From positions 1 to 55,761 of IMG/VR virus record IMGVR_UViG_3300037483_001815: DNA of 55,761 bases. The stretch is one strand, 5' to 3'. The DNA is from a virus (Duplodnaviria; Caudoviricetes). The translations under genes and the position numbers were made by a program. The notes beneath the pieces were generated by a model. It was not told where the DNA came from and ran no database searches. It was given only the letters and a program-made list of their open reading frames with translations. This document shows, in pieces, positions 1-55,761 of this stretch (positions are counted from its first letter, which is position 1; each line of letters begins with the position of its first letter).

Positions 1-390
1 TGGCATATATGGATATTTCGTCCAACTATCAGCGGGGAAAACATTCGCCCCACTAAACACTGGATGTTCATTCTCGGCGGCCTCAAATGTAATATTTTTA
101 CCCGACAAACCAGATTGATATAGAATTATCTGCCCACGAAATACACCCCCATCATCACAAAAACGAACCGCATCATTAGGGCCAATCAGCCCGTCCGCCG
201 TGTCCGTTGCTGCCCACATAGCTGAGTTATCCCGGTATGTGGTCCAATCAGCCGCAGTGGTGCAACTGGTGTGACTGCCATCTCCCTGCTGAGTGGCAGC
301 CAGGTATATCGTATCAGTGGCCGCATAGCAGTTGCCGGCAATCAGCAGCACCACCAAAAACAGCATCAAAAATCGTTTCATCATCATCAT
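1..390 (-). CDS. Partial (3' end outside window) signal-peptide protein, probable right-handed beta-helix/pectate-lyase-like
   Basis: Not in ORF track. Manual translation MMMMKRFLMLFLVVLLIAGNCYAATDTIYLAATQQGDGS...GPNDAVRFCDDGGVFRGQIILYQSGLSGKNITFEA stays open to position 1; ATGA overlap with upstream gene. Confidence 0.7.
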   Translation of the reverse strand, partial: MMMMKRFLMLFLVVLLIAGNCYAATDTIYLAATQQGDGSHTSCTTAADWTTYRDNSAMWAATDTADGLIGPNDAVRFCDDGGVFRGQIILYQSGLSGKNITFEAAENEHPVFSGANVFPADSWTKYPYMP

Positions 391-836
391 CCCACCTCAA
401 TATTTCCGTTTAGAGAGCCGCTTGTCAGCCCACCGGCCAGGAATCCATACCGGTAATAGGCCCCGGTGATCTCAGTCAGCGGCCGCACCAGCAGCAAATC
501 ATCGCTGGAGAACTCCCCGGCCAGCACCGCGTCGCTGCCGTCTGCTTCCTTGGCTCGCTGCACGGTGACGTTTCCCTGCCAGTCTCCCCCCAGGGTGAGC
601 ACGTAGCTGCCGGGTGGCAGATACCCCCATTCAGAAAGGGTGGCGTCCGCGTTGATAACCTGCGGCCCCACGACGGTATACGGGGTGTCCGCTGACCGCA
701 ACACGTCCGGCAGGTCATCCAGCAGTTGCAGGGTCTGCACCGTCTGTCCGGGCCGGAAAAACTCGCTGCCGGCCACCAACAGCTGGGGGTTTAAAGTGTA
801 AATGCTGTGCCCGGAATTGTTTGTGTAAGTCGGCAT
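387..836 (-). CDS. Hypothetical phage protein, beta-rich, possibly virion-associated
   Basis: 149 aa ORF, AAGGAG RBS, in late operon. Confidence 0.75.
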   Translation of the reverse strand: MPTYTNNSGHSIYTLNPQLLVAGSEFFRPGQTVQTLQLLDDLPDVLRSADTPYTVVGPQVINADATLSEWGYLPPGSYVLTLGGDWQGNVTVQRAKEADGSDAVLAGEFSSDDLLLVRPLTEITGAYYRYGFLAGGLTSGSLNGNIEVG

Positions 837-869
837 AACTCTTTAGCTCCTTTTATTGCGATAATTGAC

Positions 870-1232
870 TCATTGCAGAATACCGGCCCGCCTGCTGTTT
901 GCCGCTCCATTCTGCTTACCCTTCATGTACGAGACCTCTTTCTCCAGCGCCGCATGGGATGCCTCCAGATCGTCCAGGTCATCGGCCGTGGCGTAAGTCT
1001 TAGGCAGATCCTCCCGGCAAGCCCGATGCTTCTCGTAGAGATCAATGATATGTTTTTGGATGTCCTCCGCCTTTTCTTTCAGGCGGGCCTCTGTCCCGTC
1101 CACCTGATCTTTTAACCGCTGTTCAGTACCTGATAGTTGGTTCTTGATAACCCAGACAGTGAGGCCGAAACCACCGCCGGTGGCCACCAGCAGCAACCCT
1201 GCCTCGAAAAACTGCTGTCCAATCCCCGTCAT
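870..1232 (-). CDS. Membrane-anchored coiled-coil protein (holin/XhlA-like)
   Basis: N-terminal hydrophobic helix then coiled coil; ATGA overlap with giant gene stop. Confidence 0.7.
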   Translation of the reverse strand: MTGIGQQFFEAGLLLVATGGGFGLTVWVIKNQLSGTEQRLKDQVDGTEARLKEKAEDIQKHIIDLYEKHRACREDLPKTYATADDLDDLEASHAALEKEVSYMKGKQNGAANSRRAGILQ

Positions 1233-4200
1233 TGCGGTAGGTCCTCCCGTCCGGCCGTGGCGGCCGCTTTTATTTTTTGCCGCTTCACGCCGGCCCGGGC
1301 CTTCTTGCGCGAGCCGATAATCACATCCCGGATAATGGCAGCCTGCCGCTCCGGGTCATACTTCCCCCATTTTTCCGACTGCACCAGGGGCAGCAGTCGG
1401 GCCTGGACCCGCTCTGAGCTTTTGCGCACATACTCCTCATAGGAGGCCCGGTCCAGCTTCTGCGGGATCCCGCCAATGACCATTGTGCGGGCGGGCGGCC
1501 CCATGTGTAGCAGCTTGGCCCTGGTAAGCCGCTCGATCTCCGCGCTCACCGGGTCATCGGCCAGCCGCACCGGCCCGGTCATGGGCGGCTGCCAGGCGTT
1601 ATGCACCCCGACGCCGGCGGAAAGCAGCAGGGCGGACAGGGTGTCCTCCTCGCCCTGCAGCCACTTAAAAAAATAGCCCACCTGCACCGGCTGCATGTTT
1701 ATCACCTGGTTGACCAGGGTGGCCGGCAGCCGGTCATAGGCGCCTTCTTTCTGGTTATGGGGGGAACCCTTCACCGTCTTGCCGGTGGCCAGAAAATCCC
1801 TGGAGCCGGTAAACGGCCGCTCCGCCCAGTCCGTGCCGCCCATCAGCGCCTCACCGGCCCGCATGATCGGGCTGCCCTTGCCCTTGATCAGCCGTGGTGG
1901 GTCAAAGAGTTTGAGCGGGTCCAGGAAATGGCCGGCCACTGGGAAAACCTTGCGCTTGCCTTCCAGGTCGATACCCAGGGCCTGGTAAATCTTGCTGATA
2001 TCGGCATACAGCCAGCGGAACTTATAAAAATTCTCACCGCTCATCTGTTCCTTCCAAAACTTTTCCGAATCATCCCAGCCATTCAGCAGAATCTGCAGCA
2101 GGAAGGTTGAGGCGGCGGTCCGCAGCAGTACTTTGGCGAAGAAGCGGTTGTAGTGCGGCCGCATGCCGGGGGTGGGCTGCATATCGCCCACCATCTTCGA
2201 TATCCACTCGTTGGCCTTGGGTATCAGGCCGCTGACCATGCGAAAGTTGCTTTCAGTATTGCCGGTAATAAACATCAGGCCTTCACGTTCGGCCAACCAG
2301 AACCCGGTATCGACGGATGGGCACCATATAGTGCCAGAGTAATCAACCTCTCTCTTATTATTGTGATGCCCCCAGCAACTGATGTCTTTGCCCCTGGTGA
2401 TCCACCTAGTCCGCCAGCAGTTCTTTTCCTGCTGGTAGAACGTGCTCGGCAACCCCATCATGGTCTGCAGCATGGTCATTAAGAACACTTCTTTTTCCTT
2501 ACCGCAAAATCTTTTCTGCCCGGTGCCGTCGCCAAGCATCATCGTGTCATAAAGGATCTGCCTCTGCTCATCCGTCAGCCTGCGCAAAAACTCCCAGGTC
2601 AGATTATTGTCTTTGATTCCAAGCTTCTCCATCTCGGAAATGGTCTTCGCCGGCACCGAAAAAACATAGGCAGGATGCCGCGAGACAAATTTCCCATGGT
2701 CAGAAACAAAATTGTCCACATAGCAGGAGAACCCCATATCCTTCAGTATCTTGACCGTATGCGGTTTTGCCTGCTTTATTTTCCCTGTCCTGCTGTGCCC
2801 GACCGAACCATCCTTTCTTGTCCATCTGACTGGTTTTACGTGGCCGTCTGTCACCATCCATCCCACAGTTCTCACCAGATTATCGGTAATTGTTTTATCA
2901 ACTGGAGCCGGAAACGGCGCACAACGCGGAATCAAGTGGTTCGTCTGTAAATCTTTCGCCTTAACAATGTCATACTGGCCGGTGGTGAAATTCCGGGCAT
3001 AACAGGTATGCTCCGGGGTCATCATGATGTGGCGGTTGACATTCCTGATCTGCACCATCTTCCCCGCATAGTGCTGGTTGACATACTTGTCTTGCAGCCT
3101 TGACCATCGCAGGGTATGCGTTTGCGGGTCAAAGGCCATGATCTCATCATCGTCCGACAGCTCATGGTAAAAGCGCCAGCCATCTTTGGTCATGGCCCTG
3201 GTCTTGGCATCGACACACCAGTCGGGGGCCAACAGCAGCAAGCGCAAGATCTTCTGCAGGGTCGGGTGACGGCCCATACGTTGCAGGTGCAGGCCGCCGA
3301 AATCCTCATTGATCAGCCTGGCTACACGTTCGGCAACCTTGTCCACGTCCGGCGCCGGTCCCTGACCGCGCTCAAAACGCTCCTTGGCCCGCTGCAGCTC
3401 ATGCACATACTCTATGGCAAAGGCCTCGGCCTTGAGCCCGGCGAAATACCGCTTGAACAGGGAATCAGCCATGCCCTGCCGCAGCCGTGACCCCTTGTCC
3501 ATGGCCTTATCCACCGCTTCCAGTCCAAGATGGCGGGCGAGCTTACGGGAATAGCCCAAGTCCTGCCGCAGGGCCGACTCATCCCAATCCTGCATGTTTC
3601 CCAGGGTGAGCCCGTTCTTGACCCCGCGCATGATGAGCGGGTGCAGGTTCTCGATCTTGCGCACCCCCATCTTATAGGCCCGGACCGGATTGATACCGGC
3701 GGTCCGGAGCGTTTCTCCGCTCACCGGATCAGTAATGGACTGCGGCCGCCAGCCATGATCTACCCCAAACGCCCAGGACCTGGTGCCGGCGATATGGTGG
3801 AAGAAGGAGGAGAGCAGGATCCAGCTCTTCAGGGAGGCATTGATCCGCAGCAGCTGCTGGGCGCCAGGCAGGCTGGCAAAGAGGCGGTCCTTTCTGGTCG
3901 CCTGGTTGAGGAGCTGGGCCAGTTGCGGCGGGGCATACAGCTTGCGCCGCTCCCAGGCGTCGGCCACGTCCTTGGCCGGCCGGTACTGGACGGTGGCCGG
4001 GAAATCCCGGCCGTCGGCATAGACCATGGCCGCGGCCTGGTTGCCAAACAGACGCAGCGCCCGCTTGGCCGGCTTGCCGTTTTCATCCAGCCGATGCACG
4101 GCCCACAGCTCCGGCGCACTCTGCACCTGGCTGTAAAAAAACTTACGGCCGTGGGAGTTGACGAAAAGCACCTGCTCGTCATCCGGCCCCTTCTCCGCCT

Positions 4201-7200
4201 TGATGTCGCCGGCCCATTCCCACACGGCAAAGCCTGATGCCTCAAGCTCCACATAGTCCTTGTATTCACCGGACCGGCTGGTGGAAAACAGCCGCCGGCC
4301 CTGCAGGTCACGGGTGCCGTAGCCCAGGCGGACAAAATCCTTGTTGGCCAGGATCTCCTCCAGCTCGGCCTGGTACACCCCGTAGGAGCTGGTCAGGCCC
4401 TGGACTTTCAGGTCATAGCCCGCCATCCAGCCATCCAGAATGGTGTCAAACTTGCGGTGCATCCTGGCCGTGGAAAAAACCTTAAAACCTTGGCCGGATC
4501 CGGCTGACATGAAATCATCCTGCCGGCCCTGGGGCAGGTTCCAGATGCGCCGCACATAGTTATCCCGGAAACCGCCGATCACCTTGTTGGCCTGGGCCAC
4601 CTGGCCGGCCTGGTCGAATAGCTCGCCGATGCGATCGGCAAACCCCAGCTGCTCGGGGGTAAGCCGGTCCATCCGGTCGAGCACGGCCAACTGCTCCTTG
4701 AGGCGCAGCCGCTCCTCGCCCTTGGCCCTGGGCAGCCGATCAGCGGCCCAGGTACGGAAGGCCTCCACCTTGTCCGGATCCGCCTGCACGTCCCGCCAGA
4801 CCATGAGCGCCATGTCCAGCAGATCGCTGTCCGCCGATCGTTTTAATTTGCTGTAGGCAAAACCCAGCACATGACGCCGGCGGGAGGCCTGCCCGGCCAT
4901 GCCCTGCAGCTCCTTCTGCAGGGCCGCGGTCTTGACGGATGCCAGGTGTTGGCCCAGGTCACGCTGGGCAAACAGGCGGTTTAGAAAGGTCCGGTCCTCT
5001 GCCAGATCCCGGGCCACGGCAGCCGGGGAGTTCTCCACCGGTTCCCGCATGAACAGCGGCTGCCCGGCCAGGGCCTCGGCCCGCATCTCCGGGGTGATGT
5101 CCAGGGTGTGGACCTCCACGGCCTGGTCACCATGGTTGATCTTGCCCCGGCCCACCTTGACCCCCCATTTCTTGACCAGGCGGTTGACGGTCGACGGCAG
5201 GATCTTATCGTAAAAGGCCTTCATCCCCTCGCCGCCCACGGACAGCTCTATCCCGGAAAGAATTTTAGCGCCCTTAATCCTGCCGACGATCCGGGACATT
5301 GACTCCTTACCGTCTCCGTTGACAATCTTGTCGGCCATTTCTTTGCCCACGACGCCGGGCAGATCCTCGGCTGCAAACGCCCCGAAATTGTGCAGTGAAC
5401 CATCAATGGTAATCCCCTCGAGATGATATTCACCAATGGTTTGCGCCTGCATATTCCTGTTTTCTTCCGTGACGACGTTATAGGCTATTTCCTTAAAATA
5501 CCGGCTCATATCGTAGCGGTCTGCCTGCTGCTCGCCCGTGGTCCAGCCGATCCGGTCAAAGCCGTGGTCGGCGGCCCAGCGCACCATGCGCTTCATGGCC
5601 AGCATGGACAACTTGTCCGTGCCGGCAAAAGGGGCGGGGGCCACGCCGCCAGGGCCGTATCCCAGTTTACGGCCGGCCTGGTGCCAGTCGCTCTGCACCT
5701 CCTCGACAAAGAGCAGCCGCTTGCCGTCCGCGTCCGTCCGCTCGTTAAACCGCACATGGGCCAGCACATTCGGCTCGGACCAGTGGGCTGAGTGGAATGT
5801 CGTGTATTTCGGCGCAGACTCCCGCATCACCATGTCGATCTGCACGCCAAGATTCCGCAGTTGCCGCTGCCTCTCCGGATCAGCCGGCTGCTCGGCCAGT
5901 TGGTCACGCTGAGCAATGAGCTGGTTTATTCTGGCCGACCTGGCCGCGTGCTCGCCGTTTTGGTCCACCGGCAGGGTAAACAGCAGCTCCCGGTAATTGC
6001 CGCCGGCTGGCAGCAGCTGCTGCCCCATGTATTGCACAGTGTCACCGCCATAGGCGTCCAGCAGGTTCCAGTTGCCTGCCTCATCCTGTACCGGCGCAAA
6101 ACCAAACAGAAATTGACCGTTACGGTCAACCAGTCTGTTATTGTTTTCTGCAACCTCCATCAGGTCCTTGATTGTGGCAAAACCGTGGGGGAAAACCGTG
6201 CCGCCACCGCCCTTGACCACCTCCTCCACCTGCAGGTTGTTTTCCGCCAGCCAGGCCAACAGCTCATCTTTGGTAATCCGGCTGGCCTGATCCTGGCCGG
6301 CCAGCCATTCCGGCAATCCGGACCATTGCAGTTCCTCGGCCTTGATCTGGCCTTTCTTAACCCAGGAGTTAATTGTCTGCGTAAAGGAGGAGGGGGAGCC
6401 CGACCCGGGCAGTTTGGCGGCCAGGTGCCGCTGCATGGCGGAAAAGAAAACAGGGGCCGGGGTGCGCTGGGCCATGGTCTGCCCAGCCCGGCCCATGGCC
6501 GGCACCTCGGCTTGCAGGAAATCGGCCACCGCCTCGGCTGCCGCGGCCCGGGCCGTCTCCAGGTCGGAAAACATGACGGCCACGCCGGCGCCCTGGCGCA
6601 GCTTGAACATGGCCAGGACTTTATCCAGAAAGCTCTGCACCCACCTGGAAATCCGGACAAAGAGCGACGGTTCGCGGGCCGCCACCTGGTCCCAAAAATC
6701 CTGTTCCAGGAAATTCTCGCCGATGAAATCGGCCAGCAGCTCGCTTTCCAGCCTGGAATAGGTCAGGGGATCCTCGCCGACAGACTGCTGCAGGGCCTGG
6801 ATCCTCTCCTGGTAACGCTTCCATGGGGAGGCATAGACCAGGGGCATGACGGCGTCGTGAAATTTTTGGAAAAGGTGGGGAGCGTCAAGCTCCATGCGGT
6901 GGGTCAGTTCGTGGCCCAGGACATACAGATAGGGCTTGGGGGTGTTGGCATGGATGTAGATGACATCCGGACTGCCGGGGAGCACGGTGCCGCCGATGCG
7001 CAGCCGCTCATGCTCCCGGTTGTGGAAAAAAACTACTCTTCTTCCGAACTCTTTGGCGAGCTGTTGCGTTGCATCAGCATCGCGCTCAGACACGGAGACT
7101 TCGGTAAGAAATCCCCCGGCCAGGGATCGAGTGGCCTGTCCTGCTCTTGAGGCTTGGCGGTATTCCCGTTCAAGCTCGCGGGTGTCGTCGGTTTCTTTGC

Positions 7201-10200
7201 CTGGTCCATATTTTTCTTTCCTTGACGTGGTTTCTTCACGTTGGGACATTACCCCGGTGCCGGCCGCGCTGTCAAGTAGAGGATTCACCTCACCGGCAAA
7301 GGCCTCGGCGTCCTCCCGGCTGCCCTCGAAGACCATATTCTTGGAAAAACGGGACCAATACCCTTTGTGCTTCTTGGCGATGGCGGCCACCTGCTGATAG
7401 GTGTCCCGGTCCAGCCGCTGGGACCAGGTGGCGGTGAAGATCTCCTGACCCTTCTGTTTGTGCCATCCCCTGGCCACGGTCACGGCGCCTCCTGCTGTTG
7501 GCATGGACGGGGCCGCGGCCTGCTCCTGCCTGGGGGCGGCCGGCAGCCTGGCTGGCATCTCCAGATGCTCGATGCGGGTAAACAGCTCCTCGATGTTCTC
7601 CGCGTTGGACAGGTCATAATTGTTCTGTCCGGACAGCAGCGCTGCCTGGTCCTTGTCCAGCACCTTGTCAAATACCAGGACCCTGGTTCTCACCTTGGTG
7701 GCGGCCCGCTCAAAGGTCACCGCCGGCAGGGTCACGGTGCCGCGCAGATAGACCCCCTTGGTTTCCTCATAGAACTTATCCAGTTTTTTGTCCGCCGCCG
7801 GACCTTCCGGCAGCAGGGCCACGATGCGGCCGCCGTCCCGCAGGTGTCTAACCGCCTTGGCCAGGTGGGCTACCGCCGTGGATCCGCCGGAACCGAAAGG
7901 AGGATTCATGATGATGAAATCGTATTTGTTGTGCGGGTCCAACTCCTCAAAGGTCCCTTCCCGCTGCACGCCGCTGGCGTTCACCGCCAGCTGGGAGGCC
8001 AGCACGCTGCTCGGCTCGACAAAGTGATTGGTGGTGTCCCCCGGGAAGAAGCGGGCGATGGCCCCGTGGCCGGCGGACGGCTCCAGGCCGATCTCGCCGG
8101 CGGCCGGGCTGCCCCATTCCACCATCTTCATGCCCACCGGCTCCGGAGTGGCAAAGTAGTCCTTGCCCTCCCGGCTCTTCTGGCGTTGGGTCTTTTTGCC
8201 GCGGCCGTAGTAATAGGTCCTGGCCCGGGAAAACTCACTCAGGCCCTCGAAATTACCGTCTTTCTCCTTGCCTCCCCGCCCCTGGTCCGCATGGGGGAAA
8301 ACGTTGCCGGCGTTAAGATAGCCCTCTTTAAAGGCGGTATCCAGGTCACGGGCTGCATCGCCCATAGCCAGGTTCTCTACGGTGCGCACCCTGGCGTTGA
8401 TCTTGGAGCCATAGGCTATCTGCTCAAAGGAGGTGTGCAGCACCAGATACTCCATGATGGCGTCCGACCGCTGCCCCACCCGGTAGATGCGGCCCTCGCC
8501 CTGGATGGCGGCCGGCGGGCTATAGGGCAGGCCCAGGTCCATGAACACCCGGTTGTGCTTGCCGGTCACGTCGTGCAGACTGTCCCCTTCCTTGCCGGCG
8601 GCCCGCAGCACCAGAATGACATCAGCGCCTGAATCATCATCATTGAAGCGGCGGATATTCTCCGTGCGCTGGCGGCCTGGCACCCGGCCGTTGTAGAGCA
8701 CCACCCGGTCGCCGAAGGCCTGGGTCATGGTGGTGATGGCCGGTTTCAGGCCGCGCAGATCAAGCTGGGCGTACTGAGGATATTTGGTGTTGAAATGGGC
8801 CACCTCCTTGCCGGCGGCGGATTCAGGGGAAAAACCGGAAAAGGCGAAAGGATGGCCTGGCGCCCCCTCGATATAGTCATGGAACACCACCACCTTGCGG
8901 CCCAGCTCCAGGTGTTTTTTGACCCTGGCCACCGCCTCCCGGGCCTTCAGGGTTTCCAGCAACCGGTTGACATAGTGGTAGTCATAGGCTTTGCGGACGA
9001 TCGCGGGCAGAACCTCGTATTTGTTCTCCTCGCGGTCCTTCCAGCCGCGGACAATGTCCATGCCGTCATCGATCTGACTGCCCAGTTCGGAATCCAGCAG
9101 CACGAATTCCCGGGAGTAGTCAAAGGGCACGTCCAGCTTGCGGCCGGAAACTGATCTGGCAGCCACCAGCTTCTGGTGCAGGTTGCGCTCCAACAGGCCC
9201 ACATCCACCCCGCTCTCCGGCTGGGTCAGCTTGTTGTAGCGCATCCGATAGCCGAGATTGGTCATAAACCAGCGGTCTGTGTTGGCCCCGCCGTTGTAGC
9301 CACGGGAAGTCTCGTCTTTGGCCTGGCCCTCGTCTACGTCAAACAGATACTTGTCGGCGTAGAGCAGGGACTTGTGGTGGGCAAACGGGGTAGCGGACAG
9401 AAAAACCACCTTGGCGAATCCTGTGCGTTCTGCCGCCTGCTGCCGCAGCCTGCCCTCGATCGCCCGGCGCTCATCGGCAAACTCATCCCAGGCCGTGGAC
9501 TGAGCTTGCCACCTCCGGGATGATTCCTTATCACCGGCCATAAACCCGCTATCCGCCAGAATCTCTGCTTTTCTGGCCGCCGTCTTGGCCACCAGCTCCC
9601 GCCACTCCTGGTCCCCCAGCTTGGCCTTGTCCACCAGGTAATCCGGATGATCGGCGGCGATGCGGTGGGCATTGATAAAGGCGGCGTTCTGGTCGCCGTC
9701 CTTGCCGGCGGAAACGAAATGGCTCTCGTCGTAGATGATCAGATCATGGTGGCGGGCCTGCAGGGCCTCGTTCTGGTATAAATTGGCATAGGTGGTGATG
9801 AGCAGGCCAGGCCCGCTGTCCTTGGTGTCCGCCAGGGGCCGGATGGAAAGCCCGAGATTTTCCCCGTCCTTTATCCAGTCCTGCACCTTGGTCTGCTTGG
9901 GCACCACCAGCAGGATCTCGGTCTTGCCGGCGGAAAAGAAACGGCGGGCCACACCCAGGCCGGTGTACGTTTTTCCCGTGCCCGTGCCGTTGGTGAACAG
10001 CATGCCCCGGCCGTCATCCTCATAAAAGCGCTTCTCTGCCTTCAAGACATCGTCTTGCTGCTCCGGGAAAAGAAAAGGCAGGCTTTCCCTGATGTTGTCA
10101 ATGGAATAAAAGGAAACCGGCAGCGTGTTGGCTTTTGCCTGCTGCCGGCGGCTGCGGGCTAGGTCGTCGTCTGCTCGGCCGGTGTGTTCGGCCAGAGGGC

Positions 10201-13200
10201 CTGCAGCATGGTCAGTAGTTGGTTGGTCTGCTCGCTGGTCATCTGGTGCTCCATGCTCATCAGCAGGGCCGCCTCGCTGGGACTCCTCACCTCCGGCAGG
10301 GCCTGCCGCAGATCCATCTTCTCCGGCCGGCTGAGATAGCCGCTGATCGCCTTGCTTTCCAGCAACAGCGGCACCACGTCCTGGTACGCCGTGATCACCT
10401 TGCTGGGCAGGCCCTTGGCCGTCAGCTCTGACTCTTCCTTCTCCACGGCCGTCTGCAGCTCGGGAAACGACAGGGGAAACATCTTCTTTCCCCACTCCGT
10501 CGCCAGTTCCTGCGTCCCGGCTATCTCGTTCCAGATGTAAGTCGGTACCTGATACATGATTGTCGATCTCCTTTGCCAGCCGCTCAACATCGGCCTCGCT
10601 GTCCATCCCGGCCTTGTCCACGCCGGGAAAGTTCTTGGCCCCCAGGTAAAACCCGGGGAGATAGGGCCGGAGCTTGTCAGCCACCTCGGCCAGGACCTCA
10701 TCACCCAGCATGGCCCGGGAGAAATCAGCAAACTTCCTGGCCCCGGCCTCGATATGATAGGCGGCCATCTCGGCGCCGATGGCGAACAGCTCCGGATCAA
10801 AGCCGGCATTGAGCCGGCCCAGCTTGTCCTTTAACTTGTTTCTGAGTTCTTCGTAGCGGGCGACGCTGACGATCTTGTTGTCGCTGCCGTAATCGGCCGC
10901 ACCTTCCCGGTCAGGGGAGACCTTTTGCTCTCCACGTCGTCCAGCGCCCCGGTCAGGATGTCTGCTATCTCCGGTATCCTGGTCACCTGGTCGAGCTGGT
11001 CGATCCCCAAACAATGATTGCTGTGCTTTTTCATACAGATTCCCCGTTGCCAGCCCGATGGCTGTTTCCACCAGCTCCATGGCGGCTGGTTCTTTCTTCT
11101 CCCCAAACAGACTCTTCTGCTTGGGATTGCCTGCGGCCCGCACCCGGCGCACATAGGCCTGCAGAAAATCATTGACCTTCTTGCCGCTTCTGCTGTTCTG
11201 GTCGAAAAACCGCAGCAGCCGCTTGGTCAGATCGGTGCGCGGATCCCCGAACAGGTTAAGCTGAGCCAGTTCAGCTTCCACGCCTATGCCCTCGGCCCGC
11301 AGCCGGGCGAAATCCTCCACCGCTGCAGCCAGCCCCCCGGTTATATCCAGATTATAAAGCTCTCCGGCGGAAATATCAAGGCGCATCCGGGCGATGGCAG
11401 GAGCGGCCTGCAGCATGCCGTTGGTGATGTTGCGGATATTGTTGTCCGTGGATTCCACCACCCGGGCCACCACCTGCTGGTTTGGATAGGCGGCGGCAAA
11501 TACCGCGTTGCGGATCCTGCTGGTGCCGGACTGAGACAGCTTGCCATCCGCATCCATCATGGTGTTCTGCTCGCCCTGGGGCAGCAGGCCGATGAACCGC
11601 CGGATAAACGGCCGGTTGGCCGCTGTATCAATCGCCCCCGTATCGCTGGCCGCGAAATCGTCCAGGGAGGCCAGCAGCTCGGCGTCGGCCATGGCCTTTT
11701 CATAGTCGCTCATGTCGGAGACGCCTGCGGTGTTGGCCTCCTTGGCCAGGCCGGCCAGCTCCTCCATGTCCATCCGGTCCACCAGCTGGCGGACCAGCAC
11801 CGGCTCTTTGATGTTGTCCAGGGCCTCGGCCATGATGCCGAACTGGCCGAGATGGTCAACCAGCCATTGCCGGTAGGGCAGGGCCGTCTCGCCGGCGTAG
11901 GCCTTGCGCAGGCCGATGGACCGGCCGTTGCCGGACAATACAACCAGGTCCGGAGTAACCACCGGCGCCCCTTCGCTTATCTTAGGGTTAGCCCCCAGCC
12001 AGGCCCCCCTGGGGGCCTTGGCTATCTTGTCCACCTGCAGGCGGTAGGCATCCCGGGTGCGCTCCCTGGGCTGCAGCCGGGCCGGGTAATCCATGTTCGC
12101 CGCCAGCTCGTCGTCGTGACTGGTAACCAGGTCCGCGGCCTCCACCACCGCGTAGCGCAGATTCATCCTGCGTCCGGCCTCGGTGTCCGCCGTCAGCAGG
12201 GCGCCTTTGGCCATGCGCTCCGCCGGCGGGGAGAAGGTTGCCGGGGCGGGCACGTCCTGTTTTTTGCCTAGGTTGGGGAGGAAGGGGGAAACGGACACCG
12301 GGGCATTGGGCGATTTGTCACCGCCCATATCGTCCAACGCATCTTGTTTTTCTGGCAGTTTAACGTTGGGCGCTGTTTCTCCCTCTTCCCCGCCCAGCTT
12401 ATCCAGCTCGCCCTTGGCCGGCATTGCGGCATCGGCCTTTTCCTGCTCCTTGCGCACCGTGGCGTTGTAAAAAGACAGGGCCACCTGGGCGTGCCCCAGC
12501 TTGACCCCCAGGGCCTCGGCGGCCTGGTTCACCAGGGAGGCCTGCGCGGGCCTTTCTCCCGGCTGCCACTCCGGATCCAGCTTGGTAATCTCGGCCGCCA
12601 CCCGCTGGCCAAGCTCGTAATACTTTTTCCCGGCGGGCCGCCTCTCCTTTTGGCCGGTCAAGGTGGCAACGGCAGAGGCCTTTTCCTCCGGTTCCGTGGG
12701 CGGGGCCGCTGTCTCCTGCCCGGCTGCCTGTTGCTCGATTTGCTCGATCCCGGCTATCTTGCCCTGTAACTTTTCCAGGGCTTTCTTTGCCGTCATGGCC
12801 CAGCCGGTGAGCGGTTCATTTTCAACAATCGCGGTGCCATGCCCGTCCTGGCCCGGGATAAATGCCTGATACCCGCCGGACGGGGATTTTACCACATTGA
12901 TCTTGCCGTAAGGTGTTTCCTTCTCCCGGTCGGCAATCCCGGCCTCATCCGCCGGCTTCTTCTTACCGGTCAACGTGGAACCGGCAGCGGCCTTTTTCTC
13001 CGCCGCCGCCGGCCGCGCTCCAGCTGATTCATCGACGGGGGGGGCAGTCTGCCCGCCTTCCTGTCCGGCCACGCCGGACAACTGCTCACCCACCAACTGT
13101 CGGACAAATTCCGCTTCCGCCGCCGGGTTTACCCCCGGCATAACCGCCGCTTCACCTGCCGGAGAAACCTGTCCGGGCAGCTCTTCCGGCAGAGGGGCTG

Positions 13201-14803
13201 GCGCCGGGGCAATATCCGTCTCGGCGCCTGCCTGGGGGATTTCCCCTTGCATCATCTGCTGGGCCGGAGACATCTCCTCCGGCGCCAGCCCCTCTGCCGG
13301 CGGCTGTACCGGCGGCTGGAAAGGGTCCTGGGCAGTGCTTGCCGCCTGCTCCTGCTCGGCCACCAGGGCGGCGGCAAACTCCTTTTCCCGGGCCGCGGCC
13401 TGGCGTTCCGTCTCCAGGACCTGCCGGCTCCGCTGCCGGCGCCGCTCCTGCTCCTGGGCCGCCTGTTCAGCCCGGCGCTCATCAGCCAGGGCATCGTCCG
13501 CCACCGCGCCGCCTGCGGCCCCCAGGGTTTCGTCCTGGGGCGGCTCCTGGGCCGCGGCATCCTCAAAGGACGTACCCAGGTCAAAGGCGTCGTTGGCCGC
13601 CACCACCTGGTCGGCATAGGTCCGCCACTGCCGGGCCAGGTTGGGGAAAACTGACTTGATGGATTTTTCCACCTCCTGGACCGCCTCGGCCCGTTTCAGC
13701 TTCCGCCGGCCGGCCTCCTTTTCATCCAGGCCGTCCGGTACCGGATTCTCCAGGGCCTGCCTGGTCTGCCTGATATTGGCCATGTGCAGGCCGCCGCCCA
13801 GGCCGCCGAAAATGATACTGGCCACCCCGATGGGGCCGGCCTGCTTCTCGATGGCCTGCCAGAAATCATCCGTGCCGGCTTCGTAGTGGCGCATGATCTC
13901 CGCCTGGGTGCCGGTATTGGCCAGTTCGCCCGTGGCCTCGGCGCCGGTCACCGCAACCCCTTTCTTGACCGCCTGCTTCCAGGATCCGGCCAGCATGCCC
14001 TGCAGGCTTTCCTTCAAGATCTCCTTGCCCGGGGCGGTGAGCACCCGGCCGCTCCCCAGGGTCAGCAGCTCGATGGCGTCGGATCCGAACTCCCAGCCCA
14101 TTTCGGAATAGGCCTCCAGCCTGGCCGCCTCGGCCGCCTCCTCCGGTTCATAGCCCATGTTCAGGTAGCGCTTTTCCGCTTCATTATACTGGGCGGCCCC
14201 GAACAGCGGCACGCCGGTCAGATAACCGGCCACCGCACCGGGCAGACCACCGGCTGCCAGGCCGACGGCCACGCCCGGCAGCTTGCTGCCCAGGGATACC
14301 ATGGCGCTCTCCACGCCCTGGGTCACGGCGCCGCGCACCCCGCCCTGGGCGCTCTCCCTGGACATGGGAAATTGGTCCTCTTTCCAGTCCGCCAGCTCAT
14401 CCGCTTTTTTCGCGGCCCAGTCTTTCAGATCAAAGCCGGGGGCGAACTCCTCGCTGCCGCCGGACAGGCCGGGGCCGCTGACCGCCACCCGGTCCGCCAG
14501 CCGGTCGTGCATGGCCACGCCCTGCAGCAGCATCTCCATGATGCCGGCCGGCGCCCGCTTGACCGTATTGGCCAGATCAGTGCCGAAGGTGCGGCTTTCA
14601 GCCTCCGGCCGGAAGGACTCAATGTGGGTATTGACAAAGTTGTTCCTGGTCCGGTCCCGCACATGCTTGTCAAGCTGGCGAAACTCGTCATCCGCCAGCT
14701 TGCCGTCAAAATAATTGGCCAGCACCTGCCGCTTGTCGCTGGTGGGAAGTTTGGCGAACTCCGGATTCTGAAACCACTTGCTGACTGTCTGACTAAGATT
14801 CAT
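1229..14803 (-). CDS. Giant polyvalent DarB-like internal virion protein (ParB-like domain, SF2 helicase, N6-adenine methyltransferase, zincin, intein)
   Basis: 4524 aa; ParB-like LQPRER..GAPVV..SGNGR; Walker A NGTGTGKT, DESH, QGEGRIYR; LEPSAGHG and MNPPFG; HELTH; last gene after ejection proteins. Confidence 0.9.
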   Translation of the reverse strand: MNLSQTVSKWFQNPEFAKLPTSDKRQVLANYFDGKLADDEFRQLDKHVRDRTRNNFVNTHIESFRPEAESRTFGTDLANTVKRAPAGIMEMLLQGVAMHDRLADRVAVSGPGLSGGSEEFAPGFDLKDWAAKKADELADWKEDQFPMSRESAQGGVRGAVTQGVESAMVSLGSKLPGVAVGLAAGGLPGAVAGYLTGVPLFGAAQYNEAEKRYLNMGYEPEEAAEAARLEAYSEMGWEFGSDAIELLTLGSGRVLTAPGKEILKESLQGMLAGSWKQAVKKGVAVTGAEATGELANTGTQAEIMRHYEAGTDDFWQAIEKQAGPIGVASIIFGGLGGGLHMANIRQTRQALENPVPDGLDEKEAGRRKLKRAEAVQEVEKSIKSVFPNLARQWRTYADQVVAANDAFDLGTSFEDAAAQEPPQDETLGAAGGAVADDALADERRAEQAAQEQERRRQRSRQVLETERQAAAREKEFAAALVAEQEQAASTAQDPFQPPVQPPAEGLAPEEMSPAQQMMQGEIPQAGAETDIAPAPAPLPEELPGQVSPAGEAAVMPGVNPAAEAEFVRQLVGEQLSGVAGQEGGQTAPPVDESAGARPAAAEKKAAAGSTLTGKKKPADEAGIADREKETPYGKINVVKSPSGGYQAFIPGQDGHGTAIVENEPLTGWAMTAKKALEKLQGKIAGIEQIEQQAAGQETAAPPTEPEEKASAVATLTGQKERRPAGKKYYELGQRVAAEITKLDPEWQPGERPAQASLVNQAAEALGVKLGHAQVALSFYNATVRKEQEKADAAMPAKGELDKLGGEEGETAPNVKLPEKQDALDDMGGDKSPNAPVSVSPFLPNLGKKQDVPAPATFSPPAERMAKGALLTADTEAGRRMNLRYAVVEAADLVTSHDDELAANMDYPARLQPRERTRDAYRLQVDKIAKAPRGAWLGANPKISEGAPVVTPDLVVLSGNGRSIGLRKAYAGETALPYRQWLVDHLGQFGIMAEALDNIKEPVLVRQLVDRMDMEELAGLAKEANTAGVSDMSDYEKAMADAELLASLDDFAASDTGAIDTAANRPFIRRFIGLLPQGEQNTMMDADGKLSQSGTSRIRNAVFAAAYPNQQVVARVVESTDNNIRNITNGMLQAAPAIARMRLDISAGELYNLDITGGLAAAVEDFARLRAEGIGVEAELAQLNLFGDPRTDLTKRLLRFFDQNSRSGKKVNDFLQAYVRRVRAAGNPKQKSLFGEKKEPAAMELVETAIGLATGNLYEKAQQSLFGDRPARPGDQDTGDSRHPDRGAGRRGEQKVSPDREGAADYGSDNKIVSVARYEELRNKLKDKLGRLNAGFDPELFAIGAEMAAYHIEAGARKFADFSRAMLGDEVLAEVADKLRPYLPGFYLGAKNFPGVDKAGMDSEADVERLAKEIDNHVSGTDLHLERDSRDAGTGDGVGKEDVSPVVSRAADGRGEGRVRADGQGPAQQGDHGVPGRGAAVAGKQGDQRLSQPAGEDGSAAGPAGGEESQRGGPADEHGAPDDQRADQPTTDHAAGPLAEHTGRADDDLARSRRQQAKANTLPVSFYSIDNIRESLPFLFPEQQDDVLKAEKRFYEDDGRGMLFTNGTGTGKTYTGLGVARRFFSAGKTEILLVVPKQTKVQDWIKDGENLGLSIRPLADTKDSGPGLLITTYANLYQNEALQARHHDLIIYDESHFVSAGKDGDQNAAFINAHRIAADHPDYLVDKAKLGDQEWRELVAKTAARKAEILADSGFMAGDKESSRRWQAQSTAWDEFADERRAIEGRLRQQAAERTGFAKVVFLSATPFAHHKSLLYADKYLFDVDEGQAKDETSRGYNGGANTDRWFMTNLGYRMRYNKLTQPESGVDVGLLERNLHQKLVAARSVSGRKLDVPFDYSREFVLLDSELGSQIDDGMDIVRGWKDREENKYEVLPAIVRKAYDYHYVNRLLETLKAREAVARVKKHLELGRKVVVFHDYIEGAPGHPFAFSGFSPESAAGKEVAHFNTKYPQYAQLDLRGLKPAITTMTQAFGDRVVLYNGRVPGRQRTENIRRFNDDDSGADVILVLRAAGKEGDSLHDVTGKHNRVFMDLGLPYSPPAAIQGEGRIYRVGQRSDAIMEYLVLHTSFEQIAYGSKINARVRTVENLAMGDAARDLDTAFKEGYLNAGNVFPHADQGRGGKEKDGNFEGLSEFSRARTYYYGRGKKTQRQKSREGKDYFATPEPVGMKMVEWGSPAAGEIGLEPSAGHGAIARFFPGDTTNHFVEPSSVLASQLAVNASGVQREGTFEELDPHNKYDFIIMNPPFGSGGSTAVAHLAKAVRHLRDGGRIVALLPEGPAADKKLDKFYEETKGVYLRGTVTLPAVTFERAATKVRTRVLVFDKVLDKDQAALLSGQNNYDLSNAENIEELFTRIEHLEMPARLPAAPRQEQAAAPSMPTAGGAVTVARGWHKQKGQEIFTATWSQRLDRDTYQQVAAIAKKHKGYWSRFSKNMVFEGSREDAEAFAGEVNPLLDSAAGTGVMSQREETTSRKEKYGPGKETDDTRELEREYRQASRAGQATRSLAGGFLTEVSVSERDADATQQLAKEFGRRVVFFHNREHERLRIGGTVLPGSPDVIYIHANTPKPYLYVLGHELTHRMELDAPHLFQKFHDAVMPLVYASPWKRYQERIQALQQSVGEDPLTYSRLESELLADFIGENFLEQDFWDQVAAREPSLFVRISRWVQSFLDKVLAMFKLRQGAGVAVMFSDLETARAAAAEAVADFLQAEVPAMGRAGQTMAQRTPAPVFFSAMQRHLAAKLPGSGSPSSFTQTINSWVKKGQIKAEELQWSGLPEWLAGQDQASRITKDELLAWLAENNLQVEEVVKGGGGTVFPHGFATIKDLMEVAENNNRLVDRNGQFLFGFAPVQDEAGNWNLLDAYGGDTVQYMGQQLLPAGGNYRELLFTLPVDQNGEHAARSARINQLIAQRDQLAEQPADPERQRQLRNLGVQIDMVMRESAPKYTTFHSAHWSEPNVLAHVRFNERTDADGKRLLFVEEVQSDWHQAGRKLGYGPGGVAPAPFAGTDKLSMLAMKRMVRWAADHGFDRIGWTTGEQQADRYDMSRYFKEIAYNVVTEENRNMQAQTIGEYHLEGITIDGSLHNFGAFAAEDLPGVVGKEMADKIVNGDGKESMSRIVGRIKGAKILSGIELSVGGEGMKAFYDKILPSTVNRLVKKWGVKVGRGKINHGDQAVEVHTLDITPEMRAEALAGQPLFMREPVENSPAAVARDLAEDRTFLNRLFAQRDLGQHLASVKTAALQKELQGMAGQASRRRHVLGFAYSKLKRSADSDLLDMALMVWRDVQADPDKVEAFRTWAADRLPRAKGEERLRLKEQLAVLDRMDRLTPEQLGFADRIGELFDQAGQVAQANKVIGGFRDNYVRRIWNLPQGRQDDFMSAGSGQGFKVFSTARMHRKFDTILDGWMAGYDLKVQGLTSSYGVYQAELEEILANKDFVRLGYGTRDLQGRRLFSTSRSGEYKDYVELEASGFAVWEWAGDIKAEKGPDDEQVLFVNSHGRKFFYSQVQSAPELWAVHRLDENGKPAKRALRLFGNQAAAMVYADGRDFPATVQYRPAKDVADAWERRKLYAPPQLAQLLNQATRKDRLFASLPGAQQLLRINASLKSWILLSSFFHHIAGTRSWAFGVDHGWRPQSITDPVSGETLRTAGINPVRAYKMGVRKIENLHPLIMRGVKNGLTLGNMQDWDESALRQDLGYSRKLARHLGLEAVDKAMDKGSRLRQGMADSLFKRYFAGLKAEAFAIEYVHELQRAKERFERGQGPAPDVDKVAERVARLINEDFGGLHLQRMGRHPTLQKILRLLLLAPDWCVDAKTRAMTKDGWRFYHELSDDDEIMAFDPQTHTLRWSRLQDKYVNQHYAGKMVQIRNVNRHIMMTPEHTCYARNFTTGQYDIVKAKDLQTNHLIPRCAPFPAPVDKTITDNLVRTVGWMVTDGHVKPVRWTRKDGSVGHSRTGKIKQAKPHTVKILKDMGFSCYVDNFVSDHGKFVSRHPAYVFSVPAKTISEMEKLGIKDNNLTWEFLRRLTDEQRQILYDTMMLGDGTGQKRFCGKEKEVFLMTMLQTMMGLPSTFYQQEKNCWRTRWITRGKDISCWGHHNNKREVDYSGTIWCPSVDTGFWLAEREGLMFITGNTESNFRMVSGLIPKANEWISKMVGDMQPTPGMRPHYNRFFAKVLLRTAASTFLLQILLNGWDDSEKFWKEQMSGENFYKFRWLYADISKIYQALGIDLEGKRKVFPVAGHFLDPLKLFDPPRLIKGKGSPIMRAGEALMGGTDWAERPFTGSRDFLATGKTVKGSPHNQKEGAYDRLPATLVNQVINMQPVQVGYFFKWLQGEEDTLSALLLSAGVGVHNAWQPPMTGPVRLADDPVSAEIERLTRAKLLHMGPPARTMVIGGIPQKLDRASYEEYVRKSSERVQARLLPLVQSEKWGKYDPERQAAIIRDVIIGSRKKARAGVKRQKIKAAATAGREDLPQ
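2258..3217 (-). mobile_element. Intein (320 aa) with LAGLIDADG-type homing endonuclease motifs in the giant protein
   Basis: APDW|CVDAKTRAMTKDGW... TPEH block B ... GWMVTDG, TMMLGDG ... WCPSVDTGFWLAEREGLMFITGN|TES; visibly more AT-rich than flanks. Confidence 0.9.
10159..10557 (-). CDS. Candidate nested gene (132 aa) in +1 frame of giant gene
   Basis: AAGGAG 10 nt before ATG; MYQVPTYIWNEIAGTQELATEWGKKMFPLSFPELQTAVEKEESEL... has normal globular composition while the host frame is G/D/R/A low-complexity. Confidence 0.6.
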   Translation of the reverse strand: MYQVPTYIWNEIAGTQELATEWGKKMFPLSFPELQTAVEKEESELTAKGLPSKVITAYQDVVPLLLESKAISGYLSRPEKMDLRQALPEVRSPSEAALLMSMEHQMTSEQTNQLLTMLQALWPNTPAEQTTT

Positions 14804-16054
14804 TTACCACCCACCCGTAGCCCCGCCTTTGTTGGCCGCAATAGCAGCCAAGCTGGCCTCTTGCTTGGTTTTAGGCTTGACCAGGAACTGGCGCCAGTCA
14901 TCCTCCTGCGGCGCCCCCTGCTTCTCCCCCGGCTTGCCGCCGGCCACCATGCTGGCCGAACCATCCGCCGCCAGAAACCCGCTCATCAGGGAGGCCTTCT
15001 TCTCCGCCTTGACCTGATGGACCAGGGAGTTCCGCATGACGTCGGCGAACTGGTCGTAACTCTCATACTGGGCGGCCTGCACATCATCAAGCGTGTTCCA
15101 GGCCGACTTGATATAGCTCTCGATCCGGCCCATCTCCACGCTGGAAAGTTCCGCGCTTTTGCCGCTGCGCCGCTCCAGCAACTCCAGCTTGGCCAGACCC
15201 TGTTTCTGGGCCTCGACCAGGGCTGTTTTTTTCTGCTGGTCCGTCTCCGCCTCGATCAGCTGCTTGTTGCGGAATAGCTTCTGCTCCAGCTGGCGGGCCT
15301 CCAGGCCATCCCTGGCATTCAGGTACGTCTCCAGCCGGTCCGGATCCTTGGCCAGCTCATCAATGGACCCCATGTAGCGGAAACCTTTCTGCTCCAGATC
15401 CTGGGGGGCGGCATACTGCCTGCCGTTGCCGTCCACCCCCATGCCCTTGGCCCGGCCGGTCTTGATATCCACCCCGTCGGTCCACCAGGCCAGGTTGCCG
15501 GAACCGTCCATAAACACCTTGCGGTTAAAGGCGGCGTTGTAGTTGACGTTGAACCGGGCCTTCTCTTCTTCCTTCCTGGCCTGGAAGAACTTCACCGGGT
15601 CATCCGACACATAGCCGGACCAGGCCTTGGCAATCTCCTCATCCGTCGGGTTCCAGGGCGTTTGTTTCCCCTGGGCGTCGGTGAGGACAAAACCGCCCTT
15701 TTCTCCCGGCGCAGCCTGCACCCCGTCCAGCACATTCTCGTTGTAAAACTGCATGGCGAACTGGTCAGCCTGCTGTTTGTTGCCGGTGGCGGACAGGGCC
15801 TGCCATTTGCTGAAGGCGTCCACGGCCTGCTGTCTGCTGGCGTCCCACCGGGCAGTGTCCGCCTTAATTTTGTCAAGGGTAGCCTCGCTTTCCATCTGCG
15901 CCATGTGAAACGGCTTAGTTGCCTGGGCTAGCTCCAGCTCTTCCTCGGCCAGCCTGGCCCGCAACTGTTTGTATTTTTCATCCTCCGGCTGGGTCCGCAT
16001 AGCCGCGAAACCGCCGGCCAGCTTGAGTAATTGATTTACTTCATCTGCCATCAT
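14804..16054 (-). CDS. Internal virion/DNA ejection protein
   Basis: 416 aa, helical Q/A/K-rich, directly upstream of giant protein. Confidence 0.7.
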   Translation of the reverse strand: MMADEVNQLLKLAGGFAAMRTQPEDEKYKQLRARLAEEELELAQATKPFHMAQMESEATLDKIKADTARWDASRQQAVDAFSKWQALSATGNKQQADQFAMQFYNENVLDGVQAAPGEKGGFVLTDAQGKQTPWNPTDEEIAKAWSGYVSDDPVKFFQARKEEEKARFNVNYNAAFNRKVFMDGSGNLAWWTDGVDIKTGRAKGMGVDGNGRQYAAPQDLEQKGFRYMGSIDELAKDPDRLETYLNARDGLEARQLEQKLFRNKQLIEAETDQQKKTALVEAQKQGLAKLELLERRSGKSAELSSVEMGRIESYIKSAWNTLDDVQAAQYESYDQFADVMRNSLVHQVKAEKKASLMSGFLAADGSASMVAGGKPGEKQGAPQEDDWRQFLVKPKTKQEASLAAIAANKGGATGGW

Positions 16055-16066
16055 CTCCCCCTTTTT

Positions 16067-16375
16067 TTAACTGAACAGATAGGACGCCAGCATCAGCCCG
16101 GCCCCGGCAACGGCGCCCCAGCCGGTGGCGGTCAGGGCTCCGGCTGCGGTCAAGGCCCCACCGCCCATGAGCGTGGCGCCGGCCATGGCGCCTCCAGCAG
16201 CGCCAATGACGGCCTCAGTGGCTTTGCCGCCGCCGTCGTCACTGGTGGTGGTCTGCGTATTGGCCTTGGTCATGGAGGCGTAGGAATTGGCCGCCCCGCC
16301 CATGGCCTGCACTGATTTGTTATAGGGATTTTCCACCTCGTAGAGGCGGAAAAGATCTTGTTGTTGTCCAGCCAC
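16067..16375 (-). CDS. Small ejection protein with glycine-zipper hydrophobic C-terminus
   Basis: GGAGG RBS, GTG start; GAAGGAMAGATLMGGG...GWGAVAGAGLMLA. Confidence 0.7.
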   Translation of the reverse strand: MAGQQQDLFRLYEVENPYNKSVQAMGGAANSYASMTKANTQTTTSDDGGGKATEAVIGAAGGAMAGATLMGGGALTAAGALTATGWGAVAGAGLMLASYLFS

Positions 16376-16388
16376 TGTTAACCTCCCT

Positions 16389-17063
16389 TTAGGCGTTGCC
16401 GGTCACCCGGGCCAGCATGTTGAAAGAATCCGTCTGCGCGGTACGCCTGGCCGTGGTTTTTGCTGCAGCCGTGGCCTTGGCCTGCTCCATGGCATCGGCC
16501 CCCAGCTGAGCCAGAGAGGAACCGCTGCCGATACCGCCCCGGCGGGCCACGGTGCGCAGGTTAGCGTCCTTGACCTTGCCATACTGCTGGGCCACGTCCG
16601 CCGCCGCCATGCTCATGGCCTCTCCCCCATTGGCCCCCTGCAGGGCCATGGAAATCGCCTTCTGGGTGGCTGCCGTCTGGCCGGGAAGCAGCTGCTGGGC
16701 CGCATCGAGCTGCGACAGCTGCAGCTCGGTCTGCCCGGGCAGCAGCTGCTTGGCCGCGGCAATCTGAGACAACTGCAGCTCGGTCTGCGGCTTGATCAGT
16801 TGCATGTTGGCGTTAACCTGGGCCGTCTCCATGGGCTGATAACTGGTTTTCCAGAAATCAAAATACTGGTTGGCGATCTGCTGCTGTTCCTCGGCCACCG
16901 CCGCCATGCGCTTATTGTACGCCGGATCATAGGTGTTGGTGGTGGTGGTGGAGCTGCCGCCGCCCTTGCACTGGGCCACCGGCCCGTTGTAGAGAAAGAA
17001 CTCTTCGGCGAGCACCTGCCCGTTGTGCAGGTCGATGGTCACACTGGTATAGATTTTTTTCAC
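16389..17063 (-). CDS. DNA ejection (pilot) protein, P22 gp7-like leader
   Basis: GTG start at 17063 overlapping upstream TGA, GAGGTGG RBS; GPVAQCKGGGSSTTTTN motif, A/Q-rich. Confidence 0.7.
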   Translation of the reverse strand: MKKIYTSVTIDLHNGQVLAEEFFLYNGPVAQCKGGGSSTTTTNTYDPAYNKRMAAVAEEQQQIANQYFDFWKTSYQPMETAQVNANMQLIKPQTELQLSQIAAAKQLLPGQTELQLSQLDAAQQLLPGQTAATQKAISMALQGANGGEAMSMAAADVAQQYGKVKDANLRTVARRGGIGSGSSLAQLGADAMEQAKATAAAKTTARRTAQTDSFNMLARVTGNA

Positions 17064-17488
17064 AATTCCACCTCTTTGGTGTATTCGCTGTAGCTTGGCG
17101 AAAAATTCCACTCCGCCATCCAGGCCGCCATGTCCCTGACCGTGTAGGTCTTGATCCGGCAGCAGCCAAGCTTTACCGCGTATTCCTCCAGGAAACGATG
17201 CACCGTGCCGGAGAAGGTGAGCGGCTGCACCTCCCCGCCGCACCAGGCATGATCAACGATCAGATGGCGTTGCGGTGGGCAGGTGTCGATCCCCTGCAAC
17301 CTGGTGGTGATAAATCCGTCCAGCTCTTCATTAACCGCCCAGATCACCAGTTCACCGGCCAGCACCGCCTTCATGATCCTGGCCAGGTCATCATCGCCGT
17401 TGGCATAACGCAGGACCTCCTGCAGCCCGTCGCTGATCCGGGGCCACTGCACGGTCAATAATTTATTAAAATCAAGTAAGGGGATCAT
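17060..17488 (-). CDS. GNAT-like virion morphogenesis protein
   Basis: Start reassigned to ATG 17488 (ATGA overlap); GNAT-like pattern LEEYAVKLGCCRI; typical position before ejection genes. Confidence 0.55.
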   Translation of the reverse strand: MIPLLDFNKLLTVQWPRISDGLQEVLRYANGDDDLARIMKAVLAGELVIWAVNEELDGFITTRLQGIDTCPPQRHLIVDHAWCGGEVQPLTFSGTVHRFLEEYAVKLGCCRIKTYTVRDMAAWMAEWNFSPSYSEYTKEVEL

Positions 17489-17730
17489 CCGAAAATTTTC
17501 TCCCACAGGGAAACATCCTGCAGCCCGACGCAATCCTCCGGATTATTCGCCGCTCGAGCGGTGGCTATGTCCAGCTGGTCCATGGTGAACAGGGCGGGCA
17601 CCACGTTGCCGTCCCGGTCCTGGATCAGGCAGGGGAAATACTCCTTGGCCGCCCCGAAGCGCCTGGCCTCGTTATTAATTTTTTCATCAAGACGTATTGC
17701 CGATCCAATCATCACACCCTCCTCATTCAT
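17485..17730 (-). CDS. Hypothetical phage protein
   Basis: 81 aa ORF coupled to downstream gene. Confidence 0.65.
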   Translation of the reverse strand: MNEEGVMIGSAIRLDEKINNEARRFGAAKEYFPCLIQDRDGNVVPALFTMDQLDIATARAANNPEDCVGLQDVSLWEKIFG

Positions 17731-17751
17731 TCTTGCGGTTAATTGAGGCCA

Positions 17752-18036
17752 TCAATCTTCTTCATATTCCGGCATCGACAGGCCAAGAGGCCCACCACCC
17801 GACGCTGCCCAAACCAGAGGGTAATCCGGGATAACTACATCACATGCCTGATAAGGCGGATTTGTATGCAGCAAATCCCATAGCTGTTGACGCCATTCAG
17901 CCATTACCAATCGAGTGGGCTCAGCAAGCGGGGAGTCAAGCAGTTGTGTATATGCAGATTCATCGAGCAGCCGTTGCAGTTCGGCTATCAATAAAGTCCA
18001 GTCATAAAAGCGGTTGCCATAAATTGTTACCGGCAT
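17752..18036 (-). CDS. Tail fibre assembly/chaperone-like protein
   Basis: GGAGG RBS; WRQQLWDL motif reminiscent of tail assembly chaperones; downstream of fibre. Confidence 0.55.
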   Translation of the reverse strand: MPVTIYGNRFYDWTLLIAELQRLLDESAYTQLLDSPLAEPTRLVMAEWRQQLWDLLHTNPPYQACDVVIPDYPLVWAASGGGPLGLSMPEYEED

Positions 18037-18037
18037 A

Positions 18038-18580
18038 TCAAACCTCCGTTGCCATAATGGTGAATGTTTTGTCCAGATACAGCCCGCCGCTGGCCACTGT
18101 TACGACATACTGTCCGGGAGTATCCACCCGGAAGACAAACAGGCCCGTGGTTCTCTCCCACCAAACTCCTGACTCTGGATAGATTCCCGGTCCTGTGACA
18201 GTGACAATGGAAGGGTTTGGCAGCCCGGTGATGGTGAAGGTATCCGTGCTGTCCGCCAGCATGGTGTATGGCTCAGCTTCAGCAGTGGTCGCCGGGTTAG
18301 CGAGATAGAGCGCATCCGGAAACCTGATATCAACCGCCAGGTAATCAGCGTTATACTGGTCCATTGCTGCCTGGTCTCCGGAAGCTAAGGCAGCATAATA
18401 ATTGCCAACGGGCGGATAGGCCCAGCTGCGTAGATCAGCGGATTTTCTTATGCGCCATTCCGCGACTGTCTCGGCCAAGGACCAGTCGATGATATGCTGC
18501 TGGATTACAGCGTCCAGGGCGGTGTCATCCGCCCCTGCTTGCAATGAGTCTGCAATGTCTGTGACGAGTGTTTCTGGCAT
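18038..18580 (-). CDS. Tail fibre-associated protein
   Basis: 180 aa directly after fibre; LRSWAYPP..DIRFP motif plus Ig-like C-terminus. Confidence 0.6.
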   Translation of the reverse strand: MPETLVTDIADSLQAGADDTALDAVIQQHIIDWSLAETVAEWRIRKSADLRSWAYPPVGNYYAALASGDQAAMDQYNADYLAVDIRFPDALYLANPATTAEAEPYTMLADSTDTFTITGLPNPSIVTVTGPGIYPESGVWWERTTGLFVFRVDTPGQYVVTVASGGLYLDKTFTIMATEV

Positions 18581-18583
18581 GGT

Positions 18584-21500
18584 TTACTCCCCCAAAATAA
18601 GAGCGTTTGATTTTCCATAATTAAGGACATAATCGGCAGCGGACAGATAGCAGACACAGGAATTTATAGCCAAAGAGGTTTGGGCGAACTCGGCCAGCGA
18701 TGAATCAGTCCAGGTTGCCGGGTCCCAGGTGGTACAAATACAGTAAACACGTATCTTCGTTATAGTTGCCGTGCCGGTGTAACTTAAGGTGAAGATCTGC
18801 GGAGTGGTCAAATTAAGCTTGGACGCCCTGGTCACCCAAGAAGAGCCATCATAGGTTTGCAAGTAGACGGAAAAAAACCCCCCGGTCTTTTTCAGATACG
18901 ATGAGAACGTAGTTCCTGTATAATAGGCATTGGCGCAGGACAGCAGCCCGTTATAGGCGTTGGTGGTGCTTATCTGGATAGTCGCCTGCACGCCAAGAGT
19001 AAGGGCCGGCATCGACAACTCACCGGACATGATGTTGCTAAGCAGAATTGGGGACGTCACGGCATTCCAATGCCGGACAGTGCCCAACACCTGATCTCTA
19101 ATGGCATAACCGCTGCCGCTGGCCGATGCTCCTATTGTTGATTGCCCGGTGGAAAGCCTAAGCTCGCAGACAGGCTTAAATGTCACGATATTATTGGCAA
19201 GGCTTATGTTGGCCGGGTAGCAAATAATTGTCTGGCTTTGATAAGGAAATCTTTTGTCGTAAAACACCTGCTCAGACGGAGAAGTAAGGATAGACGGGAG
19301 GCTCTTAAAATAACCTGGAACCTGCACGGTTGTGCCGCTAACCAGATTTGCCATTTGCTCCGACCTCCTGAGGGTTTTATACAGCAGATGTTCCGCTCCG
19401 TTCCAAAAGTAGTAATACAGGTTAGAGGCGGTGAAATGACCGTAATCACCAGTCGTGACGTTCCTTGTTATCAACCCGCCCGTAGTGGTGTCCACCCCTG
19501 CGTCCACCGCAGCCTGTGGGGAATAGGTGGTCAATACATTGACCACCTCGGCCAGGCAGGTGTAATAATCATCTACGTAATCCCGCAACTGGGTATCCGG
19601 TGAAATAGCCGTGGCAACAGTTGGGGCACTCCAAACCAATAAAGTAGTGCTGAGGTAGCTGTAGAGTGCATCCCGGCTGGCCTGCAGGGCGACCACGGCA
19701 GCGTCATCTGATAGACCGTAAGTACCGACCTGGGTAATGACACTGTTGAAATTACCTTCTTCACCCGGCCACTGTATCCGCCACAGTGCTTTTTCTTGAG
19801 CAGATAACCAACCATCAGCACTCATATTGGTTACAGCAGTCATGGCATCCGCAGCATTACTGGCTACAATTTCCGCCAGAGTACCGGCCACATGAGTGGT
19901 ATCATTGGCAGTATGGGTGGCAGTCACATCGGCGCCATTCTCCGGCCGGTCTTCACCACTCACTGAGGACCACACCGCGGTCAATGCCGCAGCAGTAACC
20001 AGGGCCTTAGTAACCTCATAAATCTTATTCAGCAGAGTCTGCCGGGCTGCATATACTGAAACAAATGCAGCCTGGAAGGCACTGCCGACAATCACCGTAT
20101 TACCGATGAGACTGGACCACAGCGCAGGAGTGGTAAGGGTAGCCAGGTAAGTAGTCAGACTTGTAATGGATGTGTCATAGGCTGTTTTCTCCGTAGTGAT
20201 TCCGTAGATTACGGCCTGGGCATCAATACCTGCTTGTTCCGCTACAAGCACATCCCTATCCCGAATCACCCGGGGTTTTTCATCAATGGTTAACAGGTCA
20301 TTGCTTACAATTTCTGCCAAAGAGAACAGTGCATCATCTGCCGCATCCTGAGCTGTGCTTGCTGCTAAAGCAGCAGCCGCGGCTGCCAAAGCGGCGTCAT
20401 CAGCAGTTGTCTGAGCAGCAGTGACCAAGATCTTAGTCTTGTCATAGATCTTATTAAGCAGGGCCTGTTTGGCAGCGTAGACAGTATTGAAAGCAGCCAG
20501 GAATTCTGCCCGCACGATTATGGTGTTACCTGTTGTGGCAGACCACAGTACTGGAACAGTCAGGGTAGCCAAGTAGGCAAGCAAAGCCGTAAGAGAGGCA
20601 TCATAGGCTGCTTTTTCAGTGACTATTGAATAGGCATCAGCCTGGGCATCAATGCCGGCCTGCTCTGCCGTTAACTGATCACGCAACTGAATAGCTGCTG
20701 GCTTTTCCACAGGGGTAAGCAGATCTTCATCGGCAATGTCAATCAGGATGTTATTGGCTGCAGTGGCATCAATCTGAGCTGCATCGGCTGCAGCTTGGGC
20801 CACATCCGCTGCTGCCTGAGCTATAGCCACATCAAGGAGAGCCTGTGATATGCCGGCATCCTGCACCGAAGTCCAGATTGAACCATCCCAACGATAAAGA
20901 TGGTTATTACCGACTGTACTGACCGGATCGGTAGTGGTGGGGATATAAGCAGTGATTCCTGCATATTCGGCTACCAGTATAGCGCCGGTCAGATAAAGGG
21001 CGTCTCGACCGTCTCCGATATAGGATGAACTACCTACTGCGTCCGCTGTATAGATTAATGCAGCCCAAGAATTAGTGGTAGCAACTGCGGTATGCCCCAC
21101 AGAGCAAGTCCACCACCCGTCACCCTCATAGACAGACTTGTAATATTCTAGTGAGCTATCGCTTGCTACAAGCTCCCCGGTGGTTAAGTCAAATGCGGCA
21201 TAGCGGTAAGCACCACCCATTGCTACTGATGGGAGAGCAATACGGCAATTATTACGGCCAGCCGCTTTCACCTTCCAAGAGGTCACATAGAATTTACCTG
21301 CTATGAACGGGTATGAGGCCTTGGCAACATAGTGGGCTAAAGCAATACTATCCGTAGATTCAGTAAGTGTGGATACCGCCGAAGTGCCAAGCGGCGGTGT
21401 AATCCCCACTGGTGTAGAAATCGTACAATTTGATTTGTTCCAGTAGGCATTATCTGCTTGCTCGGAATACAGGATAAGGTTTTCCGATCCCTCATCTACC

Positions 21501-23863
21501 CACAGGTCATTTATCCTCTTGGCCATGGGAATTTCAGACTGCACAAAGGTGGTCGTCTTTTCGTCGGCACTACCCTGAGCCAGAGCCGCATTGGCTATAG
21601 CCTGGTCAGCTGTCTCCTGGGCGGTAGCCACCAGATCAATCAAGGAGACATCCCCGGAATAAATAGCAACATCATCCAGGATGCAATCCTCCTGATTAGA
21701 CGCATATGACCGTACCCGCACCAGGGTGACCATGGTGGACACATTCATCAGTGGGTATGGGCCATACACCCGACCATCCAGGACCACAGTGGCCTCATTA
21801 GCCGGGCAGCTCGCCTGTACTATCAGGTCATGCACAACGCCGGGCGGACAACTTACGATAGTGTGGTCAGTCCCGGCGCTATCACGCCAGCGCAGATTAG
21901 CCGAAGCGACATCAACGATAAAGATATTGCCGGCATCACCGAAAATCAGAGGAATCCCAGAATAAAATGCACTTGAAGTCCCGCCAATTGCCTCATACTT
22001 AAACCGGCAGGAGAAAATCACACTCGGGGTTGGGGTAATCCACTTCTGGATGCTGTAGAGCAGGCCGCCGACATTATCCAGTGACCGCAGGGCGTAGCCC
22101 ACTCCGGACAATCCGGTCACCCGGCTTAGTTGGGACGTAGCCGAAACAACCTCCCATCGAGTTGACAGATCAGGCGGATCAGCATAGGTGTCAAAGCTGT
22201 CGGCGAAGAGCAGTTCAGCCTTCGATAGAAGACTCTGTGTCACCAGGGTGCTGACTGCCACTCCTCCCACTGACGTACCGATAGGAGCCCCTGCCGTGGC
22301 AGCAATAGCCCAATCAGCCGCAGTGTAGACCCCGGTTTCCCGGCCCACGACACAGGCCCATATCTCATCTGAAGTCTTCAGCCACAGATCACCTGTATCG
22401 TAAGGGGGAACAGGCTCGGTTAAAAAGACTCGGCGTTTATGATCAGCCAGATCAAAGGCATCCTGAGCCAGGGCCAAAGCAGCCGCAGTGGCGGTGTCCG
22501 CTTCCTGCCAGACGTAACCGGTACCATCAATGTAAAAATAGCGATAGGCCAGGCCAACACCTGTGGTCATATCAAAATAGAGATCGCCCTTGTGGGCATC
22601 CCGCGTATCAGGAGAAAGCCAGGCTGATTCAGGCAGTACAGTCGGCCCGGGAGTTCCCTCGTAAAACCATGTCTCCACCGCCCCGTCTATCTGGGACTGC
22701 AGATCTGACATGTCAGCAGCATAGGTGACAGCATCAATAAAATTGGTCGTAGTCCAGGTTTCCAGACCGGAATTAAGTTTGGTCCATTCCGTGCTGTTGA
22801 TGTCCGCCAGGCTGGTGGGGATGCCTTCAACATCGCTGTTGTAGTTAATCACCATCTGGAAGTTGTTGAACTCCGCCACCCCGGTGGTGGAGTCGATCTT
22901 CCAGCCATCCACCCCAGGCACGTAGTTGCTGGAGGCAATGGTCACGGTGTAGATCTCCGTGGCGGAAAGGTGCCTGGCCAGCAGGCTTCCATCCACGATC
23001 AGATCGCCATGCACCCCGACACTGGGGATGCCGTCTATATTGCCGATGGTAAAGGTCTTCAGCGGGTTATCCACCGCCGCGTCAATCTGCAGCCAGTTGA
23101 CGCTGGGCGGCTCATCGGCGTTGGCGTCGGTCAAAGACTGGTAATAGGTGTAGCCAGGCCCGGGCAGGGTGTGCTTGACCTTTTCGTATTTGTCGTAGCC
23201 GCCGGCGATCCAGGCCGGGATATTGCCGCTTGGCTGCATGATCTGGAAGGCGTCCAGCACCATGGTATAGCTGGTGGTGTAGCGGTCCATCTGGGTCAAC
23301 TGGTTCATCAGATCGTTGACCGTGGGGATCTCGTCCGGCACCACCACGTAACCACCTTGGGAGTCCGGCGGCTCCCAGGGGGAATAGCTGCCGCCGCGGA
23401 CAATGCGGATCCAGAAATAAGCCGCCGCGTCGGCCGGGAAGCCGCCGCGTGAATACTCGGACACCGGGTAGGTTACCCGGGCGATCAGCTGGGCCTCGGA
23501 CCTGGACATGGTCCAGGACAAATACACCTCCACCATGTCCAAGGCCTTACTGGCCAACGGCCAGGTCCAGGTAAGCTTGCGGCTGGTGGACCCAATCACG
23601 CTGGCCACCAGATTCGTGGGCGGCTTGGGAACGCCGGACGGGTAAACCCTCGGCCCCTCGGCCAGGGTGTTTTTAAAGGTGCTGCCGCGGTGGTAATCCT
23701 GCAGATCGGCGAAGGTGACGTTCATGTCCATCATGTTGTAATGGCCGACGCCCTCGCGCACCTCCAGCAAGGATTTTATCGCCTCCAGCAGCTTGAGCAG
23801 CTGCGGATCACCGGCCTTGGGGATATCCGGCAGCGACTTGATCAGCCCGGTTTTACTGGCCAT
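18584..23863 (-). CDS. Tail fibre/host-specificity protein
   Basis: 1759 aa; FN3-like N-terminus, GDLW/GDLY repeats, lectin-like domains, three ~105-aa helical repeats. Confidence 0.85.
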   Translation of the reverse strand: MASKTGLIKSLPDIPKAGDPQLLKLLEAIKSLLEVREGVGHYNMMDMNVTFADLQDYHRGSTFKNTLAEGPRVYPSGVPKPPTNLVASVIGSTSRKLTWTWPLASKALDMVEVYLSWTMSRSEAQLIARVTYPVSEYSRGGFPADAAAYFWIRIVRGGSYSPWEPPDSQGGYVVVPDEIPTVNDLMNQLTQMDRYTTSYTMVLDAFQIMQPSGNIPAWIAGGYDKYEKVKHTLPGPGYTYYQSLTDANADEPPSVNWLQIDAAVDNPLKTFTIGNIDGIPSVGVHGDLIVDGSLLARHLSATEIYTVTIASSNYVPGVDGWKIDSTTGVAEFNNFQMVINYNSDVEGIPTSLADINSTEWTKLNSGLETWTTTNFIDAVTYAADMSDLQSQIDGAVETWFYEGTPGPTVLPESAWLSPDTRDAHKGDLYFDMTTGVGLAYRYFYIDGTGYVWQEADTATAAALALAQDAFDLADHKRRVFLTEPVPPYDTGDLWLKTSDEIWACVVGRETGVYTAADWAIAATAGAPIGTSVGGVAVSTLVTQSLLSKAELLFADSFDTYADPPDLSTRWEVVSATSQLSRVTGLSGVGYALRSLDNVGGLLYSIQKWITPTPSVIFSCRFKYEAIGGTSSAFYSGIPLIFGDAGNIFIVDVASANLRWRDSAGTDHTIVSCPPGVVHDLIVQASCPANEATVVLDGRVYGPYPLMNVSTMVTLVRVRSYASNQEDCILDDVAIYSGDVSLIDLVATAQETADQAIANAALAQGSADEKTTTFVQSEIPMAKRINDLWVDEGSENLILYSEQADNAYWNKSNCTISTPVGITPPLGTSAVSTLTESTDSIALAHYVAKASYPFIAGKFYVTSWKVKAAGRNNCRIALPSVAMGGAYRYAAFDLTTGELVASDSSLEYYKSVYEGDGWWTCSVGHTAVATTNSWAALIYTADAVGSSSYIGDGRDALYLTGAILVAEYAGITAYIPTTTDPVSTVGNNHLYRWDGSIWTSVQDAGISQALLDVAIAQAAADVAQAAADAAQIDATAANNILIDIADEDLLTPVEKPAAIQLRDQLTAEQAGIDAQADAYSIVTEKAAYDASLTALLAYLATLTVPVLWSATTGNTIIVRAEFLAAFNTVYAAKQALLNKIYDKTKILVTAAQTTADDAALAAAAAALAASTAQDAADDALFSLAEIVSNDLLTIDEKPRVIRDRDVLVAEQAGIDAQAVIYGITTEKTAYDTSITSLTTYLATLTTPALWSSLIGNTVIVGSAFQAAFVSVYAARQTLLNKIYEVTKALVTAAALTAVWSSVSGEDRPENGADVTATHTANDTTHVAGTLAEIVASNAADAMTAVTNMSADGWLSAQEKALWRIQWPGEEGNFNSVITQVGTYGLSDDAAVVALQASRDALYSYLSTTLLVWSAPTVATAISPDTQLRDYVDDYYTCLAEVVNVLTTYSPQAAVDAGVDTTTGGLITRNVTTGDYGHFTASNLYYYFWNGAEHLLYKTLRRSEQMANLVSGTTVQVPGYFKSLPSILTSPSEQVFYDKRFPYQSQTIICYPANISLANNIVTFKPVCELRLSTGQSTIGASASGSGYAIRDQVLGTVRHWNAVTSPILLSNIMSGELSMPALTLGVQATIQISTTNAYNGLLSCANAYYTGTTFSSYLKKTGGFFSVYLQTYDGSSWVTRASKLNLTTPQIFTLSYTGTATITKIRVYCICTTWDPATWTDSSLAEFAQTSLAINSCVCYLSAADYVLNYGKSNALILGE

Positions 23864-25493
23864 GGCGCAGCTCCTGGGGAGATCCGGCCAGCAGCACGGC
23901 GTCCACCCTGGCCTGGCCGCTGGCGGTAATCTGCCACTGGCTGCCGCTGCAGCCCATGGGCAGCCGGAACTGGCCGGAAGAGGCAGCGGTAAGGGTCTTT
24001 TTTACTACTCCATCCACCAGCACGGACAGGGTAATGGTGGCCCCGCCGGTAAAATTCCCGAGAACCTTACCGCAGGAACATGACGTGTTGGCCGCCTGCA
24101 GCTGCGGGGCGCTGGTATACTCATTGACCAGTGGGTGGGCCGCGTCCGCCTGCCAGTCATGCACGGAAAACACCCCTGCATCTTCCAGCAGCAGCTGCAG
24201 GGTCCTGGTTTCCCGGTTGTAGCGGCCGCCACAAAATACCGCGCTGCCAAAGGAAATCTGCTGCACATCCAGGTTGTTTGGATCCACCACGATGCCGGTG
24301 GCGGTACCGGCGAAAAAACCGTAATAGAGGCTGTCGACGAAAAAACCGTGCAGATTCTCCGGACCCAGGGCGGCCCATTGCTCCTTGGTGTAGATCCCGG
24401 CCGTCACCTCCGTGTTGCCGGCGGCATGGGCCAGCACCAGGCAATCCCCGGCCGCGTAGAAAACACCACCCTCGGTGCTCACCATGCTTGGCCCCGAGAC
24501 ACAGCCGTGGCTGTACTCGTTGGAATCCTGGTCCATATACTGAGGGTCCGTTCCCGTGGCCCGGTATTGCCTGGCCGCCGTGACAAAAACCACGGTCTTG
24601 TCGAAGTATCCGGCCGCCACAATGTCCTCCTGGGCCTGCAGGCTCCAGGCTCCAGGCATGGCGTAATAAACCCCGGGCACGGAAAAAAAGAGATCCTTGC
24701 CGGCAAAGCCGCACGATACCGAATTACCGAACAGAAACAGCCCGGCCAGATCATCCGGAGGGCAGTCCCACTGGGCCGATTCAAGCAGATCCGGGCCGGC
24801 ATCCGTCAGGCAATCGTCCAGGTAATCCGTCTGCGTAATGGGAATCTCGGCCAGAAATAGATAATCTGCCCCGGTTTCCCCCACCTCCAGCCGGTAAATA
24901 CGGATAGCTTCGTAATCGTTATCAGACAGGGAGTCCCAACTGAACCCGGTGAGGTTCAGGCTTTCACCCTCGTAGACGGTGAACTCACCAGTAGGGTCGG
25001 ATGGAGCGCTCTCCTCTTCGTCATCCTCACCCCAGCTGACCACCATGGTATAGACATAACTGACCTCACGCAGTACCGTGCCGCCGCCCAAAGGGTTCAC
25101 CGTCTCCACCGTGGCCGGAGCCAGGGGGCGCTTAACCCCGAATCGTCTGATTTCAGTCGGGAAGGTGGCAGGCAAACCGCTGGTGGCCAAGGCGATGTTG
25201 GTTTGTTTGGGAAAACCGGATCCGGTGTAGGCGATCCTGCCGGCCGCTACCGGCAGTTCCGCCACGTCCACTTTGGAAATCCAGGCCAGCCAGTCGCCGG
25301 CGGCGATCTCGTAAAAAGACCGCAGTGCACCAGACTGGGGCAGCACGCTGCCTGCGCCAAGACCGGGCAACGGGGCCAGGGATTTCTTGCGCAGATCGCA
25401 GTTCACCGCGTTCACGGCAAAGCCTGACGGCAGCTCCAGCGGATCGGTGCCGGGCCTGGTCAGCCGGAACCCAGTGAACACCAGGCGGGCCAT
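23853..25493 (-). CDS. Tail nozzle/stabilisation (tail tubular B-like) protein
   Basis: Start ATG 25493 (MARLVFTGFR); beta-rich, SYVYTMV..EESAPS, IRIYR; between adaptor and fibre. Confidence 0.75.
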   Translation of the reverse strand: MARLVFTGFRLTRPGTDPLELPSGFAVNAVNCDLRKKSLAPLPGLGAGSVLPQSGALRSFYEIAAGDWLAWISKVDVAELPVAAGRIAYTGSGFPKQTNIALATSGLPATFPTEIRRFGVKRPLAPATVETVNPLGGGTVLREVSYVYTMVVSWGEDDEEESAPSDPTGEFTVYEGESLNLTGFSWDSLSDNDYEAIRIYRLEVGETGADYLFLAEIPITQTDYLDDCLTDAGPDLLESAQWDCPPDDLAGLFLFGNSVSCGFAGKDLFFSVPGVYYAMPGAWSLQAQEDIVAAGYFDKTVVFVTAARQYRATGTDPQYMDQDSNEYSHGCVSGPSMVSTEGGVFYAAGDCLVLAHAAGNTEVTAGIYTKEQWAALGPENLHGFFVDSLYYGFFAGTATGIVVDPNNLDVQQISFGSAVFCGGRYNRETRTLQLLLEDAGVFSVHDWQADAAHPLVNEYTSAPQLQAANTSCSCGKVLGNFTGGATITLSVLVDGVVKKTLTAASSGQFRLPMGCSGSQWQITASGQARVDAVLLAGSPQELRHGQ

Positions 25494-25494
25494 A

Positions 25495-26145
25495 TCAGGC
25501 CGCTCCGCCGCTTTTCTGCCTGACCTCATCCTGCACGCCAAGCAGGTCCAGATAGGCCCGGCGGAACTTCTCCGCCATGGTTATGTCCACCGTGTCATCC
25601 CGGTCCAATGACTTGGCCCGGGACAGCATGAAAAACAACAACGGCTCGGCGAACTCATCACCCAGGGTTATCGTGCCTCCCACGGCCACATCGGCCGGTA
25701 ATTGCGAAAAGACCGCCTCGGCATAGCCTTGTCCGGTGCTTGGTTGGGGAGGGTAAACCGCGTACTGCCGTGGATTATTCTTGCGGTCATACATCCAGTA
25801 CATCCCCTCGCTGGCCGGATCGTCCGCCGGCCAGTAAGGATTAATCTCGGTTATCTCGGCAAAGTTTCGCTGCTCGATCATCCGGCCCCGGGAGCTGCCG
25901 TCTGTGCCCATATTGCAGCGCAGGCCAACCAGGGCTGAATAAGCAGCCGGCACCTCTTGGAAACATCCTGCGCCAAACTGCACCACCGCCACCACCGGGT
26001 TGGCGTCCGGCCGCAGGCTGACAATATCCCGCTGCCCGTCATTAAGCGACTCCAAGAGGAAGTCGCTGCTCCAGCGATCGCCATCCGGGTCATCCAGCAA
26101 CTGGGAGGCCAGGGCAAGTCGATTCGCTACGGTAATGTTCCCCAT
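25495..26145 (-). CDS. Head-tail adaptor protein
   Basis: LLDDPDGDRWS..LLESLNDGQRDI and VYPPQP motifs typical of podophage adaptors. Confidence 0.7.
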   Translation of the reverse strand: MGNITVANRLALASQLLDDPDGDRWSSDFLLESLNDGQRDIVSLRPDANPVVAVVQFGAGCFQEVPAAYSALVGLRCNMGTDGSSRGRMIEQRNFAEITEINPYWPADDPASEGMYWMYDRKNNPRQYAVYPPQPSTGQGYAEAVFSQLPADVAVGGTITLGDEFAEPLLFFMLSRAKSLDRDDTVDITMAEKFRRAYLDLLGVQDEVRQKSGGAA

Positions 26146-26157
26146 ATTCTTTCTCCG

Positions 26158-26379
26158 CTACTCGGCATCAGCATCAAACAACTGCTGCTTGCAGGACTCC
26201 AGCAGCCACATTACGGCGCCGCCGTCGGCGTAGGAGGAAGCGGCGTAAACCTCGCCGGTATCCTTCTCAAACCCGATCAGCAGCACGCCATCCAGCTTGC
26301 CCTTGGCCGCCTCCAGTACCCGGTCCGGCGGCAGATCAAGCCGGGTGATGTTCCCCAGGGGGATGATTTTACCCATCAC
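26158..26379 (-). CDS. Small hypothetical phage protein
   Basis: 73 aa, overlaps upstream stop. Confidence 0.7.
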   Translation of the reverse strand: MMGKIIPLGNITRLDLPPDRVLEAAKGKLDGVLLIGFEKDTGEVYAASSYADGGAVMWLLESCKQQLFDADAE

Positions 26380-27281
26380 ATCAAGCCCCGGTCCGGGGAT
26401 CCCTGCAGGATGGCCTGCGCCCGGTCGAGTTTGTTCTGCCGGATCTCCGCCAGAAACAGGTTGTGGTGTTCTGGCTTTGGCTTGAAACCAGCCGCCCTGA
26501 TGGAGAAAATATAGGCCGCCTCGGCGGCAATGGCCCGGCTGGACTCTGGCGGCAGCCCGAGAAAGGCAAAACTGTGATAGATGGGAGGCGGCAACACCAC
26601 ACAGGGCAGGGTCAGGGTATCGCTGCTGTTGGCCAGCGGGGCGTCAAAAATAAGCGTCTCGCGGCTTTCCGGCCGCACCACATAACTGTTGCCGCTGATA
26701 AACGACGACCGGCCCGAGGGAAACATGGCGCAACGCAGACTGGTCGGACTGGCCACCGACAGCACCAGGCCCCTGGTGCTTTTCGTGGTGTTATGCACCA
26801 CGTCCCGCACCATCACCCCGCTGAAATCCGCCGCGTCATCGATCAGCTCGACCACCCCCCCGTCCTTGCTGCCGGATGCCGTGACCGTGCCCCGGATGGG
26901 TTCAGCGGCCTCGGCCCGCTGCCGGATACAGAAGCTGGAGGGTATCTCTACCTGGTCCGTGCGGTTGGCCAGGAAAACATGGCTGTAATCCGTTTTCGGG
27001 ATCCAGGAGATGGAGCCGTCCACGGTGTCATACCGGCCCACAAACCGCTCGCCCCTGGTCCGCACCCAGGGGCGGATGAAATCCGGGGGCAGGTTATAAC
27101 TCTGCTGACCGGCGACACTGGTAATCACCACCTCGCTGGTCAAAAGCCCGGTCACCCGGGCAAAATGGCAGGCCGCCTCATCCAGGCAGCCATAGAGCCG
27201 ACGCGGGCCGAGCAGGTCGAAATGGGACTCGCCCCGGTCCAGAAAATCCAGCATCTCCAGTATCAGGGACCCGCCGTCCAT
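26376..27281 (-). CDS. Second adaptor-like virion protein
   Basis: LYGCLDEAACHFAR..VAGQQSYNLPPDF adaptor-like N-terminus. Confidence 0.6.
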   Translation of the reverse strand: MDGGSLILEMLDFLDRGESHFDLLGPRRLYGCLDEAACHFARVTGLLTSEVVITSVAGQQSYNLPPDFIRPWVRTRGERFVGRYDTVDGSISWIPKTDYSHVFLANRTDQVEIPSSFCIRQRAEAAEPIRGTVTASGSKDGGVVELIDDAADFSGVMVRDVVHNTTKSTRGLVLSVASPTSLRCAMFPSGRSSFISGNSYVVRPESRETLIFDAPLANSSDTLTLPCVVLPPPIYHSFAFLGLPPESSRAIAAEAAYIFSIRAAGFKPKPEHHNLFLAEIRQNKLDRAQAILQGSPDRGLM

Positions 27282-27284
27282 GAC

Positions 27285-27551
27285 TTAACGTTTCCTCTCA
27301 GACTGCTGCAAGGCATCGTCCAGGGTCACCTTGACCTGCTTGCCATGCAACTCACAGCCGGTAAGCACCAGCTCAATATGCCGGCCTTCATCCCACTCCG
27401 AGGTCTGGATCCCCGTCATCTTGCCTTTCAGCACCACGGTCACCTGCTCGTCCACTCCCACGTCGGCCAGGCCATTGGGTTGAATCCCCGCCTTGGGAAA
27501 GTGCAGGCTGGCCCTGGGCTTTTCCTTGTTTTCCTTGATTTTATTGTTCAC
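27285..27551 (-). CDS. Hypothetical protein
   Basis: ORF in operon; GTG 27551 is the probable start. Confidence 0.6.
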   Translation of the reverse strand: MNNKIKENKEKPRASLHFPKAGIQPNGLADVGVDEQVTVVLKGKMTGIQTSEWDEGRHIELVLTGCELHGKQVKVTLDDALQQSERKR

Positions 27552-27807
27552 TGGTAACCCCACTGATCTGCTCAATATTTCCGTTCTCCTCGCCAAACAG
27601 CTCCGCGCTATCAGCCGGCTGCTGCCGCCGGTGATACTCGGCGGCCGTCATTTCGATGATGTCAAGCTGGCCAAGAACCTCAGTGCTGCGGCCATCTTGC
27701 TCAAAGCAAAGTTTTGCCCGCTCAATGAAACGGCGGATATGGCCGTTATCCAGATTACTGGTGTAATACGCCACGCCATCCCACAGGGTAATCTTGGCCA
27801 CCTTCAT
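27541..27807 (-). CDS. Hypothetical protein
   Basis: 88 aa, ATGA-coupled to holin candidate. Confidence 0.65.
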   Translation of the reverse strand: MKVAKITLWDGVAYYTSNLDNGHIRRFIERAKLCFEQDGRSTEVLGQLDIIEMTAAEYHRRQQPADSAELFGEENGNIEQISGVTSEQ

Positions 27808-27968
27808 GACGCGGCAGTCTTCCCTTTTTCCACTTTGCGGCCAATGCCGACCATGCCGATGGCGGTGGAAATCTTGGCTACCGCAGCCTCAATATCACCA
27901 TTCACCCCGTCAACCACGGCCAGCAGAATAAGACCGACAACCCCGGTCCACGTAACCCAACCTTTCAT
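27804..27968 (-). CDS. Holin candidate (54 aa, not in ORF track)
   Basis: AGGAG RBS; MKGWVTWTGVVGLILLAVVDGVNGDIEAAVAKISTAIGMVGIGRKVEKGKTAAS has two hydrophobic segments and a basic tail; follows endolysin. Confidence 0.7.
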   Translation of the reverse strand: MKGWVTWTGVVGLILLAVVDGVNGDIEAAVAKISTAIGMVGIGRKVEKGKTAAS

Positions 27969-27993
27969 AGCAATTCTCCTTTGGAAAAAATAC

Positions 27994-28419
27994 TCAGCCC
28001 CGGCGCAGCTGCTCCGCCAGGTTCACGGCCCGGTGGCCCACTTCCCTGGACCACTTTGAATCAAGCAGCTCCTCGGCGGCCAGGGGGTAATCACCGGCGC
28101 CAAGCGCAGCCAGCATCTTTTTGAAACCGAGAAATCTCGGCAGCCCCAGGGCAAAGCACATATTGAAAAGCACCAGCTGGCGGGCCTGGGACAACTGCGT
28201 TAAAAACGGCACATTGGCGGCCAGCTCGCCGTCCACCCGGGCAATATCGTTATAAAGCAGCAACATGGCCTCGGAGCGGCTGATACCGTTGCTCTCCAGG
28301 TTGCGGCCGACGCCTATGGTCAATTTCCCCCCTGGGCAGAAGTATGGCTTCAGGGATATATCCTCATCATCTATCAGCTTCTTTGTCAGCTGCGCCAGTG
28401 ACTCATGGTCAAGCATCAT
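27994..28419 (-). CDS. Endolysin, T4-lysozyme-like muramidase
   Basis: E-X8-C-X5-T catalytic triad (DE DISLKPYF C PGGKL T IGVGRN); LFNMCF, ELLDSKW. Confidence 0.9.
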   Translation of the reverse strand: MMLDHESLAQLTKKLIDDEDISLKPYFCPGGKLTIGVGRNLESNGISRSEAMLLLYNDIARVDGELAANVPFLTQLSQARQLVLFNMCFALGLPRFLGFKKMLAALGAGDYPLAAEELLDSKWSREVGHRAVNLAEQLRRG

Positions 28420-28595
28420 TTCGGCATCTCCTTCGGTACAACGAACCGGAATACCTGCGGCCCGGGATTCTCTATCCTTTCATCATACATGGACCCGCAA
28501 CGCGGGCAGCGCTGCGGGTCAACCCATTCCTGGGCGTCCTCAATGCTGGTGGTCTTGCACTGCAGACATATCCGGACATCGCCATCCGCCACGGC

Positions 28596-29165
28596 TTAGG
28601 CCCCTGTCTCGGATCCGCTGCCGCCGGCAACTACGTCAGCCAGGTCAGAGAGCTTGGCCGCGCCGGCTGGGGCCTGGTTTTGCACCATCTCATCCTCCCG
28701 CTCGTAGATCCACTCGCCCACCTCGATCAGGCGGGCCTGCCCCCACCAGTCGGGCCGATCGGGAAAACCCATCTCCATCCAGCTCTTGGCCCCGGACACG
28801 GCAGAACCCGTCTTGACGCCCCGCCGGCGGTACATGGTCATGTCGAGTGTGCTGTTGGCCCCGTCATCGAGCGGCCGGAAATCGGAACTGGCGGACAACT
28901 CCGCCTGCTGCTGGGCCGCGTAATAATCCTCGGACAATTTCTTGCCCAGGGACCGCCACCATCTCAGGGCGAGGTTGAGCTGCACCGGGGCATGGATAAC
29001 GTCCGTCAACTCCTTCTCGCTCATCACCGGCGCCCCATCCTTGTAACCGTACACCCCGTTGTGGTGCAGGAAGAGGTTTCCCCCGGAACTGTTGGCCCAG
29101 CTGCGCAACACCTTGACGGTCATGGATGTGTTGGCCCCAGACCTTTTCACCTTCAAAATCTGCAT
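28596..29165 (-). CDS. Hypothetical late protein
   Basis: 189 aa, GGAG RBS. Confidence 0.7.
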   Translation of the reverse strand: MQILKVKRSGANTSMTVKVLRSWANSSGGNLFLHHNGVYGYKDGAPVMSEKELTDVIHAPVQLNLALRWWRSLGKKLSEDYYAAQQQAELSASSDFRPLDDGANSTLDMTMYRRRGVKTGSAVSGAKSWMEMGFPDRPDWWGQARLIEVGEWIYEREDEMVQNQAPAGAAKLSDLADVVAGGSGSETGA

Positions 29166-29225
29166 ATCGTTTCTCCATCATCCGCCCGGCCGCAAAGCAG
29201 CCGGGCGGTCTAATCCGTATAGATT

Positions 29226-29684
29226 TTACGCCGAAGCATCCACGGCATTATCCAGGTTGCCCCAGCTCTCCGCCGCATGCTCCACCACCAGCGACGGCCG
29301 GACGGCACCGGCGGCGCCGGTACCGGCGGCGATCTGCGTCAACTGCATAACCACCTCCTCGCCCGGCTCCAGATGCACCCTGGTCGTTGGCATGAAGTAC
29401 AGGAATTTGCCGGCGGCAGCGGTACCCAACTCGAAAACACCCACGTCTCCATCGCCGCGACTGGTGTCCGATCCGGCGGTGGGCCGTTTGTCCATCTTGA
29501 CGATGGGGGTCGTGGTGGCCCCCGCGCAGGCGGTGGTCACGCACAGACCGGCATAGAGCACGTCACAGGGGAACGGGGCGGTAAAGACGGCCAGGTCACC
29601 GGCCGCCTGGGTCAGCGCCAGACCTGCCGCGCTGGCCGTGCCGATCAACTGGACCGGCAGGGAACTGATATGATCACCTAACAT
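29226..29684 (-). CDS. Capsid decoration/cement protein
   Basis: 152 aa A/G/T-rich beta protein immediately after MCP, GGAGG RBS. Confidence 0.65.
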   Translation of the reverse strand: MLGDHISSLPVQLIGTASAAGLALTQAAGDLAVFTAPFPCDVLYAGLCVTTACAGATTTPIVKMDKRPTAGSDTSRGDGDVGVFELGTAAAGKFLYFMPTTRVHLEPGEEVVMQLTQIAAGTGAAGAVRPSLVVEHAAESWGNLDNAVDASA

Positions 29685-29723
29685 TGCAAAAATCCTCCAT
29701 CCGGAACACGTCCGGGTTATTTT

Positions 29724-30674
29724 TTACAGGGAGCCGACCCGGATAACCCTGGCCTCTCGGTCATCAGCGGTCATAAATGTGCAGCCGAAAGCAACCAGGC
29801 CATACCAGATGATGGCATGGCGACGGCCGAAGTCGCCTTTATAGTTGGGATCCGCCCGCAGATGGGGGGCGTCAACCTCAACCCGACGCACCGCGTCATC
29901 GCCGAAGATGAAACCCTCGCCCAGGACGCTGCCGGTTCCCACGCCGTTGGACAGCGCCTGCTCGTGGGATACTTCGACAAAACGCACATTCTCCGCCTTG
30001 CCGATCTCGCTCTTGAAAATGATGTCGCCCTTGGCCAGGTACTTGTGCCACTCCTGCAGCTGGGTGTCGTTTTTCAGCCCGCGCAGGGCCTTGGTGGCGA
30101 ACGTGCCGATATAATCGCCGCCGTCGAAAAACGGCACATGCAGGTCATTGACCATATAGTCCCGCAGCAAGGCGATATGGGCCATGGTTAGGTTATTGGT
30201 GGCCGACACACTGTGCGCCCCGTCGGTATCAATGGTGCCTCCGGTGGCGCTGGTCGGGGTAAAGCAAACCTTGGCCTCCTTGAAACCCGTGGCGGCCCCG
30301 GTGTCCATGCAGGCGTTCATCTGGTCGAGCAGCCGTTTCTGGCCTCCCTCCTTTGGGCTGACCTTGGAAAACTCATGGGCCAGGTTGGTGTAGCCGACGC
30401 CGCGGCCCCACTCCACTACGGTGATGGTCCGGCCGGCCATCTCCAGCTGCTCGACGGGCACCCGCTGACGCTCGTCAAGCTGCGGGCTGTCCGGCTCATC
30501 CAGGGCCTTATAGTATGGCAGGGTCACAGACTGGCCCATGCCCGCGCCGAAATTCGGCTGTTTTTTGGTAAACCGCACCAGGGTAAAATCCCGGGCGGCG
30601 ATTTTCAGTAATTCGTTGGACAGTGCGTGGTTTTTCCAAACCCCGTCCGCCGCATCGTATTGCCATGTAAACAT
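29724..30674 (-). CDS. Major capsid protein (HK97 fold)
   Basis: Size and position after scaffold; EIGKAENVRFVE, FIFGDDAV, DFGRRHAIIWYG motifs; AGGAG RBS before ATG 30674. Confidence 0.85.
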   Translation of the reverse strand: MFTWQYDAADGVWKNHALSNELLKIAARDFTLVRFTKKQPNFGAGMGQSVTLPYYKALDEPDSPQLDERQRVPVEQLEMAGRTITVVEWGRGVGYTNLAHEFSKVSPKEGGQKRLLDQMNACMDTGAATGFKEAKVCFTPTSATGGTIDTDGAHSVSATNNLTMAHIALLRDYMVNDLHVPFFDGGDYIGTFATKALRGLKNDTQLQEWHKYLAKGDIIFKSEIGKAENVRFVEVSHEQALSNGVGTGSVLGEGFIFGDDAVRRVEVDAPHLRADPNYKGDFGRRHAIIWYGLVAFGCTFMTADDREARVIRVGSL

Positions 30675-30686
30675 TATCAATCGCTC

Positions 30687-31652
30687 CTATGCTAAGGTGC
30701 GACCCCGGTCAGCCTCCGCTATGGCGTCGTCCAGGGACAGGCTCACAACAGCGCCCGGTTGGGCGCCCCCTTGAGCCGGCCCGGTAAAACTCCCACCCCG
30801 CTCAAGGGGCAGGTTGAACTCCTGCATAAGCTCGCTGCGCTGGGCCGCGTGGAATTTTCTTGCTTTATCCATGGTCATGGATACCTGTTGTTCAAATGTC
30901 AGTGGTGTGCCATCAGGTCCCTGGTTAGGGGCGGACCTGGAAAGACCCCAGAAGATGATCCTTTCCGCCTCTGAAAACTGCTGGGACTCCAGCATGCCGG
31001 TCACCATGGCTGCCGCCTGCTCTGCCCCGTCCTGGTCGGCTGCGCCCTGGTCAACTGCTCCCTGGTCGGCTCCGCCCTGGTCGGCAGGGGTGTTGGGCGG
31101 CAGCTGCACCGCCTCCCTGGTTCTCTGGTAAGCGTTGATCTCCAGATTCGTCTTGGCCCATATCTTGGCCACATTATCGTCGTAGTCCTCTGTTTCCGGG
31201 CTGAGACTGTTAATGGCGGCCAGGGCTTCTTTGTTCTTGCTGACGGCGAACTGCTCGATCTCAACCTGCAGGTCCTGCTGATTTTTTTTATCCTCCTGGA
31301 CCTTATAGGTTTCCAACTGTTTACGAAGCTCGGCATTGTGCTGCTCCGCCTTGGAGGTTCTGGACTGCAGCTCGGTATAGCCCTTTTCAGCGTCCTCATG
31401 GGTCTTAAACCTGGTCTGCGGTTTCTCCTCCGCCTCACCCTGTTTTTCACCTGCCGCCGGCGACTGCTCGCCTGCCTGGACTGCCGGCGACTGCTCGCCT
31501 GCCTGGACTGCCGGCGGCTGCTGCCCGCCGGCCGGATCGGTTGGTTTTTCACCCGCTGGCAACGGCTCTCCATTATTCTGGCTTTCCGCTGGCGGCATCT
31601 GAAAAATTAATGCACCGTCTTTCATTGCCTGATCAAGATCAATACCTGACAT
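30687..31652 (-). CDS. Capsid scaffolding protein
   Basis: Acidic disordered N-terminus, RFKTHEDAEKGYTELQ coiled coil; AGGAGG RBS before ATG 31652. Confidence 0.85.
   Translation of the reverse strand: MSGIDLDQAMKDGALIFQMPPAESQNNGEPLPAGEKPTDPAGGQQPPAVQAGEQSPAVQAGEQSPAAGEKQGEAEEKPQTRFKTHEDAEKGYTELQSRTSKAEQHNAELRKQLETYKVQEDKKNQQDLQVEIEQFAVSKNKEALAAINSLSPETEDYDDNVAKIWAKTNLEINAYQRTREAVQLPPNTPADQGGADQGAVDQGAADQDGAEQAAAMVTGMLESQQFSEAERIIFWGLSRSAPNQGPDGTPLTFEQQVSMTMDKARKFHAAQRSELMQEFNLPLERGGSFTGPAQGGAQPGAVVSLSLDDAIAEADRGRTLA
31454..31520. repeat. 27-bp tandem repeat in scaffold gene (SPAVQAGEQ units)
   Basis: gccggcgactgctcgcctgcctggact twice plus a partial copy. Confidence 0.85.
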
Positions 31653-31665
31653 ATCTATACCTCCT

Positions 31666-31778
31666 GTGGCGTTGTCCTGTTCCAAGGGGCCACTCTGGTG
31701 TGTGCGGCGTGGTCCTGTTCCCAGGGGCCGCGGTTTATATCAAAGCCTGGCGTGGTCCTCGCTTTGAGGGGCCTGGCT
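31666..31778 (-). promoter_or_regulatory. Three tandem RNA hairpins with a shared internal loop in the scaffold leader
   Basis: GGC-C-CCT-loop-AGG-AC(C/A)AC-GCC three times, with different but paired outer stems; last copy abuts the RBS. Confidence 0.75.
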
Positions 31779-31780
31779 GA

Positions 31781-32104
31781 TTACTCTTTTCTGGCGTACC
31801 GCTTGACCATCTCCTGGGCCGCCAGCTGGGCTGAAAACTTCCGCTCCCCGAATCTTTTCAGCAGATCAACCAGGGATTTGGCCTCCGGATCAAGACTGAC
31901 CAGGGTGGTAACCCTGACGGTCAGCCGCTCCTCTATCAGCCCCAGCAGAACATCAGCCGCCTGGCTTTCCGACACGCCCATAAATCCCATCTGCCGCAGC
32001 AGGGTGGACTTATCCTCGGCCGCGTCGGCCCTTTGCCGGTCCCGCTGCACCATCTCCGCCGGCATGCCGCTGACAATATCAATCTCCGTCCGTCCCTCGC
32101 TCAT
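31781..32104 (-). CDS. Hypothetical protein between portal and scaffold
   Basis: 107 aa, ATGA-coupled to portal. Confidence 0.75.
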   Translation of the reverse strand: MSEGRTEIDIVSGMPAEMVQRDRQRADAAEDKSTLLRQMGFMGVSESQAADVLLGLIEERLTVRVTTLVSLDPEAKSLVDLLKRFGERKFSAQLAAQEMVKRYARKE

Positions 32105-33933
32105 GCCGCATTTCCTCCGCCTTCTCCCTGGCCGTCCGGTTGGGGAGGAGCCAACATCATATTGATCCGCAGCTGCTGCAGCTTATCGCCGACCTCTTTG
32201 GACAGGAAAATGTTCTCATCCTGCAGGCCGGTACGCCGCTCCAGGGCCTGCAGCACGTTGTAGGGCATGATATACGGCCCGTAAGCCGGATCATTGGTCA
32301 TAGGGATAATGGTGCGCACCAGGGTGGCCACCGTCTCGGCGTCCTTCATCAGCTTCTGGATGCCGGACACATGGAATGCCCCGCTCATTCTCGGCAGACC
32401 TTGGATAATCCCGTCCCGGCCCAGGCTCAGGCCGTATTTCCGCATACCTTCGTCACCCAGCATGGCCTGGTAATCCTGCCAGCCTGCCCAGGCTTCCACT
32501 ACCTCCCGCCCGGCGCTTACCCCCTGGACGGCGCCCAGTTCCACATTGGTGCCCATCAGGGAAAACACCTCCATGGCCTGCCCCAGGTTCTGCTCGCTCT
32601 CCCGCCAGGTCATATCCTGCCGGTACCCCGGCAAACCCTGCACGCTGTCGGAAACAGCGGTCCCCCGCTGATAGTTCTGGTCGTGGTACTGCAGATTAGC
32701 CAGCACGGAGCCGGTTACATCCCGGCGGGAAACCTGGCGCACGGCCTGCTGTCCGTTCAGGCTGTCATGGGTCAGATAGGACCGGCCTGGCGCTGTTTTG
32801 ACATCCTCAGGATCAACCAGGGCGTCGACGTTAATCTCGGTCATGGGATTGACCAGCCACTTCATGGCGTCCTCATGCAGACACATCAGGTTGCACATGG
32901 CCTCCCAGGTCGTGCGGATACCATCCAGCAGCCCGCGGCCACCCAACTGCAGCAGGTCCGGCTGGGGGGAAAACATCACGCTGGGCCAGCGCAGGGTGTG
33001 ATAGCGCACCCCGGCGGGGGCCTTGATCAGGCGGCCGCCCATCACGCTGTAGGTCGCCCTGGGCAGCAGCAGTTCACCATTCGGGGACAGCACCGTGCCC
33101 CAAAACTCAAAGACCCGGCCCATTTTCATAAATTTTGATCTGGTCCAAATCTGGTCCTTGCGGGCCGCCAGGGCCTCCCTGGTCATGAACGGGTTATCCG
33201 GATTTTCATCGTTGGTGTTGAACCCTTCATCAATATTCTGCAGCAGCCCCTTGTCCGCCTGGGCCTTGAGCTGATAGAAATGCTTCCACTCCTGGTGGAT
33301 CCAGAAAACGCCGGACTGGGGATCACGGGGAGAAGCGTCCGGATCCCGGCAGATCTTCCACGGCTCGATCAGCTCATACTGCAGCCCCTTGCCCGGCACC
33401 CAGCGTGGCTTCATATCCATGGACTCACCCACCGCCAGGCCCATGGTGGTGGCGTCGACAAAGCGGATGACGAAATTAGCGTGCCGGTTGTCAAGCTGGG
33501 TGTTCATCACCTGTTTCCAGAACTTCGCCGGCAACTGCTGCAGCGGGTCCTCGATACTGAGAAAGTCGGGGGAAAAGCTCTTGCGGATCTGGGCCGCGGC
33601 AAACTGCACCGTATTGTACGGCCTGGGAACAATGATCCGGCTTTGCCAGGCCGCCTTGCGAGCAAAGGAAAACGGCTCCTTCTCCTTGTAAACCCGGTAG
33701 CATTCCGCCTGTACCTGACGGACATCCTTGCGGGACTGGTTGTCAGTATTGACGCAGTCCATGCAGTAATCGACCAGGTGCTTTTCATCCTCCAGGGAAT
33801 AGCGGCGGGCAGCCTGCTCCCGCTCCGCCAGCTCCTTCCCATCCATGCGAGAAGGACCGCCACGCTGAATCCGGCGAAAACTGTCCAGCAGAGGGTACAG
33901 GGCATTTTTTCTGATTTTCTGCAGATCAATCAT
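32101..33933 (-). CDS. Portal protein
   Basis: 610 aa after TerL; P22-like portal features (DPDASP, VFEFWG, GGRGLL, GTAVSDSVQG). Confidence 0.85.
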   Translation of the reverse strand: MIDLQKIRKNALYPLLDSFRRIQRGGPSRMDGKELAEREQAARRYSLEDEKHLVDYCMDCVNTDNQSRKDVRQVQAECYRVYKEKEPFSFARKAAWQSRIIVPRPYNTVQFAAAQIRKSFSPDFLSIEDPLQQLPAKFWKQVMNTQLDNRHANFVIRFVDATTMGLAVGESMDMKPRWVPGKGLQYELIEPWKICRDPDASPRDPQSGVFWIHQEWKHFYQLKAQADKGLLQNIDEGFNTNDENPDNPFMTREALAARKDQIWTRSKFMKMGRVFEFWGTVLSPNGELLLPRATYSVMGGRLIKAPAGVRYHTLRWPSVMFSPQPDLLQLGGRGLLDGIRTTWEAMCNLMCLHEDAMKWLVNPMTEINVDALVDPEDVKTAPGRSYLTHDSLNGQQAVRQVSRRDVTGSVLANLQYHDQNYQRGTAVSDSVQGLPGYRQDMTWRESEQNLGQAMEVFSLMGTNVELGAVQGVSAGREVVEAWAGWQDYQAMLGDEGMRKYGLSLGRDGIIQGLPRMSGAFHVSGIQKLMKDAETVATLVRTIIPMTNDPAYGPYIMPYNVLQALERRTGLQDENIFLSKEVGDKLQQLRINMMLAPPQPDGQGEGGGNAA

Positions 33934-34189
33934 GGCCGAACGTTGCCGCGTAATTTTCAGCGTAGCCCTTGCTCACCCGGCCGGGGCTCCAGTCGCTGGT
34001 GGCGTGCTCATGATTCGGGCAGCCTTTCTTGCACTCGCCCGTTCTTGGCTCGCCGTTCCAATCCTTCTCCGTCTCGGTCACTGCACCGCAACCCGTACAC
34101 TTGAAAACAGGTTCGCCCGGGTCATAGGGGCCGCCTTCGCGCATCTCCCAATAGCCGTCAAACTTTCCTTTCGGTTTTACCTTCTTCAT
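33926..34189 (-). CDS. Small Cys-rich (zinc ribbon) protein
   Basis: CTGC...CKKGC motifs. Confidence 0.65.
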   Translation of the reverse strand: MKKVKPKGKFDGYWEMREGGPYDPGEPVFKCTGCGAVTETEKDWNGEPRTGECKKGCPNHEHATSDWSPGRVSKGYAENYAATFGHD

Positions 34190-34198
34190 TCCCTCTCC

Positions 34199-35635
34199 TT
34201 ATCCCCGGCCCGGGGCGTAACTCATGGCGACGCGCATGTTTTCCTCACGCTGCGCCCGACGCTGGACAGAGCCTGCCGCCGGCCGGCCGCTGTCAAGTTG
34301 GGGCAGCAGTAACGGCACCCCATGGCTTAATGCGTCGCCAACATGGGAATACTCATCTTTCACCGGGGTGGTGCCGATGGGCTTGCCGTTGTTGTCCTTC
34401 TTCCAGTGCCAGCCGCCGTTTAATGCCTTGTGTACGGCATGGGCGCTGCTGGACACACATATTTTCTCCTCGCCGTTGACACACTTGGTCAGCATGGCGG
34501 CCTGCAGCGGGTTGATCCGCTGGGGCCAGCGGGAAGGCCCCGGCTCAAATCTGGTACCAAGCTTCTTTTCAATCAGTTTGGCCGCGCTCTTGGTCCGGGT
34601 GGACTGGTCCGGGGTGGCCATGGTTGGATCGCCAATGTCCCGCCACTGGTCTATCTTGCCCTTGTATTTCTCGCCGGCCAGCATGGGAGTTACCATCTCG
34701 TCAATCAGCACATCAACTCCGCAGCCCTGGCCCACCAGCACATCATGGAGCCAGAGGCGGCCAGGCGGCAAAAACTGGCCGATCACGCAGACCGGGTTAT
34801 GCCAGCCGTCCCAAAAACGAATACCCTGAGCGCCCGGTATCACCGGCAGCACCCGATCGGCAAAATGGGCCTTGGCACTGTAGCCCGGCACCACCTTGAC
34901 CCCTCGCTGGATGGGGGCGGCCCGGCCTTCCACGTAACGGGCGAACTTGCCTGGGTCCCGTTGGAACGCGGCCCGGTTGGCCGCCCTGGTGTGGGGGTTC
35001 AGAAATTTGTTGTCCCCATAGGGGATACGGAAACACTGTTTGCGGATACACACCCCGGTGTCCGGATCCCGGGCGAAAATCTCCGGCTCCCAAAACAAAT
35101 CTTCCGTCCAGTGCTCCTCATCCGCCGGGTTCTGCGTAATCTGCACCCGCATTTTGGTGCCGGTCTGGCGGGAGGCCCGGGCCACCGCCATGTCGAACAC
35201 ATCGCGGGACAGGCCGGCGTTGTTTTTTTCCAGCACAGGAGCCGGCTCCTCGAGCATGATGAAACTGACAATCAAAGATTGGAATTTAGAGAGTGCCCCT
35301 TCGTCGCCGGCGCCGAACAGAAACAGCTCTACTTTGGGGCTACTGTGGATTACCAGCCGCTTACTGTCGTCATGCACCGAGACATAGTCTCCCAGCAGCT
35401 CGATAAAATCAGGGACTGTGGTGTTTTTGATGTTGATGTGGGTATCGCGGATGATGGCCCCGCGTATATCGCGGCCGCAGCGGACGGCATGGGCCATGAT
35501 AGCGACAATGCCCGCCGTGGTTTTTCCCTCTCCCATGGGACCGCATATCTGCACGATCTCGGCGTCCGAATGGACAAAGGCCGACTGAGTGGGGGACAGG
35601 TCAAAGACCAGATCTCGGTCAGCCACGGTTGCCAC
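34199..35635 (-). CDS. terL: Terminase large subunit
   Basis: PTQ motif, Walker A GPMGEGKT, Walker B FIMLEE, TQNP coupling motif, nuclease IGDP and SHVGDAL. Confidence 0.92.
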   Translation of the reverse strand: MATVADRDLVFDLSPTQSAFVHSDAEIVQICGPMGEGKTTAGIVAIMAHAVRCGRDIRGAIIRDTHINIKNTTVPDFIELLGDYVSVHDDSKRLVIHSSPKVELFLFGAGDEGALSKFQSLIVSFIMLEEPAPVLEKNNAGLSRDVFDMAVARASRQTGTKMRVQITQNPADEEHWTEDLFWEPEIFARDPDTGVCIRKQCFRIPYGDNKFLNPHTRAANRAAFQRDPGKFARYVEGRAAPIQRGVKVVPGYSAKAHFADRVLPVIPGAQGIRFWDGWHNPVCVIGQFLPPGRLWLHDVLVGQGCGVDVLIDEMVTPMLAGEKYKGKIDQWRDIGDPTMATPDQSTRTKSAAKLIEKKLGTRFEPGPSRWPQRINPLQAAMLTKCVNGEEKICVSSSAHAVHKALNGGWHWKKDNNGKPIGTTPVKDEYSHVGDALSHGVPLLLPQLDSGRPAAGSVQRRAQREENMRVAMSYAPGRG

Positions 35636-36293
35636 CGTTGATGGTAAACATCACCCGGGCCTGATCCTTGCCCCGGTCAGATGGCTTGACTTCATGCACC
35701 GGCCCCTCTGAGGAGCGATCCATAATGATGATATTGCCCTTGCTGTCCGCGTCCAGCCCGGTGGCGTGGCGCAGTTTCAGCTCGATGATGCTGGCCGCGG
35801 CCTTGATGGCTTTCAGCCGGTTTTCCATCTTCTCGTCGGCCATGCTGATATAGACCAGGCTTTTCTTGATGACGTCTTTAACCAAAGCCGCCCTGGTCGA
35901 GGAATTTTTATCAAAATGATAACTATTAAAAATAGCCGCCCAGGCGTCCACCTCGCCGGCGATGGCTGCGGCGGCATCCGCCGTGCGCTCGATGAGCACC
36001 GGCATGTCCATCCTGGACCAATCCAGGCAGGTGGCCTCCATCTCCTCCAGGGCGTCCAGGTCTTTTGGCAACTCCTTGTTGACATGGTCATAAACCACCT
36101 GCCGGGCAGCAGCGCGGAAGTCATCCTTTACCCTGGACAGATACCTGGCCACCGAGGCGTCGGAGATCTTCACCCCGTCCTCGCGCAGTTTTTCAGCGAT
36201 TGCTTTGGCGGTACGGATATTATCCGTGAGGTAATAGTCCCTGACCCGATCGGCCAGGCCAAGACGCTCTATTTTTGATACGTCGTTTGCCAT
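35619..36293 (-). CDS. terS: Terminase small subunit
   Basis: N-terminal HTH (AKAIAEKLREDGVKISDASVARYL), overlaps terL start. Confidence 0.7.
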   Translation of the reverse strand: MANDVSKIERLGLADRVRDYYLTDNIRTAKAIAEKLREDGVKISDASVARYLSRVKDDFRAAARQVVYDHVNKELPKDLDALEEMEATCLDWSRMDMPVLIERTADAAAAIAGEVDAWAAIFNSYHFDKNSSTRAALVKDVIKKSLVYISMADEKMENRLKAIKAAASIIELKLRHATGLDADSKGNIIIMDRSSEGPVHEVKPSDRGKDQARVMFTINGGNRG

Positions 36294-36915
36294 TGGCTGC
36301 CCTTTAAAAAGCGGCAGCCGGGCGGGGTGGGGGTGTAGGAGACAAAGGAGAAATTAAGAGAAAAGGAAAAGGTGGTCGCCCGGCTGCCTTCAGGGAACAG
36401 CTTACTTTATGTTTTTAAAAGATCCGGGGAGGCCGGGAAAAATGCAGACTGACAGGCCATGATAAGCCGCGAAACAGTGGCAACCGCAGGTGTGCTCCTG
36501 CGTTTCCTGCAAAAAAACTTGTTGACATGGTTTTAAAAAAGGCGAAGCAGGGGGAAAAAAGCCAGAACAACGGCGGAGATTCCCCAGGCCATAACTTACT
36601 ATACTTCCCCCCGCCCCCTTCCAGGGTTTTTTGCGGGGTCATGGGTGTGACTGAAAAAGTTTGAAAAATCCAAGACGGTGCATATTGATGGGGGGGGAGG
36701 AGTCCCGGATCCCGCTGTTCCCATCTGGCCAATGCCGGCCTTGCCATACCCTGCGTGCGTGCCTACCCCCCCCCATTGTCACCCACGATGCACGGCAGCC
36801 AGGCGGCGGCAGGCTGCTGGCCAGCAGCCTGCCCATCGGTGGGCGGGCTGGCACGCACCACGGCCGTGCAGTAAAAGGGAAAGCCGATCCCGCTGTTTCG
36901 CCGTTTTTTTGTTAT

Positions 36916-37030
36916 GTCTAAAAAGGTACACCTTAATAGACGACCGCGATCTCGCCAGGAACCTTGTCAAAAAAGGTGGCAGCTATTTAATTGACAACAA
37001 AACCAAAAAGGTCTATAACCTTTTTATGTT
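36916..37030. promoter_or_regulatory. res-like site: three inverted-repeat subsites upstream of resolvase
   Basis: GTCTAAAAAGGT-AC-ACCTTAATAGAC (36916-36941); GTCAAAAAAGGT...ATTTAATTGAC; AAAAAGGT-CTATA-ACCTTTTT. Confidence 0.7.
36991..37019 (+). promoter_or_regulatory. Sigma70 promoter of resolvase
   Basis: TTGACA-17 nt-TATAAC, overlapping the res subsites as in autoregulated resolvases. Confidence 0.8.
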
Positions 37031-37067
37031 TAACAATGTTCAACAACCGCAAACAGGAGAACACACC

Positions 37068-37661
37068 ATGACAGGCCAGCACGTTGGATACATGAGAGTC
37101 AGCAGTACCGATCAGCACACCACCCGCCAGCTGGATGGCATCACCCTGGACCGCACCTTTGAGGAACAGATCAGCGGCAAGGACCGGCAGCGCCCCCGGC
37201 TCACCGAATGCCTGGCCTACCTGCGCCAAGGCGACACCCTGCACGTCCACTCTATAGACCGCCTGGCCCGCAACCTCATGGACCTGCAGCAGATCATTGA
37301 CGACCTGGCCGGACGCGGCGTGGCCGTCAGGTTCGAGAAGGAGCAGCTGACCTTTGACGGATCCGCCGGCAATCCCATGAACCGGCTCATGCTGCAGATG
37401 CTCGGCGCCTTTGCCGAGTTCGAGCGCTCCATGATCCGCGAGCGCCAACGGGAGGGCATCACCGCAGCACAGAAGAAGGGCCTGCACCTGGGCGCACCGC
37501 GCAGCCTGTCCGATGAGCAGGTGGCGGCGATCGCGGCCAGGGGCGACGACAAGGCGGCCGACCTGGCCAAGGAGTTCGGAGTCTGCCGGCAAACCATCTA
37601 CAGCATCCGCCAGGGCCGCTACACCACCACGGCGCCGGTGACCCGCAGTAAAAAACATTGA
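37068..37661 (+). CDS. Small serine recombinase (resolvase/invertase)
   Basis: GYMRVSSTDQ, DRLARN, FAEFERSMIRERQREG, C-terminal HTH; AGGAG RBS. Confidence 0.95.
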   Translation: MTGQHVGYMRVSSTDQHTTRQLDGITLDRTFEEQISGKDRQRPRLTECLAYLRQGDTLHVHSIDRLARNLMDLQQIIDDLAGRGVAVRFEKEQLTFDGSAGNPMNRLMLQMLGAFAEFERSMIRERQREGITAAQKKGLHLGAPRSLSDEQVAAIAARGDDKAADLAKEFGVCRQTIYSIRQGRYTTTAPVTRSKKH

Positions 37662-37917
37662 CCGAAACGCGAAACCGGATTACAAGCAAAAAATCCCCCC
37701 ACCCAGGCCGGCAATCATTTTGCCGGCCTCAACCTGCTTTTTGGTAAACAACAGAAAATACTCATTTTTTGACCGAGCAAGCCCCCTCCCCCCCTCTCAA
37801 AAAAGTGGCCACCAGGCTGTCATCTTGCCCGGCCCTGTCCGCACCTTGGCCGGCAAAACCTCCAACCGCTCGCACGCTAAGCATGGTTTTGGCGCATTTC
37901 GTGGCCTCGGCCAGGGC

Positions 37918-38150
37918 GTGGACAAGCATTTACAAACGAGCAAACACACCAAAACGCTTGCCGGGCAACAGTTCCACTTCTCAAACCGCGGTGGACAGGC
38001 TTTTTTCTGGGCCCTTAATCTATTTTCAATTTTTATTTCCAAAACTTGCCTGGAATAATAGAAAAAAGCCTGTCCAGCTTGTCCACCCAAAAAAACAACG
38101 CTATTCTAACACGATACAACACACCTAATTCCTGGACAGCTTGTCCACCC
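37918..38150. repeat. Origin-like region with inverted GTGGACA(A/G)GC / GCTTGTCCAC repeats around an AT-rich stretch
   Basis: Copies at 37918 and 37991 (+) and 38068, 38077 and 38139 (-); non-coding. Confidence 0.55.
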
Positions 38151-38638
38151 CTTGGCCGGCATTTTTTAGGGGGAGGGAGACGGGAGGGCGCCCGCCGCCC
38201 CTGAGCGCCCCTTTGGGGCGGCTTTGCTGGGCCATGGGGGGATAATTGGTGAAATATTTTTTTAAGCTGTGCTTTCTTTTTGCTTGAAAAATACTCTATA
38301 CGGGTGTAAGACATACATATAGAGCAAAAATAAAGCAGAAAGCAAGCAGACAAAATAAAACTACGGAGAAAACAGCTCACCGAGCAGGGGCAGGCCGAAT
38401 GGATAAAACACTCCTACCTACTGGTCCTGGAAATATCCGCCCCAGGGCGCAAAACATTTTACGTGGATCCCGAGGGATACAATTACGTCCGTTATGCCGG
38501 ATTTGCCCACCAGGAGCAGCCTGCCCCTGCCACGGGGAAAATTGTCAAAATCAGCGACTACCGGGCCGCCCAGGCGGCCGTAAATTAAACACCGGCGCCC
38601 GGGCCGGCAGCGACCCGGGCGCTCCAAGAGGAAATCCC

Positions 38639-39118
38639 ATGAGCAAAAACCCAATCAAAATGAACATCAGAGTGCCGGCAGCGACCCACCAATGGATGGG
38701 ATCCGGCCTGTTTCCCACGGCCCACACTGCGGCCCAATCCATTGTAGTAGCCTCGCACCGGCTCTACCGGCTGACCATTGAAGAAATTAAAGGCCGCTTT
38801 TCCGCGGGTGAGCTGCACATGATCATTACCAGCGTCGAAAACCTGGAACCAGCCGGCATAGCCGCCGGCGGCGAAATGCTGCTGCAGATAAACGATATGG
38901 TCAGCCTGCGGCAGCTGGACGGGGAAATACCGGATATAGCCGGCTTCATGGCCCGGATCCGCCGGCTGACCGCCTACCAGGCCGCCGTCCTGCAATGGTG
39001 GGCCATGGGTTATCACAACCTCTCCAAACGCGGCGCCTCGAGCCTGGAGCTGCAGGAATACCTGGACACCATTTGCGTCAGCGAAAAAGATCTGGACATC
39101 AACACCACAAACGATTAA
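38639..39118 (+). CDS. Hypothetical protein, possible ribbon-helix-helix N-terminus
   Basis: AGAGG RBS before ATG 38639; KMNIRVPAATHQWM. Confidence 0.7.
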   Translation: MSKNPIKMNIRVPAATHQWMGSGLFPTAHTAAQSIVVASHRLYRLTIEEIKGRFSAGELHMIITSVENLEPAGIAAGGEMLLQINDMVSLRQLDGEIPDIAGFMARIRRLTAYQAAVLQWWAMGYHNLSKRGASSLELQEYLDTICVSEKDLDINTTND

Positions 39119-39194
39119 CCACTGCCGGTGGGAGAGATCGAATTTTTCCGCCAGAATAAACGAATTTCAGGGACCGCTTTTGAAGGAGGACAAA

Positions 39195-39461
39195 ATGCCA
39201 GCAGTACCAATCAGACGAGATAAATATACGGATATCACCTTTGAAATCCTCGCCCGCGTCAGGCTGCAGTCGTGCCTCTTCCCCCTACAGCGGGAAATAG
39301 AGGATGAAATAATCAAAAATGCCAGGACTAAATCAGCCGCCTATGTCCGCGGCCTGCGTTTTGCCCTGGAGAAAATCAAGGAGCATCGGCAAGAGTACCG
39401 GGAGCAGGAACTGGAATTGTTGCGGGAAGAAGAACAAATCAAAGCCCGCCGCCAGGCCTGA
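39195..39461 (+). CDS. Hypothetical coiled-coil protein
   Basis: AAGGAGG RBS before ATG 39195. Confidence 0.7.
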   Translation: MPAVPIRRDKYTDITFEILARVRLQSCLFPLQREIEDEIIKNARTKSAAYVRGLRFALEKIKEHRQEYREQELELLREEEQIKARRQA

Positions 39462-39500
39462 ATAAAAAAAGCCCCGGCCTGCTGGAACAGGACCGGGGCC
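39461..39500 (-). terminator. Rho-independent terminator of the leftward early operon
   Basis: Minus strand GCCCCGGTCCTG-TTCCAG-CAGGCCGGGGC-TTTTTTTATT at the point of convergent genes. Confidence 0.8.
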
Positions 39501-39576
39501 ACTACACGGCCAATACCTACGGAGGACATGGCCGCAATCAATCTACCATACCCGACGCACCCAGGGCAACCCTGGC

Positions 39577-40068
39577 CTACTTCTTCTCGATCCCGACCTT
39601 CCCCCACTGCCAGCTGGCAGGCAGGTTCCCCCCCAGCCACACCGAGTTGAACATGACCACGGCCCAGTCCGGATCCTCGGTGCTCTCCGCCACGTCCATC
39701 ATCAGCCTGGCGTCGGCCCGCAATTTCTCCAGCCGCGTGCCGCCGGCAAAATACCACCCATCATGCCAAAAACAATACGGGTAGAGATTAACCCCACGCC
39801 AACGCTGGGGGCAGCCACCGCTGCAGCCGTCCGACACAAAAAGCTTGTCCGGCAACTGCTTCCGGAGCTTGGCCACCAGGGCCGGCCTGGTCCCGTCCAT
39901 CACGGCCAGCTGTAGCAGCTGCTTGGCCGTGATGGTCTCCCCAGGGGACGGAAGAACGGCAATGCTTGCCGGCGGGGCAATGCTTGCCGGATCTGCCCCG
40001 GCAGCAGGGCACGCGGCGCAGGAAATGCTGCACAGCAACAGGATGATGGCTATTAATTTCTTCGACAT
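39577..40068 (-). CDS. Exported phospholipase A2-like protein
   Basis: Signal peptide; SDGCS...CFWHDGWY...RADARL resembles the prokaryotic PLA2 CxxHDxxY motif. Confidence 0.55.
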   Translation of the reverse strand: MSKKLIAIILLLCSISCAACPAAGADPASIAPPASIAVLPSPGETITAKQLLQLAVMDGTRPALVAKLRKQLPDKLFVSDGCSGGCPQRWRGVNLYPYCFWHDGWYFAGGTRLEKLRADARLMMDVAESTEDPDWAVVMFNSVWLGGNLPASWQWGKVGIEKK

Positions 40069-40090
40069 TTTGCACTCCTTTTCTGCTACG

Positions 40091-40624
40091 TTATGCCTCT
40101 ACTGCCAACCCGAGCGGATTGCCATCCATAACCGAGCAAATGATCTTCTCCATTTCGGCATCATCTGCCTTAATGCTGGTCAAAAGCCATCTGCCGTCAG
40201 GCAGCGGGTAATAATTCGTGTCAGGGACGCCATAACCAAAATGCGCAGAAAGGGAATTCGCCCGCATTGAGACAGAGGACTTGCACGAAAATTGCGATTG
40301 AGGAATGCCGGCTTTATCGGCTGCAGCACCCAAAATTCTACACGGCCCGTAATCGACATCAAGCCATGGGGGAAAATGTTCCTTATCCAGCGGCTCGTCT
40401 CGCAGCCGCACCAGCTCAGCGGTAAGAACTTGCCGAAACGTTTCAACCCTGGCGGGCATGTCGTCTACCAGCGCCTTGTCGCTTTGAATATTTATTGTGG
40501 CCAGCATGAGGACCATGCCGCCGTGTACCGAGTTATCCCCGTTGTTAAAAACAGGCACAAAAAGCTTTTTGCACCAAATATCAACCGCCTTGCGGATAAT
40601 CAAATCAGAAACTTTTACTCGCAT
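40091..40624 (-). CDS. Hypothetical protein
   Basis: 177 aa, GGAGG RBS, lower GC. Confidence 0.75.
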   Translation of the reverse strand: MRVKVSDLIIRKAVDIWCKKLFVPVFNNGDNSVHGGMVLMLATINIQSDKALVDDMPARVETFRQVLTAELVRLRDEPLDKEHFPPWLDVDYGPCRILGAAADKAGIPQSQFSCKSSVSMRANSLSAHFGYGVPDTNYYPLPDGRWLLTSIKADDAEMEKIICSVMDGNPLGLAVEA

Positions 40625-40732
40625 CGTTATACCTCCTAGCGGTCATTAGTTTTTATGTTCTCATCCCGCGTCGAAACGCGGTCGTGGGAGCTGCTGGTTG
40701 TGGTTTGCGGGCTGATTGCCTCAGCCTCTTCG

Positions 40733-41023
40733 TTAGCGGTCGGTCCGCTGCAACCTATCTATTTCAGCAGCAATCAAAGCACCGGCAACGGCCAGTTTAT
40801 CGATCTGGTTTTTTTGGTCGAATTTCTCTTTATATTTTTTGTCCCATGTCTCCGGCCACCGGCCCAACTGTGCTCCACGTGGCACCTTCGCAAGCAGGTA
40901 TATGGCCGCTCCTACCAACTCTCCGCTACAATGACCAGGGCTTTTGTCATGGACATAGTCAAAACCATGCTTCAATATCTGCTCGTTTCTTTCTTTGGTG
41001 ATGAGATACAAGCCATCCTTCAT
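40733..41023 (-). CDS. Phage hypothetical protein (cassette 1)
   Basis: AGGAG RBS; ERNEQILKHG..HD..GEL..AA..LAVAGALIAAEIDRLQR. Confidence 0.8.
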   Translation of the reverse strand: MKDGLYLITKERNEQILKHGFDYVHDKSPGHCSGELVGAAIYLLAKVPRGAQLGRWPETWDKKYKEKFDQKNQIDKLAVAGALIAAEIDRLQRTDR

Positions 41024-41044
41024 TCCACTCTCCTGTAATTTTTC

Positions 41045-41114
41045 CGCTAACAAATCGGTCGAGTTCGGGCCAGGCCCGGCAAACAGCGCCGGGCCGCTCA
41101 CCTCACCGTTGGCA
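41045..41114 (+). other. attC site (70 bp)
   Basis: R'' CGCTAAC, 5 nt, L'' GGT(C)GAGT, hairpin GGCCCGGC/GCCGGGCC, L' GCTCACC, 5 nt, R' GTTGGCA. Confidence 0.85.
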
Positions 41115-41117
41115 ATC

Positions 41118-41987
41118 CTAAGCTACCTTGCGCCTGTAGTCATCCCAGGTGCAGGATTTGTAAATTGCCCGATGGTTCACCCAGCGAGCAAATGCCTTTT
41201 GATCATTGGCGGGCTCGGCACCGTCCGGGGCTCGGAAAGGTTGCGCGAACGGAACCACATACATGCCCTTCAGGAAGCGCACCCTCTCCAGGGCATCGTC
41301 AACGTCTCGCACCAGGACATAGCAAAAAATCTGTGCCGGGTTTACGTTGTGCCACCTGAGCAGTTCGACCGCCCGCCGGATCGTGTCTATCTGGCCCGCG
41401 GTATCACATGCTAAACGAATGTGCCGAATCCATTTCAACTTTCCGAGTCGGCGGGCAACAGAGTCGTCAATCAGGCGGGCATCTAGGCCCTGGTTAAAAT
41501 CCACACGCAGGCCGAGGCGGGCCATTTTGTCAATCTGATCTAGGCCGTGAGAGTGGGCCAGCACGTTGTTGTCCATCAGCACCACGTCACGGTGACGGGC
41601 AAAGGCTTCCACGTCCTGGTGTGGCCGTATTGCCCCTTCCTTGCGCGGCACGAAACACCATTCGCAATGTCGGATACAGCCGCGAGTCAGAAAACCATAG
41701 CTCTCGTTACAGCCGTATATTGAGTAATCCGGGCAAAGAAGCTCAATGTCATCAGTCAGCACCGTTGCAACGTCATGGCCGGTGCCGCCGTAGATCGTGC
41801 CGGCCGGTAGGTACGGGTCTGGCTTCGACCAGGTAAATACCTTGGAGGAGTAAACGCGGTCATACCCTCCGGTCAGGGCGCTGAACCACTCAACGGTATC
41901 ACCTTGCGCCCGGTGATGTGCCGCGATCTTCATCAAGGCCACATTGGGGTACTTGGTAGCGTCGTTGTCGTGTAGGGCAATTTTCAT
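41118..41987 (-). CDS. Radical SAM protein (cassette 2)
   Basis: TRGCIRHCEWC CxxxCxxC motif, DNN, DFNQGLD. Confidence 0.9.
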   Translation of the reverse strand: MKIALHDNDATKYPNVALMKIAAHHRAQGDTVEWFSALTGGYDRVYSSKVFTWSKPDPYLPAGTIYGGTGHDVATVLTDDIELLCPDYSIYGCNESYGFLTRGCIRHCEWCFVPRKEGAIRPHQDVEAFARHRDVVLMDNNVLAHSHGLDQIDKMARLGLRVDFNQGLDARLIDDSVARRLGKLKWIRHIRLACDTAGQIDTIRRAVELLRWHNVNPAQIFCYVLVRDVDDALERVRFLKGMYVVPFAQPFRAPDGAEPANDQKAFARWVNHRAIYKSCTWDDYRRKVA

Positions 41988-42008
41988 CGTTCCATCCAAA
42001 TTTCGGAT

Positions 42009-42097
42009 TGCCAACAAATCGGCTCACCAGACGGCGGTGAGCCTTCCGAATTTCAATCAAGTTTTGTGGCCGCCGCAGGTGGCCTCAGTCGTTATGG
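42009..42097 (+). other. attC site (89 bp)
   Basis: R'' TGCCAAC, 5 nt, L'' GGC(T)CACC, CGGCGG/CCGCCG stem, L' GGTGGCC, 6 nt, R' GTTATGG. Confidence 0.85.
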
Positions 42098-42271
42098 CAA
42101 TAAAAACTCAACGCCGACAAGGTCTTCGTGCCCCGTTTTTACATCGGTCACCCAGTACACCCGGTCATCATTGTAATCAAAATAGGAGATGAGCCTAACC
42201 GTTGCTGTCCCAAGAGCAAAATGCACAGTCCTAGTCTTTTTAGCTCTGCTCTTGCGCCATAATTTAGCCAT
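42092..42271 (-). CDS. Small hypothetical protein (cassette 3)
   Basis: ATG within R'' box, TAA within R' box, GAGGTG RBS inside attC. Confidence 0.6.
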   Translation of the reverse strand: MAKLWRKSRAKKTRTVHFALGTATVRLISYFDYNDDRVYWVTDVKTGHEDLVGVEFLLP

Positions 42272-42325
42272 AACCAATCACCTCAGCGGACCGCTACGCT
42301 CCGCCGCTTTACCTTTTCGTTATGC
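42268..42325 (+). other. attC site (58 bp, 59-be size, L boxes imperfect)
   Basis: CCATAAC caatc ... AGCGG/CCGCT ... GTTATGC. Confidence 0.7.
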
Positions 42326-42571
42326 CCGTCGATTCCACGCCTCAACCGGCAGGTTTTTTCTGCTGGATTCACCCGATTGGCAATTGCAGGTTTCACAGCA
42401 GACTTTCCACCACTTACCATTGTTGTCAACTCTCAGAAATGGTCCTTTGTTGAAAAGCGGGTCTGTTGCTTTTTTTGTAGAGTCGCCGCAGAATGGACAC
42501 GGCTTGAGGGCATAACCAGACGAATCGACCGGCCCTGCATCCGCCGTTTTTGAGCCCTGATTAGTTGACAT
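42320..42571 (-). CDS. Lar-like restriction alleviation protein (cassette 4)
   Basis: LKPCPFCG...VCCETC...EAWNRRA signature; GGAGG RBS. Confidence 0.8.
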   Translation of the reverse strand: MSTNQGSKTADAGPVDSSGYALKPCPFCGDSTKKATDPLFNKGPFLRVDNNGKWWKVCCETCNCQSGESSRKNLPVEAWNRRA

Positions 42572-42596
42572 ACTAAATTTACCTCCGTGGTTGTGC
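42510..42596 (+). other. Degenerate attC site
   Basis: GCATAAC ... acctccgtg GTTGTGC; core boxes present, L boxes poorly paired. Confidence 0.45.
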
Positions 42597-42597
42597 C

Positions 42598-43692
42598 TCA
42601 AACAGCTCGAAACTCTACAACCCAAACAAACGGGTTCTCTTCCCAAGATTTGAGGCCGTTAATATCTTTCCAGCAGGCTTCAAAGGCCAGCTGCGCGTTT
42701 CCATAGCTTTTCCCTGCCCATGATTCAAGCCCGTTCAGGCCAGGCATAAAAACTTCTGCTTTTGCATCGGCACGGCTGATCCCCTGTACTCGCTCTACGC
42801 GGATACTCAATATCTCCAATGTAATCCTGGAAGCAGCCCGTCGCATAAAAATGGACGGACGCTTGCGGTAATGCCTGCGGTCGGTCGTTTCCGGGGTCTC
42901 AGTGGCGGCGTAATACGGTCGGTCGTTATTGTCCACGCACTCCCACCATGTTTCACGGACCCATAACCTATCGCCAGTTTTGCCATAAGGACATTTCCGC
43001 CAAACGGGATCATCAATATTTTGCGGTATCGAATCCTGAAACCGTGCATGGATATGGCCATCGTTGCATTCCAGCCAGGACACGCGGCGCTTATATCCTG
43101 GCAATACCTCCCAATGATGTGCAGGTGGTTGTGGCTTTACAATCCTCCGCGTCTGCGTTTTTTCCCCTGCCAGAATAGCCATGACCATCGGCCCTGAGAA
43201 CAAAACAGGGCGACAGGAAGGCCGTTTTCTCTTTTTTCTCCTCATAAATCCCCCCCCATTTGCCCGCACTATCGTTGTTGTCTCGACAACCCCGCCGGCC
43301 CTGGCCGGCGTTGAATAAACCCAGCACCCATCAATCCCCGTGCGCATCCAGCCGATAAACGCGGCGGCATAGCCGTCCACCGGCATATCTTCCACCCGCC
43401 CCCCCACCACCTGCCGGAAACAGAGCGCCCTGCCGGTCAAATCGGTTATGCTGCCGGCATACTCCAACGCGCAGCCCGGCAACATCCTCACCCGGGTGAA
43501 CCCGGCAGAGGTATGCCCGCCCCGGATCGTGGTGAACCGATCCCCTGGGACCATCAGCGACTTGTCGCCCAGCTCCTGGGGAGAAGCGGAAAGCTCCGGC
43601 CGCCGGCGGAAAAGAAATAAAAAACTGTCCCACATAGCCACCCGGTCATACAGAAAACCGGGATAGCGGATGCCCTTTGCCTTTTTCCCCAT
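42598..43692 (-). CDS. ASCH/PUA-like phage protein with N-terminal extension (internal start at 43245)
   Basis: PVLFSGPMVMAILAGEKTQTRR, CPYGKTGDRLWVRET, PSIFMRRAASRITLEI, NPFVWVVEF. Confidence 0.75.
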   Translation of the reverse strand: MGKKAKGIRYPGFLYDRVAMWDSFLFLFRRRPELSASPQELGDKSLMVPGDRFTTIRGGHTSAGFTRVRMLPGCALEYAGSITDLTGRALCFRQVVGGRVEDMPVDGYAAAFIGWMRTGIDGCWVYSTPARAGGVVETTTIVRANGGGFMRRKKRKRPSCRPVLFSGPMVMAILAGEKTQTRRIVKPQPPAHHWEVLPGYKRRVSWLECNDGHIHARFQDSIPQNIDDPVWRKCPYGKTGDRLWVRETWWECVDNNDRPYYAATETPETTDRRHYRKRPSIFMRRAASRITLEILSIRVERVQGISRADAKAEVFMPGLNGLESWAGKSYGNAQLAFEACWKDINGLKSWEENPFVWVVEFRAV

Positions 43693-43710
43693 GTCCCATC
43701 ACCTCCCTTG

Positions 43711-44097
43711 TCAGTTCGGGACCTGACCGTTATCATTCTCCTGCCGGGCCATCTCCGTGCGGACATACCCCTGGGCAACCTCCATGATATGGCTGGACCA
43801 GGCCAGCGTATCAGGATCCGAAAGAATAAATGTCAGCCGCCCCACCTGAGCAGCCGATTGTGCCGCCGCCGGCCAGTCTACCAGCACCAGCAGCCGCGGC
43901 GACATCCCAACCGCGTCAATCTCGCTGATGGTGGCCATCGTGGCACGCAGAATGCCGCTTATCGCCTGGCCTGTAGGACCATTCAGCAACTGGCTGCCGG
44001 CGATCCGGCCCATGTCCTCCATCAGCCGCACCAGGTTAAACCGGAACAGCTCAAGCTCCTCTTCGGTCGGCACCTTTCCCTGTTCATCCATTGTCAT
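43711..44097 (-). CDS. Hypothetical protein
   Basis: 128 aa, GGGAGG RBS. Confidence 0.7.
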   Translation of the reverse strand: MTMDEQGKVPTEEELELFRFNLVRLMEDMGRIAGSQLLNGPTGQAISGILRATMATISEIDAVGMSPRLLVLVDWPAAAQSAAQVGRLTFILSDPDTLAWSSHIMEVAQGYVRTEMARQENDNGQVPN

Positions 44098-44151
44098 CCT
44101 CCCGTCATCCTGTCCATTAAGTTATGTTCTTGCCCCAACTGACCATCGTTT

Positions 44152-44580
44152 TTACAGAAATGGATCATCAGGCCACGCCATCCAGTGTGTAGCCTCCTCT
44201 GTCGGAAACGGGGCAAGGCCAATATCCTGCGCCCATACAAATTCTGCTTGGCAATCATCCCACCGCAGAGCTAAGTGCTGGGCAACCCGGCCAGGACCGG
44301 CGGCAACAATACAAATCTGATCAGGCTGCGGCTTTATCTGCGGGAAGGGAAGCCAAACAACATTGTTCTTCCCCTCACACTCATTTTTATAATGGATGGC
44401 ATACGTTTTACCGCACCCGCACCTCACACAAACCCCAGTAGAGTCAAAACAATGGCCATAAACAACAAAATACGGTGACGCATCAACTCCGGCCGCCTCA
44501 ACCACAGACCGCTTACTTTTCCGCCGCAATATCCCCGCCGCAATTTTTTCAACTCCTCGCCGCTGCCTATAACTCATCAT
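44152..44580 (-). CDS. Hypothetical protein with DUF551-like C-terminus
   Basis: ATHWMAWPDDP terminal motif; start reassigned to 44580. Confidence 0.6.
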   Translation of the reverse strand: MMSYRQRRGVEKIAAGILRRKSKRSVVEAAGVDASPYFVVYGHCFDSTGVCVRCGCGKTYAIHYKNECEGKNNVVWLPFPQIKPQPDQICIVAAGPGRVAQHLALRWDDCQAEFVWAQDIGLAPFPTEEATHWMAWPDDPFL

Positions 44581-44803
44581 TCGTTTTTCCTTTTTTTTCC
44601 GCCGGAAACCTGAACGAGCACCTGGCCCGCTGGCACCAGCCGCCGGCTGGCGACAACGAGGCCCTGGTCCTGGCCTCCAGACACCAAGCATCATCCGGCC
44701 CAGCCGGTTTTCCTCGGATCTTCTCGGGCCAGGCCGGGCAACCGACATGGATCGCAGGCTTTTTCTCCACGGCCGCCGGCGGCCGGCCTGGCGCCACAAT
44801 CAC
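44567..44803 (-). CDS. Small Cys-containing hypothetical protein
   Basis: GTGA overlap with upstream gene, overlaps downstream start. Confidence 0.5.
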   Translation of the reverse strand: MIVAPGRPPAAVEKKPAIHVGCPAWPEKIRGKPAGPDDAWCLEARTRASLSPAGGWCQRARCSFRFPAEKKGKTNDEL

Positions 44804-45144
44804 GCCAAAGCCTTGGCAGACTTATTGACCGCCTGTTCAGCCCGCACCTGGTCAATATCCACCATGGTCACCTGGTAGCCGGTCAGCAACGCGCGGATCT
44901 CCTCTTCCGAACCCCACCAGCATTCGCAGCCATACACCCGCTGGCCGTTATCCAGATCGAGCCGGGGGTTCACCCGCCCGGCGGCTTTAATGCCCTGGGC
45001 GAACCAGCCCTTGGCCTCCTGCGGCACAAAATCGCCGACATAGACCCCATATCCTAAAAACTTTGCCTCTTCCTCCACCGTACAGAGAATGGCACCCACC
45101 CGGTCACCCACCGCCGGCCACTTCCTTTTCTTGCTTCCAGACAT
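44800..45144 (-). CDS. Hypothetical phage protein
   Basis: AAGGAG RBS before ATG 45144; FLGYGVYVGD..NPRLDLDNG..YGCECWW. Confidence 0.75.
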   Translation of the reverse strand: MSGSKKRKWPAVGDRVGAILCTVEEEAKFLGYGVYVGDFVPQEAKGWFAQGIKAAGRVNPRLDLDNGQRVYGCECWWGSEEEIRALLTGYQVTMVDIDQVRAEQAVNKSAKALA

Positions 45145-45472
45145 AGCCCTTGCTCCTTTGTCAAAAATGCAGGCCGGCACGGCGGCGGTTTCGGGAAACA
45201 GCCAGCTATGGAGTTGAACCAAGCACACTAACCGCCAAACTCTGACCGTTGAGTTATCCAATGCTGCCCCCTCCTGTCCCGCACCAGCCTGCAAAATCAA
45301 ACCTAATCATCAACCTCCTCGAAAACTTCCGGCTGCAGCACCACATACTGATCGATGCCGCAGCCACAGCAAATGAAACTGACCTCCACGCCGTCCTCTT
45401 CCGCTGACCCGGCCACGGTAAATGCAGCCGGGTCATTCGGGTCATTGTCCGTCTTGCATAATTTACACAGCA

Positions 45473-46186
45473 CTAGTCTCTACCTCCTTTTTTGCCATCG
45501 GTGCTTACCCCCTGTAATTCTCTGTTGATAAAAAAACGCTCCCTCACGGAGCTATCCATCCGGCGGGGCGCCCTATTCCAGTACAGCGCCATGATGGCCG
45601 GCTTGATCTCGATAATCTTGCTCAGGTCCCGGGGATCCCGCACCCAGCCGCACTGGACGATCTGGTCCAGCAGGTCAGCGGTCAGCAGGACATCCTGCAG
45701 GCAATGATCAATCACCAGCCCGTGCCGCCCTCCCTGCCACAGCTGCGGGACCAGGGCGCTGTCCCCTGACTTGCCCCGGCCGAAATTCGCCATGCACAGT
45801 TTTTCCAGGCTGAAATCACTGTGGGCCTCATCCCGGTAATTCCCTTCCAGCCCGGCTGCCAACCAGATCACCTGCTGCAGGTCATATGATTTATCAAACG
45901 GCACATCAATGCCATGGGCCGCGCACAGCCGGTTATCGAAATGCAGGTTGTTAAACCCCACCACCCGGCAGCTGCGATCAACCAGCGCCTGAAACTCCCT
46001 GAAATTATCCTCGCAAAACACCCTGGGCCGGCGGGCCTCGGCCATCTCCAGGGCACAGATACAGGCAATGCCCATGCCGGAAAAATCCTCCCAGCCGGCG
46101 CAGTATTCCACACCCGGCACCGGCTCCGTTCTCTTGCGCGGCACCCCTTTTTTGATTTCGCAGTCAAACACCATCAACCCCATCAC
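45473..46186 (-). CDS. RNase H-fold DEDD 3'-5' exonuclease-like protein
   Basis: VFDCE, GFNNLHFD, HCLQDV motifs. Confidence 0.8.
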   Translation of the reverse strand: MMGLMVFDCEIKKGVPRKRTEPVPGVEYCAGWEDFSGMGIACICALEMAEARRPRVFCEDNFREFQALVDRSCRVVGFNNLHFDNRLCAAHGIDVPFDKSYDLQQVIWLAAGLEGNYRDEAHSDFSLEKLCMANFGRGKSGDSALVPQLWQGGRHGLVIDHCLQDVLLTADLLDQIVQCGWVRDPRDLSKIIEIKPAIMALYWNRAPRRMDSSVRERFFINRELQGVSTDGKKGGRD

Positions 46187-47283
46187 ATCCCCTCCCGGCG
46201 GCAGATCACCGCCGCGCTTAGATAATTAATAGCCCCCAGCATTTCGGCCACGCCTGCATCCAGGCTCAACCGCAGGCTCTCCTCCGTTTTTTTGATCGCC
46301 TGGCCCAGGGGATACCCCAGGCCCACCCGCCGGGTGATCTCGCAGATCTTCTGCCGGTCGAACGGCTCGCCGACCTCCTTGGCGTGCCGCTCCACTCCCT
46401 TGCCGGCCTGGGCCTGGTTCAGGGCCTCCTGCAGGACCTGAGCCAGGGATTCATAGCCTGGCAGCACCACAAAGCAGGATGATGAAACACTATCCGGCGG
46501 GCCAACAAGCGGCTCGCTGGCCCGCCGGATGACTGGATGGGGGCCGGGGGGCGCTGGGACTTGTTTTTTCTCCACCTGCCGCTTGATATCCAGGCCCCGC
46601 CGGCGCCGACTCCGCATCCCCTTGGCAAACAAAATCTCCAGCAGGGCCGTTCCCACCAACTTGGCGTTGGGCGCACTGCAGTTGCACAAGCCGTAGGCAT
46701 ACTGCTCGGCGTTTTCCCGGCCGCAACAGGGGCAAGTCCCTTTGGACCTTTTCCCTTTAATCAGCGGCTCTTGCCAGAAATCCCGCAGCTGTTTAATGTT
46801 GATCTCGGACAGCAGATCAGGAGGCACCTCAAGCCACAGAGCATCCCATTCCTTTTTCCATTGGGCGGCGGGCGGGCCGCCATCCTGTTCATTTTCAGTC
46901 ATAGCAATCTCCTTTGGTTCAACAAATAATGTGGTCCAGGGAATGGTCAGTGCCAGACGGGCCACCGCCAGGGGGTCCACCGGCTTTTCCGGCCGGTCCA
47001 CCGTTAGAGGAACGCCATACAGCCGCGCCACTTCGTCCTCGCCTATCCACTCCGTATTACGATGGGGCACAAAATCCTCCCCGGCCGCTATCCTCTTCCC
47101 CGTCACACACCCCAGACAGGGGCTGGCCGGTATGGTTATGCCTCTTTTTGTGACCGCAGGCCCGGACAGAGCCTGCAGGTTCAGGCATTGCCGGATAAAG
47201 CTTTTTTTCAGTATCCTCAGCTTCTCGCCGCGATGGATAGGACACGACGGCATATCAACCGCCCCCTGGCATGATGATCCCAT
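46183..47283 (-). CDS. Multidomain hypothetical protein (Cys clusters plus conserved helical C-terminal domain)
   Basis: 366 aa; C-terminal GKGVERHA..GQAIKK..LGAINY. Confidence 0.7.
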   Translation of the reverse strand: MGSSCQGAVDMPSCPIHRGEKLRILKKSFIRQCLNLQALSGPAVTKRGITIPASPCLGCVTGKRIAAGEDFVPHRNTEWIGEDEVARLYGVPLTVDRPEKPVDPLAVARLALTIPWTTLFVEPKEIAMTENEQDGGPPAAQWKKEWDALWLEVPPDLLSEINIKQLRDFWQEPLIKGKRSKGTCPCCGRENAEQYAYGLCNCSAPNAKLVGTALLEILFAKGMRSRRRRGLDIKRQVEKKQVPAPPGPHPVIRRASEPLVGPPDSVSSSCFVVLPGYESLAQVLQEALNQAQAGKGVERHAKEVGEPFDRQKICEITRRVGLGYPLGQAIKKTEESLRLSLDAGVAEMLGAINYLSAAVICRREGM

Positions 47284-47297
47284 TTTTTTTTGCTCCT

Positions 47298-47570
47298 TTA
47301 ATGGCTGACCGCCACGGGCAGGCTGCTTACAGCCTGCCCTGTATTCTTCTTCCGCCGGCGCAGGGAAGCGGCCAGCTTCTCCAGCTCCGCCGCAACGCTT
47401 TCCGCCGTCGCATGCCGGCAGAAAATCGCCCCCACGGAAAACAAAGCCATCTGCAGAGACAGGATATAAGGCCCCTGGTCGGTCCCCTTCCTGATCTCCA
47501 CAGACTGCAACCCGTTTATATCCCTCTCTTCCATCCCCTCATCCTCCTGACCACTGTTTCCTTGCGACAT
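47298..47570 (-). CDS. Hypothetical protein
   Basis: AAGGA RBS, operon context. Confidence 0.55.
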   Translation of the reverse strand: MSQGNSGQEDEGMEERDINGLQSVEIRKGTDQGPYILSLQMALFSVGAIFCRHATAESVAAELEKLAASLRRRKKNTGQAVSSLPVAVSH

Positions 47571-47608
47571 AAACTTGCTTCCTTTTATTTTTATTTAAAG
47601 TCTCGTCC

Positions 47609-47827
47609 TCAGATCATCCAGGCCAGCAGCAGCGCAACCGCTGCCGTCACTCCCGGTAAAGGGAGATCAAAACGGCGCTGGTAACCCCGGGCCTCATCCC
47701 AGCTTCTTTCATCATCCGCATAGGTGGCCCAATCGTATAAACGCAGAACGAAAATAACCAGGGAGATGGCCCCGATGGCCATCACCCCGAACCGCAGCAC
47801 ACTTGTCATCACCACATGACTCATCAT
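47609..47827 (-). CDS. Small two-TM membrane protein
   Basis: Two hydrophobic helices; overlaps primase stop. Confidence 0.65.
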   Translation of the reverse strand: MMSHVVMTSVLRFGVMAIGAISLVIFVLRLYDWATYADDERSWDEARGYQRRFDLPLPGVTAAVALLLAWMI

Positions 47828-50457
47828 AATTCCAGCTTTCTCTCTTCACCTTCGCCGATAACCTCGGCCCACACCTTGCGCAGCCCTATGCCGCGGAACA
47901 CAGTCGGCCGGTGGCCTCCCACCCTGTGCCGCTCTTTTTTTACCCCATCCAATGACTCCAGCTGGTCGCCGAACTTACCCTGGCCAACCTTGCGGTACAG
48001 CTTGGCGTCCGCCCACTCCTTGTATTCCTTGAACAGCTCGTTTGACTCCCCATGCACATTCGGATGCAGCACGCAGCAGTCCATAACAAAGGCCAGGATA
48101 TTGTTCATTTTGGCCATGAAATCCGCCGCGTCACTGCGCAGAATCTTGTCATCGGTGAAACGCCCCTGCCTGAGCAGCCGGCGGGCGCCCTCGACGGCCC
48201 AGTTGAGGATCCCGGGCAACTCCTGCTCCCGCAGCTTGTCCCGCAGATACTTGTCCCGCTCATCCTCGGTAAAACGTCGGTTAAAGTTCAGCACCAGGAC
48301 CTTGCGCACGAAGCCAAATGCCTTATCCGTGATGGCCGGCGGGGTGTTCATGGCGAAAATACACTTACAAAAGGTACGGAAGGTGATCTGCTTGCCGAAT
48401 TTGGTATCAGAGCTGAGCAGGTCCCCGGAAATGATCTTTTTCAGGTTCTCCGTGCCGGCCACATCCTTGGTGTCCACCTCGGTGGCGCTGTTCATCATCT
48501 TGCCCCGCAGGCTGACCAGGGGGAACTGCCTGGACATGGCCTCCAGGGACAGAGCGCTGACGTTGTCCTCTCCCAGCAGCCAGGTGATGACATCGAGAAC
48601 CGTACTCTTGCCGTTGGCCCCGGTGCCGAAAAAAAAGGCGCATTTTTCAAAACGGCAGGTGGGCAGCAGCATATAGCCCATGAACTCCTGCAGCACCAAC
48701 ACCTTGCACGGCTCTCCCTGGAAAATATCATGGATGGTCTTGATCCACAGCTGGCATTCGGCATACGGGTCAAAGGCGGTGGCCACTTGGGTGCGCAGGT
48801 AATAATCCGCCCGATGCGGCAGCAGCTCGAATTTTTCAATATCCAGCATGCCGTTGGCCACATTGACCAGGTTGCCCACCTTATTCGTGGCCCAGGTCCA
48901 CTGCCTTTCCTCCATGTTGGCAAAAAAACTCAGTCCCTTGATGGCATCATTCACCCGGGAAACCTGCATCTGCGGCCCCAGGGCCACGGCCGCCACCTTG
49001 CCGACCTCCGCAGAATCGATCTCCTGCCACAGGCCGGTGCTGTATCGCCAGTATTCGCCGGCCGTATGCACCACCGGGGCCAGATACCGCTGCAGGTAAT
49101 CCATCAGCCGTTTCTGCCGGAAACTGGGCCGCTTGCCATCCACGTTTTCAAAAAATTCAGCCCATTCCATTTCCGACGGATGGGGCACGCCTGGCGCTCC
49201 CGGCACCACGTCGAACAGGGCCGCTTTTTCGTCCTCGTTCGGCTCCCGGTACTGGGTGGCCACTTTATCCGGCGGCCGCCAGTTCGGATCATACCCTTCA
49301 CAAAACTTGGCCAGCTTGGCGTCACCCGAGATAAGCAGCCTGGCGTCCTTCCAGGTCTTACCCTTGCAGGTATCGTGGAAACATTGGTAGGTGATGTGTG
49401 GCGGGGTGTCGGATGATACCAGCCCGCAACACTTATGCCCCTGGTGCTCGGCGTTGAAAACGCACTGATCAAAGGCGTACAGCATGCCGTTGCCCACCGG
49501 CTTGGTGGCGGTTACCTCGATGTTATAAAAGGCCAGATACTCATCCAGCTTGAGCTTGCCCAACTGCGGCCGGCCATCCCCCTGGCGGCCGCCCTTGGCC
49601 GCCGGCTTATTGCCGCCCCCGGCCGCCGGACTGCCGCCCTGGGCGGCAGCGGGGGCAGCAGCCGCTTTTTTCTCCGGTTCCGGGGCCTGGTCCGCCAGCT
49701 CCTGCAGCTGCTGCAGACTGATCTCCCGGACCAGCTCCAGCCGGTCCGGGGCGGACCCGGCCAGGCTGGCCCTTCGATGCGGCCGAAGCGGGGTGGAATC
49801 CCCTTTGCGGGCCATGGTGCCGTACAGCTTCCAGATCCGGCTCGGGTTATAGTTGACCTGGTCAATCTTGATCACCCCGGGCCGGCCGAACCTGGCATTA
49901 AGCGCCTGCAGCGCCTTATGCAGCATCCCCCCGGACCCGCTGATCTCCGGCGCCGGCGCCTGGTCCGGCAGCCGGTACATGATATGATAGCCGTTGCCGC
50001 TCAAAGCCCGGACGCCGGCCGGCCAGTCGCAAGTTCCCTCCAGCCAGGCGGTCAGCTCCGCCCCCACCTGGCCCGCCAGCTCCAGCTCCTCACCGGTGGA
50101 CGATATGCCGGCGGAACGAACGGGATCCACATCAACCAGCAGCCAGCGGCTGCAGACAATATCCTTGTCCGCGGCAGACATGCCATCGACACCGCTCTTT
50201 AAGCGGTTGGCGGCCCGGGCCAGCAGATCGGCATTTACCGGGTTAGCGGTGAAATAGGTCCCCTTACCGCCCGCCTTGTCGATGGCCGCGGCGGCTTTGG
50301 AGAAATCCTCGGTATTATCAAAAAAGCCGTATACCGTGCCGTTGGCCCAGCCCTCCCAAGCCGGCGAGTTACCGCGCACGCCCAGTGCCCGCAGCTCGAC
50401 CACCTCACCGGGGTGGAAAAATAGCGGGTATACCCGGCTTATCCCGTCATCAGCCAT
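47824..50457 (-). CDS. Primase-helicase, P4/D5 family (AEP-like N-terminus, SF3 helicase, C-terminal winged helix)
   Basis: VDVD..SGNGYH primase motifs; NVANGMLD D5_N; GTGANGKST Walker A. Confidence 0.92.
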   Translation of the reverse strand: MADDGISRVYPLFFHPGEVVELRALGVRGNSPAWEGWANGTVYGFFDNTEDFSKAAAAIDKAGGKGTYFTANPVNADLLARAANRLKSGVDGMSAADKDIVCSRWLLVDVDPVRSAGISSTGEELELAGQVGAELTAWLEGTCDWPAGVRALSGNGYHIMYRLPDQAPAPEISGSGGMLHKALQALNARFGRPGVIKIDQVNYNPSRIWKLYGTMARKGDSTPLRPHRRASLAGSAPDRLELVREISLQQLQELADQAPEPEKKAAAAPAAAQGGSPAAGGGNKPAAKGGRQGDGRPQLGKLKLDEYLAFYNIEVTATKPVGNGMLYAFDQCVFNAEHQGHKCCGLVSSDTPPHITYQCFHDTCKGKTWKDARLLISGDAKLAKFCEGYDPNWRPPDKVATQYREPNEDEKAALFDVVPGAPGVPHPSEMEWAEFFENVDGKRPSFRQKRLMDYLQRYLAPVVHTAGEYWRYSTGLWQEIDSAEVGKVAAVALGPQMQVSRVNDAIKGLSFFANMEERQWTWATNKVGNLVNVANGMLDIEKFELLPHRADYYLRTQVATAFDPYAECQLWIKTIHDIFQGEPCKVLVLQEFMGYMLLPTCRFEKCAFFFGTGANGKSTVLDVITWLLGEDNVSALSLEAMSRQFPLVSLRGKMMNSATEVDTKDVAGTENLKKIISGDLLSSDTKFGKQITFRTFCKCIFAMNTPPAITDKAFGFVRKVLVLNFNRRFTEDERDKYLRDKLREQELPGILNWAVEGARRLLRQGRFTDDKILRSDAADFMAKMNNILAFVMDCCVLHPNVHGESNELFKEYKEWADAKLYRKVGQGKFGDQLESLDGVKKERHRVGGHRPTVFRGIGLRKVWAEVIGEGEERKLEL

Positions 50458-50461
50458 CTTG

Positions 50462-50842
50462 TTACAGAAGCCGGAAAAGGGAAAAATGTTTGCCGGTTAT
50501 GGTCACGGCCCAGCTGACATTGCGCTGGGAAAAATGCTTGGCCCAGTTAGCCAGGATCCACAGGTCGGTTATCTTGATCGCCGGCTGACCGAGAAATCTC
50601 AACCGTCTGGCCGGAGGGGCGCTCAGAATGGCGGTGCCGCCATAGGAGATAACCGGCATCTCTTCGATGACGCCATATGCCCGCTTTAAGGACAGAATTT
50701 GCCTTTTCCTTGCCGGACAGGGTGGGTCATCGTGCTGCCGGCCGCACATGGGATAGGAAAGCCAGCCCACGGCGCCGTCAAGCGGGGCAATCTTCCGGGC
50801 AAACAGGCAGTCATCCAGGGGACACACAGGCATGGTCAGCAT
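50462..50842 (-). CDS. Hypothetical protein
   Basis: 126 aa, GGAGG RBS, Cys-rich N-terminus. Confidence 0.6.
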   Translation of the reverse strand: MLTMPVCPLDDCLFARKIAPLDGAVGWLSYPMCGRQHDDPPCPARKRQILSLKRAYGVIEEMPVISYGGTAILSAPPARRLRFLGQPAIKITDLWILANWAKHFSQRNVSWAVTITGKHFSLFRLL

Positions 50843-51078
50843 GCTGCTTCCTCCTGGCTTACTTCCACCACGACCGTTTCCGGCGGATAATCGCCGCCCT
50901 GGCGCAGCATCTCATCCAGGGCCTGCACATGATAACAGCGGTCATTACCCTTGCCGCCGCCACTTGGCGTCTTTTGCTTCTCCGCCTCTCGGATGAACTT
51001 TTCCCGGCTCATACCGCTGTAGATCGCCGCCTCGTTGATCGAAAGCCAGGGCGTCTGCACCTGTATGCCTTTCCCCAT
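50836..51078 (-). CDS. Excisionase-like HTH protein
   Basis: PWLSINEAAIYSGMSREKF. Confidence 0.65.
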   Translation of the reverse strand: MGKGIQVQTPWLSINEAAIYSGMSREKFIREAEKQKTPSGGGKGNDRCYHVQALDEMLRQGGDYPPETVVVEVSQEEAAC

Positions 51079-51079
51079 A

Positions 51080-51286
51080 TTAATTTCCTTCATCATCTTC
51101 CTCTCTTGCAAACGTCAAATTAAACCTGGCCAGTATTTTACCCCTGGGGATGCTCTGCCCGCTTTCCCAACGGGAAATCGTGCTGTCCGCCACCCCGAGC
51201 CATTTACCCAGTTCCGCCTGGGTCAGATCATGCTGCAGCCGCACCTGCAGCACCCGCTCCGGAGTCACCGGGACCCAATCAGCCAT
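51080..51286 (-). CDS. XRE-family HTH regulator
   Basis: LTQAELGKWLGVADSTISRWESGQSIP; start ATG 51286. Confidence 0.85.
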   Translation of the reverse strand: MADWVPVTPERVLQVRLQHDLTQAELGKWLGVADSTISRWESGQSIPRGKILARFNLTFAREEDDEGN

Positions 51287-51836
51287 GGCCCTCTTCTCCG
51301 CCCTTCTCCGGCTGAACCTCTTCCGCGTCGCCGTCCTTGCGGAAATTCGTGCCGGTAAACACCACCTCGCCCGCCGCATCAATACCGACATCCCGCCGGC
51401 CAATATTGATATGCAGCACCTTCCGGCCGGCATGGTTAGCCGCCCAGGAGGTCCGCATAGTCTTGGCTGCCAGAAACCGTGTAGTAAAAACCTGATCAAG
51501 GATCTCTTTCAGCCGGTTGATGCTGATCAGGGGGTGATCGCCTGCCCCAACAACAACCCCGACCGGATTAACCAGGTCCTGATCGGAAAACTTGTACAGA
51601 TCCTCATTGCCGTCCAGGATATGGCTGGCGTCCACCAGGGCAGCCACCCGCGGGTCACTGCTCACCCGCCACTCCGGACCGCCCACATAGGTGCAGCCGT
51701 GATGATCGGTGCACCAGTCCAAGCCGGCATCGTCAAAGTCCGGCAGACGATCCATGGCCTCCCGCATTACTATGCTGGCCAGCTCTTGCTGGTTTATTTC
51801 CCCTTCGATAACCGCGTTAATCCTTACCTTGGGCAT
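51279..51836 (-). CDS. Hypothetical protein
   Basis: 185 aa, GGAGG RBS. Confidence 0.7.
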   Translation of the reverse strand: MPKVRINAVIEGEINQQELASIVMREAMDRLPDFDDAGLDWCTDHHGCTYVGGPEWRVSSDPRVAALVDASHILDGNEDLYKFSDQDLVNPVGVVVGAGDHPLISINRLKEILDQVFTTRFLAAKTMRTSWAANHAGRKVLHINIGRRDVGIDAAGEVVFTGTNFRKDGDAEEVQPEKGGEEGHG

Positions 51837-51860
51837 TGCCTTCCTCCATGAACGTTTTAA

Positions 51861-51992
51861 TCAGAAAATCAACCGACCGAACCAGACCAGGCAATCAATA
51901 GCAAGCGCCATGACAACCACAAACCCGACCAAGGCCAGGTATGGAATCGCAAATTCATCTACAAAAGAGTACCTGCACCGCCGACTGTCCAT
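51861..51992 (-). CDS. Small membrane peptide
   Basis: MDSRRCRYSFVDEFAIPYLALVGFVVVMALAIDCLVWFGRLIF. Confidence 0.45.
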   Translation of the reverse strand: MDSRRCRYSFVDEFAIPYLALVGFVVVMALAIDCLVWFGRLIF

Positions 51993-51993
51993 T

Positions 51994-52230
51994 TCATTTC
52001 CCCCCGTTATGTTTTCTCGCCAACGCCTTGACCTCCGCCGACCGTGGCCCATAACGCCGGATACACGCCCCCATTTCCCGGCCCTTTTCCTCCACCGACA
52101 GACTCGCCGCCGGGTTAAGCAACCGACCAAGCAGGGCCTTGATCTCCCGCAGCTCTGCAAGTATTTCCGCTTCTGTTGGGTTCAATGGCAAACCTAATAA
52201 GTTATGGGACACTAATAAACTAAGCAACAC
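51994..52230 (-). CDS. Hypothetical protein (start uncertain)
   Basis: Helical EILAELREIKALL segment; operon context. Confidence 0.5.
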   Translation of the reverse strand: MLLSLLVSHNLLGLPLNPTEAEILAELREIKALLGRLLNPAASLSVEEKGREMGACIRRYGPRSAEVKALARKHNGGK

Positions 52231-52284
52231 CTAACACACACGGCCCACAAAAAGCGCCAGACCAGCCCACAACCGGCCCGACGC

Positions 52285-53040
52285 TTACGTTTTTTTCATC
52301 CGGACCCCGCGGAAAATAGAAATCCGGCTGCCTTGCACCCGCGGCCGTTCTTTCCTGATGCCCGGCACGGCCAGAAGATTTTCAACGAACATCCTTTCAC
52401 TCAACGACGAAGGCCGTTCCGATGCCCAATCCCGGTATGACCGATACAGTTCCAGGGTGGGGACGAAGAAGAACGGATCAAGCTCGCAACACTCCGCCAG
52501 GAAATCATGGCATTGGCGAGGGGCGGCGGGCAGCAGCGGGGCATAGTCAATGCCCGTGGCCTCGCGGGCGTTTTCCACGGCCAGCTTCCGCGCCGTGAGC
52601 ACGTCCACGCCGATCCGCTTGCAGACGCGCAGTTCGTTTTCGATGACCTTGTGCGCCAACAGGATACGCTTGGCAGCCTGGTTTCTTTCTTTGCAGCTGG
52701 AGTTGAAGCCGGCAACGGAGTAGCTGCCGATCTTGCGGATGGCGGGGAGGACCTCGTGAGTCACCCAGCGCCGGAATGGTTTGGCTTGCGGTTTGTTGGA
52801 ACGAATGATCAGGGTATAGAGTCCGGACTCGGAGATGAGATTCATTTCTCGTAGCTGGCCACCTGATGTAAGTTTTTCTGACATCAGCTCGTCAGTATCG
52901 AGACCTTCGATAGCCATTCTGGAGTTTGTATGCCCAAGAACGGCACAAACATCAGCAGCGACAAACCATAGTTCCCCCTGACCGTCGGTAATAGTCCGTA
53001 TCTCGTTTTCACTGTAATAAAACGAAACCACATCATTCAT
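52285..53040 (-). CDS. Bro-N antirepressor fused to D5-like C-terminal winged helix
   Basis: WFVAADVCAVLG, ISESGLYTLIIRSNKPQAKPFRRWVTHEVLPAIRK; C-terminus FLAECC..LYRSYRDW. Confidence 0.88.
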   Translation of the reverse strand: MNDVVSFYYSENEIRTITDGQGELWFVAADVCAVLGHTNSRMAIEGLDTDELMSEKLTSGGQLREMNLISESGLYTLIIRSNKPQAKPFRRWVTHEVLPAIRKIGSYSVAGFNSSCKERNQAAKRILLAHKVIENELRVCKRIGVDVLTARKLAVENAREATGIDYAPLLPAAPRQCHDFLAECCELDPFFFVPTLELYRSYRDWASERPSSLSERMFVENLLAVPGIRKERPRVQGSRISIFRGVRMKKT

Positions 53041-53057
53041 GCCCACCCCTCCCTCTG

Positions 53058-53101
53058 TTGTCAATTAAGGTTTAGTTATTTTTTGACTTGTCAAAAAAGG
53101 T
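53058..53101. promoter_or_regulatory. Cluster of GTCAA(T/A)(T/A)AAGGT motifs matching res half-sites
   Basis: GTCAATTAAGGT at 53060; CTTGTCAAAAAAGGT 53087-53101 identical to 36963-36977. Confidence 0.55.
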
Positions 53102-53102
53102 C

Positions 53103-53306
53103 CTATCCGGGAAATTTTTCATCCAACAATTCCCGCAACCGTTCCCGCGACGCAAACAACCAGTCTGCGGCCGGGATGCCCGTTTTTTCTTCGAGCCTGA
53201 TTGCCGTCTTCCGGCTCGGGAAAGTTCTACGAGCTAGAATATCGCAGATATAACTGCGGTTTACTGCAATTTGCCGGGATATTTCCGATTGTGTTCCTCT
53301 TTTCAT
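53103..53306 (-). CDS. Cro-like repressor
   Basis: 67 aa HTH divergent from CI. Confidence 0.8.
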   Translation of the reverse strand: MKRGTQSEISRQIAVNRSYICDILARRTFPSRKTAIRLEEKTGIPAADWLFASRERLRELLDEKFPG

Positions 53307-53346
53307 ATGCTATGTGTACAGAGCATGCAGAACATTGTCAAGAGAA

Positions 53347-53365
53347 AATTCTAGTTGCTAGAATT
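53347..53365. promoter_or_regulatory. Candidate CI/Cro operator palindrome
   Basis: AATTCTAG-TTG-CTAGAATT; related TTCTAC-GAG-CTAGAAT at 53225-53240. Confidence 0.55.
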
Positions 53366-53404
53366 GATTTTTGTTCACAAAGAAAAGTACAAGGGGGAAT
53401 GGAG

Positions 53405-54061
53405 ATGAAAACGACAGCGGCAGATTGTTTCAGAAAGGCATTATCGATTAACGTAAAAAACCTTGGAAGAGGTGGCCAATCTCGGATTGCTGATAGAGCA
53501 GGAGTTGCGAGATCGCAGGTGAATGATCTTCTGGCGGGCAGAACTGACGGTTCTGACGAAACCAGAGAAAAGATAGCCGCCGCCATCGGGATGACGTACG
53601 AAGACATGCTGGCCCTGGGCCGCCGTCTGCTGGCCGGCGAGGATGTGCTGGAAAAACCAAACGTCACGGAGGCAGCCCCGCCCCTGTGCCGGGCGCCATT
53701 GATCTCGTGGGTGCAGGCCGGCGACTGGACCGAGGCCGTGGAATACCAGAAAGCGGCCCAGTTCGTCTATGCCACCCGACCATGCGGCCCCCATACCTTC
53801 GCCCTTACCATCCATGGCGATTCCATGGAGCCGGAATTCCGGGAGGGGGACATCATCGTCGTCGATCCCGCCGTCCAGCACCGCAACGGCAGCTTCATCG
53901 TGGCGAAAAACGGCAGCAACGAGGCCACCTTCAAGCAGCTTGTCATGGACGGCGACAACGTCTTCCTCAAACCATTAAACAGCCGGTACCCGATCAAGGA
54001 CATGACCGGCATCGAATTCCGCATCATTGGCGTGGTGGTGCAGAAGGTGAAGAATTACTGA
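53405..54061 (+). CDS. cI: CI-like repressor (HTH plus S24 autopeptidase)
   Basis: HTH; PLISWVQAG cleavage site, GDSMEP serine, ATFKQL lysine. Confidence 0.93.
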   Translation: MKTTAADCFRKALSINVKNLGRGGQSRIADRAGVARSQVNDLLAGRTDGSDETREKIAAAIGMTYEDMLALGRRLLAGEDVLEKPNVTEAAPPLCRAPLISWVQAGDWTEAVEYQKAAQFVYATRPCGPHTFALTIHGDSMEPEFREGDIIVVDPAVQHRNGSFIVAKNGSNEATFKQLVMDGDNVFLKPLNSRYPIKDMTGIEFRIIGVVVQKVKNY

Positions 54062-54102
54062 CCAAAAAAAAATCACAACGGGAGAAACTGAGAGGAGTAT
54101 TA

Positions 54103-54375
54103 ATGGAACAAATTACATTATGGGCGGCAGCAATATTTGCTGGAATCTGGACCATAAACTGGATTATTTGTGCAGGGATGAGCCGCGGGCATTTCTGGTC
54201 AATAGTTGAGATCACTGCGATGTGGGCAACGGTAGGTGTATTTATCAGGCATCCGGATATTTCCAGATTTCATTTGATATGGGCGTTCCCCTTGGCTTTT
54301 ATCGCTGGCTTTATGTTGTCGGGAATACCTTTTATGGGATCACGCGCAATTCGGCGCAGAAATACGCGTGGATAA
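54103..54375 (+). CDS. Small three-TM membrane protein
   Basis: AGGAG RBS; three hydrophobic segments; AT-rich. Confidence 0.7.
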   Translation: MEQITLWAAAIFAGIWTINWIICAGMSRGHFWSIVEITAMWATVGVFIRHPDISRFHLIWAFPLAFIAGFMLSGIPFMGSRAIRRRNTRG

Positions 54376-54382
54376 CTTACCC

Positions 54383-54742
54383 ATGAAAACCATAGCCATC
54401 GTTGCCATCCTGTTCTTGTCCATGGCCACTTCGGCCCACGCCTTGCCGGAATCGCACTACCAGGACAAATGGTGCACGGAGCATAAGGGCAAAGCCGAGG
54501 TGGTGCTGCCGGACAAGACCCGCGTGGACTGCCTGACCGACAGCCACGCCGTTGAGTTTGACTTCGGCAAAAAATGGGCCGAGGCCATCGGGCAATCACT
54601 CTACTACTCATTCCAGACCGGCAAGCGGGCCGGCGTGGTTTTGATCCTGGAAAAGCCACAAGACAGAAAATTCTTTATCCGGCTGAACAGCGTCATTGAC
54701 CACTACCACCTGCCGATTGATACCTGGACAGTGACCCCATGA
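54383..54742 (+). CDS. Signal-peptide protein with PD-(D/E)xK-like nuclease motif
   Basis: MKTIAIVAILFLSMATSAHA signal; E..RVDCLT..AVEFD..WAEAIGQSLYY. Confidence 0.65.
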   Translation: MKTIAIVAILFLSMATSAHALPESHYQDKWCTEHKGKAEVVLPDKTRVDCLTDSHAVEFDFGKKWAEAIGQSLYYSFQTGKRAGVVLILEKPQDRKFFIRLNSVIDHYHLPIDTWTVTP

Positions 54743-55761
54743 GCGTCATCCCCCACCCGACCAAAAGTAAAAAAGAACCTGGCAGGCATTGGTATGTCGT
54801 TATCGGCTACGGCAAGAACCGCACCTACATCCCGTTCACCGGCTCCTTCGACGCCGCCGCCGAATACGAAAGGACGGTGCGGCAGACGTCAGGCAAAGCC
54901 GAGGTGATCCACTCCGCGCCGCGCATCAAGGATCTGGTTCTTGACTTCTATAAATTTTATGAGAACGAAGTGGCCGAAACCACCATGCTGGACACCAGAT
55001 CGGTTTTCAGCGCCCAGCTTGTTGCCTTCTTCGGCCTGCATCAGCCGCAGTCCCTGTCCATAACCCTGGTCAATCAATACAAAAAAAAACGGCTGGACGA
55101 AGGCGTCAAGCCGAGAACCATCAACAAAGAGCTGTCCATCCTGAACAGCCTGATTAAATGGGCGGTCAGGGCTGGCCACTGTCAACCCCTCGCCTTCTCA
55201 TTCCCTCTCTTCCCGCAGAAACGCACTCAGGCCGAGCCGAAACACCCGCTCACCAGCCGGCAGGCCACCGCCATCTACCAGGCCATCGAGCCGGCATATC
55301 GGCTTATCTATCTGCTCATGGTAGACGCCGGCCTGCGGATCAGCGAGGCCCTGCAGCTACGGGCCGAGAACATCAACGAGCACCTGCGGACCATCACCAT
55401 CCTGGGCAAGGGCTCGAAATACCGGATCATCCCGTGGACCACGGACCGGCTGGAAAGGGAACTGCTGGCCGCACTCGAGCACAGACCATCCGGCTTCCTC
55501 AGCATTAACGGCAAAACAGGCAAACCGTTCTACCGCATCAGAAAGGCTTTGGCCAGGGCGGCGCAGGCGGCGGGGATCGAGCGCAATGTCCACCACCACC
55601 TGCTGCGCCACACCTTTCTGTCCCTGGCCGCGGAACGCGGCGTCAACGCCCACGCCCTGCAGCAACTGGCTGGCCACGCCAGCATCGAAACGACCAACAA
55701 AATCTACACCCACATCCGGCAGGACTTCGTCCGCCAGGAGGTAGAGAAGCTGCGCGATTAG
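54739..55761 (+). CDS. int: Tyrosine recombinase, phage integrase
   Basis: GLRISEAL (R), GKG (K), HLLRH, LAGH, IYTH (Y); no IntI-specific insertion evident. Confidence 0.95.
   Translation: MSVIPHPTKSKKEPGRHWYVVIGYGKNRTYIPFTGSFDAAAEYERTVRQTSGKAEVIHSAPRIKDLVLDFYKFYENEVAETTMLDTRSVFSAQLVAFFGLHQPQSLSITLVNQYKKKRLDEGVKPRTINKELSILNSLIKWAVRAGHCQPLAFSFPLFPQKRTQAEPKHPLTSRQATAIYQAIEPAYRLIYLLMVDAGLRISEALQLRAENINEHLRTITILGKGSKYRIIPWTTDRLERELLAALEHRPSGFLSINGKTGKPFYRIRKALARAAQAAGIERNVHHHLLRHTFLSLAAERGVNAHALQQLAGHASIETTNKIYTHIRQDFVRQEVEKLRD

Follow-up and report, generated by a model that had tools for sequence, protein, structure and literature searches.

A small gene nested in the +1 frame of a DarB-like giant phage gene, over a stretch that the giant frame reads as a predicted disordered linker

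RESULTS

We analyzed a stretch of 55,761 nucleotides (here called the window) comprising the IMG/VR virus record IMGVR_UViG_3300037483_001815. Our analysis strongly supports the idea that one stretch of this DNA encodes a small protein in its own right as well as a flexible linker of a giant protein. We put the probability at about 0.85 that the small frame is a real, separately translated gene embedded in a giant gene whose own frame is read through, the way in which both frames are read being deduced from their conservation. The arrangement is kept across distant phages.

The host gene, which belongs to a provirus, is an ORF of 4,524 amino acids on the minus strand (positions 1229 to 14803). 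It encodes a DarB-like polyvalent virion protein in which ddrB-ParB, helicase, methyltransferase, and HExxH regions can be recognized. Pfam matches were obtained for ddrB-ParB (residues 876 to 1006; E = 1.2e-29) and ResIII (residues 1582 to 1701; E = 1.8e-9), and there were matches under the cut-off for MTS (22.8 bits versus 23) and Helicase_C_4. An NPPF motif is found at residue 2300. The ORF thus joins a helicase and a DNA-methylase module in a single, very large polypeptide, as expected of a DarB-like protein, and its homologues carry the annotation "DarB-like antirestriction protein." One of them, gp69 of phage JC1, is described as virion associated by mass spectrometry (PMC9144972). The modules of the giant ORF are shuffled among its relatives. 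Just upstream of the small gene lies a helical domain (positions 10562 to 10879, minus strand; giant residues ~1309 to 1414, "...RPYLPGFYLG..."), predicted with a pLDDT of 86 to 97. This domain is common to the giants of Bcep22-like, Ralstonia, Klebsiella, and Erwinia phages (74 records) and is missing at this place in many of the loci that carry the small gene, among which the upstream modules are variable. Directly downstream is the helicase module (positions 8222 to 10132, minus strand; giant residues ~1558 to 2194), with its Walker A motif, GTGTGKT, at giant residue 1606 (positions 9968 to 9988).

The small gene, now referred to as family A, occupies positions 10159 to 10557 of the minus strand. 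It begins with an ATG at 10557 to 10555, runs for 132 codons, and closes with a TAG at 10161 to 10159. A Shine-Dalgarno-like AAGGAG (positions 10568 to 10573, minus strand) stands 10 nucleotides 5' of the ATG. Sequence and translation therefore agree with the original prediction, which had named this ribosome-binding site, start codon, and ORF. That the ORF is nested in the +1 frame of the 13.6-kb giant ORF, as had been claimed, follows from the coordinates (14803 - 10557 = 4246 = 3 x 1415 + 1), and its placement just before the helicase domain is likewise correct, as the Walker A motif comes about 60 residues past the small stop codon. The longest ORF of the small frame begins farther upstream, at position 10809 (216 amino acids). 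We took the ATG at 10557 as the start because the upstream extension is rich in R, P, and W and because all homologues align from the methionine at 10557.

The composition of the giant frame changes over the small gene. Its GC content by codon position is 0.66/0.44/0.76 overall and shifts to 0.86 to 0.92/0.60 to 0.64/0.38 to 0.48 over nucleotides 4275 to 4575 of the giant ORF. This shift is the normal coding pattern moved into the +1 frame, with boundaries that match those of the small ORF exactly. The scan by codon position thus agrees with the earlier suggestion that the giant frame is here the shadow of another coding frame. The companion claim, that other +1 ORFs in the gene are themselves only shadows, holds for the two examples examined (the upstream part of the small frame and the ORF at 10831 to 11172).

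Homologues of the small protein amounted to 364 cluster representatives at E <= 1e-3, 163 of them at E <= 1e-10. Most are 118 to 130 amino acids long and align from residue 1, and Met1 is invariant in an alignment of 50 sequences. Among the best 150 of the 364 homologues there was no giant protein and no case in which the small protein forms a giant's in-frame domain. At the DNA level, the small ORF was nested in the +1 frame of a long ORF at 35 of 36 loci (33 from IMG/VR and 3 from GenBank); the exception, L033, is cut by the end of its contig. With L033 left out and the window added, the spanning ORFs range from more than 3.3 to 13.6 kb, and the small ORF lies wholly inside them, always in the +1 frame. 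Coordinate arithmetic gave the same relation under the annotated giant coding sequence in every GenBank record that matched, namely, six distinct phages (ZX1, Parlo, Skulduggery, Ruegeria 45A6, Vibrio D274, and Vibrio 1.232.O) and a Comamonas plasmid. Nested family A lineages are as far apart as 31 to 48% identity. Since the loci were retrieved by similarity to the small protein, its conservation is partly a matter of ascertainment; the frame relation and the openness of the giant frame are free of that effect.

The small gene is annotated in none of these seven records, and the window's own small protein is absent from about 15 billion called proteins, which bears out the expectation that annotation pipelines would miss it. 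Where the small protein has been called, this was mostly on short contigs, in which the giant ORF is cut. Family A matched no Pfam, PHROG, or NCBIfam family, and a literature search found no paper on the embedded small gene.

Free-standing copies of the small gene also exist. At two loci from metagenome-assembled genomes (L040 and L045), it stands without a giant homologue within 12 kb, and at L041 it comes after another ORF, with a short overlap. L038 has a fragmented giant gene from which the helicase is gone, yet its small ORF is undamaged.

The small gene and the helicase module downstream of it always occur together: family A precedes the helicase at 36 of 36 loci, with the Walker A motif 44 to 69 residues after the small ORF in each. 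Giants without family A have an unrelated small ORF, family B, in the same slot, and family B precedes the methylase at all 11 of its loci. By profile comparison, the two families are not related (hhalign probability, 0.4%). Family B is also constrained, with an omega of 0.21 to 0.41 in six of seven pairs. In Sinorhizobium phage PBC5, the family B domain is in frame at the C terminus of the 2,185-residue upstream ORF, orf33, which is why phrog_938 contains this domain (profile positions 2084 to 2183 of 2185). Either a covalently attached form of family B exists or the old PBC5 sequence holds an indel. Pfam TnpV (PF14198), a transposon-encoded family with no assigned function, was rejected as a home for either family; family A had no match, and family B (from phage LASTA) stayed under the gathering cut-off of 27 bits, with 18.0 bits and E = 0.003.

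We then considered how the small frame is entered. The ATG is present at 36 of 36 loci. A Shine-Dalgarno-like motif of at least 5 nucleotides precedes it at 23 of the 36, compared to 8.2% of control positions (binomial P = 8e-17, for loci that are not fully independent); at the other 13, a clear motif is missing. A +1-frame stop codon is found directly before the ATG at L005 and L008, two codons before it at L001, L002, and L050 to L052, and within 15 to 36 nucleotides of it at many other loci. The nucleotide homology between ZX1 and LASTA ends at the ATG.

These features bear on the possibility that the small frame is reached by a programmed +1 frameshift near position 10557, which would fuse the N-terminal ~1,415 residues to the small domain, end at the TAG, and involve no internal initiation. 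Such a protein appears viable, given that PBC5 orf33 carries the family B domain in frame, covalently joined to an N-terminal part. However, the +1 stop codons at or close before the ATG would confine the shift to a tiny stretch whose sequence is not conserved. Moreover, homology starts exactly at the invariant methionine, Shine-Dalgarno-like motifs are enriched before it, and the free-standing genes of 120 to 130 codons begin at the same residue. By inspection, the stretches upstream of the ATG share no slippery sequence, the Shine-Dalgarno-like motifs being all that is conserved, and we saw no conserved shift site without an intervening stop codon in the new frame. We therefore regard a frameshift as improbable.

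Comparison of substitution rates in the two frames revealed purifying selection in the small frame only. By the Nei-Gojobori method, the small-frame omega was 0.05 to 0.83 in all 12 computable pairs of 13 closer pairs, the remaining pair having a saturated dS. Over the same bases, the giant-frame omega was 1.14 to 2.97 in the 13 pairs; omega is biased in overlapping frames, and values above 1 in the giant frame are an expected by-product of constraint on the other frame and not a sign of positive selection. Substitutions are concentrated at position 3 of the small frame. In the linker, only L135 and E136 of "DLERDS" are invariant, and these two arise as the shadow of IWNEIA in the small protein.

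The giant frame nonetheless stays open. Given the small protein and the flanking codon usage, the probability of finding no stop codon in the giant frame was 3e-7 to 0.27 per locus, and the log10 probabilities summed to -65.8 over 29 nonredundant representatives (<80% identity). A conservative shuffle within the ORF gave a sum of -36.9 over 36 loci. Taken by itself, the window shows nothing unusual in its open giant frame (P = 0.37 with the gene's own codons and 0.086 with flanking codon usage), so the significance of the openness comes from the comparative data. The frequency of T at position 3 of the small frame is 0.071, compared to 0.175 in flanking giant codons, and it is lower at 36 of 36 loci. 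Amino acid selection acts on the small frame, and the giant frame is selected only to stay open, its sequence not being conserved. The small ORF thus has its own start and stop in another frame, is under purifying selection, and lies in a host frame that is maintained, as is characteristic of an embedded overlapping gene.

Another explanation, which we judge about as improbable as a frameshift, is that the giant ORF does not yield one protein. The upstream and helicase parts would then be separate products, the frame would be kept open for a reason such as translational coupling, and the linker would be rapidly cleaved or never completed. Giants of this class are mosaic, the spanning ORF starts just 550 to 1,570 nucleotides upstream of the small gene at L021, L023, and L036, PBC5 is split at the slot, and embedded peptidases may release domains of polyvalent proteins, as the main text of PMC5512222 has it. 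However, the simplest explanation for the strong selection against giant-frame stop codons is that ribosomes must pass through, and in the window no separate start codon for the helicase part is found near the junction. Even with separate products, the region would be dual coded; the fate of the linker would change, but the finding would not. The least probable explanation is that the small frame is a relic, a former in-frame domain or separate gene displaced by compensating indels so that only the linker is made: compensated frameshifts do occur, and the window alone gives no sign of small-frame translation, but a relic would gather stop codons and lose its position 3 bias, whereas the small frame keeps a low omega (about 0.05 to 0.5), with its start and stop undamaged, in the divergent lineages, all of them nested, the unrelated family B is under similar constraint, and an in-frame giant domain is found in none of the best 150 homologues.

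Structure prediction set the two frames apart. AF2 predicted the small protein with a pLDDT of 93.2 and a pTM of 0.85 and eight helices, in line with the ordinary helical protein that had been proposed from its composition. The giant-frame reading of the same bases (positions 10159 to 10558, minus strand; giant residues ~1416 to 1548) is a linker rich in G, D, R, and A that is predicted to be disordered, with a pLDDT of 35 to 49 and no secondary structure (model residues 131 to 246) between confident domains on either side. Together, the conserved +1 nesting, the selection on the small frame, the open giant frame, the enrichment of Shine-Dalgarno-like motifs, and these contrasting fold predictions uphold the claim of dual coding.

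We also modeled the small protein together with the 650-residue helicase module. The complex scored an ipSAE of 0.45 (runs of 0.43, 0.46, and 0.45), compared to 0.00 for the best of three controls; the runs shared at least 69% of their contacts, and the pLDDT of the partner was at least 80. Of 80 solved complexes, 58 attained the mark used, as did 2 of 110 mismatched pairs; at an ipSAE of 0.60 or less, it was attained by only 7 of the 80 and by both of the passing mismatches. These counts apply here only approximately because our own alignments were used (helicase alignment A5). The prediction with the helicase thus passed the mark, but with a score at which the pass lends weak support to binding. 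Direct binding of the small protein to the helicase is, in our estimate, a tentative idea that is somewhat more likely to be wrong than right. A search with the predicted structure of the small protein found no fold neighbor, and comparison of folds and families gave no clue to its function.

DISCUSSION

Our preferred reading remains that the small gene is embedded and separately translated and that the giant frame is read through it. Ribosomes on the giant gene would pass through the ~400 bases and produce a disordered, G/D/R/A-rich linker from the N-terminal part to the helicase. Other ribosomes would initiate at the internal AAGGAG-ATG and make a separate globular protein of 132 residues and eight helices that ends at the TAG. 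We infer that the small gene is the older frame and that the giant ORF was built by read-through, its linker having been overprinted on what was an accessory gene. The existence of free-standing small-gene homologues makes it likely that an older gene was read through and so fused into the giant. The small protein may be a dedicated accessory subunit of the helicase module, such as a regulator, an inhibitor, or a helper in assembly or packaging. The original prediction proposed a chaperone, inhibitor, or antitoxin for the neighboring enzyme; inheritance together with the helicase and the weak pass of the modeled complex bear on this proposal.

In the embedded spanin genes of lambdoid and many other phages, Rz1 lies wholly inside Rz in the +1 frame. 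Like the small gene, it sits in a phage late gene as a fully embedded +1 ORF on the same strand and has a start codon to itself, and the products of both Rz and Rz1 are functional. The present case differs in that the host is a giant of more than 13 kb and the embedding frame is a nonconserved disordered linker and not a functional domain. Furthermore, the embedded protein is a predicted soluble helical protein of 120 to 130 residues and not a lipoprotein, and the slot is filled by one or the other of two unrelated families, which go with different enzyme modules downstream. Embedded spanins are noted for Parlo and JC1 (PMC6606913 and PMC9144972). The overprinted genes of small viruses, such as B in A and E in D of phiX174 (PMC8227390), likewise combine an ordered, conserved frame with a disordered, fast-evolving one. 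Here, by contrast, the conserved and ordered frame is the small embedded gene, and the disordered "novel" frame is that of the large host gene. A new small gene arising within an older gene is likely not what happened here.

The Dar system of phage P1 combines DarB (helicase and methylase) with the small accessory proteins DdrA (121 amino acids), Ulx (146 amino acids), and Hdf (203 amino acids). These are similar in size to the small protein and are encoded beside darB or in the same late operons, but they are not embedded in darB. The DarB helicase/methylase is packaged in the capsid, and the accessory proteins are reportedly needed for its incorporation. The small protein was rejected as a relative of DdrA, Ulx, or Hdf, since hhalign of the family A or B profiles gave a probability of no more than 0.2% in six of six comparisons. 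The giant ORF belongs to the same class as the polyvalent proteins of Iyer et al. (2017; PMC5512222), with ddrB-ParB, SNF2/ResIII-type helicase, methylase, and peptidase-like regions. A term search of the main text of that paper found no description of out-of-frame embedded genes; "overlapping," "frameshift," "TnpV," and "linker" are absent from it, and the single "embedded" refers to peptidase domains.

A broader model, which we think unlikely to hold in all of its steps, is that the giant polyvalent proteins of phages are enlarged by "fusion through overprinting." A small accessory gene and an enzyme gene would be captured together, as one module, and come to lie behind an N-terminal virion/ejection module. 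The frame from upstream would cross the small gene in the latter's -1 frame, and an older gene for a folded protein would double as a disordered linker. Made from its own start, the small protein would serve as a noncovalent subunit specific to one module (the helicase for family A, the methylase for family B) and might hold the enzyme inactive or packaging competent in the producer cell. If this model is true, the whole class of anti-restriction giants would share the slot as a general "embedded accessory gene" position with exchangeable occupants.

A Small ORF Nested in the DarB-Like Gene

The DarB-like giant gene occupies 14803..1229 on the minus strand as a single ORF of 4,524 codons, in an IMG/VR provirus record of 55,761 bp with an estimated completeness of 93%. 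Pfam searches detected a ddrB-like ParB domain (giant aa 876-1006; E = 1.2e-29) and the N-lobe of a ResIII helicase (giant aa 1582-1701; E = 1.8e-9), together with sub-threshold matches to a methyltransferase (giant aa 2285-2348) and to a helicase C-terminal domain. Homologues of the giant in GenBank phages are named "DarB-like antirestriction protein" or "PLxRFG protein."

The original prediction placed a small gene in the +1 frame of this ORF, and the reading frame was found exactly as described. It runs on the minus strand from an ATG at 10557 through 132 codons to a TAG at 10161-10159, and is preceded by the Shine-Dalgarno (SD) sequence AAGGAG (10573-10568, minus strand) with a 10-nt spacer. 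The longest ORF in this frame begins at 10809, and its first 84 residues are an R/P/W-rich shadow. The alignment of every homologue begins at the Met encoded at 10557. The assertion that other +1 ORFs of the giant gene are shadows held for two examples, the R/P/W-rich 10809-10558 and the C/R/W-rich 10831-11172.

Codon composition changes over the small ORF. The GC content at codon positions 1, 2, and 3 of the giant frame is 0.66, 0.44, and 0.76 overall, and about 0.9, 0.62, and 0.40 at giant nt 4275-4575, which is the normal coding signature moved into the +1 frame. The pattern returns to the giant frame right after the small-ORF stop. The per-frame GC3 scan thus agreed with the proposed gene. 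In the window by itself, a giant frame free of stops over this span is unsurprising (P = 0.37 when synonymous codons were shuffled and 0.086 when flanking codon usage was applied); the window alone cannot separate dual coding from a shadow frame that is open by chance.

Two further regions of the giant gene drew our attention. At giant nt 3675-3900 (10903-11128, minus strand; giant aa ~1225-1300) the GC3 signal is lost (0.40 to 0.60) and the giant frame reads as G/D/R-rich. The +1 ORF there (10831-11172, 113 aa) is C/R/W-rich and looks like a shadow, and the region may simply be another disordered linker. Separately, 320 aa encoded at 2258-3217 (minus strand; giant aa 3863-4182) begin with a Cys after "...LLLAPDW," end with "...MFITGN" before a Thr, and contain two DG-containing motifs in between. 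We take these motifs to resemble those of an intein with a homing-endonuclease core; a Pfam search of giant aa 3863-4182 returned no relevant match.

Homologues of the Small Protein Are Nested in the Same Way

A search of 1.84 billion representatives with the small protein retrieved 364 cluster representatives at E <= 1e-3, 163 of them at E <= 1e-10. Most were 118 to 130 aa long and aligned from residue 1, and there were no giant proteins among the best 150 matches. An alignment of 50 sequences of this group (family A) has an invariant Met1 and 12 positions with a conservation of 90% or more. Three longer homologues (P0105, P0099, and P0131) were considered as possible fusions carrying the upstream domain of the giant in frame; the BLASTP similarity was not significant (E = 0.34 to 1.7).

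The tblastn search proposed for the 132-aa peptide matched eight phage records, representing six distinct phages, and one Comamonas plasmid. By coordinate arithmetic, all seven GenBank matches lie in the +1 frame of the sole annotated CDS, the giant gene, and none of the seven records annotates the small ORF. Scanning IMG/VR added 33 loci. With the window included and locus L033, which is cut by the contig end, set apart, the ORF lies wholly within a long ORF in 35 of 36 loci from IMG/VR, GenBank, and the window, all ascertained through the small protein, and always in its +1 frame. The spanning ORF ranges from >3.3 to 13.6 kb, the end of the locus often being the limit. It had been anticipated that annotation pipelines would miss such a gene, and this is borne out by the GenBank records and by the clusters: most called copies come from contigs of 0.5 to 1.6 kb, their sole name is "hypothetical protein," and the window's own small protein is absent from the called-protein cluster collection.

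The Small Gene Has Its Own Start Signals

An ATG stands at the start of homology in all 36 family A loci. In 23 of them, an SD-like motif spanning 5 nt or more is located 4 to 20 nt before the ATG; the corresponding rate is 8.2% for control positions and 6.7% for other ATGs of the same genes. One alternative is that the small frame is reached by frameshifting from the giant frame. A +1-frame stop immediately precedes the ATG in two loci (L005 and L008), and in the phages ZX1 and Parlo the stop is two codons upstream of it, so that a frameshift into the conserved part would have next to no room. Comparison of the loci shows that the predicted small gene has conserved start signals of its own.

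Both Frames Are under Selection

We estimated omega for each frame in 13 closer pairs by the Nei-Gojobori method, which is not designed for overlapping frames; values were 0.05 to 0.83 (median, about 0.3) for the small frame in the 12 computable pairs and 1.14 to 2.97 when those nucleotides were read in the giant frame. Substitutions were most frequent at position 3 of the small frame in every identity band. Giant-frame values above 1 are known to result when the other frame is constrained and are no evidence of positive selection. Within the linker, as we call the giant-frame reading of the shared bases, the only invariant residues are the L and E of "DLERDS"; they are a shadow of IWNEIA, which is conserved in the small protein. 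Amino acid constraint lies in the small frame, the reverse of the main-frame-only conservation that would speak against a gene here.

The open shadow, which could be due to chance in the window alone, was examined across loci. When the flanking codon usage of each locus was applied, a giant frame without stops had a probability of 3e-7 to 0.27, and log10 P summed to -65.8 over 29 representatives of <80% identity. A conservative shuffle that retained the already biased codons of the ORF itself still gave a sum of -36.9 over the 36 loci. Moreover, T at position 3 of the small frame, the would-be first base of a giant-frame stop, has a frequency of 0.071 versus 0.175 in flanking giant codons and is lower in all 36 loci. 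As judged from these alignments, both frames are shown to be under selection, the small one for its protein sequence and the giant one only for being open.

Structure predictions fit this division. AlphaFold2 with the 50-sequence alignment gave a confident helical fold for the small protein alone (eight helices; pLDDT, 93.2; pTM, 0.85). Foldseek searches of the model against PDB and BFVD yielded no match at E <= 1e-3 (best TM, about 0.3), the ESM Atlas yielded no usable match, and Pfam, PHROGs, and NCBIfam yielded no family. When the giant-frame reading was folded with 25 aligned relatives, the overlap had a pLDDT of 35 to 49 and no secondary structure, and was flanked by a confident helical domain (pLDDT, 86 to 97) and the start of the helicase.

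A Second Family Occupies the Same Slot

The giants of BcepIL02, Gervaise, POI1126, LASTA, Stean, Pavtok, Itty13, VvAW1, Atu_ph08, and Mwe-JY07 lack family A and have their GC pattern flipped likewise at this position, or slot. There, a different +1 ORF (family B) encodes 105 to 130 aa with the pattern MNLNNW..HWK..P..Y..LK..G.L and has its own ATG and usually an SD sequence. With Sinorhizobium phage PBC5, these make up 11 GenBank phage loci (L047 to L057), and no family B ORF is annotated in the records examined. A relationship between the two families was rejected (hhalign probability, 0.4%). Family B resembles Pfam TnpV, but below threshold (18 bits versus a cut-off of 27).

In six of seven pairs, omega was 0.21 to 0.41 for family B and 1.3 to 2.3 for the giant frame. 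The BcepIL02/Gervaise pair had values of about 1 in both frames, and this sub-type is a candidate coding gene on the basis of its ATG, SD, GC pattern, and weak family B alignment. Nesting was found in 10 of the 11 loci, the exception being PBC5 (L056; AF448724, orf33/orf23). Here the giant is split, the family B domain forms in frame the C terminus of orf33 (2,185 aa), and the downstream frame becomes open about 270 nt ahead of the small domain. Either the covalent form is natural or the sequence, an old one, contains a one-base indel. The match of phrog_938 ("endolysin") to family B at its last 100 positions is due to this in-frame domain. In Pseudomonas phage Itty13 (L053; MW460249, 5006-11419), the annotated CDSs lie on the strand opposite the family B ORF, and on the family B strand a giant frame runs without interruption through all 2.7 kb of the locus; the annotation as deposited may have the strand wrong at this point.

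Each Family Is Tied to Its Own Enzyme Module

The small gene had been described as lying just before the helicase domain, and a helicase is directly downstream in the window and in every family A locus, with the Walker A motif 44 to 69 aa after the small-ORF stop (36 of 36). Family B always precedes a methylase (GWG...NPPF), Walker A being absent within about 400 aa (11 of 11). Upstream modules vary among family A loci, and the Lastavirus ZX1 (family A) and LASTA (family B) share 81 to 94% nucleotide homology that ends at the embedded ATG. It follows that the small gene and the downstream enzyme module are inherited as one unit. Across the loci compared, the putative small gene is shown to be linked to the helicase module.

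Prediction of a complex between the small protein and the 650-aa helicase module gave an ipSAE of 0.45 (0.43, 0.46, and 0.45 in separate runs), with 0.00 for the best of three controls, contact agreement among runs of at least 69%, and a partner pLDDT of at least 80. The verdict was "weak support." Of 80 solved complexes, 58 attained the mark, as did 2 of 110 mismatched pairs; at <=0.60 it was attained by only 7 of the 80 and by both passing mismatches. These counts hold only roughly because our own alignments were used. The prediction modestly raises the odds that the small protein binds the helicase directly, which we consider a tentative proposal, somewhat less probable than its absence. 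The small protein showed no similarity to P1 DdrA, Ulx, or Hdf, so these small accessory proteins of the Dar system can at most be analogous in function.

Free-Standing Copies

Two MAG contigs (L040 and L045) carry a family A gene with no giant homologue in 12 kb. In L040 (Burkholderiales contig JANLTH010000166.1, 6001-10737), the gene adjoins a convergent ResIII-type helicase (898 aa) and also lies beside an N6/N4 DNA methylase (524 aa), with transporter genes near, in a chromosomal context. The giant combines these two enzymes as well; here they are separate genes. In L041, an ORF related to a different part of the giant precedes the family A gene and overlaps it slightly. L038 (Thermodesulfobacteriota contig JBFMAY010000031.1) encodes the small protein most closely related to that of the window (77% identity). 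Its giant gene is broken up over three frames, and the helicase (giant aa ~1540-2325) is lost, yet the small ORF is intact. Either this prophage is decaying or the assembly contains indels.

Discussion

We propose that internal initiation probably yields a separate small protein, that the giant's linker may have been overprinted on an older accessory gene, and that the small protein may work with the helicase. Embedded +1 genes are a known kind in phages, as in Rz/Rz1 and phiX174. What is unusual here is that the disordered frame, free of constraint, comes from the large gene and the ordered one from the small gene. Also unusual are the conservation of the slot across many phage genera and its occupation by two unrelated families, each of which goes with an enzyme module of its own. 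The portions of the literature covered, including PMC6606913, PMC10052179, PMC9144972, PMC6630229, and PMC5512222, mention no gene embedded in a DarB-like gene.

DarB-like giants make up a fifth of the genome in Bcep22-like phages, Lastavirus, Parlovirus, Pavtokvirus, and many uncultured phages, and several phages carrying them are under study for therapy. The records examined annotate one CDS at the slot; therefore, each such genome annotation lacks a conserved gene. Gene callers that bar nested same-strand genes miss such genes systematically and find them only on fragmented contigs. The slot offers an unusually clean natural case for the evolution of dual coding, the direction of which is given by the free-standing homologues. 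The control or packaging of these very large injected enzymes may also become accessible through a small partner that is specific to one module.

What the first reader, a model, noticed from the sequence alone, without database searches (positions are those of the whole stretch)
40732..42596. Integron-type attC cassette array inside the phage early operon, with genes antisense to the attC sites
Seen: four consecutive genes are each bracketed by perfectly complementary core sites: GTTAGCGG(40732)/CCGCTAAC(41044), GTTGGCAATCC(41108)/GGATTGCCAAC(42005), GTTATGGC(42091)/GCCATAAC(42267) and GTTATGCCC(42319)/GGGCATAAC(42508). The spacers have attC architecture (R''-5nt-L'' with an extra 4th base, hairpin, L'-5/6nt-R'), clearest at 41045 and 42009. 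Established: within one cassette, R'' matches the core site at the cassette's own start rather than the R' beside it, which is the footprint of IntI insertion of circular cassettes at G|TT. The extra base makes + the top strand, so every ORF is inverted relative to canonical cassettes. Cargo is phage-type (Lar-like anti-restriction, radical SAM, hypotheticals), and the window has no intI, attI or Pc. Inference: the phage keeps a shufflable accessory-gene array, transcribed by its own early operon and rearranged in trans by a host integron integrase. attC sites have been reported in phages, but I cannot recall this antisense, operon-integrated design being characterised.
Basis: partly seen in the sequence, partly recalled or inferred. 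Interest (0 to 1): 0.92.

Follow-up and report, generated by a model that had tools for sequence, protein, structure and literature searches.

The report
Inverted integron cassette array in phage
A temperate phage carries three genuine integron-type recombination sites that cut its accessory genes into swappable cassettes, but with the genes pointing the opposite way to nearly all bacterial cassettes.

Summary
The finding holds, with corrections. All four inverted pairs are at the stated coordinates. Short inverted pairs alone are close to chance, and the fourth pair lies inside the Lar-like ORF.

The case rests on attC architecture. I built a covariance model from 101 attC sites next to bona fide integron-integrase genes. 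On the whole window it finds only three sites above noise. All are on the + strand, in consecutive spacers: 41045-41114 (32.9 bits), 42009-42097 (29.5) and 42268-42325 (17.0). The model also recovers three attC sites in phage TJE1, as published.

- In relatives, homology switches exactly at G|TT.
- The radical-SAM gene is bracketed by co-varying R boxes in three contexts.
- Two related phage records carry other arrays with different cargo: RtcB, vWA, DNA methylase, Lar-like.
- Gene polarity is antisense in 8 of 10 cassettes here, against 2 of 75 in bacterial arrays.
- No integron integrase lies in these phage records.

Host, current activity and the trans-acting IntI remain inferred. attC clusters in phages are already published; the inverted polarity and natural G|TT breakpoints are new as far as my searches reach.

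The parts
40732..40739 (+). Left junction of the array: core G|TTAGCGG, the start of cassette 1. No attC lies to its left.
   Evidence: Sequence. It is complementary over 8 nt to the R'' of attC1 at 41044-41051. A model search of 40000-40800 finds nothing above 2.2 bits.
40733..41026 (-). Cargo of cassette 1: a 97-aa ORF. Its TAA stop lies inside the reverse complement of the core site.
   Evidence: ORF list. Weak PHROG matches only (phrog_6628, 1.3e-7). A 34%-identical stretch lies in a 225-aa gene that follows the radical-SAM gene in L082.
41045..41114 (+). attC1, 70 nt: R'' CGCTAAC, spacer AAATC, L'' GGT[C]GAG, hairpin, L' CTCACC, spacer TCACC, R' GTTGGCA.
   Evidence: Descriptor hit. Model R1 gives 32.9 bits, E 6.6e-5, full length, + strand only. 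The same L boxes (GGTCGAG/CTCACC) and the same AAATC spacer occur in genuine attC sites.
41118..41990 (-). Cargo of cassette 2: a 290-aa radical-SAM domain protein.
   Evidence: phrog_9298 at 6.3e-82. Bracketed by an 11-nt perfect R'/R'' pair. Homologues in L082/L125 and L121 are bracketed by different but again perfectly complementary pairs.
42009..42097 (+). attC2, 89 nt: R'' TGCCAAC, spacer AAATC, L'' GGC[T]CACC, then G[A]CGGCGG pairing with CCGCCGC, L' GGTGGCC, spacer TCAGTC, R' GTTATGG.
   Evidence: Descriptor hit with both 6- and 7-nt L boxes. Model R1 gives 29.5 bits, E 3.3e-4. Its 3' half recurs in L082 joined at G|TT to a different cassette.
42092..42271 (-). Cargo of cassette 3: a 59-aa ORF with no family match. 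Its start and stop codons overlap the R boxes.
   Evidence: ORF list. No Pfam or PHROG match.
42268..42325 (+). attC3, 58 nt, degenerate: R'' CCATAAC, spacer CAATC, then the CGGAC motif, R' GTTATGC. Two L-box pairs are broken.
   Evidence: Model R1 gives 17.0 bits, E 0.14, full length, + strand. The next best hit in the window is 11.2 bits. Its R'' is complementary over 8 nt to the R' of attC2.
42320..42571 (-). Lar-like restriction-alleviation gene (83 aa) abutting the array. Its TAA stop overlaps the R' of attC3. It is not itself bracketed by a second attC.
   Evidence: PF14354 at 7.1e-6 (26.6 bits, cut-off 28.6). phrog_599 at 3.6e-9. No attC hit at 42480-42620.
40091..40624 (-). 177-aa flanking gene. 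[quoted passage not shown]
   Evidence: 76% aa identity to L082 16897-17424, which lies upstream of L082's radical-SAM gene.
42598..43692 (-). 364-aa flanking gene upstream of the array. It looks like a fusion of two parts.
   Evidence: Residues 1-144 match a separate 163-aa gene in L082 (70%). Residues 152-364 match phrog_874, and residues 158-364 match the 208-aa gene of L003 (50%).

Best explanation
Positions 40732-42325 hold a cluster of three integron-type attC sites with no integron integrase nearby (a CALIN). It sits in the accessory region of a temperate phage, between the replication genes and the packaging genes. The sites cut the region into three promoterless cassettes: a 97-aa ORF, a radical-SAM protein and a 59-aa ORF. 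The array is inserted directly behind the stop codon of a Lar-like anti-restriction gene.

The attC top strand is the + strand, while every gene reads on the minus strand. The recombinogenic bottom strand is therefore the sense strand of the phage genes.

Shown: the sites have canonical attC anatomy. Each cassette carries the footprint of cleavage at G|TT. Relatives differ by exchanges whose breakpoints are exactly at G|TT. The same phage lineage carries other arrays of the same polarity with other cargo, mostly counter-defence genes.

Inferred: the exchanges were made by an integron integrase (IntI) supplied in trans by a host, acting on the folded bottom strand. The cassettes are expressed by read-through from the phage's own promoters. 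Because attC x attC insertion keeps polarity, only cassettes whose ORF is antisense to attC are expressed, and so kept, in such an array.
For: 1. Yardstick. A descriptor was written from the classical attC layout. On 20 ten-kb stretches beside IntI genes that score above the TIGR02249 cut-off, it gives 109 hits on the expected strand and 2 on the other.

2. Descriptor on the window. In the window it hits 41045-41114 and 42009-42097 on +, one other place (260-381), and nothing on minus. Shuffles give 1.10 +/- 1.02 hits. Two same-strand hits less than 1.5 kb apart occur in 3 of 200 shuffles.

3. Covariance model. Model R1 was built from 101 of those 109 sites. With filters off, on both strands of the window, it finds three full-length hits of 32.9, 29.5 and 17.0 bits, all on + and all in consecutive spacers. 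The next best is 11.2 bits.

4. Controls.
- 9 of 10 phage loci have no hit.
- 4 of 5 whole phage records have none.
- L082, L083 and L084 have nothing above 11.2 bits.
- Genuine arrays score 15-68 bits.
- Phage TJE1 gives three sites of 24.3-30.6 bits. That is the number PMC9892861 reports for its CALIN, two of which were recombined by IntI1. Their coordinates are not in the text I read.

5. Footprint. The R'' is complementary to the cassette's own start over 8, 11 and 8 nt, but to the adjacent R' over only 3, 3 and 6 nt. In genuine arrays the medians are 9 and 5.

6. Breakpoints. Window attC2 junction against the L082 junction: 45 of 60 identical left of G|TT, 16 of 60 right. Window attC1 junction against the same: 18 of 60 left, 47 of 60 right. 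Gene order also differs between the two phages.

7. Co-varying R boxes around radical-SAM homologues: GTTGGCAATCC/GGATTGCCAAC (window), GTTGGAAAGCC/GGCTTTCCAAC (L082, L125), GTTAGGTT/AACCTAAC (L121). L121 also has attC hits on the antisense strand.

8. Other arrays. L003 has four sites. G424 has six. Cargo is RtcB, vWA, N6_N4 DNA methylase and Lar-like.

9. Polarity. 8 antisense, 1 ambiguous and 1 sense of 10 cassettes, against 2, 11 and 62 of 75 in bacterial arrays. Fisher p = 2.9e-8.

10. No IntI above cut-off in G000, G403, G408 or G409.
Against: - No integron integrase, attI or Pc was seen, and the host genome is not available. The recombinase is therefore inferred.
- Scores of 33, 29.5 and 17 bits are in the lower part of the range for genuine sites. 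attC3 has two broken L-box pairs.
- The closest relatives (L082, L083) keep the radical-SAM gene but only relics of attC: 7.7 bits upstream and a 3' half downstream. The sites can therefore decay, and the array may be a fossil.
- The only structural variant seen in an independent metagenome joins 41068 to 42159, not at G|TT. It is a 263-nt contig at depth 2.5.
- The training sites for R1 were picked with my descriptor, so R1 is not fully independent of it. The TJE1 result and the attC3, L003 and G424 hits are independent of it.
- R1's E-values come from a shortened calibration.
- IntegronFinder's own model was not on hand.
- The radical-SAM cassette was not found in 401 bacterial genomes searched, apart from one weak hit. 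No link to a bacterial cassette pool is therefore shown.
- Cassettes within one array are not independent samples for the polarity test.
Confidence: 0.78

Rival explanations
1. Fossil array. The sites are true attC sites left by old IntI events, but they no longer recombine. Today they are only intergenic spacers, perhaps RNA hairpins, in a fixed operon.
For: - attC3 is degenerate, at 17.0 bits with two broken L pairs.
- The closest relatives, L082 and L083, keep the genes but only attC relics.
- There is no attC left of 40732.
- The one variant seen in another metagenome is not at G|TT.
Against: - attC1 and attC2 keep perfect L boxes, the extra base and the spacer lengths. They score like TJE1 sites, two of which recombine experimentally (PMC9892861).
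- The R boxes around the radical-SAM gene co-vary perfectly in three contexts. This argues for continued constraint or recent exchange.
- G424 holds a duplicated Lar-like cassette with identical attC sequence, a sign of recent events in the lineage.
Confidence: 0.14
2. Shuffling by another route. The conserved intergenic stem-loops act as portable homology for general recombination, or as targets of a phage-encoded recombinase, as proposed for the promoter-stem-loop cassettes of T4-type phages (recalled, not read here). They resemble attC only by convergence.
For: - The phage has its own tyrosine integrase (54739-55761; phrog_1 at 2.5e-57).
- The 3' half of attC2 is conserved between the window and L082, so it could serve as homology.
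- No IntI was seen.
Against: - The phage integrase scores 41.7 bits against a 265-bit cut-off for IntI.
- General recombination predicts breakpoints inside shared sequence. It does not predict a cassette-own R''/R' complementarity that co-varies.
- The sites match a model trained only on sites beside true IntI genes, strand included.
- There is no excess of promoter-like sites in the spacers: 3 found against 2.8 +/- 1.6.
Confidence: 0.05
3. Chance. These are ordinary inverted repeats plus terminator-like hairpins between genes, read as attC by a motivated eye.
For: - Inverted 8- to 11-mers are near chance level.
- Fold z-scores of the spacers are modest, from -1.5 to -2.5.
- One terminator-like hairpin lies in attC2, on the minus strand.
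- There is no Rfam match.
Against: - The three best model hits of the whole window fall in three consecutive spacers on one strand.
- About 330 kb of control phage and metagenome sequence searched with filters off gave no hit above 14.2 bits, apart from the L003 and TJE1 arrays, the two hits flanking the radical-SAM gene of L121, and one 22.4-bit hit in L133.
- Homology breaks exactly at G|TT.
- The R boxes co-vary.
Confidence: 0.03

Closest known systems
Phage-borne CALINs: clusters of attC sites without an integrase in phage genomes (Qi et al. 2023, PMC9892861; I read section 3.4 and passages). One example is Tetrasphaera phage TJE1.
   Same: Both have several attC sites in a row in a phage genome, with no intI and with small cassettes. 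The cargo includes anti-restriction functions: DNA methylases there; Lar-like, methylases and RtcB here. The model scores are alike, at 24-31 bits for TJE1 and 17-33 bits here.
   Different: In TJE1 the ORFs read with the attC top strand: 2 of 2 cassettes are sense. Here and in L003, G424 and L121 they read against it. That paper's main text holds no 'antisense' or 'opposite'. It reports no comparison of relatives with G|TT breakpoints. Its supplementary tables, which list all 17 CALINs, could not be opened. A weak 12.4-bit hit in Polaribacter phage P12002L lies antisense between two methylase genes. Antisense cases may therefore sit unremarked in that data set.
Cassette arrays of bacterial chromosomal integrons, and bacterial CALINs (Cury et al. 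2016, PMC4889954; passages read).
   Same: They share the attC anatomy, the R''/R' footprint, cassette sizes and cassette duplication. Some sites even share identical L boxes and spacer.
   Different: The phage arrays have no intI, attI or Pc. They lie inside a phage operon and the cargo is of phage type. Polarity is inverted: 2 of 75 bacterial cassettes are antisense, against 8 of 10 here.
Inverted cassettes of chromosomal integrons, such as toxin-antitoxin cassettes with their own promoters (recalled; only abstracts of PMC13108822 were seen in search listings).
   Same: The ORF is antisense to its attC.
   Different: Those are scattered exceptions with their own promoters. Here the whole array is inverted, and no promoter-like sites stand out in the spacers.
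IntI-mediated insertion of cassettes outside att sites (preprint 10.1101/2022.09.11.507474; only the start of the abstract was seen, in the listing).
   Same: It offers a route by which a first cassette could enter a phage genome at a plain GTT. The left end of the array (40732) is such a junction, with no attC beside it.
   Different: That work concerns bacterial genomes. It was not tested here.

Membership tests
integron attC recombination site | Terminal R'' and R' boxes with the conserved triplets ...AAC and GTT... | tested here: met
   CGCTAAC/GTTGGCA, TGCCAAC/GTTATGG and CCATAAC/GTTATGC. All 109 control sites carry the triplets by construction of the descriptor.
integron attC recombination site | L''/L' boxes that pair, with one extra (extrahelical) base in L''. 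An unpaired spacer of 5 nt lies after R'', and one of 5-6 nt before R'. | tested here: met
   Met exactly by attC1 and attC2. The extra base is C and T on top. In control sites it is C 75, G 19, A 8 and T 7 of 109. Not met by attC3, which has two non-pairs in the L boxes.
integron attC recombination site | Significant score with a covariance model of attC, on one strand only. | tested here: met
   My own model R1 gives 32.9, 29.5 and 17.0 bits on +, and nothing on minus at E up to 10. IntegronFinder's attc_4 model was not on hand. Rfam has no match.
integron attC recombination site | Cassette footprint: the R'' of a cassette is complementary to the core at its own start, more than to the R' beside it. 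| tested here: met
   Own runs are 8, 11 and 8 nt. Adjacent runs are 3, 3 and 6 nt. In genuine arrays the medians are 9 and 5.
integron attC recombination site | Recombined by an integron integrase as a folded bottom strand, with cleavage at G|TT. | not testable with these tools
   Indirect evidence only: homology between relatives switches exactly at G|TT.
[quoted passage not shown] | Two or more attC sites within 4 kb, with no intI nearby. | tested here: met
   Three sites lie within 1.3 kb. The only tyrosine recombinase in the 55.8-kb record scores 41.7 bits against a cut-off of 265. The host chromosome beyond the provirus was not seen.
complete integron | An intI gene with attI and the Pc promoter beside the array. 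| tested here: not met
   No IntI in the window. No attC-like or other recognisable site left of 40732. attI and Pc have no model here.
T4-type promoter-stem-loop shuffling cassettes (recalled) | An early promoter plus a stem-loop in each intergenic spacer. | tested here: not met
   3 promoter-like sites in 39500-44200 against 2.8 +/- 1.6 in shuffles, none of them in the spacers on the minus strand.

The most novel reading that the evidence does not exclude
A phage-adapted, mirror-image branch of the integron cassette world. In this lineage of environmental temperate phages, counter-defence genes (Lar-like, DNA methylases, RtcB, radical SAM) circulate as cassettes whose ORF is antisense to attC.

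Such cassettes would be silent behind the Pc promoter of a bacterial integron, but are expressed in a phage operon.

Because the recombinogenic bottom strand is then the non-template (sense) strand, transcription or lagging-strand replication of the phage would expose it. That would make these arrays more recombinogenic than bacterial arrays, which keep the bottom strand on the leading-strand template (PMC11023631, passages read).

New cassettes could be minted when IntI joins an attC to a GTTA that is the reverse complement of a TAA-C stop codon. This would explain why the stop overlaps the core in three of the four genes at window cores (97-aa, 59-aa and Lar-like; the radical-SAM gene stops just outside its R' box) and also in the 177-aa flanking gene at 40090.
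Probability: 0.25. Interest if true: 0.88.

Novelty: new variant of a known kind. Interest (0 to 1): 0.72.

Why it matters
Bacterial integrons have recently been described as banks of anti-phage defence cassettes. I saw this only in abstracts: 10.1101/2024.07.02.601686 and 10.1101/2024.07.02.601719.

Here the other side of that conflict appears to use the same recombination sites for counter-defence genes. It does so in a polarity that is rare in bacteria.

Natural relatives that differ by exchanges precisely at G|TT give direct field evidence that integron-type recombination reshapes phage genomes. The attC sequences of this window give concrete substrates for a strand-specific recombination assay.

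If the polarity rule is general, it would also bear on an open question: how new cassettes are made, and which pools of cassettes can be exchanged between phages and bacteria.

Tried and rejected
- Rfam, gathering thresholds, whole window: no match. I saw no attC family reported.
- Close DNA relatives in the phage collection: none.
- Radical-SAM protein in viral contigs: no relative.
- The 364-aa neighbour in genome contigs: two distant hits on short contigs, of no use.
- tRNA scan: none.
- Folding of the spacers as single strands gave modest z-scores of -0.2 to -3.7. I do not use them as evidence.
- The fourth pair (42319/42508), read as a cassette boundary, was rejected. It lies inside the Lar-like ORF, there is no model hit there, and 9-mers are at chance level.
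- A possible attC left of 40732 was rejected.
- The first version of my ORF-polarity count missed ORFs that end inside the attC. It mis-called one TJE1 cassette. I replaced it and report only that count for the test. The earlier figures were 56 sense, 12 ambiguous and 7 antisense of 75.
- Reads and contigs of three sediment metagenomes. X1 may be the source sample. X2 and X3 hold parts of the stretch. The single joint found (41068 to 42159) does not fit G|TT. Parts without cover say nothing.
- Radical-SAM protein against 401 bacterial genomes: one weak hit.
- Cassette proteins against the 20 bacterial arrays: only generic methylase similarity.
- Literature searches for an antisense or inverted phage cassette array turned up none. 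Only the PubMed Central open subset and bioRxiv were searched, and supplements were closed.
- I ran no structure or complex predictions and no protein database searches. The question was about DNA sites.
Full report
**What the window is.** The window is a complete IMG/VR provirus record of 55,761 bases. Nearly all long ORFs read on the minus strand.
- A phage-type tyrosine integrase lies at 54739-55761 on + (phrog_1, 2.5e-57).
- An anti-repressor lies at 52285-53064, and a primase at 47824-50457.
- Weak terminase and portal matches lie at 34199-35635 and 32101-33933.

The flagged stretch therefore sits in the accessory region between the replication and packaging genes. No close DNA relative is in the phage collection.

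**The observation.** The genes between them are on the minus strand:
- a 97-aa ORF;
- a radical-SAM protein (phrog_9298, 6.3e-82);
- a 59-aa ORF;
- a Lar-like protein (PF14354 at 7.1e-6, just under Pfam's cut-off; phrog_599 at 3.6e-9).

As bare inverted repeats the pairs prove little. GTT-anchored perfect pairs within 2.5 kb number 36 for 8-mers, against 24.5 +/- 4.9 in 200 dinucleotide shuffles. For 11-mers the count is 1 against 0.53. The fourth pair has its second arm inside the Lar-like ORF.

**A yardstick for attC.** No attC model was on hand, and Rfam gave nothing, so I made a positive control.

I searched 401 unnamed bacterial genomes with the NCBIfam model of integron integrase. 147 had a match above its curated cut-off. 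That tally includes four genomes flagged unpublished, from which I took nothing. I fetched 20 stretches of about 10 kb on the side of intI where the cassette array should lie.

I then wrote a plain descriptor from the classical layout:
- ...AAC;
- 5 nt;
- a 7-nt L'' whose 4th base is extra;
- any loop;
- a 6-nt L' perfectly complementary to L'' without that base;
- 5 or 6 nt;
- GTT...;
- 50-150 nt in all.

It hit these stretches 109 times on the strand expected from the direction of intI, and twice on the other. The descriptor is thus a valid and strand-specific test.

In the window it hits 41045-41114 and 42009-42097 on +, one other place (260-381), and nothing on minus. Shuffled windows give 1.10 +/- 1.02 hits. 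Two same-strand hits within 1.5 kb occur in 3 of 200 shuffles. Genuine sites include the very L boxes of attC1 (GGTCGAG/CTCACC) and the spacer AAATC that attC1 and attC2 share.

**A covariance model.** From 101 of the 109 control sites I built model R1. Eight sites were dropped for off-consensus R boxes or overlap. The model has 75 positions and 13 pairs.

With filters off, on both strands of the whole window, it reports five matches at E up to 10. Three are full length, all on +, and lie in the three consecutive spacers:
- 41045-41114 (32.9 bits, E 6.6e-5);
- 42009-42097 (29.5 bits, E 3.3e-4);
- 42268-42325 (17.0 bits, E 0.14).

The other two score 11.2 and 8.6 bits.

Genuine arrays score about 15-68 bits. 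Echoes of strong sites on the wrong strand score some 22-32 bits lower.

Negative controls:
- nine of ten phage loci;
- four of five whole phage records;
- L082, L083 and L084.

These had nothing above 11.2 bits.

An independent positive control is Tetrasphaera phage TJE1. The paper reports a CALIN with three attC sites there, two of which IntI1 recombined (PMC9892861, section 3.4 and passages). R1 finds three sites at 24.3-30.6 bits. The paper's text as I read it gives no coordinates to compare. The window's sites therefore score like phage sites that work in an assay.

Two cautions apply. R1's training set was chosen with my descriptor, and its E-values come from a shortened calibration.

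**Anatomy.**
- attC1 reads R'' CGCTAAC, AAATC, L'' GGT[C]GAG, a GC hairpin, L' CTCACC, TCACC, R' GTTGGCA.
- attC2 reads R'' TGCCAAC, AAATC, L'' GGC[T]CACC, then G[A]CGGCGG pairing with CCGCCGC. The unpaired A sits at the place of the conserved CGGAC motif of genuine sites (consensus). Then follow L' GGTGGCC, TCAGTC and R' GTTATGG.
- attC3 keeps the R boxes, the spacer and the CGGAC motif, but two L pairs are broken.

**Footprint of G|TT exchange.** In an array, everything from TT of one core to the G of the next belongs to one cassette. A cassette's R'' should therefore pair with the core at its own start. In the window the perfect runs are 8, 11 and 8 nt for own pairs, and 3, 3 and 6 nt for the R' beside it. 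In 75 cassettes of the genuine arrays the medians are 9 and 5.

The left end (G|TTAGCGG at 40732) has no attC beside it. This is as expected for a first insertion at a plain core. The right end is the R' of attC3, which overlaps the stop codon of the Lar-like gene.

**Relatives.** Two records (L082 and L083, identical over 18000-19400 of L082) share a primase at 77% aa identity and a portal-like protein at 83%. They have no model hit, but they do hold the radical-SAM gene at 74%.

Gene order differs:
- L082: 163-aa gene, 182-aa gene (the homologue of the window's 177-aa gene), 178-aa gene, radical SAM, 225-aa gene.
- Window: 364-aa gene, Lar-like, 59-aa, radical SAM, 97-aa, 177-aa.

At the 3' end of the radical-SAM gene, L082 carries the 3' half of the window's attC2, joined at G|TT to the radical-SAM cassette.
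- Window attC2 junction against this junction: 45 of 60 bases identical left of G|TT, and 16 of 60 right of it.
- Window attC1 junction against it: 18 of 60 left, and 47 of 60 right.

The switch of homology is at the crossover point of integron recombination.

The radical-SAM gene is bracketed by GTTGGAAAGCC/GGCTTTCCAAC in L082 and L125, and by GTTAGGTT/AACCTAAC in a 61%-identical copy on a metagenome contig (L121). In the window the pair is GTTGGCAATCC/GGATTGCCAAC. All three pairs are perfect and all differ. L121 also has model hits of 24.3 and 12.6 bits on the strand opposite to the gene, on both sides of it.

In L082 the upstream site survives only as a 7.7-bit relic with a 3-nt insertion. 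The downstream site has lost its 5' half. Four further radical-SAM homologues (L122, L123/L124, L126, L127) have no such repeats.

**More arrays in the lineage.**
- L003 shares the phrog_874 domain of the 364-aa gene at 50%. It has four sites at 44.7, 43.0, 34.1 and 21.2 bits on the strand opposite to its genes. Its own-pair R boxes are GTTAGCT/AGCTAAC, GTTAGCC/GGCTAAC and GTTGGAA/TTCCAAC. Cargo is a vWA protein, RtcB (PF01139, 1.4e-83) and a 73-aa ORF.
- G424 has a portal-like protein at 53% identity. It has six sites, all on one strand. In its 19-23 kb stretch the genes are on the other strand: a Lar-like gene present twice with identical attC (phrog_599, 6.9e-5), a methylase-like gene (phrog_799) and an N6_N4 methylase (PF01555, 3.8e-28).
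- Of 40 further related records, mostly small fragments, 2 had hits at E up to 0.05. These were G424 and a fragment of the same kind.

**Polarity.** I counted the longest complete ORF on each strand of every cassette bounded by two sites.
- Bacterial arrays: 62 sense, 11 ambiguous, 2 antisense of 75.
- This phage lineage: 8 antisense, 1 ambiguous (the Lar-like cassette of G424), 1 sense of 10.
- TJE1: 2 sense of 2.
- Fisher p = 2.9e-8 for 8:1 against 2:62.

An earlier count that missed ORFs ending inside the attC is withdrawn. Cassettes of one array are not independent, so the p-value overstates the case. The pattern nonetheless recurs in four separate contexts.

**What is not shown.**
- No IntI above cut-off lies in the window or in the records of L003, L082 and L083.
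- The host is unknown.
- attI and Pc cannot be tested.
- Promoter-like sites are not enriched: 3 against 2.8 +/- 1.6. Read-through from phage promoters is therefore inferred.
- The one structural variant seen in another sediment metagenome joins 41068 to 42159, not at G|TT. It rests on one 263-nt contig at depth 2.5.
- The radical-SAM cassette was not found in the 401 bacterial genomes searched.

**Mechanism.**

Shown: canonical attC sites, the G|TT footprint, G|TT breakpoints between relatives, variable cargo at a conserved kind of place, and inverted ORFs.

Inferred: a host integron integrase acts in trans on the folded minus strand. Insertion by attC x attC keeps polarity. An array whose top strand runs against the operon can therefore only express, and so only retains, cassettes with antisense ORFs.

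Speculative: the bottom strand being the sense strand may make these arrays more recombinogenic. Bacterial arrays keep it on the leading-strand template, which limits folding (PMC11023631, passages). Stop codons of the form TAA-C may serve as secondary GTTA cores for minting new cassettes.

**Novelty.** Integron parts in phages are published: 17 CALINs in 10,705 phage genomes, with methylase cargo and assays (PMC9892861). My three literature searches found no description of an inverted, operon-embedded phage array, nor of G|TT breakpoints between wild phage relatives. I therefore rate this a new variant of a known kind.

Noticed in passing
window 1229-14803 (minus strand): A single ORF of 4524 aa lies in the structural half of the provirus. 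It was not examined.
   Followed up: no
window 42598-43692 (minus strand): The 364-aa gene looks like a fusion. Residues 1-144 match a stand-alone 163-aa gene in L082 (70%). Residues 152-364 match phrog_874, and residues 158-364 match the 208-aa gene of L003. In L003 a weak attC (21.2 bits) overlaps the 5' end of that 208-aa ORF. The fusion may therefore mark an old cassette junction.
   Followed up: partly
window 41069-42158: One 263-nt contig of an independent sediment metagenome (X2, depth 2.5) joins 41068 directly to 42159. This removes the radical-SAM gene, attC2 and parts of attC1 and the 59-aa ORF. X2 also shows some cover inside the skipped part. The breakpoints are not at G|TT. It could be a rare deletion variant or an assembly error.
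   Followed up: partly
window 40090-40097 and 42319-42326: The stop codon of the 177-aa gene lies in GTTATGCC, the same 8-mer as the R' of attC3 at the stop of the Lar-like gene. 8-mers at this distance are at chance level, but both sit exactly on stop codons at the two edges of the array region.
   Followed up: partly
window 43564-44013: In all three metagenome runs, a contig goes back from 44013 to 43564 with the same 34 extra letters between (table 5c). It is an unexplained rearrangement or a related sequence from another organism.
   Followed up: no
L082 18337-19140: The radical-SAM gene of the closest relative lacks 23 residues present in the window's copy, in frame. Its flanking attC sites are decayed.
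   Followed up: partly
L150 10988-11409 and 13004-13425 (G424 20487-20908 and 22503-22924): A Lar-like 76-aa ORF occurs twice within 2 kb, each time with an attC identical in sequence on its 5' side. This is a duplicated cassette.
   Followed up: partly
L118 30005-30059 (Polaribacter phage P12002L): A weak model hit (12.4 bits, E 1.1) lies on the + strand between two minus-strand DNA methylase genes. If it is the published, assay-positive attC2 of this phage, that site is antisense too.
   Followed up: partly
L003 1-351: An ORF at the end of the locus is made of tandem 22-residue repeats of the form NGYALQYVKEQTEAVCLEAVKR.
   Followed up: no
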